Assembly (NCBI RefSeq): GCF_025612915.1
Contig: NC_069115.1
Span: forward strand, 8,239,492 to 8,295,491
Origin: Crassostrea angulata
Taxonomy: Eukaryota
Reading direction: 5' to 3'
Length of the DNA: 56,000 bases
In this document: positions 1 through 56,000 of the stretch, one piece after another
Layout: each line of letters opens with the position of its first letter
Numbering within the stretch: position 1 is the stretch's first letter
Made by a program: the position numbers and the translations under genes
The notes under the pieces: model-generated
Database searches by the model: none
Told to the model about the DNA's origin: nothing
What the model saw: the letters and a program-made list of their open reading frames with translations, nothing else

Positions 1-12398: not shown

Positions 12399-13448
12399 CC
12401 CTGATGAAATAAAGTAAATGGGGTTTTTTCAGAATAAGAAATACTCTAATTCTTTAATACGTATGTTTTGTCGAATAAAAGAAAAAAAATGTCATTGGTT
12501 CTAACAAGATGACTAAACTAATCGATATCTAAGTGTGTCAAGGTATTGTATGTAAAAATCATGTACGATACAAAGGTTTAAAGTCGTAATATGTAATTTA
12601 TTGTTCAATGGCCTGCAATTTTGCCAGTGTGATGTTTACCTTTAAACGAATTTTAACTCGTCACACCTGATTTCGCGTCATCTCACTATGTACAAAAACC
12701 CTAATATATTGACATAATTATGATGCTTAAGCAAGCAAAATGCATGCATACCGTATTTTTTAAAGGTACAAATCATATACATATATATTCTATTAACATG
12801 CATGTTTTTCTTAATGATTAAATTAAGTTCAATTGAAAACAAAAATTAAGTATATGCAAATTCTACTAAAACAAACCGCTTGAAGTTATTTATTTTTAAA
12901 AAGCATTTTTATACGCTAAACTATCTGTGACAATTTCATTTATCTTTAAAAAGAAACTTTTCATCAGCAGGTTAATAATTTTACTTTGCAATGCCGCCAA
13001 CCCAATTAAACAAAAACAAAGATCAATAAATTCTTATTTTTTTTCTACATCTTTTTTTTAAAACACATACCGCTTTTATCTGTAACTAACATTGATTAAC
13101 AGGGAATGAGTAATTCCAAGTCCAACGTCTATTATTAGCATCGATCAGTGCATAATAGATATATTGAATTATAACAATAACGTTTTATCTATATCATTAT
13201 GTGTTGATTTACCGATGTTGAAGCTAGTGACGAAGCCAAAGTAGAAAACAAAACCACGTCTGACGTCTTGTGTTTTATCTTATAAAATGGGCGCCGGACA
13301 CTTATTAAAAATAAAACTGATGTGTAAATCATTGCATCATTTAATTTAAAGTTCTTTTTTTCTAAAGTTTCCTAAAATTGAATACAATTAGGTTAATCTA
13401 TCTCTTTGTACTAGGGTGCGACTCATAAGTGTTAGATGACTATCCCAC

Positions 13449-13450
<2 letters not shown>

Positions 13451-13488
<38 letters not shown>
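13451..13488. repeat. (GA)n microsatellite
   Basis: read directly. Confidence 0.9.
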
Positions 13489-13491
<3 letters not shown>

Positions 13492-13854
13492 CCATCATTA
13501 GATTTGTATTTGCCAGAAAACAAGAAACAACTCTATAGAAAAAAAACCTTACCGATATGTGCTCTGTGTCAGATTAGTCCATACTGAAAGTTGGTGCAAT
13601 GTATAGTAGCGTTATATTTCAATTGCGTATCAATAAATACACCATAGCGACGATCATTTATTTGTGTTGCGCAACTTTGTTATTGTTCTTAAAATAAATG
13701 CTGGAATTTCCTCCTCTTTCAGTTGTCTTGCAATAAAGCAGCTGTCTAACCTTAGCACCTATAGTACATAATAGAACTATAGGAAAAAGCGGATTGAACA
13801 AGGGGTTTCCTAAATTAATTAGGCTTAGAGAATGGTCATTATATCTATAGCAAG

Positions 13855-13995
13855 AAACGAAAAAGAAACTAGTTTGTTCCTGTGAATTTTTACGAGTGAA
13901 AAATGATATTATGCCAAAGAAGATACCTTAGATTTTTTTCCTTTCATCGATTTCAATTCCACTTTTTTCACAGGTCTGTGTATTTTGATGATCAT
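13855..13995 (+). repeat. ~140 bp dispersed repeat, copy 1 (second copy at 19133-19260). Ends in 'ttttttcacag|GT'
   Basis: By-eye alignment of '...gttcctgtgaatttttacgagtgaaaaatgata...cgatttcaa...tttcacaggt(c/a)tgtgta...'. Confidence 0.45.
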
Positions 13996-14575
13996 CCAAA
14001 TACCTAGAGACTTAATAGATCGTCACAATCGATCGCAAGGTCAATCATGTGCACTAGATTTGGTCTTTTAAACAAGGAATAATCTGCTTAACCGGGTCAA
14101 AATATTTCATTTAAATTTCGATTTAATGGGACGAATAGACAAAAGAATTTATTTACGATTCATTAGACAAATGCCTAATTTCGGACATTAATTATTTCCA
14201 TTTTTTATCACTAAAGTCAATAACTCGTGTCATGTTAATGTTTTCATATGTTGCTAAATAGAAAATACGTTTTTCAAAACCAATTTAGAAGTTACATCAT
14301 TGAAAACTGCTAATATATAAATGTATAAACTACGCTTGAAAATTTAAAATATAAAAAAAAACATTTAAGCTAGCTGTAACAGTATATACATGTACAATAT
14401 CTGTAAACAAAAACATTATGCAAGCTTTGTTTATTTTACTTGACAATTAAATTTGATCTCTTATTTCGCTTAAAACTTCACAATTTTGGCTGACCTTTAT
14501 AAATACTTGAGAACAACTCGCCTTGTTAAATAGTTTTTTTTGGAAAATTACTATCAAATCAATATTATTTACATA

Positions 14576-15365
14576 CTGGTACTGTACCAGTTATCGGCTA
14601 AGACCAGTTATCGGTTAAACTGAGAGTTCGGGTTTATAGCACGTGACAATCCAAGATTTTTTAATTCAGTCGTCTCTTTCGAATAAAGAAAAGTAAGTTT
14701 GCTTGAAAACTTTCTTGAATATGTTTTTTACATGAGCTTAAACGATCATTGTTTACCGCTGATTTTACATCTTTGCACTTTCAGCAGTGGGGGAAGTGAC
14801 GTAATAAGTTAAAAATAGAATATTACCTCTTTGTGATACGTTAATTATTATATCCCTTCTTTGATTTGACATATAAAATCAATACATTTAACATGTATAA
14901 ACAAAAGGAATTCACGAATTTCCGAGAAATTTGTAGCGCAATTGAACGCCTGATTGCACAATTATGTATTGAATAGTATACGATTTGGTGTATTACCATA
15001 TGATAATAAACGAATTGTTTATAATGTCTCATGACCCCAAACACTTTAGTCTGACCTAGCAAAGGGGCATAATTCAAACTACATTTAGCAGAGTATAAAA
15101 TCAACATGAACACGGATTTTTACTATGTTATCATCACGAAGCCGATAACTGGTACAGTAAATCGTAAAATCTCGGCAAATTCGGGGCGTGCTTAAAAGCA
15201 CAAAACAAGATGTATTGGGTTCTAAATAATGATATAAACTAACAGATTGATAAATATAAGAAGTTCACTTTTTAAAGTATGTCAAGTTTTATCCAAAAAT
15301 ATCAAGAAATAAGGAATTACGAAAAGAAAACGTAAAATTTTAGCCGATAACTGGTACAGTGCCAG
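14576..15365 (+). mobile_element. ~790 bp non-autonomous DNA transposon (MITE-like), copy 1. It has 26-28 bp terminal inverted repeats flanked by TA, consistent with Tc1/mariner-type insertion
   Basis: 5' end TA|CTGGTACTGTACCAGTTATCGGCTAA..., 3' end ...TTAGCCGATAACTGGTACAGTGCCAG|TA. A subterminal direct repeat 'ccagttatcgg' is present. There is no long ORF. A second, inverted copy lies at 39623-40421. Confidence 0.7.
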
Positions 15366-15461
15366 TACCTAATAGATACTAAACATCCGCTAAACAAATT
15401 TACTTAATCTTTAAGAATATACATTTTTATAGTTTTTATAAAGTGGCGTTCGTTGCAGATT

Positions 15462-15570
15462 TATTTACAATCCATATAACATTTCCCAAACTCCTGTTCT
15501 TTAATGTTTCTCTCAGATCAGTGGTAATCTTTAACAATTTCGTGAAATTTAGTAACTGATCTATAAATTG
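15462..15570 (+). repeat. Short dispersed repeat shared with 44527-44640 and 48376-48485
   Basis: 'acatttcccaaactcct(g/t)ttctttaatgtttctctcagatcagtggtaatctttaacaat(t/c)tcgtgaaattta'. Confidence 0.5.
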
Positions 15571-18500
15571 TCAGTACATCTATTTAAACAAATTTAATGA
15601 TTTTCTAAATATAAAGATTTAATTGTTTTAACTTTACGACATATGAAACCATATGTACATGTTATGTAGTAAATTGAGTGCCCTAAGCTTGAATCATATA
15701 TTATGCAATATTATGTAAGGTTGTGAGACCAGGGCCCCGACTACGGTACTACAGGTACTTATTGCTTTGATATAATATATGAACAGAATTTTGCTTTCCT
15801 TTTGATATTGACCCGAGATGGTCTCAATTGTATGTTTACATAACAAAGAATTCTGAGATCTGTATCTCGCTGATATCCCGACATGCAGCTGACACTCAAA
15901 TTTTGGTTTACTATTAATAAAGCCTTACTGGTGCATTTTTACATTAAAATCGGGTAAATAAAAGTTGACCATAACCGTGATCATGTGCCTCTTAAAAGGA
16001 TATTTCAAATAACCTTTTATTTCACATGAGTATAACATCAAAATCCGATTCAACAGAAGCCAATATTACAGTGAATTTAAAACAGAAATATTTGTTATCA
16101 AGCTTTAGTAATTTTTTAGCATATTGCATCGCAGACACCAGCATCGCAAACTTTAAGCTTTAAAGACCAAAAAACTGAAAAAGGATCGAACTCTAGACTA
16201 CCGAACGAGTAAGTCTGTAGTAGTTTCAAACTCCACATATTTGGGGAACTTTTGTGCATGCGATGTTGGTACCGGACATGACTGTATCAGGCTAAAATTC
16301 AAGATGTAATATCACAGCAAAGTTTTTCGGGTTGTGTTGTCGTATCATATTTTTTTACGGTGCAACCTTTTTGGCGAGTGCAGCGCGTAAATAAATCTTT
16401 TGATTTAAACTATTGAAAATTTCATTGTCAAAAATTTAATTTTCTGATAGAACAGTAAAGCCAGTAATTTTAAAATCTGATATATAATTGCGTCCTAAAC
16501 GGGATACAACATATATCGATTGTTTTTATCGGACTCCAGAGTCAATTTTGATAAATACATGACCACTAAAGGAAAAAGAAGTTTTAAAAAAGGACTACAG
16601 GAGGGGAGCTGTCTGTCACGGCACACAGGTACAGTGTACACATGTTGAACAGATTTCCGTCTAGGAAACTTAAATAAATAGAATAATTTACACAAATTTA
16701 ACTGCATGAAATATAGAGGTAAACTTTCAAAACGCTATTAACATTTAAGGTAACATCATGAATGAATGAGAATAAGTATACCACGAATATTTGGGGGATT
16801 TACATGTACTCCTTTTAATTTTCAAAAATATCGATTTTAAGCTTCATTTCATCCGAAGGCTCAAATTTGTTCAGCATAAACTTTTGGCGTCCTCATTTTT
16901 TGCACAACTAGTGAGTCAATTTTAATTAAACTTAGCACGGACCATATTTGGATCAAAATAATTTTTTTAATAGAGGGCCATACCCTGCATGCACATCAAT
17001 GTGACATAAAAAGAAAATAATTAAATATCTTCTTCTCAAACACCATTTGTCAAGAAAAGTTGAAACAAACGTAGAAGCATACTCTTGGAGTTTTTATCTA
17101 ATTATGTTCAATAAATGATCCCCGGGGGTAAGATGAGACTGCGATGCGGGATTGAATTTGACAAATGACTATAAAATATGCGCAGCAATGTTAAGGCGTC
17201 CCGATGCTAAAATACGGCTGGAAAACGATATTATTTAAATCATCGCCAAAATACTTTGACCGGGAGTATTTTTTAAAATCTATGTTACATTTATTGACAC
17301 CGATGTTAAACATTATATTTGATGCATTTTGTGACGTCATATGTTCTTTGTAATCACGTGACGGGCGAATCCTAGTATTGCAAGTTATCTTTTTAAATCG
17401 CATCGGCGCAGGTGATTAATGACATTAAATCAAACATATTTTTAAGAAAAATCCTTTGTTAAGTCATATACTTTGAAGTTCTTGCTCGGGAAAGAAATAG
17501 ATATTTCGTTTATCGAAGATAGTGTTGAAACATTCCAGAAAATCATCAAAATAATGCACATTTTTACTAATCAAAAGCAATTTACAAAAAATTGGGGTTA
17601 ATCCGTAGGTTTCCGTAGCACGATTCACATTGGTACTTATATTCTCTACCAATTTTACGTAAAATATTCTAAAATTATGTTGATCTTTCACCTGCGCCAA
17701 GCTGGTTTTACATGCATTAAAATTCTTCATTCAGTTGTTTACACGAAGCAGGGAGAGTCTCCAAACCACTAGTTTATAAATTGTCTTTAACTTATAACGA
17801 AGCTTTACAACTGCCGATTATTTGATACTGGTTTTTAATATGAATGAATTCTGTACGTCCAGCATTAACGGCAGCATCTATGTAAAGGAAACATGCAGTT
17901 TTATAGTGGTTAAATATAATTCACTTTTAACGTTGAGATACATTACCTGGGAACTATCGACAGGAATGCAGATCGTGACGTCAAAGTTAATTATGACGTC
18001 ATATCGTATGAAGTACAGGCAAGTGACTTTCTACACATCGCTGTAAAATCCATCGGGAAGCCTTAACATGCCCGCGTGACTTTATAAAAAATCCTATTTT
18101 AATTGTATCGTCTTCAAAGTGTACACTATTTGTATGTATTATTAAAATGTATAGCAACCCTTTTGTCGTAACCCGATGAGCTCTGTTTTCTTTTATGTTC
18201 TGAGTATTAAAGGTTTCATAAATACAAACGCTAATATAAGTTTGGGGACTTGCCTTAATTGAATGAATATGTACGGCACAAACTCGGAGATGTTCAATTA
18301 CGTTTCTCCGAAAGAAGGTACGTAAAAAGTGAAATTTGTAGAAGAATACGTGTGTTTGCAACTTGCAAGTGGTTTATCAATTTCATCAATTAAAGTATTT
18401 TATACCTTTTGGCCAGTAAATTAGAAGCACTCTCTGCACGTAATAGAGACTTGGAACTTTCTGGAAGGCACTGAACACTTTTTTTTATTGTATTAGTTAT

Positions 18501-19132
18501 GGTTGAATTTTTTGCATCTATAACCGTGTTTAGAAAATTAGACTTTTATTGTTTTAAAAAATGACGTTGAATTGTACACTTCAAGAGGATTATTACGTTT
18601 TGCAAGCGAGTAACATTAAATGTGACGTGGCGTGCGCAAGTTCTATAGTACTTGAAGTTGTGGGGTTTTTTAGTTTGTTTATTGACAGGTGGCATCTGGC
18701 ACCGGTATTTTCACTGGTTGTACAGGAGCCTTAGAGGTGGACAAAGCAGGCTGGGGTTGCGGTTGTTTTCTCTGTCCACGTCCCAATCTTGAGGCCGCTG
18801 GATTGGAGGCAGTGATGCTTCCTATACTCTGTCCCGAGTTTTTGCTTCCACCACTTTTTGCTTGATATTTCAGTAATAGTAAATACCTTTGTGCTCAAAC
18901 TACGTTCATCCACTAATATAAAAAACGTCCAGATTATGTTTTGAAACGCCCCCTCTACCGCTTCAGGTTTCAATACACATCCCGAAATGGAAAGTCTACG
19001 GAGATTTTGCATTGCAACAGCCATTAATAAGCCCGGATGATAACGTTAAAAAATTGTCCAATGTATTCCGAGTGTATTCCGAATGGAGAAAAGATGTAAA
19101 CATTCCCCATTATAAATCTCCGTAAGGAATCT

Positions 19133-19260
19133 GTTTTCGTTCCTGTGAATTTTTCTGAGTAGAAAGGGATAATTGTTCAATGAAGATATCTTAGATATAT
19201 ATTCCTTTTAACGATTTCAACTGTGTTTCTTTCACAGGTATGTGTAATTTTATTAAAAAT
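19133..19260 (+). repeat. ~140 bp dispersed repeat, copy 2 (see 13855-13995)
   Basis: By-eye similarity. Confidence 0.45.
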
Positions 19261-20306
19261 CCTGAAAAAGCGATGGAAGCAATAACTTGGGACAGACTAT
19301 ACAAAGTTAACTTACGAACTGTGTTAGTACTTGGTAAGGTTAAAGGATTGATGATTCCTGATCGTCGGGAATCGAAATGATCAAACTATTTGCTTGAAGG
19401 CGAAGTCCAAAAAAGGAAGCTTGTTGTTGCACATGATTGTGCAAATTATTAACCAGAAACGACAACTCTAAATTGTACATGTATATGAGACTAATGGAGG
19501 TAATTGAGAGTAGTCTTTCGTGGATCAGCAAGTTATCTATTTTTCTTAATTACTAGGCATCTTATATCAAGTTAAGTATGATTTTTAAACTATGAAGTAT
19601 TTTGAACTAATGATAAAGTTTCCGGACCGTGATAATCCCTAAGTATCCAGATAAGGATCCTCATGCACTCTCTAACCCAGATACTGCAAAGATCTAGTTA
19701 TAAGATAATATTTGCATGACTTACTTGTGTAGCAAACTAAAATTGAAATATAAGGCAAACATTCATCTTATTACTCTTTTGAGAAGTGCAGGTGTTGCAA
19801 AAATGTTCCGTTAATATGCATTACAAATTAGGGTGTCTTTATTCAATAAAGTATATAAACTGTAAATCCTCAAATGCATCAAAGATACATTAAAGAGAAG
19901 TTTTGAGCAGAATGAATTAAATATGTTTTGCCATTTTTCTTTTGCTAACATTAAGGGTAACAAGACCAAATCTCAATTCGCCAAACCCTAAATGTTTGTG
20001 AGTAATTTAAAACACATTTACTTTTCTGCCTAAATGGTATTTTTGTCGTTGTTGTTGTTGAATAATACCGTACTTCATGTACCGCAAAAAGACGACAAGT
20101 GTGCTAGGGAGACAGTTTTTCTTGATTGTCTCCTTCATGAGGAGATACAATTTTATTTGTTAAACGATGACTTCTGAGAAGGATTACGGTAATCACGATA
20201 CCAACTGTGGCGAAAAAGACAATTGCGCAGCTAATTGTGAAAGTGATTTTTACGATTTTTCTCCTCCATATACTACTGCTAAAAGCGTGATGGATGTTTG
20301 GGTAAG

Positions 20307-20310
<4 letters not shown>

Positions 20311-20378
<68 letters not shown>
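20311..20378. repeat. (GA)n microsatellite inside intron 1 of the degenerate EGF gene copy
   Basis: Read directly. The homologous intron of the intact copy has only 'cagagagagac'. Confidence 0.9.
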
Positions 20379-20381
<3 letters not shown>

Positions 20382-20926
20382 ATGGCAATTTTAAATTTTA
20401 TTACGTTTTTACGTCGCAGATTAACTGAATTTAGGCGAGTGTAATGATTTCGGAGAAACCGACCACAACGAGTGCAAAACGTAATGTGTTCATTTAGTAA
20501 GAATATGGAAAATGTGTATGCCCTGCGGAAACCTTCGGGCCACCTTTATGTATCGGTAACATATATTTTCCCTTCTTTTTTTTTCAAAGTACAACACATT
20601 CTGTTCAGGGAAACAATATCCATCAATTGTACTGATTTAGATAATTGTTAATAGAATGTACAATGCAGTTACCGCGGTGACTGTCAGAATGGCGACTGGA
20701 AGTGTTTCCTGGGCATAAAGGAAAATATTGTGAGGGTGATTTTAGAACAAGACTATGGCCGAAATGTAAAATGTCATCATGATTTCTTATCTACAACTTT
20801 ATATCTGATTCGAACAATTTATGGTAAGAAATTGATATATCAGTAGTTATTTTACAACGCTGGTGGAGAAGGTACATCAATTCCTTAAAATCGTTCCGAC
20901 AAATCGACAAACATTGTAGATCCTAA

Positions 20927-20929
<3 letters not shown>

Positions 20930-21017
<88 letters not shown>
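20930..21017. repeat. (TA)n microsatellite just upstream of the terminal exon acceptor
   Basis: Read directly. A (TA)n sits at the equivalent position of the intact copy (38533-38612). Confidence 0.9.
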
Positions 21018-21020
<3 letters not shown>

Positions 21021-21867
21021 ATAATTAGTATTCCTTTTACAGTTATCACTGAATCAAAGAAAACCACAACAGAGAGACCAAGGGATACATTTGGCTCTGT
21101 TGTTGGGAGCTGCGGTACTTCCTCTACCGCTTTTTGTGCCCACCAAATTTGTAAGCACCCTAACATCAGGCTGACACAGTGCAATGTTTTATGAAACCCA
21201 TTGTTCAATGTTATGTTCTTGAAATAGATGAAGAAAACGCTTTGTTATAGTTATTCTGATTATATTGCGTCGAACGTGAAACAATGTAAGTAAAGTGAAA
21301 ATAGAAAATTTTAGTTTAGAATTTAGTTTTAGAATCAGAATTAAAGTATCTCTTTAATTGTCATATAACAAAAAATATTTCAATAAACAAAAACTGTTGT
21401 AAAGGTCCAACCATTACCATAAAGTTTTTGCAATCTACCATTTTTGTCAAATGAAGCTTTACAAAAGCATTTGATATTTGTCCTCTTTGGATAAGAGACG
21501 ATAAACGAGGAACTGTGTTTATTACAAGACAATTGTTGTCTTTTATTGCTGCATTCACATATTTTTACAACACAACACTATCTTAGTATTGGTGTTTTAA
21601 TTACCATAATGAAACATAAAATCACAATAAACAAATCTGACCATCTTAAAAGACATGAATTTCTAGTTTACCACTAGCAAACACATCTAATGGACACCTT
21701 ATATCATTTTACATTCCACATGGACTTCAGATAATTTTAAAATCTTGTGAGAGGTACTTATATATTTTTACAGACTTGTAAATGATGTATGTTGGAACCT
21801 TTTTTTATAAGATAATAAAGCAACCTTACAAACAATTTTTGTTTTACATATCCTAACTTACTATTAT

Positions 21868-22012
21868 ATAAATAGTGCCTGTTTGGGAGGGTAACAGTTG
21901 AAATTGACACCCCGAGAAAACCATTGTCAACCGACGCGAAGCGGAGGTTGACAATGGTTTTCGAGGGGTGTCAATTTCAACTGTTATCCTCCCAAACAGG
22001 CACTATTTATTT
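21868..22012. mobile_element. ~145 bp near-perfect hairpin (foldback MITE-like) insertion that is absent from the paralogous units
   Basis: aatagtgcctgtttgggagggtaacagttgaaattgacaccccgagaaaaccattgtcaacc | loop gacgcgaagcggag | reverse-complement arm. At 46740-46780 and 50690-50730 the flanks are contiguous ('cttactattaatatatataaaagatttcag'). Confidence 0.6.
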
Positions 22013-22589
22013 TGTTATACTGAATGTCTTTTTTAAAATTTTTAAGAAAATTTTACTGCTTTTATATAGGAATAACGTGAATTCTACAGCGAACCGTACG
22101 CGCATAATTTTCGCGCATGTAACATTTTTTAATGTTACCCGTTGCCAAGTGCGTTGCTAACGCTGAGGGTAATAGTAAATATTATTAACTGCGTCTTAAC
22201 CAATCAGATTTCAGTATTTAACATGAAAGTATAACAATAATATATATGAAAGATTTCAGAGAGTATTTTAATTGCCCCTCAAATAGGGTACTTTAGTTTC
22301 TCATATATGTCTTTAAGCTAGCATAAACAATGTAAAACTACTCTTTATTGTAAATGAAGGACGTTTATTTGTGTACAATCACAATTAAAGAAAATTAACT
22401 TTATCTTCTATTGTTAAATATCTATTTTTTTTTTACCTTTTCAAAAAAAAAAGATTCGAAGAACGAATACAACGAATTCTTTTGACACTCGTCATAAATA
22501 ACGCAACTTAATTAATATTTGTCCAAATGTGATTGTTAACAAAACTCTAGGTTTAATGTATACATGGCTTGTAGCCACATAAATAACTT

Positions 22590-23400
22590 AAACGTGCCTA
22601 CCTTACATGTAACTGTCAATTTTGTGATCAATGATATGATTGCATGGCATAATTGACCTACTGTGGGATCATTTATATTCGTGGTGTCAATTTTCGTGGG
22701 TAGTCAAAACGGTGCCGCTTAGTGGGAACCTTATTTCGTTAGTATTAAAAAAAGGCTGGTATATACTTTCAAGGGGGTGTAGTAAATTAGTTGACAATGG
22801 TTACCCACGAAGTTAGTCACTTTAGAACATTAGTGTCCCACGAGTAATGATAATTCTACAGTAATGACTGGATTAGATGTGTTACACTCCACTTAATGTA
22901 TTAGTATTCAGTGTACATAATGTATCCTCTTGTATAACGAATGTAAATTGGGTACCTTATACGATTATGCATGGTGGCTACGATGATAGTAACATGTACG
23001 TACATAATCGAATTTCAAAAAACATGTTAACAATTCGTATTTTTCTCACTATTAATCATTTTTAAAAAATGGGAAAGTGTATTTAAACAATCTAAATATT
23101 AAGTACTTTTGACTATGTGAAGAGGGCGTAGAGTTACACAGTGTCGAAGTACCGCAGTGGACAATGCACTCGCTTTTCACCCCTGCGACCTGCGTTCGAT
23201 CCCCGTGATCGCAGTGATTGTATGTGACAGGGTATGGCGGTCGCCCACTTGGACACGTTGGTTTTTCGGGGTACTCCCGCTTTTTTCCGCATCAATGAAC
23301 CCCGTCGAGCTAAGTTGTCGAACTTGTTTGTAAATCGTTGTAAAATAACTAAATAAATTTCAGTTCATATATTTTTTGTTTATAATGTTTACAGTGCTTT
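22590..23400 (+). repeat. Copy of the tRNA-like-containing low-copy repeat (homologous to 47140-47960 and to 51020-51390 + 52563-52960)
   Basis: Long by-eye collinearity, including 'cataattgacctactgtgggatcatttatattcgtgg'. Confidence 0.7.
23118..23312 (+). mobile_element. tRNA-like sequence, probably a tRNA-derived SINE, full-length copy
   Basis: A-box-like TAGAGTtacacAGTG and B-box GCGTTCGATCCCC. The same sequence recurs at 47656-47860 and 52676-52871 and, lacking the head, at 4138-4262. Confidence 0.5.
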
Positions 23401-25689
23401 AGTAAGACATTTCTAATGGCCATATAAAATTTGAGTGTTAGTTGCCGTGTTATAAGGGAGATTAAGAATTAACAGTTCCTTGTTAGGAACTGTTTAATTA
23501 TGTCCAAAACTAATCAATAGATAGAAAATGTGCTTAAACAAGCTTTTTATCGTATATTTAACCAATAAAAAAATTATAACTAACTGCTAACCTCTCAAAA
23601 ATTCATATTGCAAAATACAAATTCAAAGCAGAGTAACACGGACCTCTAAAAAGTAAGAAATGGGATCAGGTGACTAGGAGGAGTAAGCATCTCCTGCCGA
23701 CTGGTCGCACCCTGCGTGTGTTCATTGTCAAGGTCATGAAAAACCGAAGAAACTTTAGTCAGTCCGGTGTATAAATAATGGTATTATATGCATGAAATAA
23801 AGTAAAGAAAAATATGGACGAGCCTTGATTCAAAACAATTGTGAGCTCTGTTTTGCTTTTAACTCTGAAACTGATGCTTAAATTTTTGTTGATCATTAGA
23901 TATGCCTTACTAAGGCATTGTAATCAATAAAAATAGAAAATAAAATTTGACCAAAATCTTGGCCATGCCCCTTTAATTGCTGGCACCTAAATGCCCAAGC
24001 TTTACATTGAAAAGATCCAAAAAAGTAGCCTACAGTGGAGTTTTTTAAATTTTTTTAATTGGATTTATGGAAAAGAAAAGTAAAATGCTTTGAATATTCA
24101 CCTAAAATGGCAACCGTATGATGGCAATAACTAAACGTATCTGTATGTAAAAGGCTTATTTTACAGTCTGTAGAAATTAAAGGTACAACATTGTAGTCCT
24201 GGCCGGATATAAATTAAGGTTACCAAAAAAAGTAATTAAAAGCTTGCATATACAATGAATGGAACGTGCTATCAAAACTGTGCTTAATTTGGATAACTAG
24301 CCGTCTTGAATTTGGTACTCTAGTGAATATTTCAACAGATAAATCTTCATAAAGAGGCTTGATAATTCATTAAAGTTAGTTTTAATTTCCTATTACAGCT
24401 TGTTACTCAGTTTTCTTGAGAATCAAAACCAAACTACAACAAAGAAAACGAGCTACTCTTTGTTTGAGTTAATGTTATAGTTTGTTTTCAGCAAAAGAAA
24501 ATCATCATTATTATAAACTACTAGTAGGTGAGTTTATAATTAAAAGTGACATATTTTCATGCCAGTCATATTAGGTGTTCGATATACGATGTTTGATATG
24601 CGTTTGAATTCAAGTTGAACTGAAATGCCACAGTCAGGTCAAACATATTTTTACGACATACATTACAACATAACATAGCATTTAAATCTCATACTTTAGC
24701 AATCGATTTTTATGCAATAGCTTACAGTCTCTTAACATGCCTTTAGATTTTTAATCGTCATAGCATACAATAGCAAACCATAGCATAGCATAGAATAAAA
24801 TTATAACTCGGTTTTAATGATTTTAGAACAAATTGTTTACATTGCAGATAACTGGTCAACTTTCATTTTTGTTTTTAATTTTATTTCGAAAATTTTGGAA
24901 CTCAGCTGTATGCAAAGACGTCTTAAATCAAATATCATAGCACGGCATAGCATAGAATAATAAAGCGTATCATAGAATACTATATCATCAAGCCATTATT
25001 GTAATTTTTACATAGGCAGTCATACAAATCTCAAAGCAGTGCAATAAACCTCAAATCATACATGTATCTTTAAAATTTTATATCATAGCATAGCATAAGA
25101 TTGTAAAAGACATGCATAAAATGACTGTATGTTTGATTGAGTTAATTGTAAGGTATTATGAAATTTTACTTATGTAATGTAGATTAATATTTATATATAA
25201 ACGTTAGCTGACTTCAAACATGACCATTGCAAAAATTTTACCACCCCAATAAGGAACTTAATTCATCATTTTCCTACCATTTAAATTAAACAAAGTTTTA
25301 GAAATTTGAATTTTTATATGTGAGAAGTTTTTGTTCAAGGACATTTTTTAAAAGAACAATATTTATAGTCTACAGTATTCTATGTCGCTATTTATATAAT
25401 AGTGATGTGATGTGCATATACTATATCTGGGTTTGATACATAGTACATGAGAATAAAAGCAAATAATCATCGGCAGAGGAAGCGTTTGTTCTTTCACATT
25501 AATCATTGAAATTGATCTTAATTAACAAATTGCTGTACAATTAAAAAAAATCAACGAACCTTTTTGTTCATAATTGACCTTACCGAGAAAGTAAAATTGT
25601 TTGGCAGAGAAAATCTCATTGAACTTTTTCTTGTACATTTTTATCAAGCGTCATTAAAAGCATTTTTATATACAATGTTCTTTAAATGC

Positions 25690-25795
25690 ATACCTGTTGA
25701 CCCTCCCGCATTACGCGAGAGACTCCCGCAAAACGGCCTAAAAATCTAAGATCTCCCGCGCGGGAGACAAATTTCTCCCGCAATCGTATTTGTCT
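25690..25795. other. Cluster of four 'ctcccgc' motifs, including the perfect 16-bp palindrome tctcccgcgcgggaga
   Basis: cctcccgcattacgcgagagactcccgcaaaacggcctaaaaatctaagatctcccgcgcgggagacaaatttctcccgcaatcg. Confidence 0.4.
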
Positions 25796-26744
25796 TCCCC
25801 ATACCCCCCCCCCCAAACTTCTGAATCTTTACATGCAAATTTCAACAACCACTGCAGGTTTTTCTTTAATTTTGAGCTCAAAAAGCTGCTGTGTAGCTTT
25901 AATATATCAAAATCCATCTAAGTACTGTCTACCGTGATCACCGTATATGACATGTTATAGTCCAGTTTACTTTTTACGATTATTTCCGGTTTTGACTTAA
26001 ATCAGTTACGTATTTAGTTATGCATAGGCCTTATAAAAAAATTATTGAAAGTTTAAAACATCTTGATTTTACTCTGTAACCAAAGAAAACAATACACAGC
26101 CAGTGGTGTCACTGAACAGGTGCACAGGTAAAGCACCCAAGCCACGTGCAGTGAGTCGTGACTAATTCTGTCTGGCCAACACGGTCGGTAAAAATCAAAG
26201 TGAGTTTGGAACACTGAGTGTTTATACAAGCTACCGATAAAAAAAGTATATCACAAGAGTTTTGGAAGTTTATAGTACCGGTGTTGTATAGCAGTTTTTC
26301 CCCCATAGTAGCTTTTCCCCCCGGAAAACCTACTATATAGTAACCTTTCCCCCCAGGGGGAAAAGCTACTATATAGTAGCTTTTCCCCCATAGTAGGGTT
26401 TCTCCCTCACGTGTTTGGTTCAGATTTTATAAAAAATATTTATGGAAATCCAGTAAGGATTAAAATCAATGTTTCTACACTCCCAGGTTGCATACATGTA
26501 TATCTGCATTCATCTGTACAGGTTAAGTTTCGTTTTGCCGATTTATTATTTTTATAGACAATGCTGAAAGTTGAACATGTGTGTAATGGAATTACACAAA
26601 GAACTTAATTTAGGTATACACTTATATGCATAATTCTGTGTTCTGAAATTGTATTAAACGAGAATGTTTTAAGAATTTCTTGATAAATTTATCAGACTGT
26701 TTGTCTGAAATTTCATCCAGGCTAAACCTCTGTTTTAGAGAAAT

Positions 26745-27345
26745 TTTGTTTCCGATGTTTCAGAGCCCGATTTTTAAAATCCTATTATAATAATTACAGT
26801 GCATATTCGTTAGGGTCCAATTCAATTCAATTTATTATCCTTTAGCTTTACAACTCATCGGAATACAAATTATAATACATATAAAATTATATACAAATGT
26901 GCAATGTGCAGTAAGTGAGTGGACATATTAAGACAATATAATCATGTACATATCTAAGATATGAATGAACATAAATGTATAAGGGTCCAATGTCTCATAA
27001 ACTAGAGATGACCATATTACCATATTTTTATAGTGGCAGTGGTTTACCACTTGAAGATGCATATGACTCTGAAAATTTCAGCTCTCAGGGTAGGGGCCCT
27101 TGATGTTTCAGGGCCCGATGTTTAAAACCCCATTATAATGACTGAATAGTGTTCTATAAGTGGGGACCCGAATATCAAATTCTAGAGATGACTAATTAAC
27201 CATATTTTCACAGTGATAGTGGTATACCACTAGTAGATGACACCGAAAATGCCCCCATGCAGGGTAGGAGCCTTTGTTGTTTTCGAGCCCGATGTTTGAA
27301 ATCCAATTATAAAGAATATGTATTTTTTAGGGACCCATATCGCAA
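26745..27345. repeat. Tandem repeat, ~190 bp unit, about 3 copies
   Basis: The recurring block 'gggcccgatgtttaaaa(c)cc(c)attataat...agagatgacca...accatattttcacagtgatagtggtataccact...cagggtagg' is seen three times. Confidence 0.6.
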
Positions 27346-27681
27346 AAACTATAGATGACCACATGAACATATTTTTACGGTCATTTAAAAGTAAAAACAT
27401 CATTTAAAAATATACAATCACTCATATATTTCTTTATCAAAATGATTGAAAATTACGATTAATTCTGCTGCTTTTTTTTTAATTTACGAACATATTTTTT
27501 TAAAAAAGGTACGCGGGTAAAGTTTATCATTCTTCAAAACATTTAATCAATTCATAAGGTGACTAATGATATAATAAATAATTAGATAAATAAATCAATT
27601 CATAAAAGGAGAAACCGAAAATCAAAAATAGATAACCAACCTAAGCGCTTATACGACTTTTTTACTTGTAAGTTGATTAGT

Positions 27682-28431
27682 ATGGTGGCATATCTCTGCC
27701 CCTTGTGTGCAAGTTATTTTTCTATCAAATATGTCGACATGCAAGATAAATATGTTGACATGCAAGATAGTTATGTCAACATGCAACATAACTATGTTGA
27801 CATGCAAGAAATTGCAATCTGATATGAATTATACAAAATCTCAAAAAATCGCCCGTCTGTGACATCCAAGATGCTAGATGTTATCTTTCTATGTCGACAT
27901 GCAACTTATTTATGTTAACATGCAAGATAAATATGCTGACATGCAACTTATTTATGTCAACATGCAACTTATTTATGTCGATATGCAACTTATTTATGTC
28001 GACATGCGAGATGAATATGTCAACATGCAACTTAGTTATGTTTACATGCGAGATAAATATGTTGACATGCAACTTATAAGTTGCATGTCAACATAACTAA
28101 GTTGCATGTTGACATAGATATGTTGCATGTCAACATATTTATCTTGCATGTTAACATAACTAAGTTGCATGTCGACATAAAGAAGTTGCATGTTAACATA
28201 AATAAGTTGCATGTTGACATCAATAGGTAGCGTATCTAGCATCTTGGATGTCACATGTTGGCGATATTTGAGATTTTTTATAACTCTTTTTTGATTGCAG
28301 TTTTCTTGCATGTCAACATAGTTATCTTGCATGTTGACATAACTATCTTGCATGTCAACATATTTATCTTGCATGTCAACATAATTAAGAGAAAAATAAC
28401 TTGCACACAGTGGGCAGAGATATGCCACCAT
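27682..28431. mobile_element. Foldback-type element, copy 2 (inverted relative to copy 1). ~42 bp terminal inverted repeats plus inverted arrays of ~21 bp subrepeats
   Basis: 5' atggtggcatatctctgccccttgtgtgcaagttatttttct ... 3' agaaaaataacttgcacacagtgggcagagatatgccaccat. The subrepeats switch orientation at ~28075. Confidence 0.7.
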
Positions 28432-28492
28432 AGATTAGAAGAACAAGCTTATATTTTTTTTTAAAAGTCAGCTCATCACAATATATGTGTTG

Positions 28493-28526
28493 GTTGTCTT
28501 TTTTTTTTTTTTTTTTTTTTTTTGGT
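28493..28526. repeat. poly(T) tract
   Basis: read directly. Confidence 0.9.
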
Positions 28527-30520
28527 TTTTGTTTGAATTTTTTTAAATTTCCCCTTGTTTAATTGTTCGAAGAAATGATATGGTACACAAGTAAATCTTT
28601 ATTGCAAAAATATGAAACAAATAGTATAATTTTTTTAGGTAATTGAATCGTATATCTTGATTTATATAGCATCGTTTTCAAAATTGTATATTTATAAATC
28701 ACGTTGCAAACTTAAAAGTGGAAAAATTAGCAAATAGTGAGTGACAATATAAACATAAAGTTAGTTCAGGCTCCATTTCACATTTTCCAAAGTAACCAGC
28801 AAAGATACCGACATTGTTCTGGTTGTGAAGACATTTCATTGTTTTTTTAAATGTTTACATCATAATATCTCGCGTTTCGTAGAAATGTGCTTAAGAATAT
28901 GAATATGCGTAACTTTAAACGAAATGGTAAACACTAACTTTACACATGCTTTAATTACATAATTAAAATACCCCTTAAACTTAGAACCCCATCAATCAAA
29001 GTAAAACTAAAACATTTCAGTTTCTCATCATACCATTGCATCATGTCTCCCGTTTGATATTTAGAAGAAGAAATATATAATTGTTTTTAAGATCGTCAAT
29101 TCTAACGGTATTAATTTAAAATCGATAGCCTTTTGGACGAAGGGAGTAATACGTTTCCACTTTTTATTCCCTTCCTCTACAAAATTAAGTCAAGATTGGT
29201 CAGTTAGTTCCCTGGGAGAAGCTTATACATTGATGGTAATACATTAGAACAATTAAATTTCCAAACCGGCGTATTTTCACTCAAATGTGTTCTCACGTGT
29301 TCATAACGTCGAAGTCAAAACTGTATATAAGCATCGATTAGATGAAAAAGATTCGAGGTATTCCGAAATCCGTGTAAAAGGTGTTCCAAAAAGGGGTGAG
29401 AACAGGTGAAATAAACGATGATGACACATGCATGTTATAAAGGCGCATAGTTCATATTTGGGGTTGAAAAACCATGTATTTTATTCTATGTATTAATAAA
29501 TGCCATAATTATCCTTTTTTGTGAGAAATTAATATCATATCAGTTATTGCAAATTATTGTCACGAATGGTCCGCAATAAACATGGCCGGAAAGTAAAAAA
29601 GGGGGAAAATCCACTATATAGTAGGTTTTCCGTGGGGGTAATCTGGCTATAAAAAGGGGGAAAGCCCACTATATAGTCAGCTTTCCGTGGGGGCAAAACT
29701 GCTATATAGCCATTTTTCCGGGGGGAAGAACTGCTATATAGCCATTTTTCCGGGGGGAAAGATGGCTAGGGGGAAAAGGCACTATATAACACCGGTACTA
29801 TGAATTACAGGGATACTATAGATATTACAACATAGATCATTTTTAAATGATACTGGAGATATACATGTTGTTTTGTAAATTAAAAATCTATCCTATATAT
29901 AAGGCAAAAAATAAATTCATAATTTTAATGAATATTATTTACTGGTATTTTCTTAACTGGGTTTCACTGCAACTTCAAAATACGCAAAAAAATATTCTGT
30001 GTTTACCCTAGATGTCAGCATGCAGTGATGGTTCAATACTGAACAATAAGATGACTTAATATAAAAAGTGGCACTACTGACTTTTTGTTTTGTACCATGC
30101 AAACAAAATCATAGTTTTCTGAACAAGTAGAGCAACACAAGTTGTAATTGCACACTGGTAGTCATAGAAATAATAAAATTTGAAATGATTACAAATGCAT
30201 TAATTACAATGAAAAAATAAGGTATCTAACAGTATTTTTTAACATATATTTGCATTTCACGTGAAAAAATGCCGTTTACGCAAAATCTCCCCCTTAGCCA
30301 AGTTGGTAACGGGGAGATTCTCCCACAAAGCAGCTTTGAAAGGTTAACAGGTATGTAAATGTTTAATCAACTTGTTTAAAAAATTTATTTGTGTAGTAAT
30401 TTAAATAAAACGTCAATAAAGGAGGCATTTTGGAAAGATTCATAATTTAAATTGCTTAGTTTGAATCGTATGTATCTACGTTCTGCCAATATATAAAAAC
30501 CGCCTTTTACATTATCGGAT

Positions 30521-30600
30521 GTTGTGGCGTAACGGCAGCGCGTTAGGCTAATGAGCGTAATGATTTTAGGGCCGAGAGTTCGAAACCCGATCTCGGCACT
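30521..30600 (+). ncRNA. tRNA-like sequence (tRNA pseudogene or SINE head) with A- and B-box-like motifs. No canonical cloverleaf could be drawn
   Basis: TGGCGTAACGG ... GAGTTCGAAACCC, followed by the 7-bp-stem hairpin gccgaga...tctcggc. Confidence 0.3.
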
Positions 30601-31623
30601 TGTAGAAAAATGCCATACTCTATTTCGGCATAGTATGATTACGCTATATCAACCCTTTGTAAACTAAGATAAAATATATGAGTATTGAATATATAGAGAC
30701 ATGCTAACAGGAACTAAAATAATAGTATAAAAAATAAGAGTGTGTGTGGTGAATAAAATCAATTTTAATACTATTCTTTCAATACATTATTGTTGTGAGG
30801 TTTTCCTATTAACAATTTTGATTATTTTTTCAGAAAATAAAAAAAAAACTTTTAAAAAAGATTCTTGTGTGAAAGCAGCCTACACGTATAGCAATCATGG
30901 TACGTTAAAGAAAAATCAATGCAAAAATACCATAAAAACCTACTATAGACTGCCGCGGATTTTAAAACTAAACCCCAGACACTTTATTTGGGAATAGACG
31001 TTTGAATAAAATAAAACTTTACAAATTAAGTTAAAAGTTAATGCATATTTTGGCTTGTCAGGGCCTTTTTTGTTAGCATCCTTTAATTGTAAAAAAAAAT
31101 CGCAATAGTACACTATGTCCCTGAAACCGACCTTTACATTGTGACGTGTTTTACGAATAAAATGAATCCGATTTAAATGTTTAATATATTCTTACATAAT
31201 TTGTAGTGCTGAGTATAAAACGCTTCAAATTTAATTCACTCCAAAAAGTCTAGCTGTCATGATGACATGTACTTAACCCTTCAAAACGGGGTCAAATATA
31301 TATTTAATGTAATTCTTAGGCATAGAGATAAGTACATATATATTGTCGAATTTGATTGCAAACGTTTGGTTGATATTCTTTTCATAAATAACAATAAAAT
31401 TCTTTTCTTGACAATGTCTAAAGTTCACTTAAATGAAGAATCAAAACTTAACTGTTAAACTCACGGTAAACGCATGTTAGAAGTGTTTGAGAATGAAAAC
31501 GAAAAAAACATACGTGAAAGCTGTAAGAATTGCAATAGCACTGTTAGAATAAGATGACCAAGTTTAAATCAGATTAACCGAGCCTTAAATTCCATTTTTG
31601 CCTATTACGTTCTGACAGTAAAT

Positions 31624-32736
31624 TTGAAATATTCCTTAAAAGTTTAGCTAGTGATATATGAGGTAATCAAAATTTTTTATCAGCACTTTCCCTACAGTGG
31701 TGCTATTATGTATTAAAGAATGAATAGTTTTTAGTAAGTAACGAAAGGTAACTCCGCATCATTCTGCAATTTTTAATGGCAATGTTAAGTAATCTTCTGC
31801 GGTCACTTACTTATGGTAAACATTTTATTGAAAGCAATGTTTGCAAGAGGGATGGATGATTGTTGCCATTTATAGACAGCATTGATCTATTTAAGATGAA
31901 CAGTTTTGAATAGAGATAACGAAAAATACTTAAAAGCTAGAATCTAGAGATTTTTTCCTGTATCTAATATTTCTTTTAGAGTAACAAAACATACCTGCAT
32001 GTTGAAGGTTGATCTGATGGAAATCATTTTGACGACCCAGCCTATTAAGTTGTTTGCAAGAAAAGTTATCAACGAAAACTGACATAATTAGATAATTTTC
32101 CAACGATCGAGGTTCAATTATGTTGATAGACTGACCCAGTTGTTATCACTGACGTTCTAAATAAACATCCACATTCAATACACTATGTAATTTTCTCCTC
32201 TTAGATATCCGCAAGTGTTTACAAATATCAATGTATGATCCTTTATTGATATGATTAAGGATAACTTTAAGGTCGGGTGGATACCAAATGAACGAGTACT
32301 GTAGGGTGTCTTATCATGAATATTTGTTATGTTTAAAATATACAACGTCAATATATGACAAAACAAGTGCCAGTAATATCTATAAGTCTGTGCTTGTATC
32401 TTTTGATGAAAACGTAGTACTCCATAATTGAAACAATAATAAAATGTAACAGGTAACCATCCAGGAACACAAAACATAACAATGTTTCACATTATTATTT
32501 TTTATAATATTTCAAAATGTAAAGGTCCATTTACATGTAAAATGGAAATTATACATATACATAATTATCATTACCTATTTTGAAATATACACGGAATATT
32601 AAAACCAAACTCTAATTAACTACTCTTCAACTATTTCTTTATCCAATCCTAATATAAAAAAAATAAACCATGTTTTAAAATACATGTCCAAGTAATTTGT
32701 AATTTTTAAATATACGTGTACAAGTAATTTGTAATC
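31624..32736 (+). repeat. Low-copy repeat block D, copy 1 (second copy at 54272-55980). Ends in a 32 bp minisatellite into which a LINE inserted
   Basis: Long by-eye collinearity with 54272-55980. The short ORFs at 32175-32477 and 54822-55013 are homologous. Confidence 0.75.
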
Positions 32737-34745
32737 ATTCATTCATTCATTCTTTATTTGCACAAGACATACATCTTATGGCATAGGTTATTACATATTA
32801 TTAATAGCAATATTGAAATAATGGTATGGTACATGTACATGTACATGTAAAGTACATTAACAATATATATAAAATAAAATTTTACTAACAGGCGAAAAAA
32901 CCAGAGAATTTTTCTTAATTATCATGATTATTGAAAGCTAGTTTGAGATACTTCCCCAAATTACACAGTTCTTTAAAATTTTGAACACTGAATGATTGTA
33001 TAAATTTGTATACAGAAGGTTTTTTCCAATAATATTTCTTAATATATTTTACTCGGATTTCTCTATACTGCTGACATTTCAAAACAAAATGGAATTCATC
33101 TTCAATATCTGAACAAAATTTACATAAGTGTCTTTCTTTTGGTACATTAGTGTGTCGTCCACTTTCAATTGCAAGTCTATGAGATGACAATCTAATTCTT
33201 GGAATTTGTTTCTTATATGTAGAAGGTATTGATTTTGTTAAATAATATTGTAATGAAAACTGGTCAATAATACGCTTGTAAAAATAACATCGAGATGAGG
33301 AATTAATCTGTTCTACAAGATGTTGAGTAAAGTGATCAATGATTCTTTGCTTAATTAAAGGAAAATAGGTTGCACAATGTATATACTCCTGTTCATACCA
33401 TATATGTCCTAGACCTATTTCAAAAAGTTTATTTTTAATTACAGTAACCCAATTTTCAGCAGGTGCCAAAGACGATTCACAGTCATCATACAGCATTTTG
33501 TAACAGGACTGCAAAATACAATTCTGACTTTGTAACAATTTGAACCAAAATTTGAATATTCTAAACATTCGTATAGTTTTCATAGGTAGACTCCCAGTTT
33601 CAAAATATACAATTGCAGTGTTTGTATTTCTCTTCACACTTAACACAAATTTAATATATTCTAAATGCACTTTTTCTATATCATTTGCAGCATGCATGCC
33701 CCATATCTCACAGCCATAATTTAATATACTAGCAATATAAGTATCAAAAATTGACAGCATTGTTTCAGTGTTCAGATACAATTGACTTGGTTTTTACTTT
33801 AAAGAAAACATGGCTTTTCTCCCTTGGCTCACCAACTGTTTCTGTGTATTGTTAAACTTTCCATTATATTGTAACAAAAGGCCCAGATATGTAAAGCTAT
33901 CGACAACCTCAATTGGCTCGCCATTTAAATGCCACCTTTCATTATTGTGAATTTTACCACCATTTCTAAAAATGACAATTTTGGTTTTTTGTACATTTAC
34001 AGTAAGATCCCAGACAGATGTATAAGAATACAATGTATCTAACATTTCTTGAAGCTCATGTGCAGTTTCGGAGAAAATTACCATGTCATCTGCGTACATT
34101 TAAACAAAAAGATTTAACTCTTGAATTTGTATTGGTATGTTACCTTTACACAAAAATTCCATTTCAAAATCATTCACATATAATGAAAACAATATTGGAG
34201 TTAGCACTTCTCCCTGCAAAAGTCCTTTGTTATTTTTAAAAAACTCAGATAACTTTCCTGCTGAATTAACACATGATTTCATAATATTATACATACTACG
34301 AATGAAATTCAACAATTTTCCTCTAATACCAACGTTAGACAATTTTTCCCATAATTTCAATCTTTCAACAGTGTCAAATGCTTTCTTAAAGTCAACAAAA
34401 TAACAATACAATCTTTTTTTACTTTCTTATTGACATATTAATAATATTTGAAAGGCTAAATATAGCCTCAGCTGTACCTCGTTTGGGTTGAAATCCAAAC
34501 TGTGCATCAGTGATTACATCATTTGCGTCAGACCATGTTAACAATCTTTGATTCAAAATAGATGTGAATAATTTACAAAAGCAACTGACAAGACTAATGC
34601 CTCTATAATTATTGGGGTCTAATGCATCACCCTTTTTAAAAACTGGTATTATAATACACTGTGCCCACATATTAGGGGAAAAACCAGAAGACAATTTTCT
34701 ATTGAATAATCTTAGTATAATTATGTAGACTGTTTTACCGTACAT
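32737..34745 (-). mobile_element. 5'-truncated non-LTR (LINE) retrotransposon carrying a frameshifted reverse-transcriptase ORF2. Its (AATG)n-like tail is inserted into the minisatellite of repeat block D
   Basis: Minus-strand ORFs 34419-34745 (...IPVFKKGD..NYRGISL..FQPKRGTAEAIFSL), 34100-34411 and 33794-34099 (MYADDMVIF, the YADD reverse-transcriptase active site), and 32915-33781 (C-terminal CKFCSDIEDEFHFVLKC knuckle). The pieces lie in different frames, i.e. frameshifts. The 3' end is (gaat)4 at 32737-32752. Confidence 0.85.
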
Positions 34746-35389
34746 GTATCACTAGGTGAGATCCCTTCTCATTTACAGCATATTACACTAACATGCAGAA
34801 TAAACTCTACGCACTGACATGCATATTTCGGTATTTATATTTTTATGTTAAGGCATTCATCATATATACATTTGAAAATAAGATAACGTATGGTACAAAT
34901 CGTTAACTTTGACATTGATATGATTTATTACATATGTGTCATTTTGATACAATATTAAGTTGGTAAGATGAATACAATGAATTCAATCACGCTTGAATAT
35001 AATTTTACAGATTTTAATGATGGAAACCATGCTTGTTGCTCCGAGGTACATGTGACGTATCATTTTCTCGCGTTGTGCACACTACATGTATTTACATCAT
35101 AAAGGGGACGCAAAACAATCAAGTAAATGTTTTAAAGTGGTCCATTATCAGCCATTTATCAAATTTGATTAAAAGTTTAATCAAAAAGACTTTGAAAATG
35201 TAAACAAGATAAGAAACAATGTAAGCTTGTAGACATATTTTGGCCCGTGGTCGATCAGAAGTGTATATGAAACATTGAAATGCTTATTAATAACTTTCTT
35301 ATTAAATATTAGGTACCTGAGTTAATATTGGTCGCTACATACATTGATTCACTACGTATATAAATATGTTTTAAGTTATAAGGACACCG

Positions 35390-35690
35390 ATACATGGCTC
35401 CTGGTAGGTACACGGCTCCTGGTGTAGGTACATGCTGCCCACCCAGGCATCCAATACGATCAGTGTTCCGTCTCCGAGCGTCAGACATCTACCGCCTGAT
35501 GTATTAAAACAAGCCAATAGGAAAACGCCAGGTATCGAGGGCATCAAGCAGCTAAATGTTATTTGAGTCTGTACGCACCAATCGCACTAGATTACGTAGT
35601 TATCATTAATCTTCTGGCAGATGAGAGTCACGAAGCCCGTTGATGCAGACAGCCAATAAAGAGAATGAAAACACGGTCGCCGTACTTATG
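35390..35690 (+). repeat. ~300 bp dispersed repeat, copy 1 (copy 2 at 41470-41770). Contains CCAAT-box-like 'agccaataaa'
   Basis: By-eye alignment of '...caggtat(c/t)gag...aatcgc(a/g)c(t/a)a(g)attac...cccgtt(g/a)a(t/a)gca(g/a)(a)cagccaataaa(g/a)ga...'. Confidence 0.45.
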
Positions 35691-38317
35691 CAGGTTAAAC
35701 GAACATATTTATTTACTTAATGGTTGAAAATAAAATCTTCACCAAAAATGATGAAACATACACTTTTTTCTGGTGCTAGTGTTCGTTATATTTCCTATGC
35801 CATTTCAAAAGCTATCTTCATTTCCTGGACATAGTCAACATGGTACAAATGCTATCCTGAACCGCAATTATATTCCTGCAGCAGCTTTAAAAGTTGCAAA
35901 ATCAGAAAATGGAATTCGAGAAGAGCGGAGATAATTTTGTTTTTGGGATCACGATTTCTTTTAAAGATCAACATTAGAAGTAGGGTTAAAAGCATCTGTC
36001 CATATTATACCAATGTACTTTAACATTGTGCTTTTAATATCAACTAGCAACTATTTTTTGCGTGTAATTTCCAAAAAGAGAAATGGTGCAATATCTTTAT
36101 TTAATCTTGATTAGCTGTAATTAAGTATTAATTATTTGAATCTTTCTAATGTGTGATTGCTTTGACTGTGTTATTCAGTACCCTTCTGTTTCATCATCTG
36201 ACTCCTTCCAATCTTAAACAATGTGGTAAAATGTTTGGCCGTATTTGTACGTCTTACAATAGTTGCAGAACAAGAAATATAAAAATCAATTGTTTATAAG
36301 CTATTTGTAAAAATGAATTGCTGAGAGATCGGTTCTTCTATTGACTGGTTGTTTTAACATCATTTTTGGGGGGTTCACTGGGCAAAAGGATGTTATCGCA
36401 CGAATAAAGAAATGATTAAACACTATGTATTAATCATATACATGTAATCGATTATAATCCTGTCAATTCACGTATAAGCATGTTTATGTTAATTATCTGG
36501 CTGCAAGCTCTGTACGCATTACACTTAAAGTTCTGTTTACATTCATTTATGCAGCAAAAATAAAGAAGACGTTGTCTTTTACAAAAAGGAAGATTTCGTT
36601 GATTCCTTTGCTAACATTTTTTTTAACATAATTGCATAAAAAAAATTGTATTCGTTCATAGAACCCTTTTTATGAGAAGGTAAAAATATTAAATAGATCT
36701 TGAACAATGGAAGATCAAGTTTTAAAGAGTTTACTTTAGTGATTGTACACAAATAAACATCCTTTATCTATAATAAAGATCAGTTTTAGAAAAGAATTGT
36801 TTATAGATACATGCATAAGAAACGAATGTACCCTAACTAAAAAAGCAATTGAAATACTCTCTGGATTCTAGTATGCATACTGTATTGTAAAGATATGTAA
36901 AGCTAAATAGTTCGTAACTTGAAGGTTGTTTTATCACGTGTTTGTGGATTACTATGTTACTTACCATGGTCAGGTCTTTTTTGATTCTTTTAATTTTTTA
37001 AAATATGATTTAAATATGTTTGCTATTAACATTGACAACCAGGTGTTTATGGGTTTACTAGAAATATGTTATTTAAAATGGTCAGGTTTTTAAAAAGTAT
37101 TTTATGTTTAATATATATAAATGCTTTTGAAACACCAATACTAAGAAAGTGTAAGTTGTGATGTAAAAATACATGAATGCAGCAATAAAAGACAACAATT
37201 GTCTTGTAAAAAAAAAACGCAAATCCTCACTTATTGTCCCTTATAGGCCATATATTAAAAGTTTTTTTTTAAAGTTATATTTGACTAAAATAGTAGATTT
37301 CTCAAGATTTATGGTAAACTTATAGTAAAGGCATACCCAGAATATTTAGACCAGTACAACAGTTTTTTCGGTTGAAATATTTCACCCCAGCGAATGTTTT
37401 TGTCATTTAAATTTAGACCACGTGGTTTTACTTGACCCTTTCAGTTTCTATTTCCTAGAATCAAGATACATGTACTTGCAGTCAAATATAAAATATAGAC
37501 TTTTTTTTAATTTTAAACTTTATATCCATTTATTGGTGGATGAGCTGTGCATTGAGTTCTAGAAAGAAATGGGACAATAGAAATAGGTTTTTATGATCTT
37601 GCAACAATTAACATGCTTAGAAGCGACCCCCCCCCCCGGATTAATTTTCAATCCGCGCCTGACCTAGTCATAGCACCAGTAGTGAAACAGACTATACTAT
37701 TTTATGAAGGATGTTCCTTGAAATTGGCTCGATAAACTATGTTTTAATTCAAAACAGACATTCTTTATTTTTTTAAAGGCATGGTAATGCACACATAAGC
37801 ATCAACCATGGCTATGATTTTATTATTAAAAGCAACCCAATGTTTATATTTTCAACCACTCTACACGTGGTTGAAGACGAACGATAACTCTGTTCTAAAT
37901 ACCATCGTTTAGTTTAAATAACTGATAGATGATGAAATAAGACATATATCTTAATATATTTTCATGTTTTAACATAAATCAAAGTAGGATATGATATGAA
38001 AAAAAGATCAGTTCTTACATATTTTAAGAATATCTTCCGAACACTTATACTTCCGCTAAAAATTTCACAGGAACTGAACAAATCTCGGGGAAGTCTCGAG
38101 AGCTTTCATTCGAGCACCTCTGGATTTATTACATACTAAGCAACGATAAGGAAAACATTCCGAACACATTCGCAGGGGTGTATTTGTTGACAGTTATATA
38201 GATTTTTAAACCGATCTGGTGCATTTCAAGAGTAGAACTTTCTATTTCTCATTAACTTACTTTGTTTCACGTTTGACGCAATTTATAATTATATGAACTC
38301 TAACAATGCAATTTTTT

Positions 38318-38323
38318 TTTATT
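38318..38323 (-). promoter_or_regulatory. Candidate poly(A) signal AATAAA ~47 nt downstream of the stop codon of the EGF-like/TM gene
   Basis: Minus-strand 'gaaataaaaaaaaattg'. Confidence 0.4.
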
Positions 38324-38369
38324 TCAAGACATGCCATTATCAATGGGCTTCATACAACAGTGCACTGTG

Positions 38370-38497
38370 TCAGCCTGATGTTAAGGCGCTCACGAGACCG
38401 GCTGGTACAAGAAGCAGTAAAGGAAGTACCGAGGCTCCCAACAACAGAGCCAAATTTATCCCTGGTCTCTCTGTTGTAGTTGTTGTAGTTTCGATCA
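38370..38497 (-). CDS. EGF-like/TM gene, exon 4 (terminal, phase-1 acceptor). Encodes a Thr-rich stalk, a transmembrane helix and a stop
   Basis: Acceptor ttccttttaacag|TG. Translation (V)IETTTTTTERPGINLALLLGASVLPLLLLVPAGLVSALTSG*. The TM segment is conserved in all paralogs. Confidence 0.6.
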
Positions 38498-38528
38498 CTG
38501 TTAAAAGGAATACTGAATTATTACATAG

Positions 38529-38532
<4 letters not shown>

Positions 38533-38612
<80 letters not shown>
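38533..38612. repeat. (TA)n microsatellite in intron 3
   Basis: read directly. Confidence 0.9.
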
Positions 38613-38616
<4 letters not shown>

Positions 38617-38849
38617 TTTGCTTGAGGATTGTTGTAACGTTAAATATAATATTGATGTTCAATTGCAATCCCCACCAAACATCGCAGAATAGTGCACAAT
38701 AATACTAATTTGAATGAATAGAACCCACTTCCACCAACGTTATAAAATAACTAAATATATATGAACTTTTCATTACAAATTTTAACCAAACATCGAACCA
38801 ATATGCTATAAAATTGTAGATGCGCGCCTTAGTCTTGTTCTCAAATTAC

Positions 38850-38945
38850 CTTCACAGTATTTTCCTTCATACCCCGGGAAACAAACACATTCGCCATTCT
38901 GACAGTCACCGCGATAACTGCATTGTACATTCGATTCACAATCAT
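38850..38945 (-). CDS. EGF-like/TM gene, exon 3 (96 nt, phase 1-1). Encodes the third EGF-like domain
   Basis: Acceptor ttattatttag|AT, donor GAAG|gtaatt. Translation (D)DCESNVQCSYRGDCQNGECVCFPGYEGKYCE, six Cys with the CxCxxGYxGxxC signature. Confidence 0.6.
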
Positions 38946-39027
38946 CTAAATAATAAAATTGATGACTACAATTTTATTCAACAGGATTCATTGCACTTTG
39001 AAAAAAAAGAAAGAGAAAATATGTTAC

Positions 39028-39150
39028 CGAGACATTCAGGAGGCCCGAAGGTTTCCGCAGGACATACGCATTTTCCGTATCCTTGCGTAGTCAACTCACA
39101 CTGTGTATTTCCTTTGCACTGATCAGTCTCTCCCACATCATTACACTCAC
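39028..39150 (-). CDS. EGF-like/TM gene, exon 2 (123 nt, phase 1-1). Encodes the second EGF-like domain
   Basis: Acceptor ...ctgatttag|GT, donor CTCG|gtaacat. Translation (G)ECNDVGETDQCKGNTQCELTTQGYGKCVCPAETFGPPECL. Confidence 0.55.
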
Positions 39151-39258
39151 CTAAATCAGTAAAACTGCGACGTGAAATAATAACAAAATTTATATTTATT
39201 AATCAACTAATTCAAAATCGTCATTAGCCGCCAGTCTCTCTCTGTTTCTGCTACTTAC

Positions 39259-39406
39259 CCAGACATCCCTGGTTTTCAGCAGTAGTGAATGGAGGAAAGT
39301 CGTAAAACCCACTTTCACATTCACATTCAGTATTGTACATGACAGTTTTGCAAATGGCATTCTTGCGACAGTCGGTATTGCCCGTACAACCTGCCTCCAT
39401 AGTCAT
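39259..39406 (-). CDS. EGF-like/TM gene, exon 1 as annotated from the conserved ATG (148 nt, ends in phase 1). Encodes the first EGF-like domain. No signal peptide is visible, so an upstream exon is possible
   Basis: Minus-strand ATGACTATGGAGGCAGGTTGTACG...GGATGTCTGG|gtaagt. Translation MTMEAGCTGNTDCRKNAICKTVMYNTECECESGFYDFPPFTTAENQGCL. A candidate phase-1 acceptor (ttttctccttcattag|CA) lies 29 nt upstream of the ATG. Confidence 0.5.
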
Positions 39407-39622
39407 CTTTCCCCCAAACAAACAAATTGAAAATGCTAATGAAGGAGAAAATCAAACAATACTGCATCCCTAGCACACTTGTCGTCTCGTTGCGGTGCAC
39501 TGGTATATGAAGAACGAATTATTCAACAGCAACTTTTATATATAACGAAAAATAACCTTAAGGCAGAAAGGTAAATCTGTTGACTACTACTGTAATAATC
39601 ATTTTGAGTTAAGGCGTGCATA

Positions 39623-40421
39623 CTGGTACTGTACCAGTTATCGGCTAAAATTTAACGTTTTCTTTTCGTAATTCCTTATTTCTTGATATTTTTGGATAAA
39701 ACTTGGCATACTTTAAAAAGTGAACTCCTTATTTATTAATCTGTTAGTTTATATCATTATTTAGAACCCAAAACATCTTGTTTTGTGCTTTTAAGTACGA
39801 CCCGAATTTGCCGAGTTTTTACGATTTACTGTACCAGTTATCGGCTTCGTGATAATAACATAGTAAAAATCCGTGTTCATGTTGATTTTATACTCTGCTA
39901 AATGTAGTTTGAATTGTGCCCCTTGTGAGGTCATACTAACGTATTCGGGGTCATGTTACATTATAAACAAAACTCATAAAATAATTCGTGTATTACCATA
40001 CGGTAATACACCAAATCGTATACTATTCAATACATAATTGTGCAATCAGGGGTTCAATTACGCTACGAATCTCTCGGAAATTCGTGAATTCCTTTTGTTT
40101 ATACATGTTAAATATATTGATTTTATATGTCAAATCAAAGAAGGGATATAATAACGTATCACACAGAGGTAATATTCTATTTTTAACTTATTATGTCACT
40201 TCCCCCACTGCTGAAAGTGCAAAGATGTAAAATCAGCGGTAAACGATGATCGTTTAAGCTCATGTATAAAACATATTCAAAAAAGTTTTCAAGCAAATAC
40301 TTACTTTTCTTTATTCGAAAAAGACGACTGAATTAAAAAATATTGGATTTTCGCGTGCTATAAACCCGAACTCTCAGTTTAGCCGATAACTGGTCTTAGC
40401 CGATAACTGGTACAGTACCAG
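39623..40421 (-). mobile_element. ~800 bp TIR element (MITE-like, TA-flanked), copy 2, inverted relative to copy 1. Inserted in the 5' region of the EGF-gene unit
   Basis: TA|CTGGTACTGTACCAGTTATCGGCTAA ... TTAGCCGATAACTGGTACAGTACCAG|TA. The interior matches 14576-15365 in reverse complement. Confidence 0.7.
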
Positions 40422-41469
40422 TACTCTTTATGTTATAATCGAAGTATTATTAAAATGTGTTAAATTTATTCTGTTTAAAACTTCTCTTTATTGCATTTTT
40501 GGTGAATCTGAAGATTTTTATAGAATATATACTACATTGATCAAAGACATCCTAATTTGTGTTGGATATCAGCGGAACAGTTTTGAGACGCGTGTTCTTC
40601 TTAAATGCAGAGTAATAAAATGAATGTTTGCCTTCTATTTCAATTTTAGTTTGTATTACATAGACACACAAGTTTGCAAGCTATACATTAACGATATTTT
40701 TAACATGTAGGTATATTATCATCCACCCAGACACCTACAGTCAAGGTATATTCTATTGGATAACTACGTGTACCCACGTGCTTGTGCTTCACAATTAAAT
40801 AAATCTTGCAAAACTTCTGTAATACTTAGTAAAGTTGTGTAGTATCTGGATTAGAGAGTGCACGAGAATCCTTATATCTATATCTGTAGGGATTATTATG
40901 GTCCAACAACTTTATTATTAATTAGATTTATCATTACTTCATTGCAAAATAATCTTATTCTGTTTTTTGACTGGTTGAATAATTAGTTATCTATAATGAA
41001 TAACAAACGAAATGAATGTGTATCGAGCGTGATCGTTGGTGTATCAATACAATAACAATAACGTTAAGGGTCCTCAACACACCTGGGAAAAGTTCAGCAT
41101 ACAAGTCCATTCTTCTAAATTACTTAAAGATATGGATTTCTAGCATGTGTTGGAATTGAAAATGACAGGAAAAAATTCAAATGGGGGGGGGGTCAACTTT
41201 TTAAAATTTTACCGCTATTCAAGAAAATAAAAATACTTCGAAATAATGTGAACTAGTCGAGGTCTTTGGCCTCATGCTCGATCACGCATTTTACCAGGCT
41301 ATTTGTGTTACTTACTCTCAGCAAAATTCTGAATATTAGACACATACATAGAACATCTTTTTCGTATTTTAACAGAGGACATTGATAACTTGCGACGTTG
41401 TTTTGAGCGAGCTACGTCTATCTTTTTTGTGAGCGCACATGTATATTATTAATCATAAATTTATGAGGA

Positions 41470-41770
41470 TGTCAATACGAGTTTCCTGGTACATGTAGGT
41501 AAATCCTACCCATCCTGGCTAGGAATAGATCTGTGTTCGTTTCCGAACATCAGGTTTGTATCACCTTGTCAATAAAGAATAAATAAGGGAATTTCAGGTA
41601 TTGAGATCATCATGCAACTGAGTGTTTTTGAATATCTGAATCGCGCAATAGATTACAAATAACTTTCTATATCCTCGGACAGATAAGATTCGGGATGCCC
41701 GTTAAAGCAAGCAGCCAATAAAAGGAAAGTTGCATATGAGACGTCGTAGGCCGCTGTCATAGGTTCTCTA
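41470..41770 (+). repeat. ~300 bp dispersed repeat, copy 2 (see 35390-35690)
   Basis: By-eye similarity. Confidence 0.45.
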
Positions 41771-42572
41771 CAATCAAACCGAACATGTCGTTTTGAGCAC
41801 AATATGTATTTTAAACATAACTATGTGAAACATACTGTCCATCCTGGCTATTATAAAATAATTGTTCGATGTCCGAGATTCAGACTTATATCAACTGATT
41901 TGTAAAGAAAAAAAATTTCTTAATCGGGAGGGAATGTCAACAAGGCCAGCGATATGAATCATATGAACAAACATTAAATCTACTTAATGATGATTAAAAA
42001 TAACATCCTTAACCAAAACGTAAAAAATATTTGCACTATAATCGAAGCAGTTAAAAGTACAAGGTAAATTATTTTTAGTGTCGAAGAAATAAAAGAAGAG
42101 ACCAATGGGCCACATCGGTCACCTGAGGGTCTATATCTACCTTTGGCCACCGTAGCTTTTTAAACCAAAGATTCTCGTTTTCATACTTCTCCAGTTGAGG
42201 GTAGGTCACATCCATACATTATCTTGCAGCAGTTTCTCTTTCCCAAAAAATTTCCCCAGGATTGTTTTAAACGGTTTTCTATACCATGATTCCTATTCAT
42301 TATACATTACAGCAACTCAATGGCCCTTCTACGATTTTTTGAAATTCTGTATAATACTATTTTTTTTATTTTTTTACTGATGGCATGATTTTTTTTCAGT
42401 GTCACATATAACCAAAATGGCAAAATGGCTTCCAAAAAGTAATGATTTAAAGTGCCATGGTTGCAATTTAGACACAATTTTTCAAAAACGCAGGCAATTG
42501 CAAATGTTTTCCCTTATATAACACCCTTTGCCAGCTGTTTACGCTGTTATTTAAAAAATAAAGTAAGGGTTT

Positions 42573-42718
42573 TCGTTAATGCTGCAGAATAACCTAGCTC
42601 CGAGGTCTAGAAATGTTCTTTTGAAATATAAAAGCCGAGGCGTTATTAAGCCGAGGCTTTAATATTTCAAACAATATTTCGAGACCGAGGAGGTTATTCT
42701 GCAACATTAACGATAACA
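42573..42718. mobile_element. ~145 bp hairpin-forming element (foldback MITE-like) with ~45 bp inverted arms
   Basis: Left arm cgttaatgctgcagaataacctagctccgaggtctagaaatgttc. Right arm, reverse complement, cgttaatgttgcagaataacctcctcggtctcgaaatattgtttg. The central segment aaagccgaggcgttattaagccgaggcttt is pseudo-palindromic. Confidence 0.5.
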
Positions 42719-45167
42719 AGAACTTTATTTCTACTCTACTAACAGCCCAATATTTCTCTTATAGAGAGACGATATAGGTCATTTTGACAGGTCTGTTCCG
42801 TGTAACCCCAACGGGTTTGTTAGTAATGTTTACATGTGTATCGATCAAAGGAATATCACATGCAGACGACAGAATTGTTCTTTGGATTTTTAATAATTTT
42901 CACTTATCTATAAAATACGTTTGAATCATATTCCTAATATTTTAAGGGCAATTTAATACGATTATTACTATTACACGTTATATATTTTATAACACTGTAC
43001 CGGATAATTATGCCAGTGCCAAGTACGTGGCATTTTTGCGCCCGCTCAAGGCGAAGCGGTTTATAAAAAAAAGCGTAAACTGTTTCAAACCATTTTATAT
43101 TGACGAGTATAAAACTAATAAATATTGAATTCATTGCTTATGATTTAATTTTTTTACTCTTCATCGCAGATAAAAACGGTCATTTGACTTAAATAAAAGC
43201 ACTTATTGATACCATTAGGGGCTGACAAATACATTTTTTAAGCACTTGCCCTCGGCCAAGTGGCTGGGTAAAATTTACTTGCCCTACCTCAATATCTACT
43301 AGCCCTACCAAATTCTTTAATGTGATTAAAAATAAACAATACATATACTGTACGATGTTTTTGCCCTTTATTTTAAATTTTCCCACTTTTAATACTCTTT
43401 ATGAAATATATATGGTTTGTATTTAACATCTCTTCCTCTTCGGTTTTCTCGAGAATGTGTTTAAAAAATCAACACTTTACATATTGATATTTAATTAGAT
43501 TTGTTCTCAAGGTAAAATAAAAAGAAAATAAACATTTTTATTAACAATTTTGGTTGTTTTGATCATTTCTTTCACCTTAGGTGAATGTCCGAGATAATAG
43601 GTGACAAGCGCACACGCATTCACAACCGTGGTTTCAATAAGGCCACAGAGGTGTTAAAAATAAAGGTGAAATGAATCTTCAGCGAGTTGTTTAACTTAGA
43701 CTTATGATATCTAAATCATATTAAGCCTGATATTTAAATTTTTAAAAAGCTTTAGCGAGTGATAACAGGCACATATCCATTTTTAGCATCAGTTATGGCG
43801 GCGTACATGGAGACGGTGAACAAACTTCAATGGTGAAGTTAAACATAGAATAAAGTTAAACAGCTCAAATTTTTGTTAAATTGCCATTTTATAAGTATTT
43901 ATCTGTTAACATATTATAATCAAAACAGTTTTTGGAATTAAAAGGCTCATTAGACTTCTGGGCTGCGTTCAAGATCGTAGCTGCTACGTAGGGCTATCAT
44001 ATGTTACAAACATATTTACTTATTGATAGCGAGCGCAGCTCGCCGGCTCACAGCGCCGGCGCGAAGCGAGCTCTACCGGCAAGGCGTGTGTGAATAGAAA
44101 ATTCGGACTAGTTGTACATTCATTCAACGGATTTTTTTAGCGTCAGAAATCGGACCAGTAATGCATTGTTTTAATCGTCCCAGTAGTTCCCTGTAATCAT
44201 GGCAATTTTTATCACTTCACACTCTCACGAGAATCAGCAAGACAATAAAACCAATAACGATGTATACGACATAACGTTACAGTCAATGGTACCTCTAAAG
44301 TTCACATCAGTACACTCTCAATAAAAATATAATCGAGTGACGTCACAAAGGTTTACACATTGATCCGGTAGCTAGATTTTCTCGGCGTCAGTTAATTTTG
44401 ACCCACAATTCATAGTACCAATGGTTTCCAACCTCACGTTCTCCCGAGAATCAAAGTACATATCAGAAGTGTAATTTTAAGAGCATCATGCTTTTTAAGT
44501 AAATAAAACAGTATACTTCGCCAGGGACGTATAACATTTCCCAAACTCCTTTTCTTTAATGTTTCTCTCAGATCAGTGGTAATCTTTAACAATCTCGTGA
44601 AATTTATTAACTGATCTAGAAATCGTCGGTACATCAAAACGATAACTCCAAATTGTACATGTATATGAGACCAATGGAGGTAATTGAGAGTAATCTTTAG
44701 TGGATCAGATAGCCACCCATTTATCTCAATAACTGGATATCTCATATCAAGTTAAGTCCGATTAAGTCTAAGTAATTTGAACTAATGAAAAAGTTATCTG
44801 ACAAGAAAATCCCTACGTGTACGGATAAGGATCCCCATGCACTCTCTAACCCAGATACTGCAAAGATCTAGCTAGTTATAAGATAATATTTGCAAGACTT
44901 ACTTGTGTAGCAAACAAAATTGAAATATAAGGCAAACATACATTTTATTACTCTGAATTTGAGAAGTGCAGGTGTTGCAAAAATGTTCAGTTAATATTCA
45001 GTACAAATAAGGCTTTCTTTAATCAATAAAGTATATAAACTATGAAAATTCTCAAATGCACCAATACAATACAATAAAGAGAAGTTTTGAACAGAATAAA
45101 CTAAATATTTTTTGCCATCTCAATTTGCCAAACCCTAGCGTTTTCCAATTTTTTTGTTTGTTAAACG

Positions 45168-46138
45168 ATGGCTTCTGAGGAGGATTATGGTAATCACGAT
45201 ACCAAGTGTGGCGAAAAAGACAATTGCGCAGCTAATTGTGAAGGTTAAAGTAGATTTTACGACTTTTCTCCAGTACTACTAAAAGCGATGGATGTTTGGG
45301 TAAGTATCAGGAACAGAGAGAGAGAGAGAGAGAGAGACATGAGAGAGACATGAGAGAGAAAGAGAGAGACGGGAAAGAGAGAGAGAGAGCGAGAGAGAAA
45401 TTGGCGGGTAATGGCAATTTTAAATTAGCTAATTGTTTAATACAAATTTTATTACTTTTTCACGTCGCAGATTAACTGAATTTAGGCGAGTGTAATGATT
45501 TGGGAGAAACTGACCACAACGAGTGCAAAACGTAATGTGTGTTCACTTAGTAAGAAAATGGAAAATGTGTATGTCCTGCGCACACCTACGGACCACCTCC
45601 ATGTCTCGGTAACATATATTTTCTTCTTTTTTTTCAAAATACAACACATCCTGTTCAGTGAAATAATATCTATTAATTGTACTGATTTAGATGATTGTGA
45701 ATCGAATGTACAATGCAGTTACCGCGGTGACTGTCAGAATGGTGACTGGAAGGGTTTCCTAGGCATGAAGAAAAATATTGTGAGGGTGATTTTAGAACAA
45801 GACTAAGGCCTAAATGTAAAATGTCATCATTATTTCTTATCTACAACTATATATCTGATTTGTGCAATTTGTGGAAAGAAATTGATATATCGATCTTTAG
45901 TTATTTTACAATGCTTGTGGAGATGGTGCATAAATTTCTTAAAATCGTTACAACAGTGTAGATCCAAACTGTTATATGCTTGCAAAAATAAGTATTCCTT
46001 TTTACAGTTATCTCTGAATCAAAGGAAACCCTTACACAGAGACCAGGGATAAATTTAGCTCTGTTGTTTGGAGCCGGGGTACTTCCTCTACCGCTTCTTG
46101 TGCCCACAATTTTCCTGAGCGCCCTAACATCAGGCTGA
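45168..46138 (+). pseudogene. Degenerate EGF-like/TM gene copy in unit A. Exon 1 has an in-frame stop (TGT GAA GGT TAA). The EGF-3 exon has lost cysteines C4-C6 and reads through its donor (ORF 45495-45806)
   Basis: ATGGCTTCTGAGGAGGATTATGG...TGTGAAGgttaaagtag. The terminal exon ends in tcaggctga at 46130-46138. Confidence 0.6.
45308..45400. repeat. Imperfect (GA)n microsatellite in intron 1 of the degenerate gene copy
   Basis: read directly. Confidence 0.85.
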
Positions 46139-47655
46139 CACAGTGCACTGTTGTATGAAGCCCATTGTTCAATGTTATGTCCTTAATAGATGAAGAAAAC
46201 GCTTTGTTATAGTTATTTTGATTATATTGCTTCAAACGTGAAACAAAATAAGTAAAGTGAAATAAAATTTTTTAGTTTAGAATTGCACCTGATCAGAATT
46301 AAAATATCTCTTTAATTATCATATAACAAAAAATATTTCAATTAAAAAAACTGTTGTAAAGGTCCAACCATTTTGAGTGTGACCGTACCATAAGTTTACC
46401 ATAAAGTTATTGCAATCTGCCATTTTTGTCATATCAAGCTTTAAAAAAGCATTTGATATTTGTCCTCTTGGGATAAGGGACGATAAACGAGGAACTGCGT
46501 TTATTACAAGACAATTGTTGTCTTTTATTGCTGCATTCACATATTCTTGCAACACAACACTATCTTAGTATTGTTGTTTTAATTACCATTATGAAACATA
46601 AAATCACAATAAAAAAAAATCTGATTTTATTGAAATGATTTGAAAATATTGTGGAAGGTACTTTCATATTTTTACAGACTTGTTAATGATGTATGTTGGA
46701 ACCTTTTTTATAAGATAATAAAACAACCTTACAAACAATTTTTGTTTTACATATCCTAACTTACTATTAATATATATAAAAGATTTCAGAGAGTATTTTA
46801 ATTGCCCCTCAGATAGGGTACTTTAGTTTCTTATACATGTCTTTAAGCTAGCATAAACAATTCATATGTAAAACTGCTCTTTAATGTAAATGAAGGACGT
46901 TTATTTTTGGACAATCACAATTAAAGAAAATTAACTTTATCTTCCATTGTTAAATATCTATTTATTTATTTTTAACTTTTCAAAACAAGATTCGAAGAAC
47001 GAACACAACTTCTTTTACTCACTCGTCACAAATAACGCATCTTAATTAATATTTTTTCCAAATGTGATTGTAAACAAAACTCTAGGTGTAATGTATACAT
47101 AGCCTGTAGCCACATAATTAACTTAAATGTGCCTACCTTACATGTAACTAACAATTTTGTGATCCATGATATGATTGCATGGCATAATTGACCTACTGTG
47201 GGATCATTTATATTCGTTGGGTCAATTTTCGTGGGTAGTCAAAACTGTGCCTGCTTATATTAGTGGGAACCTTATTTCGTTAGTATTAAAAACATGCTTA
47301 TATATACTTTCAAGGGGGTGTAGTAAATTAGTTGACAATGGTTACCTACGAAATTGGGCACTTTAGAACATTAGTCCCTGACAAACAATGATAAGTCCAC
47401 AGTAATGAGTGGGTGAGATGTGTTATACTCCAGGTAATGTATTAAAATTATAGTTTTCACTGTACACAAGGTATCCTCATGTATACTGAATGTAAATTGG
47501 GTACCTTATATGATTATGCATGGTGGCTACGATGATAGTAACATGTACGTACATAATCGAATGTCAAAAAACACTTAAACAATTTGTAATTTTCTCTCTA
47601 TTAATCATTTTAAAAAATGGGAAAGTGTATTTAAACCATCTAAATATTAAGGACT

Positions 47656-47860
47656 TTGGACTATGTGAAGATGGCGTAGAGTTACACAGTGTCGAAGTAT
47701 CACAGTGGACAATGCACTCGCTTTTTACCCCTGCGACCCGAGTCCGATCCCCGTGATCGACAGTGATTGTATGTGACAGGGTATGGCGGTCGCCCGCTTG
47801 GACACGTTGGTTTTCCGGGTACTCCCGCTGTCTTCCGCATCAATGACCCCTTCGAGCTAA
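47656..47860 (+). mobile_element. tRNA-like (SINE-type) sequence, copy 3
   Basis: gatggcgtagagttacacagtgtcgaagtatcacagtggacaatgcactcgc...cgagtccgatccccgtgatcgacagtg. Confidence 0.5.
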
Positions 47861-48992
47861 CATGCATGCCAACGGGAGATATTAGTAAAAGTTGTTAATT
47901 GTTGAACTTGTTTCTCAATCGTTGTAAAATAAATAAATTTCTGTCATATTTGATGAGACCAGAGGCAGATAACATCCTATTGCCTGTTAACCCCAAATAG
48001 TGAAGGTAACCTGACGGAAATGCCATTTGTAAAGTGAAGGAAGTGCATAACTTAGCCATTCAGTTACCTGTTTCAGCCCATTAGATAATACCTACAAAAC
48101 ATAACATAACGTTACAGTCAATGGTACCTCTAAAGTTCACATCAGTACACTCTCAATAAAATCGAGTGACGTCACAAAGGTTTACACATTGATCCGGTAG
48201 CTAGATTTTCTCGGCGTCAGTAAATTTTGACCCACAATTCATAGTACCAATGGTTTCCAACCTCACGTTCTCGCAAGAATCAAAGTACATATCAGAAGTG
48301 TAATTTTAAGAGCATCATGCTTTTTAAGTAAATAAAACAGTATACTTCGCCAGGGACGTATAACATTTCCCAAACTCCTTTTCTTTAATGTTTCTCTCAG
48401 ATCAGTGGTAATCTTTAACAATCTCGTGAAATTTATTAACTGATCTAGAAATCGTCGGTACATCAAAACGATAACTCCAAATTGTACATGTATATGAGAT
48501 CAATGGAGGTAATTGAGAGTAATCTTTCGTGGATCAGATAGCCACCCATTTATCTCAATAACTGGATATCTCATATCAAGTTAAGTCCGATTAAGTCTAA
48601 GTAATTTGAACTAATGAAAAAGTTATCTGACAAGAAAATCCCTACGTGTACGGATAAGGATCCCCATGCACTCTCTAACCCAGATACTGCAAAGATCTAG
48701 TTATAAGATAATATTTGCAAGACTTACTTGTGTAGCAAACAAAATTGAAATATAAGGCAAACATACATTTTATTACTCTGAATTTGAGAAGTGCAGGTGT
48801 TGCAAAAATGTTCAGTTAATATTCAGTACAAATAAGGCTTTCTTTAATCAATAAAGTATATAAACTATGAAAATTCTCAAATGCACCAATACAATACAAT
48901 AAAAAGAAGTTTTGAACAGAATAAACTAAATATTTTTTGCCATCTCAATTTGCCAAACCCTAGCGTTTTCCAATTTTTTTGTTTGTTAAACG

Positions 48993-49148
48993 ATGGCTTC
49001 TGAGGAGGATTATGGTAATCACGATACCAAGTGGGGCGAAAAAGACAATTGCGCAGCTAATTGTGAAGGTTAAAGTATATTTTACGACTTTTCTCCAGTA
49101 CTACTAAAAGCGATGGATGTTTGGGTAAGTATCAGGAGCAGAGAGAGA

Positions 49149-49195
<47 letters not shown>

Positions 49196-49991
49196 GAGAG
49201 AGACATGAGAGAAAAAGAGAGACGGGAGAGAGAGAGAGAGAGCGAGAGAGAAATTGGCGGGTAATGGCAATTTTAAATTAGCTAATTGTTTTATACAAAT
49301 TTTATTACTTTTTCACGTCGCAGATTAACTGAATTTAGGCGAGTGTAATGATTTGGGAGAAACTGACCACAACGAGTGCAAAACGTAATGTGTGTTCACT
49401 TAGTAAGAAAATGGAAAATGTGTATGTCCTGCGCACACCTACGGACCACCTCCATGTCTCGGTAACATATATTTTCTCTTTTTTTTTCAAAATACAACAC
49501 ATCCTGTTCAGTGAAATAATATCTATTAATTGTACTGATTTAGATGATTGTGAATCGAATGTACAATGCAGTTACCGCGGTGACTGTCAGAATGGTGACT
49601 GGAAGGGTTTCCTAGGCATGAAGAAAAATATTGTGAGGGTGATTTTAGAACAATACTAAGGCCTAAATGTAAAATGTCATCATTATTTCTTATCTACAAC
49701 TATATATCTGATTTGTGCAATTTGTGGAAAGAAATTGATATATCGATCTTTAGTTATTTTACAATGCTTGTGGAGATGGTGCATAAATTTCTTAAAATCG
49801 TTACAACAGTGTAGATCCAAACTGTTATATGCTTGCAAAAATAAGTATTCCTTTTTACAGTTATCTCTGAATCAAAGGAAACCCTTACACAGAGACCAGG
49901 GATAAATTCGGCTCTGTTGTTGGGGGCCGGGGTACTTCCTCTACCGCTTCTTGTGCCCACCATTTTCCTGAGCGCCCTAACATCAGGCTGA
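48993..49991 (+). pseudogene. Degenerate EGF-like/TM gene copy in unit B, with the same lesions as the unit A copy
   Basis: ATGGCTTCTGAGGAGGATTATGG...GAAGgttaaagta. ORF 49348-49659 is read-through of the degenerated EGF-3 exon. Confidence 0.6.
49139..49250. repeat. Imperfect (GA)n microsatellite in intron 1
   Basis: read directly. Confidence 0.85.
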
Positions 49992-51390
49992 CACAGTGCA
50001 ATGTTGTATGAAGCCCATTGTTCAATGTTATGTCCTTGAAATAGATGAAGAAAACGCTTTGTTATAGTTATTTTGATTATATTGCTTCAAACGTGAAACA
50101 AAATAAGTAAAGTGAAATAAAAATTTTTAGTTTAGAATTGCACCTGATCAGAATTAAAATATCTCTTTAATTATCATATAACAAAAAATATTTCAATTAA
50201 AAAAACTGTTGTAAAGGTCCAACTATTTTGAGTGTGACCGTACCAAAGTTTACCATAAAGTTTTTGCAATCTGCCATTTTTGTCATACCAAGCTTTAAAA
50301 AAGCATTTAATATTTGTCCTCTTGTGATAAGGGACGATAAACGAGGAACTGCGTTTATTACAAGACAATTGTTGTCTTTTATTGCTGCATTCACATATTC
50401 TTGCAACACAACACTATCTTAGTATTGTTGTTTTAATTACCTTTATGAAACATAAAATCACAATAAAAAAAATCTGACCATCTTAAAAGACATGAATTTC
50501 TAGTTTACCACTAGCAAACACATCTAATGGGCACCTTGTATCATTTTACATTCCACATGAACTTCAGATAAGTTTTAAATATTGTGGAAGGTACTTTCAT
50601 ATTTTTACAGACTTGTTAATGATGTATGTTGGAACCTTTTTTATAAGATAATAAAACAACCTTACAAACAATTTTTGTTTTATATATCCTAACTTACTAT
50701 TAATATATATAAAAGATTTCAGAGAGTATTTTAATTGCCCCTCAGATAGGGTACTTTAGTTTCTTACACATGTCTTTAAGCTAGCATAAACAATTTCTAT
50801 GTAAAACTGCTCTTTAGTGTAAATGAAGGACGTTTATTTTTGTACAATCACAATTAAAGAAAATTAACTTTATCTTCCATTGTTAAATATCTATATTTTT
50901 TTTACCTTTTCAAAACAAGATTCGAAGAACGAACACAACTTCTTTTTGTCACTCGTCACAAATAACGCATTTATTAATTAAATATTAATTAATATTTATG
51001 TAACTAACAATTTTGTAATCGATATAATTGCATTGCATAATTGACCTACTGTGGGATCATTTATATTCGTGGGGTCAATTTTCGTGGGTATTCAAAACTG
51101 TGCCGCTTAGTGGGAACCTTATTTCGTTAGTATTAAAAAAAGGCTTGTATATACTTTCAAGGGGGTGTAGTAAATTAGTTGACAATGGTTACCCACGAAG
51201 TTGGTCACTTTAGAACATTAGTGTCCCACGAGTAATGATGATTCTACAGTAATGAGTGGATTAGATGTGTTACACTCCACTTAATGTATTAGTATTCAGT
51301 GTACATAATGTATCCTCTTGTATGTAAATTGGGTACCTTATACGATTATGCATGTTGGCTACGATGATAGTAACATGTACGTACATAATT

Positions 51391-51894
51391 TGTGTTCCTA
51401 TTTTGTTTTTTATCCGTATTTGTGATATAAACGAAGTGAAATCTAAATTATTTAAATACTATGAAGACGAATGGAAATCGAAAACAAGGTCTCTACCGAA
51501 ACTTAGGACATACGTAACATTTAAACAAAACGTCCAATTAGAACCCTATGTAACGATGAACATAACCATACAGGAACGGTCTCTGATGGCACAATTTAGA
51601 TGTGGAATCCTTCCTCTAGGAGTCGAAACTGGTCGTTATCGAAATGAACCTCTTCAAGAACGTTATTGTGTTCTGTGTAAAAGCAATTCGATTGAAGATG
51701 AAAAACATTTTATTTTTCAATGCAAATTTTATGAAAATAATAGAATCTCTTTCTTTCATTGTATAAACTTAGAAAAAAATCTAGATGAAACTGTCAATTT
51801 AAATATCATTATGAAAAATAATCAAAGACAGACTGCCAAATATCTCAATTTGATTTATTCAGTTAGACAAAGTTATCTGTACAAGTCAAAGTAA
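51391..51894 (+). CDS. LINE ORF2 C-terminal fragment (transposon-derived)
   Basis: Part of six-frame ORF 51352-51894. The first ~13 codons belong to flanking repeat sequence. Confidence 0.65.
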   Translation, partial: CVPILFFIRICDINEVKSKLFKYYEDEWKSKTRSLPKLRTYVTFKQNVQLEPYVTMNITIQERSLMAQFRCGILPLGVETGRYRNEPLQERYCVLCKSNSIEDEKHFIFQCKFYENNRISFFHCINLEKNLDETVNLNIIMKNNQRQTAKYLNLIYSVRQSYLYKSK

Positions 51895-52342
51895 ACTCAT
51901 GCGCTCAGAAATGTATATTTGTATATTATAAGATTTCAAAGTGACATATAGGTCCAATTGGCCGGGTGTAATTCGATAGTGTATATTCTCGCATTATCAC
52001 CGGTGTGAGATCGGTTTGTCCGGTGTGAGACAGCAGTGTGAGATTTTTCTGTCTTACACTGTGTATTACTACGCCGTTTTAAAACATAAACAAACGTTGT
52101 CTGCTGTAGGGAAATGCAAAATGGTGCATTGAGATTATCCATTAAGTAATTGTGTTGCTTAATTAATTACAATTTATCATATTTTAAATTAAAAAACTGT
52201 CGTATGCTCTCATTTTGACTTGCACTATTTGAAGCATGCGGAGGAATAAACTGAAAGTAATCTTTTGAACGTCATAACAGAAAGTTGTCAAACATCATTT
52301 TTTAAGATAATATAATGCGAGAAAAATAATCATTCATTATAT

Positions 52343-52469
52343 ACTCGTGTGGGATAGTGAAATTCCACCTCGGGGCCAAGATTCACGGTCTAGGACTCGG
52401 CAAAGCCTCGTCCTAGACCGTGAATCTTGTCCCCTCGGTGGAATTTCACTATCCCACACTCGTAATAAT
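52343..52469 (+). other. Long imperfect stem-loop (~57 bp arms, 11 nt loop) in the LINE 3'UTR
   Basis: actcgtgtgggatagtgaaattccacctcggggccaagattcacggtctaggactcggc aaa gcctcgtcctagaccgtgaatcttgtcccctcggtggaatttcactatcccacactcgt. The arms are complementary except for three symmetric 2-nt bubbles at ctcg/ctcg. Confidence 0.75.
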
Positions 52470-52539
52470 GAATGATTCTATTAATATTGTATTGTTGTAC
52501 TATACTTATGACATACACATGTCACTATAATAAAATATT

Positions 52540-52562
52540 TACTTACTTACTTACTTACTTAC
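52540..52562. repeat. (TTAC)n microsatellite forming the LINE 3' tail
   Basis: ttacttacttacttacttacttac. Confidence 0.9.
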
Positions 52563-54270
52563 TAATCGAATTTAAAAAAACACGTAAACAATTTGTATTT
52601 TTCTCACTATTAATCATTTTTTAAAAATGGGAAAGTGTATTTAAACAATCTAAATATTAAGTACTTTTGACTATGTGAAGAAGGCGTAGAGTTACACAGT
52701 GTCGAAGCACCGCAGTGGACAATGCACTCGCTTTTCACCCCTGCGACCCGAGTTCGATCCCCGTAATCGACAGTGATTGTATGTTACAGGGTTTGGCGGT
52801 CGCCCGCTTTGACACGTTGGTTTTTCGGGGTACTCCCGCTTTTTTCCGCATCAATGAACCCCTCGAGCTAAGTTGTCGAACTTATTTGTAAATCGTTGTA
52901 AAATAACTAAATAAATTTCAGTTTATATTTAATGAGCTCAGAGGCAGATAACATCCTATTGATAGTGATGGAAAATGTCATTTGGGGAGTGAATGAAATG
53001 CATATCTTAGCCTCTCAGTTACCTGTTTCAGCCCATTAGATAATACCTACAAAACTGAATGACATTCCATCACCCGGTGTAGCATTATTATAAGTTATAC
53101 CATCATTTTGCTAAAAAAGAATAAACAAAGTTAGTTGAATTTTAAAAAAATAATTACATTTTACTTAATCACTGCAGAAAAAAAAGGTACTCATATATAT
53201 TCAATTGTTTTAATTCAGATTAAGTATATATACATCCAAGTCCTAGCCCTCGATTAAAAATTGTGAATGTGATTGCATAAATAGATAAATGCTTATAAAT
53301 GATTAGATCGTTGTACCTATGATATCGGTCATTTTTAATAATAGGAATTGTAGGAAATAAATCATGATTTTGATAAATTTCAAACAAAAGTGAATCAAAC
53401 TTAAATTTTCTTACTTGTTTTAATAGCTCTGAATAATTTTTTATTGTAAGGATTGGCATATAGATTTTAAACAATAGAACAGAAAATTATACTCTGGTTC
53501 GTACATACACAACCCTCATGTTTGAATTAAATAAAAATGAACAGAGTGGCTGGGCCTTTTGCGTAATAGATATAATATATAAGAAAGAATATGTATACAT
53601 ATAACCTGACATTGTTAATTTGCCCTAAATCTTTATATAACCGATCCAAAAATTAGTTATCAGAAACAAGATACATGTATGTTGAAAATACAGTTTGCAA
53701 GTAATAAAATATATTTGAATAAATGAAGAGAAATGGAATAAGCAGTCACGTCGAGCATGTTTTCCAAAATGCATATTACGTGATACACTTGGCAAGCACA
53801 TGTAGCATTATATCAAACTAAGAGCAAGTTAACCCCGGGCAAACAACATCCGTAACAAGCAAAATTGATTTGTGCATCTTTGAATAATCTGATAATAAAC
53901 GTTTAATAACTAAATCACCAAAATGTTTTTAATTTTTTTCTAGTATTTTAAGGGTTTTCAAATGCAGCGCGAAACTATTTGTCTATATGCAAACTGTATG
54001 TGAACAATGTGATCCTATCATAATGATCTATATACTTATTCTATCTGGTCGTTTTCGTATTGGACATTGAATGTGATGGGTATTTATTAAATTGTTATTT
54101 TTGTAAATTTAACTGGGTAATAAATTACATGTAATAATTAGTTTAAGAAATTTAATCTAAAAGATTTTCTTTAATTTAACAAGAAGATACCAAGTCCCCT
54201 GTAATAGTTATCGTATTAGAATAATATCCACTTTCTTTATCAAACGATTACATGTAAACATGATTGTCAT
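52563..54270 (+). repeat. Segmental-duplication block, near-identical to 4076-5708. Holds tRNA-like copy 4 at 52676-52871
   Basis: Long by-eye collinearity. Confidence 0.75.
52676..52871 (+). mobile_element. tRNA-like (SINE-type) sequence, copy 4
   Basis: gaaggcgtagagttacacagtgtcgaagcaccgcagtggacaatgcactcgc...cgagttcgatccccgtaatcgacagtg. Confidence 0.5.
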
Positions 54271-55046
54271 AAATGAAATATTCCTCAAAAGTTTTGCTAG
54301 TTGTATATGAAGTAATCAAACATTTCTATCAGCACTTTCCGTACTGTTGTGCAATTATGTATTAAACAATAAATAGTTTTTAGTAAGTAACAAAAGGTGA
54401 CTCCGCATCTGCGATTTTTATTTGCAATGTTAAGTACTCCGGGATCCTCGGCAGTCATTTATTGTAAACCTTTTATTGAAAGCAATGTTTGCAAGAGGGA
54501 TGGATGATTGTTGCCATTTTATACTGTATTGATCTCTTTAAGATGAACAGTTTTGAATAGAGGTAATGAAAAATACTTAAAAGCTAAAATCTAGAGAATT
54601 TTTTCTGTATCTAATATTTCTTTTAGAGTAACAAAACATACCTGCATGTTGAAGGTTGATCTGATGGAAATCATTTTGACGACCCAGCCTATTAAGTTGT
54701 TTGCAAGAAAAGTTATCAACGAAAACTGACATAATTAGATAATTTTCCAACGATCGAGGTTCAATTATGTTGATAGACTGACCCAGTTGTTATCACTTAC
54801 GTTCTAAATAAACATCCACATTCAATACACTATGTAATTTTCTCCCCTTAGATATCCGCAAGTGTTTACAAATATCAATGTATGATCTTTTATTGATATG
54901 ATTAAGGATAACTTTAAGGTCGGATGGATACCAAATGAACGAGTACTGTAGGGTGTCTTATCATGAATATTTGTTATGTTTAAAATATACAACGTCAATA
55001 TATGACAAAACAAGTGCCGGTAATATCTATAAGTCTGTCCTTCAAA

Positions 55047-55055
55047 TTATCTATC

Positions 55056-55118
<63 letters not shown>
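55047..55118. repeat. (TATC)n microsatellite, absent from copy 1 of block D
   Basis: read directly. Confidence 0.9.
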
Positions 55119-55184
55119 CTTTGATGAAAACGTAGTACTCCATAATTAAAACCATCATGAAATGTAACAGGTAATCAACCAGGA

Positions 55185-55399
55185 CTGCGTTTAACAAAAG
55201 AACTTACGACTTACGACCAAATAAATGAATGCTAATTAATCACCAACAAATCAAAGATTTATTCTTACGGCTGGAAATATAATTTTGGGAATTAAAATAT
55301 TTGTAAACAAATGGTTTTATGTCAATTTTGTTCTTTAAAGATCATTTTACGAGACTGCAAATATTACGACTTTGTCGTAAGTTCTTTTGTAAAATGCAG
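55185..55399. mobile_element. ~215 bp MITE with ~26 bp imperfect terminal inverted repeats, inserted in copy 2 of block D only
   Basis: 5' ctgcgtttaacaaaagaacttacgac ... 3' gtcgtaagttcttttgtaaaatgcag. Copy 1 is contiguous here ('gtaaccatccaggaacacaaaacataacaatgtttcac' at 32450). Confidence 0.65.
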
Positions 55400-55612
55400 C
55401 CCAGAAACACAAACCTTAACGATGTTTCACATAAATATTTTTTTTTAATATTTAAATATGTAGAGGTCCATTTACATGTAAAATGGTGATGTATACATAA
55501 TTATCATTACCTATTTTGAAATATACAAATATATTAAAACCACACTCTAATTAACTTTTCTCCACCTATTTCTTTATCCAATCCTAATATAAAAAAAAAT
55601 TAAACCATGTTT

Positions 55613-55967
55613 TAAATATACACGTACAAGTCATTTTTAATTATTAAATATGCATGTACAAGTATTTTGTAATTATGAAATATACATGTACAAATAATTT
55701 GTAATTATTAAATATTCATGTACAATTTATTTTTAATTATCAAATATACATGTACAAATAATTTGTAATTATTAAATATACATGTACATGTAATTTATAA
55801 TTATTAAATATACATGTACAAGTAATTTGTAATTATTAAATATACATGTACAAATAATTTGTCATTATTAAATATACATGTACAAGTAATTTGTAATTAT
55901 TAAATATACATGTACAAGTAATTTGTAATTATTAAATATACATGTACAAGTAATTTGTAATTATTAA
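55613..55967. repeat. Minisatellite, ~32 bp unit (aaatatacatgtacaagtaatttgtaattatt), ~11 copies
   Basis: Read directly. Copy 1 of block D has only ~1.5 units at 32690-32736. Confidence 0.85.
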
Positions 55968-56000
55968 TGTGATATTCTACTATCGTCCTTTATTTACTGT

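Follow-up and report, generated by a model that had tools for sequence, protein, structure and literature searches.

A probable Ginger1-type transposon with arrays of partly palindromic motifs at its ends and a nested foldback element in Crassostrea angulata

The 3.5 kb region described here, which lies in the window (the whole 56 kb stretch of DNA that was analysed), most probably consists of two nested non-autonomous cut-and-paste DNA transposons, of Ginger1 type outside and an IS3EU/GingerRoot-type foldback MITE inside. The anatomy of the region, the target-site duplications, the multiple copies and the CCGG boundary across the family are established. The transposases of both superfamilies are related to retroviral integrases, and autonomous IS3EU/GingerRoot members have an integrase-related DDE transposase. 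Autonomous partners would mobilize either element, and both assignments are drawn from end structure, since no autonomous partner whose ends match came to light. The sequence-only reading was borne out in its general form: one non-autonomous DNA transposon, the long terminal inverted repeats of which consist of sub-repeats, holds a nested foldback-type insertion. The outer element is ordinary repeat DNA, probably of a known superfamily, with an unusual end architecture; in annotation, the 3.5 kb can be masked as one non-autonomous DNA transposon inside another, and no new class of element is called for. The features of the outer element are as follows.

26272-26277, left flank ATAGTA, read directly from the sequence
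26278-26281, left copy of the CCGG target-site duplication, from the sequence and the family-wide stop of homology at ...ACACCGG
26282-29791, outer element, 3,510 bp, tips 5'-TGTTG...TAACA-3'
26282-26406, plus strand, left terminal inverted repeat, tip TGTTGTATAG followed by 17-bp half units
26288, 26305, 26337, 26373 and 26390, inward-facing half units of the left end
26320 (partner of 26337) and 26356 (partner of 26373), inverted partners at the left end, the remaining left halves being unpaired
26356-26389, the sole perfect 34-bp palindromic unit, GGGGGAAAAGCTACTATATAGTAGCTTTTCCCCC, with no match expected in shuffled sequences
26407-26744, plus strand, sub-terminal interior, no open reading frame
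26745-27384, plus strand, degenerate short satellite-like array with a period of 174-177 bp, comprising a complete monomer at 27102-27275 plus three incomplete ones
28439-29600, plus strand, non-coding outer interior, interrupted by stops in every frame and unique within the window
28499-28534, T-rich tract, 88% T (TRF)
29601-29791, minus strand, right terminal inverted repeat, minus-strand tip TGTTATATAG
29769, 29721, 29689, 29656 and 29601, inward-facing half units of the right end
29792-29795, right copy of the CCGG duplication, from the sequence
29796-29801, right flank TACTAT, inversely complementary to ATAGTA on the left, from the sequence

The basic repeat of both ends is a 17-bp half unit, ATAGTAGCTTTTCCCCC, which often occurs head-to-head and so gives palindromes of about 34 bp. 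At up to three mismatches it has 11 matches, all inside the two ends. There are five or six motif copies per end, in arrays of about 125 bp (left) and 190 bp (right), and the well-conserved halves face inward at both, on the plus strand at the left and on the minus strand at the right; it is this orientation of the half units, and not the palindromes, from which the two arrays are seen to be mutually inverted. At the right end, each half except 29769, four in total, has a weaker partner with which it makes an imperfect unit of about 34 bp. The perfect unit at 26356-26389 folds into a 15-bp stem. The ends also align with each other as inverted repeats (26269-26390 against 29804-29688; 122 nt, 73.8% identity, E 3e-16), and in the 56 kb window there are just two exact occurrences of the 13-mer TAGTACCGGTGTT, in inverted orientation, at 26273-26285 and 29788-29800. 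The termini had been described from the sequence as three to five tandem copies of a perfect 34-bp palindrome in inverted orientation. The half-unit direction and the 122-nt alignment confirm the orientation, and the two termini, which have unique outer sequence in common, are not independent, unrelated arrays. Palindromic units are indeed present, but only one of them is perfect: the quoted 34-mer matches a single unit at up to three mismatches, and the rest are 68-90% alike.

When the translated end was used in an exhaustive protein search, 29 other copies were recovered from public data, all of them short open reading frames that translate this end; one is UniRef K1PFU9 from Magallana gigas. 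Further copies therefore exist, and their absence would have counted against the sequence-only reading. The closest, P0055, is 93% identical to the translated end. Homology ends at ...ATACAACACCGG in 26 of the 29 reading frames (among them P0094, which is compatible with CCGT), and the residues beyond it differ. When peptides of diverged subfamilies (GGKGYYIVRFPPGEKLLYSQFSGG..) are back-translated, the palindromic units reappear, both full and half, and the end layout of 17-bp motifs is kept across the subfamilies. The first ~100 bp of the sub-terminal interior is conserved, when translated, in other copies of the family, the window peptide ..IFFIKSEPNT*GRNPTMGEK.. aligning with P0057 IYFPKSKPKTLGGNPAMGED and P0091 IKSEPKTSRRNPTMGEN.

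Other searches added no members to the outer family. A word-indexed protein search with the end reading frame returned nothing, unlike the exhaustive one, and in BLAST searches of related bivalve contigs (about 110 kb in total) with all parts of the element, only the foldback family was matched. A scan of metagenome contigs for TAGTACCGGTGTTNTATAG, a pattern which took in non-conserved flank, unlike the pattern CCGGTGTT..., gave four chance matches, none with sub-repeats. The palindromic unit had one match in a scan of genome contigs, in a Prevotella MAG, which was assumed to be a chance palindrome; scans of viral contigs gave nothing, and a literature search for exact sequence strings gave only chance primer matches.

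The boundary of the outer element was placed at CCGG because homology in 26 of the 29 family copies stops at ...ACACCGG. In the window, the 4-bp CCGG duplication is perfect on both sides, the left tip reads TGTTG (26282-86) and the right tip, as the reverse complement, TGTTA (29791-87); the arrangement CCGG-TGT...ACA-CCGG is found as one pair only in 56 kb (26278-29795). Furthermore, P0110 spans a right end and a left end with one common CCGG and nothing between them, as expected if CCGG is the target. The element had been delimited at 26273-29801, with a duplication to be looked for at 26272/29802. These limits lie 9 bp too far out, 4 bp of this being duplicated target and 5 bp flank; a duplication does exist, but as CCGG inside those limits. 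The outer TAGTA is, on the comparison of family copies, flanking DNA and not part of the element. Other targets were also considered and rejected for the outer element, namely a 6-bp duplication (AGTTTA versus TGAATT), one of 8-9 bp, and TTAA.

Should the wider boundaries nevertheless be right, the repeat would begin at (A)TAGTACCGGTGTT and the element would be of a Tc1/mariner-like IR/DR type, with a TA duplication and several internal repeats per end. We regard this as improbable. It would account for the ends being perfect inverted complements out to 26272/29801, with 8/9 further pairs matching out to 26269/29804, for the TA that directly adjoins GTACCGG on both sides, and for the likeness between the tip ATAGTACC and the inner motif ATAGTAGC at 7/8 positions. 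However, in addition to the 26 copies with homology stopping at CCGG and the two ends that meet at a single CCGG in P0110, the flank of P0055 already diverges from that of the window copy from the fourth base outward, and the tips of Tc1/mariner elements do not match those observed here. An obligate TA duplication would place TA after every end, whereas TA(Y) follows only 6/20 of the frame-A copies, the others being followed by CA, TT, AA, GA etc. Both flanks are known for the window copy only, as the other outer-family copies are translated single ends. A family-wide comparison is needed in such cases to tell inverted repeat, duplicated target and flank apart; the lone copy pointed to the wrong boundary.

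With the boundary at CCGG, the ends agree with those of Ginger1, which is marked by inverted repeats of 40-270 bp, TGTNR tips and a duplication of 4 bp, in 75% of cases CCGG and in 24% CCGT (or ACGG) (PMC2836005). The outer element has the perfect CCGG at 26278-81 and 29792-95, the 5'-TGTNR tips TGTTG and TGTTA, and inverted repeats that can be aligned over 122 nt in arrays of about 125 and 190 bp. Non-autonomous Ginger1 copies with common ends have been reported (PMC2836005; Bao, Kapitonov & Jurka, 2010), and CgiSat41 of C. gigas is annotated as DNA/Ginger1 (PMC8268682). The outer element differs in that it lacks the Gypsy-integrase-like transposase of Ginger1 (YPYY, H2C2, DDE, GPY/F; PMC2836005), in that its ends are arrays of 17-bp motifs that partly form 34-bp palindromes, an architecture that is not described in PMC2836005, and in that its insertion site here is an extended perfect palindrome. 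For specialists in transposons, it is of note that these Ginger1-type ends are, in several oyster subfamilies, arrays of a conserved half-palindromic or palindromic motif.

Long inverted repeats of tandem sub-repeats without coding capacity also occur in Foldback (FB/MuDR-related) elements and in other long-inverted-repeat groups, such as P/Galileo or hAT, and the sequence-only reading had likened the outer element to Foldback-like or other long-TIR non-autonomous elements. Foldback (FB) elements make a 9-bp duplication. Here, the outer element has 4 bp (CCGG) and the inner one 6 bp, sequence inspection gave no direct duplication of 7-9 bp at any plausible boundary of the outer element, and the tips together with CCGG are diagnostic of Ginger1; the Foldback-like placement was abandoned, and membership of any of these groups is very improbable. 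For hAT, the target pattern is nTnnnnAn, which is unlike the A found at flank position 2 after the end in 15/20 copies. Drosophila Foldback and Tetris-type elements do resemble the region in their long inverted arms of short tandem repeats, their hairpin potential and their association with satellite-like repeats, but their tips are unlike and the 9-bp duplication is present in neither element here. Equally remote is the reading in which 3.2 kb of ordinary DNA happens to lie between arrays that are solo ends from separate copies, or that arose by local inverted duplication: a second full-length copy was not seen, the interior is unmatched in the window and in related contigs, and the arrays are unequal in length and only 74% alike, but no other ends occur in 56 kb, the two form a proper outward-facing pair, and solo ends would not both be abutted by a duplicated target in the correct register.

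For the Ginger1-type element, CCGG was duplicated upon insertion, and the 17-bp motifs are putative binding sites for the transposase, which an autonomous Ginger1 element would provide in trans. Where motifs form a palindromic pair, the transposase would bind as a dimer, by analogy with the ends of piggyBac and Hermes. The sub-repeats had been called unusual in the sequence-only reading, and they are not so in kind: piggyBac has a 19-bp palindromic internal repeat and Hermes has quasi-palindromic sub-terminal repeats, which are bound by the DNA-binding domain of the transposase as dimers or pairs (PMC7351741, PMC10368747). The likeness lies in the repeated, partly palindromic motifs just inside the tips, unequal in number and layout between the two ends. 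The differences are that piggyBac and Hermes belong to other superfamilies with TTAA and 8-bp duplications, that the outer element has longer units and more of them, and that binding has been demonstrated in those systems whereas we infer it for the outer element. It is conceivable, although we hold it rather doubtful, that the arrays are multi-site dimer-binding platforms new for the Ginger1 superfamily, and that the enzyme prefers an extended palindromic target of the form RTR-CCGG-YAY. One oddity remains at the insertion site: the 6-bp stretches that adjoin the two CCGG copies on their outer sides are perfectly complementary in inverted orientation, and the reconstructed empty site, ATAGTA-CCGG-TACTAT, is a perfect 16-bp palindrome. 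This complementarity would also fit an inverted repeat that extends further outward in this lineage. The motif arrays and the palindromic target bear on how integrase-related transposases recognize ends and targets.

The outer element contains no open reading frame longer than 72 amino acids and has stops in all frames, and on this basis it is classed as non-autonomous. An exact look-up of the open reading frames in the window found none on record, the matches to Rfam, all of them generic hairpins, fell well short of the gathering scores, and the search for tRNA genes was negative. For the genes of the window, a Saccostrea echinata protein, 48% identical, was the sole relative with a name, and the top match of all was a transcript at 97%. 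The repeat array in the interior had been taken for a 190-bp tandem repeat at 26745-27345; an array is present there, but its period is shorter, and it is degenerate and mostly made up of partial monomers, which are 69-89% identical. TRF does not call it, even at a score of 30. It is distantly similar to CgiSat42 of C. gigas (61% over 234 nt, E 2e-8), and is of a type common in oyster transposons: short arrays of monomers, here of ~175 bp, inside mobile elements are the dominant pattern in C. gigas, as with Cg_HINE (PMC7492417) and CgiSat42 (PMC8268682). Helentron-derived HINE elements are recognized by sub-terminal inverted repeats, a left-module microsatellite and a 3' palindrome flanking the array. 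Beside the array at 26745-27384, TRF reports no microsatellite and Helentron end structures were not apparent; its core motif is not in the Cg_HINE supplementary sequences (PMC7492417).

In a later step, the foldback MITE inserted into the interior of the outer element, duplicating GATTAG. The features of this family in the window are as follows.

27675-27680, left copy of the 6-bp duplication GATTAG
27681-28432, nested foldback MITE, 752 bp, with TA..TA tips (TATGGTGGCATATCTCTGCCC...), outer arms of 131 nt and 21-bp sub-repeats in arrays
28433-28438, right copy of GATTAG
7853-8409, rearranged second copy of the foldback family, with a full outer arm ending ..GGGCAGAGATATGCCACCATA at 8409, a central palindrome and a stump

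The nested element forms a near-perfect 752-nt hairpin (DNA fold energy -296.6 kcal/mol, z -35.8), with outer arms that are 95% complementary, and its 21-bp sub-repeats share a palindromic core of 10 bp, ATGTCGACAT. It had been recognized from the sequence as a complete foldback-type element at 27682-28431; the element is real and structurally a foldback, and its true span is one base longer on each side. Additional copies of the family, 91-94% identical, are embedded in flanks that differ; every copy recovered measures 0.7-2.1 kb and is non-coding. Perfect 6-bp duplications flank four independent insertions (GATTAG in the window, ACCTTT at L008, GATTCA at L010/L011 and CATTTT at L013), and every complete copy has the form TATGGTGG...CCACCATA. 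The ends of the family can be written TATGGTGGCAT.

IS3EU/GingerRoot elements have TA..TA tips, 6-bp duplications and inverted repeats of 100-150 bp (PMC10045372, PMC6839031). The nested element is a separate mobile family with tips and duplications that fit this superfamily: the TA..TA tips and the variable 6-bp duplications are alike, and the arms of ~130 bp lie within the range for GingerRoot. It differs in being a non-coding hairpin that is self-complementary throughout and filled with 21-bp sub-repeats, and no transposase-bearing relative was recovered. Two other comparisons were set aside: the 21-bp satellite CgiSat43, which has the same AT content as the 21-bp repeat of the foldback, is unrelated, and KolobokP composite elements have long repeats that are direct, not inverted.

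A separate occurrence of the foldback element had been noted at 7853-8408. It belongs to the same family, but it is rearranged and has one arm only, so that it is incomplete. No duplication was detectable around this copy, and its other end is reduced to a degenerate stump of ~30 bp at ~7853-7884.

The ends of the outer element form an inverted-repeat alignment of 122 nt at 73.8% identity, and the only two exact occurrences of the 13-mer TAGTACCGGTGTT in the window, at 26273 and 29788-29800, are mutually inverted, so that the shared outer sequence proposed in the sequence-only reading is borne out. The quoted 34-bp repeat unit is indeed a perfect palindrome; however, the exact 34-mer occurs once in the window (26356-26389), and the remaining units of ~34 bp in the two ends are 68-90% alike. 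A scan for the half unit ATAGTAGCTTTTCCCCC gave 11 matches with three or fewer mismatches, all within the two ends, where weaker partner halves complete the palindromes. Since a palindrome has no orientation, it is the strand asymmetry of the half units that shows the two arrays to be mutually inverted. The interior contains no ORF longer than 72 amino acids, and every frame is interrupted by stops.

Well-conserved ATAGTAGCTTTTCCCCC half units in the ends of the outer element
26288, 26305, 26337, 26373, 26390, plus strand: left end, pointing inwards
29601, 29656, 29689, 29721, 29769, minus strand: right end, pointing inwards

A word-indexed protein search with a 46-amino-acid ORF running through the left end returned nothing, whereas an exhaustive phmmer search of cluster representatives with the same query gave 77 matches, 29 of which are short ORFs translating the same kind of end (MGEKLLYSxFSPxGExLLYSxFSGGKxYYGGKTxIQHR). 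The other 48 are longer (~400-1,900 amino acids, ~27-50% identity, mostly with several matched stretches) and were assumed to be unrelated repeat proteins. The exhaustive search thus reversed the conclusion on copy number, and the further copies that the earlier reading had called for are available as 29 translated ends, the closest being 93% identical. Among them is the Magallana gigas entry UniRef K1PFU9; the others come from ENA, JGI or Logan contigs no longer than 72 kb. At least three subfamilies can be distinguished, and their back-translated peptides contain the same mixture of full 34-bp palindromic and 17-bp half units; the layout of the ends is therefore conserved and no accident of the window copy. 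Approximately 100 bp of interior adjoining the left end is also kept among copies.

These ORFs define the boundary. In 26 ORFs, of which one is a special case and the others fall into three frames (19, two and four ORFs), homology breaks off exactly at ...ATACAACACCGG; the residues beyond it vary from copy to copy, and even the 93%-identical copy departs from the window sequence at the fourth base outward. One public ORF (P0094) is compatible with CCGT instead of CCGG. Another (P0110), from a 60.6-kb ENA contig and known only as protein, reads ...LQHR-CC-IVVLPP, i.e. ...CAACACCGGTGTTGTATAG, in which a right end is followed directly by a left end of the family with one shared CCGG; this indicates either a target site shared by two copies or an end-to-end junction. 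Given the family-wide stop and this single shared CCGG, CCGG is best read, on sequence comparison, as the duplicated target of the outer element. The element proper therefore spans 26282-29791; its tips read TGTTG... and ...TAACA, and it is flanked by a perfect CCGG at both 26278-81 and 29792-95, the only CCGG-flanked tip pair in the window. The boundaries originally proposed (26273-29801) lay 9 bp too far out at either end.

The defining features of Ginger1 elements are inverted repeats of ~40-270 bp, TGTNR tips, a 4-bp duplication of high specificity (75% CCGG, 24% CCGT/ACGG) and, as a fourth criterion, a Gypsy-integrase-like transposase (PMC2836005), and Ginger1-related repeats have been recorded in C. 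gigas (PMC8268682). All three structural features are present in the outer element, although the window copy is non-coding and is assigned from its end structure. The interpretation as a non-autonomous element with long inverted repeats and a nested insertion is accordingly retained, whereas the suggested Foldback affinity is not.

The 6-bp stretches immediately beyond the two CCGG copies are perfect inverted complements of each other, and the reconstructed empty site (ATAGTA-CCGG-TACTAT, ATAGTACCGGTACTAT; 26269-26281 and 29792-29804 compared) is a perfect 16-bp palindrome. Outside CCGG, eight of nine pairs are symmetric, with an estimated chance of ~2e-4, taking 0.28 per pair. This symmetry is stronger than the flank bias of the other copies, in which YAY after CCGG is only enriched (15 of 20 have A as the second flank base). 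That the inverted repeat extends further out in this lineage would also account for the flanks and is given low weight. A palindromic target preference of a symmetric integrase-like complex is plausible; RTATAY has been reported for Ginger2 (PMC2836005).

The nested element (27681-28432) is a near-perfect hairpin of 752 nt, with outer arms of 131 nt that are 95% complementary and arrays of a 21-bp repeat inside. Relatives were fetched from public contigs via its spurious 129-amino-acid ORF, and copies at 91-94% identity are located in other flanks. All complete copies have TA..TA tips, and four independent insertions carry perfect 6-bp duplications of differing sequence.

Target duplications of complete foldback copies (L numbers, related bivalve contigs)
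GATTAG: window
ACCTTT: L008
GATTCA: L010/L011
CATTTT: L013

IS3EU is defined by TA..TA tips and 6-bp duplications (PMC10045372), and GingerRoot additionally has inverted repeats of 100-150 bp (PMC6839031); on its end structure the nested family is thus probably a foldback MITE of the IS3EU/GingerRoot superfamily and not a member of the Foldback superfamily. The supposed second complete copy (7853-8408) retains just one full arm near 7853-8409, with no detectable duplication. In related bivalve contigs (L013 10016-12255; L012 4362-6468), a foldback copy lies within another or abuts it, and a 2.1-kb variant has 96%-identical arms that enclose ~1.2 kb of additional internal DNA.

Both elements belong to known superfamilies and are ordinary repeat annotation; the end architecture of the outer element is modestly interesting. 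What is observed is a pair of ends facing outward, a duplicated CCGG and one boundary common to many copies. The 17-bp motifs would be bound by a transposase supplied in trans, and head-to-head pairs may be occupied by its dimers. Precedents are known: in piggyBac, a 19-bp palindromic internal repeat is bound by a dimer of the cysteine-rich domain (PMC7351741), and in Hermes quasi-palindromic sub-terminal repeats are bound cooperatively by BED domains (PMC10368747); in both, as in the outer element, the number and quality of sites are unequal between the ends.

The internal tandem array described as 190 bp exists, but its period is really 174-177 bp; it is degenerate, comprises one full and three partial monomers and was not reported by TRF. 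Repbase DNA4-type names denote unclassified elements with 4-bp duplications. The array is distantly similar (61% over 234 nt, E 2e-8) to C. gigas CgiSat42, annotated DNA/DNA4-31 (PMC8268682).

The window is AT-rich eukaryotic DNA (~32% GC) with GA and AT microsatellites. An intronless 420-amino-acid ORF (11136-12398, minus strand) has homologues in bivalve data only and no Pfam domain; its top match is a transcript (97% identity), its only named homologue is Saccostrea echinata LOC133186387 (48%), and a BIR domain is present in one longer homologue. These relationships indicate an oyster-like bivalve as the source of the window.

Other repeated features of the window
3088-5709, 19331-23374, 36646-40918 (inverted), 44269-48100, 48104-53055: five copies of a ~4-kb unit
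14574-15367 and 39621-40423: 810-bp inverted pair, 92.6% identity
55612-55967 and 32673-32735: 32-bp minisatellite TTAAATATACATGTACAAGTAATTTGTAATTA, 11 and 2 copies
31-486 (plus), 32915-33781 (minus), 51352-51894 (plus): ORF fragments with C-terminal motif FRCG.LPL..ETGR...C..C...EDE.HF
21868-22010 (143 nt) and 52328-52477 (151 nt): self-complementary, 87-91% identity

The last two ~4-kb copies are in tandem and 97% identical across 2.4 kb; because one copy is inverted, a large inverted arrangement results, with the Ginger1-type element in its unique spacer. Each copy of the 810-bp pair starts with a 17-bp direct doublet, ACCAGTTATCGGCTAAG. The motif of the three ORF fragments, none of which matched Pfam, is read as typical of LINE ORF2 tails. 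The 775-bp repeat (31625-32395 and 54274-55042, 93%) next to both minisatellite sites suggests a further mobile element carrying repeats, and the two self-complementary stretches may be other small hairpin elements.

Follow-up and report, generated by a model that had tools for sequence, protein, structure and literature searches.

What is gene A, the one copy with an open reading frame among several decayed relatives in a 56,000-nucleotide stretch of the Crassostrea angulata genome (hereafter, the window)? It would encode a small protein with EGF-like modules and a hydrophobic C-terminus, and we confirmed that its annotated N-terminus lacks a signal peptide. We think it rather likely that the locus is a birth-and-death cluster in which the other copies (B-E) were dead before they multiplied, and that gene A is either the copy that was disabled last or a relic that is poorly translated and not secreted.

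Gene A encodes three EGF-like modules, a stalk and a hydrophobic tail

The coding part of gene A lies on the minus strand in four exons:

39259..39406, minus strand: exon 1, EGF1; 148 nt; annotated start ATG at 39406-39404; phase-1 donor; identical to RefSeq XP_052711394.1
39028..39150, minus strand: exon 2, EGF2 module; 123 nt; phase 1-1; from direct reading and assembly
38850..38945, minus strand: exon 3, EGF3 module CVCFPGYEGKYC; 96 nt; phase 1-1
38370..38497, minus strand: exon 4; 128 nt; Thr-rich stalk, conserved hydrophobic C-terminal tail (…GASVLPLLLLVPAGLVSALTSG) and stop codon

Direct reading and exon assembly join these exons through the donors G/GTAAGT, G/GTAACA and G/GTAATT and the acceptors TTTAG/G, TTTAG/A and AACAG/T (a slash marks the junction). 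All introns are in phase 1, and the spliced product has 164 aa, bearing out the GT-AG splicing, phase 1-1 exons and product length that an earlier note on this DNA had read. From end to end, the product matches XP_052711394.1 (C. angulata) and XP_034334371.1 (C. gigas) at 100% identity. Gene A is already known as a RefSeq model and, because its product equals the RefSeq models, the same exon boundaries were picked by an independent annotation pipeline. All splice sites are canonical, the frame is open and 18 of 18 cysteines are kept. RefSeq gives two isoforms for the C. gigas counterpart, which may have transcript support behind them. Among the proteins of public assemblies we found no spliced full-length gene A transcript; one paralog has such a transcript.

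The three six-cysteine modules proposed earlier, the third with a CxCxxGYxGxxC signature, are supported in different ways. Module 3 scores above the Pfam gathering thresholds of EGF_Teneurin (26.7 vs 24.3 bits) and EGF_2 (22.2 vs 22.1), the profile of module 1 matches NELL1 EGF repeats in PDB (E = 4e-8), and module 2 has six-cysteine EGF spacing with sub-threshold profile support. EGF1 has an unusually long C5-C6 loop (18 residues, including FYDFPP), and a calcium-binding consensus is not evident in this module. In the C. gigas haplotype L001, the EGF3 exon is tandemly duplicated. Exon 4 encodes a TTTTTT stalk and, at the C-terminus, ~26 residues that form a hydrophobic stretch with TSG at its end, so the Thr-rich linker, the hydrophobic segment and the three residues that follow it are present as described. 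Of the TM helix claimed there, the hydrophobic C-terminus stands, but there is no cytoplasmic tail and, judged from sequence, a GPI-attachment signal would fit equally well. The tail would tether the EGF array to the membrane, and the Ser/Thr stalk is presumably O-glycosylated.

Gene A belongs to an oyster family of EGF proteins

Gene A is a member of an uncharacterised family whose members we saw in oysters only (Crassostrea, Saccostrea). More than 10 named paralogs occur in C. gigas and C. angulata, and Saccostrea members have the same architecture: signal peptide, EGF1, one to five EGF2, zero to two EGF3, Ser/Thr stalk and conserved hydrophobic tail. The paralogs are 39-59% identical to gene A and share with it the order EGF1, EGF2, EGF3, Ser/Thr stalk and …GAxxLPLxLLVPAxxxSxxSxG tail, as well as one module per phase-1 exon and exon sizes of 123 and 96 nt (paralog P0004 has the same 123-nt exon 2). 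EGF2 and EGF3 numbers differ among members, and in LOC105318718, unlike in gene A, the hydrophobic segment is followed by a cytoplasmic tail of ~25 residues. The models have been auto-named 'wnt inhibitory factor 1-like', 'stabilin-1-like', 'MEGF10', 'tenascin-like', 'NELL2-like', 'crumbs' and, in Saccostrea, 'cueball-like'. In all full-length paralogs, and in 37 further exon-1 ORFs from public assemblies, the signal peptide is encoded in the same exon as EGF1. Gene A is the sole full-length member whose models lack one.

Copies B-E descend from an already dead ancestor

Self-BLAST of the window recovered every copy listed in the earlier note, including the partial 5' copy:

40424..40923, minus strand: upstream part of duplication unit A; 72-81% identity to the upstream parts of B-E
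36637..38369, minus strand: downstream part of unit A; 3' flank, then non-coding sequence common to B, C and D
19331..23370, plus strand: copy B, unprocessed pseudogene; exon remnants 20167-20301, 20435-20555, 20641-20735, 21043-21174
44269..48103, plus strand: copy C, unprocessed pseudogene; exon remnants 45168-45299, 45486-45608, 45691-45785, 46008-46138
48104..~53055, plus strand: copy D, tandem duplicate of C; exon remnants 48993-49124, 49339-49461, 49544-49638, 49861-49991
3088..4060, plus strand: copy E, truncated; keeps the upstream region of a B-D-type unit and the opening ~42 nt of its exon 1

The matches are far beyond chance (E values down to 1e-164), with identities of 69-82% between gene A and the other copies and 80-89% between B and C/D. 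The unit is about 3.8-4 kb long, not the ~2 kb first supposed, and gene A is inverted relative to all other copies. C and D are 96.9% identical with a tandem period of ~3835 bp, and the 3' part of D holds additional inserted sequence. The C. gigas locus L001 has one C/D-type unit only; the doubling is found in this window only. Homology of copy E to the unit's 3' end and flank resumes from 4136, and copy E therefore has an internal deletion of ~3 kb. The 3' flank of gene A contains AATAAA at 38323-38318.

Copies B, C and D share a 15-nt deletion and the loss of Cys1 in exon 1, three in-frame stops in exon 2, and a 1-nt deletion and a Cys-to-Trp change in exon 3. Their exons and introns diverge equally fast. 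Because of these shared lesions and the equal divergence, B-E are unprocessed pseudogenes from an already dead ancestor, as the earlier note had proposed, and its count of one open copy and at least four decayed ones stands.

The TM exon was said to have stayed open in the decayed copies. This is true of C and D but not of B, which has a +1 insertion upstream of the hydrophobic part. One could suppose that B-D are not inert, and are kept for a function of the open last exon or of their transcripts, as a small hydrophobic peptide or a regulatory RNA. The splice-site dinucleotides are indeed kept in B-D, and a contig from another sample (L005), probably a partly spliced RNA, joins exon 3 to exon 4 of a decayed-clade copy exactly at the predicted sites. 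Such retention nevertheless seems very improbable, as exon 4 is conserved no better than introns (B vs C, 85% in exon 4 and 84-92% elsewhere), five of the few differences between C and D fall within it, and in simulation at 20% divergence chance alone leaves it open ~44% of the time (P about 0.44). The open exon is no sign of constraint.

A dead signal peptide lies upstream of the annotated start of gene A

To account for the absent signal peptide, the earlier note offered either a missing 5' exon or an unconventional protein. Neither explains the absence; a dead signal-peptide remnant sits in exon 1 instead:

39407..39485, minus strand: degenerate signal-peptide-coding remnant, now 5' leader; from alignment to a paralog and copy B
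39533..39542, minus strand: TATA-like box TATATAAAAG, ~50 nt upstream of the ancestral start position; a sequence match only
39621..40423, no strand assigned: MITE insertion; 799 bp plus TA target-site duplications; 26-bp terminal inverted repeats

The gene A 5' region aligns to the region of the paralog running from TATA box to signal peptide (z = 4.6 against shuffles), paralog residues 2-71 align to copy B in one reading frame, and between homologous points gene A has 61 nt and copy B 57. The signal-peptide segment has decayed. The ancestral start position now reads ACG instead of ATG (39485-39483), and a +1 frameshift, one extra nucleotide within TGGGGGAAAG (39416-39407), precedes the former cleavage region; the frameshift is identical in C. 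gigas and two further A-type contigs. In this haplotype a derived upstream ATG (39467-39465) opens an out-of-frame 46-codon uORF; the position reads ATA in contigs L003 and L004 and in copy E. The annotated protein begins at a Met in the old cleavage region, and 'intact' covers the EGF/anchor reading frame only. P0004 has a counterpart of the TATA-like box, TATATAAG, ~38 nt upstream of its start codon. The MITE lies 78 nt upstream of the TATA-like box of gene A, and L003 and L004 have the empty site with a single TA. A second MITE copy occurs in the window at 14574-15367.

A missing 5' exon is unlikely because exon 1 is where every full-length paralog carries its signal peptide, and gene A keeps a dead remnant there. 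Gene A might still be a working secreted, membrane-tethered EGF protein whose signal peptide comes from a 5' exon absent from the annotation or from another start site, a possibility to which we give limited credence. One candidate route would be a phase-1 splice into an AG at ~39440 (…TTCTCCTTCATTAG/CA) and on through FSICLFGGK. This AG is present in all copies, the EGF-frame ORF remains open and hydrophobic for 15 codons upstream of Met1, and RefSeq isoforms of another family gene (P0039, P0007) have alternative 5' exons. On the other hand, three RefSeq model generations in two species all start with MTME and have no upstream exon, in every other family member the signal peptide falls within exon 1, inspection of 40424-41000 by eye showed no convincing signal-peptide ORF, and the MITE and uORF occupy the promoter and leader in this haplotype.

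Gene A shows mixed signs of selection

Against a paralog, gene A has an overall dN/dS of 0.43, with values of 0.22-0.35 for the EGF modules and tail (tail, 0.22), which we read as long-term constraint. In the time that gene A kept its 18 cysteines, open frame and splice sites, the sister lineage gained at least three stops and at least two frameshifts and lost several cysteines. In two comparisons of close A-type sequences, exon 1 differs far more than flanking non-coding DNA (12 of 148 sites against 7 of 384, p = 0.001; 22 of 148 against 15 of 406, p = 2e-5); nearly all changes are non-synonymous, one in-frame indel is among them, the cysteines are conserved, and one EGF1 loop is hypervariable among close relatives. 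This pattern looks like diversifying selection on an expressed protein. Both the excess of non-synonymous divergence over the neutral flanking rate and the retention of cysteines, frame and splice sites beside decayed sister copies speak for a working gene, but non-synonymous and synonymous changes stand in the same ratio along the A branch (17:7) as along the pseudogene stem (28:12). If gene A does work, the hypervariable C2-C4 loops in its EGF1 would mark a recognition surface (immune, cell or gamete) under diversifying selection.

We also weighed an unconventional tail-anchored protein, inserted post-translationally through its C-terminal hydrophobic segment with the EGF modules in the cytosol. 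The topology fits formally, with no N-terminal signal and one hydrophobic segment three residues from the C-terminus, and the loss of the start codon appears old, yet the ORF persisted. We consider this arrangement highly implausible: cytosolic EGF modules and a Thr stalk are at odds with established knowledge, the paralogs are all built as secreted proteins, and the searches made for gene A returned no precedent. Six-cysteine EGF modules fold only in the oxidising secretory pathway, and we know of no cytosolic role for a Thr stalk.

We return to gene A as probably a recently disabled or non-secreted relic. Repeated segmental duplication of a ~3.8-kb unit, with one copy inverted, would have produced a birth-and-death cluster, each unit carrying one member of the oyster-restricted family of small surface proteins. 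In the ground plan shown by the paralogs, exon 1 encodes a cleavable signal peptide and EGF1, each further phase-1/1 exon one EGF module, and the last exon the Ser/Thr-rich stalk and conserved hydrophobic C-terminus. Module number shifts through exon duplication, a process directly visible in the doubled EGF3 exon of C. gigas, just as unit duplication is in the C/D pair of this window. The C-terminus may hold the EGF array on the outer membrane face, whether by GPI attachment or as a type I TM segment without a tail. All of B-E were already dead prior to multiplication. In gene A, the signal-peptide segment is dead through the ATG-to-ACG change and the +1 frameshift, joined in this haplotype by the new out-of-frame upstream ATG, and the annotated protein cannot take the ordinary route into the secretory pathway. 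We take gene A to be either the copy of this local cluster that was disabled last or a relic with poor translation and no secretion, and not a working surface protein. The retained cysteines, frame and splice sites, the exon 1 pattern and the two C. gigas isoforms run counter to this reading. If the ATG-to-ACG change predates the A/B split, gene A has long been intact without a normal signal peptide.

Comparison with other EGF proteins

Tenascin/teneurin-type EGF repeats (Pfam PF23106, PF25024, PF07974) resemble EGF3, which exceeds the gathering thresholds of PF23106 and PF07974 and has the CxCxxGYxGxxC signature. EGF1 and EGF2 fall below these thresholds, and the other domains of tenascins and teneurins are all absent from the 164-aa protein. 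EGF modules of NELL1/NELL2, Notch and EMR2 (PDB 6pol, 6pog, 7alj, 2bo2) align to the EGF1 profile via CxxxxxCxxNAxCxxxxxxxxCxCxxGF, a resemblance confined to one domain and differing by the long C5-C6 loop. Plasmodium P25/P28, Cripto and Spitz/TGF-alpha-type precursors combine a signal peptide with one to a few EGF modules, a short stalk and a hydrophobic anchor at the C-terminus, made of lipid or a TM segment in the mature small surface proteins. This ground plan matches the gene A family, and no sequence relationship to these proteins was detected. Their cysteine spacings differ, and EGFR ligands also carry cytoplasmic tails and cleavage sites.

The molluscan shell-matrix proteins Gigasin-2/EGFL and EGFZP begin with a signal peptide and continue with tandem EGF-like domains, and EGFZP has a C-terminal TM domain (PMC9290575). 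Their genes stand in tandem with inverted members in oysters and arose by tandem and partial gene duplication (PMC9290575). By description, they resemble the gene A family in all of these respects. In both, a ZP or ZP-like domain comes after the two EGF domains (PMC9290575); this domain, and the lack of a Thr stalk and conserved tail in these descriptions, set them apart. No match in the gene A searches was named EGFL or EGFZP. Slit, the RefSeq product name of gene A, is an automatic best-hit label rather than a statement of orthology: Pfam finds no LRR, laminin-G or cystine-knot domains, and EGF-like repeats are the sole feature the two have in common.

Gene A belongs to an oyster-restricted family of small EGF proteins

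Gene A, a minus-strand gene at 38370-39406, assembles from the four exons listed below, whose introns are all in phase 1 with canonical GT-AG borders. The earlier note had proposed this splicing, with phase 1-1 joins and a 164-aa product, and we assembled the same open reading frame. Two RefSeq proteins match its product at 100% identity: XP_052711394.1 ('slit homolog 1 protein-like') of Crassostrea/Magallana angulata and XP_034334371.1, isoform X2 of C. gigas. Because the RefSeq pipeline reached the same protein, the exon boundaries are not solely the construction of the earlier reader. As a RefSeq model, gene A itself is already known. New here are the oyster-restricted family, the pseudogene array and the explanation of the signal peptide loss, along with copy- and exon-number differences between two oyster species or haplotypes and a hypervariable EGF1 loop. 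Literature searches with the UniProt/RefSeq identifiers and with three run accessions found nothing, and a topical search yielded only unrelated EGFL/EGFZP proteins.

Exons of gene A
39406-39259, minus strand: exon 1, 148 nt
39150-39028, minus strand: exon 2, 123 nt
38945-38850, minus strand: exon 3, 96 nt
38497-38370, minus strand: exon 4, 128 nt

Three EGF-like domains had been proposed for this protein, and the first and third are supported. EGF3 (residues 91-122) has six cysteines at EGF spacing, contains the motif CVCFPGYEGKYC and scores above the curated Pfam thresholds for both PF23106 (EGF_Teneurin; score 26.7, threshold 24.3) and PF07974 (EGF_2; score 22.2, threshold 22.1). EGF1 (residues 7-48) also has six cysteines at EGF spacing, and in a profile search of the PDB its family profile matches the EGF repeats of NELL1 (E = 4e-8) and, more weakly, those of NELL2, Notch and P-selectin; its Pfam matches to EB and EGF_3 are sub-threshold. 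EGF2 (residues 50-90) is a putative EGF-like domain: its spacing, C-x8-C-x5-C-x10-C-x-C-x9-C, fits the six-cysteine pattern, and its profile matches are sub-threshold. A profile search of the PDB gave no match to it at E <= 1, and hhalign placed it in register with EGF1 and EGF3, if weakly (probability 34% and 9%, respectively). The AlphaFold2 model, built from a 9-sequence alignment, has a pLDDT of 54, too poor for a fold search or for judging EGF2.

In C. gigas and C. angulata, sequence and profile searches turned up over ten named paralogs, which lie on three or more chromosome-scale records; Saccostrea echinata and S. cucullata have further members. Among the named matches, the family architecture was not found outside oysters; beyond Crassostrea/Magallana and Saccostrea there were only generic EGF-repeat proteins. 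The family order is a signal peptide, EGF1, one to five EGF2, zero to two EGF3, a Ser/Thr-rich stalk and a hydrophobic tail, with an EGF1 pattern of …DCGENAxC…CxCxxGFYDFPP…GCLG and a tail motif of …GAxxLPLxLLVPAxxxSxxSxG. Gene A shares the module order, the C-terminal tail motif and the encoding of one module per phase-1 exon, and the exons of its paralog P0004 (226, 123, 96 and 131 nt; locus L002) have the same phases. Between gene A and P0004, dN/dS is 0.43 overall and 0.25-0.35 in the EGF modules, which indicates that the family has been under purifying selection. Their architecture is like that of other small, EGF-only surface proteins. Among molluscs, the closest family described is that of the shell-matrix EGFL/EGFZP proteins, whose domain composition is different (PMC9290575).

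Automatic RefSeq names for the family disagree with one another, ranging over slit, integrin beta-6, WIF1, stabilin-1, MEGF10, tenascin, NELL2, crumbs and cueball. Such a conflict is typical of best-hit naming of EGF repeats; only EGF-type Pfam families match. We rejected membership of the Slit family on the same grounds, gene A having no LRR blocks, laminin-G domain or C-terminal cystine knot. For annotation, the protein labelled 'slit homolog 1 protein-like' or 'integrin beta-6' is neither of the two. It belongs to an uncharacterised, oyster-only family of small EGF proteins and differs from its relatives in lacking a signal peptide.

An exact search of the contig index with the 164-aa protein gave no match, and the orthologous locus of C. 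gigas (L001, from GCA_963853765.1), reached via the gene A ortholog, served as a comparison haplotype. It is 97-99% identical to the window, which is AT-rich (~32% GC), with structural differences. One of these is a 565-bp tandem duplication that doubles the EGF3 exon (L001 10462-10557 and 11027-11122, equivalent to window 38850-38945), giving two EGF3 exons where the window has one. On this difference, C. angulata is the most likely source of the window. The doubled exon accounts for a 196-aa 'integrin beta-6' model alongside a 164-aa exon-skipping isoform. Variation in module number within the family arises by exon duplication, seen directly at this ortholog.

The hydrophobic tail

The Thr-rich linker and hydrophobic C-terminus described earlier can be read from the sequence as a Thr6 stalk, ~26 hydrophobic residues and a final TSG; the reading of the hydrophobic stretch as a transmembrane helix is one of two that fit. 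In type I single-pass proteins a cytoplasmic tail, as a rule containing basic residues, comes after the transmembrane segment. GPI-anchored proteins are marked by a signal peptide together with a hydrophobic C-terminus, which lacks cytoplasmic residues and has a small-residue omega site ahead of it. In gene A only the TSG follows the hydrophobic stretch. The paralogs carry basic residues N-terminal of the tail (KKPLKK, KSRRN, RRR) and a conserved small-residue cluster, G-A-[ASL], inside it. One of them, P0046 (LOC105318718), has a 25-residue Arg-containing extension past the hydrophobic segment, as genuine type I proteins do. No omega site with its spacer could be clearly recognised. The family tail may be a transmembrane helix or a GPI-attachment signal. 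Its conservation exceeds mere hydrophobicity, with a dN/dS of 0.22 between gene A and P0004.

Decayed copies are unprocessed pseudogenes that multiplied after death

Self-BLAST of the window recovered every duplicate that the earlier note had listed. The repeat unit is larger than the ~2 kb given there, at ~3.8-4 kb, and the unit holding gene A is inverted relative to the others.

Units of gene A and its duplicates
36637-40923, minus strand: unit A, inverted relative to the other copies and interrupted by an 803-bp insertion
19331-23370, plus strand: copy B
44269-48103, plus strand: copy C
48104 to ~51940, plus strand: copy D, a tandem unit
3088-4060, plus strand: copy E

Copies C and D form a head-to-tail pair with 96.9% identity and a period of ~3835 bp. 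The C. gigas haplotype has one C/D-type unit only (L001 1487-4297), which makes the C/D duplication recent or polymorphic, and it also lacks ~2.5 kb corresponding to window 50911-53465. Both the C/D copy number and the ~2.5-kb absence are structural differences between species or haplotypes. Of exon 1, copy E retains just the initial ~42 nt, and homology to the 3' end of the unit resumes from 4136; copy E is thus a unit with an internal deletion of ~3 kb.

Column-by-column alignment revealed lesions common to copies B, C and D in three exons. Exon 1 has a deletion of 15 nt and an insertion of 3 nt and has lost its first cysteine; exon 2 has three in-frame stop codons and cysteine losses; and exon 3 lacks 1 nt and has a Cys changed to Trp. 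Further lesions are private: copy B has extra stops in exon 3, is 2 nt short in exon 2 and carries a +1 insertion within exon 4, and exon 1 of C and D contains a TAA and is missing 7 nt. Together with the exon-1 start of copy E, which is of the B-D type, the common lesions bear out the proposal that the degenerate copies descend from an already damaged ancestor. Introns and flanks were duplicated along with the exons, and exons have diverged as much as introns (72-85% and 76-81% identity, respectively, between A and B). Copies B-E are unprocessed pseudogenes, multiplied after death, and gene A sits among these four unannotated copies.

It had also been noted that the transmembrane exon stays open in the decayed copies. 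This does not extend to copy B, given its insertion there, and openness elsewhere is no sign of constraint: across copies B-D, conservation of exon 4 is no higher, and perhaps lower, than that of the surrounding sequence, and in a simple mutation simulation it stays open 44% of the time at 20% divergence. With chance openness at this level and the ancestry that B, C and D share, an open transmembrane exon needs no special explanation.

A contig from another sample (L005; Logan SRR18936633, 1-903) carries a copy of the decayed clade in which exons 3 and 4 are joined exactly at the predicted sites, with 52 nt of intron 2 retained ahead of exon 3. It could be either a partly spliced pseudogene transcript or a genomic intron loss.

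Two microsatellites recur at matching sites across copies and so predate the duplications. An (AT)n tract occupies the same place in intron 3 of A (38532-38613) and B (20930-21017), and a (GA)n run comes immediately after the exon-1 donor of B (20310-20378), C (45315-45398) and D (49140-49251) and is vestigial in A.

The signal peptide of gene A is an out-of-frame remnant

The annotated N-terminus of gene A, MTMEAGCTGNTDC, has no hydrophobic core and does not qualify as a signal peptide, as those of the paralogs do. The earlier note had seen this absence and suggested that a 5' exon might be missing. The absence stands, but a missing exon is unlikely: in all full-length paralogs and in 37 additional exon-1 ORFs from public assemblies, the signal peptide lies within exon 1, so a separate 5' exon is not the design of the family.

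Instead, gene A keeps a remnant without a start codon. The DNA upstream of its Met1 is homologous to the paralog region from the TATA box to the signal peptide (global alignment z = 4.6 against shuffles), and sequence matching places a TATA-like box at 39542-39533. Where the paralog starts with ATG ACA, gene A reads ACG ACA, at 39485; the first codon is likewise ACG in copy B and is TCG in copy E. From 39485, one frame of gene A reads TSVLGMQYCLIFSFISIFNLFVWGK, compared with MTNAMLSNHLFMILLSICILSFICKT in the paralog. Copy B aligns with paralog residues 2-71 without a change of frame through to EGF1, the only break being a TAA at a paralog Lys (FIC*T against FICKT). Between homologous points, gene A has 61 nt to the 57 nt of copy B, one codon and one nucleotide extra. 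The extra nucleotide lies within TGGGGGAAAG (39416-39407) and puts the signal-peptide frame and the EGF frame out of register.

We considered several ways in which this frameshift might be only apparent or might be bypassed. An assembly error at the G5 run was rejected, as the same sequence occurs in an independent C. gigas assembly and in the A-type contigs L003 and L004. A tiny intron restoring the frame was also rejected, since the GT…AG candidates measure 13-33 nt, far below the 85-350 nt of gene A's introns, and programmed +1 frameshifting was set aside because no known slippery context is present. The window and C. gigas also have an upstream ATG (39465-39467), from which a 46-codon uORF runs across Met1 in another frame; since L003, L004 and copy E have ATA here, the ATG at 39467 is a recent gain. 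As annotated, the protein begins at a Met in the former cleavage region, without a route to the ER.

A MITE adjoins the promoter

The insertion that interrupts unit A lies 78 nt upstream of the TATA-like box and has a relative elsewhere in the window.

MITE copies
39621-40423: copy 1, 799 bp plus TA target-site duplications, with 26-bp terminal inverted repeats (CTGGTACTGTACCAGTTATCGGCTAA)
14574-15367: copy 2, 92.6% identical to copy 1, TA-flanked

Its inverted arms measure 28 nt including the TA, and it has no coding capacity. L003 and L004 have a clean empty site with a single TA, and the insertion is present in the C. gigas haplotype. The element is a Tc1/mariner-type MITE, the superfamily being assigned from the TA duplication alone.

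Gene A's modules are ordinary EGF-like domains and its genomic behaviour is standard birth-and-death evolution, of which the locus is a compact, datable example in a highly polymorphic bivalve genome. Whole units and single exons have been duplicated, copy number differs between C. angulata and C. gigas, relatives preserve the empty site of a MITE, and a signal peptide has decayed step by step.

Is gene A a relic, or a living gene with a hypervariable EGF1 loop?

The absence of a signal peptide, the presence of a uORF and the MITE adjoining the promoter all point toward a dead or dying gene, and we consider it slightly better than an even bet that gene A is a recently disabled or non-secreted relic. 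Among public-assembly proteins, no spliced full-length transcript of gene A was found, and one paralog has such a transcript (contig L006); the sole spliced contig of the gene A subfamily, L005, is of the decayed clade. With a paralog as outgroup, non-synonymous to synonymous changes number 17:7 on the A branch and 28:12 on the pseudogene stem (p = 1), a weak test with no power. That gene A is instead a tail-anchored oddity strikes us as very improbable.

A live gene A with an unrecognised route to a signal peptide is the less likely reading, at perhaps one chance in four, and it has evidence of its own. While the stem of the sister clade gained at least eight disabling changes, gene A retained 18/18 cysteines together with its splice sites and reading frame. 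In addition, differences among the four A-type sequences, which are otherwise 93-99% identical, cluster between the second and fourth cysteines of EGF1 (CRKNAICKTVMYNTEC, CGENAICNDTDMYYPIC, CGENAICNNVDQFNYEC), in a hotspot at 39317-39373 where the rate is 4-5x that of flanking non-coding DNA. Exon 1 differs at 12/148 and 22/148 positions, compared with 7/384 and 15/406 in adjoining non-coding sequence (p = 0.001 and 2e-5). Nearly all of the exon 1 changes are non-synonymous; they spare the cysteines and include a 3-nt indel that keeps the frame. Paralog exon-1 clusters show no such hotspot.

The hotspot could come from diversifying selection or from gene conversion by an unseen paralog. No donor of the EGF1 patches was found in the window or in any fetched locus; the rest of the genome may hold donors. 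At its most ambitious, the live reading would make gene A a rapidly diversifying, oyster-specific surface recognition molecule whose EGF1 C2-C4 loops are under strong diversifying selection between very close lineages, which we think improbable, at roughly one chance in seven. With the exon-1 signal peptide lost, such a protein would have to reach the surface by way of a newly acquired 5' exon, of non-canonical initiation or of some unconventional pathway. We are similarly doubtful that the hypervariable loop marks something more interesting. If the loop does reflect selection and not gene conversion, the family would be a candidate polymorphic recognition system of oysters.

Other features of the window

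An uninterrupted 420-aa ORF at 11136-12398 (minus strand) has a fragment 5 kb away, at 6327-6630, that is 74% identical in DNA; the ORF may be a gene of one exon or belong to a mobile element. Neither it nor any of the other large ORFs scanned in the window matched a Pfam family. Three of these ORFs, at 31-486 (plus), 32915-33781 (minus) and 51352-51894 (plus), have in common the motif …AQFRCG[VI]LPL..ETGR[FY]…C..C…EDE.HF…C, and we take them to resemble the C-terminal parts of non-LTR retrotransposon ORF2. Related DNA blocks recur at 4136-5709 and 52745-54273, and again at 31625-32395 and 54274-55042. Two related blocks, at 7861-8410 and 27681-28433, consist of 21-bp tandem repeats in both orientations (TTATGTCGACATGCAACTTAA) and give rise to spurious 130-aa ORFs with YVDMQ repeats. 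Finally, a 32-bp tandem repeat fills 55612-55967 (11 copies, 91% match), and a two-copy relative of it (32673-32735) adjoins the retrotransposon-like ORF at 32.7 kb.
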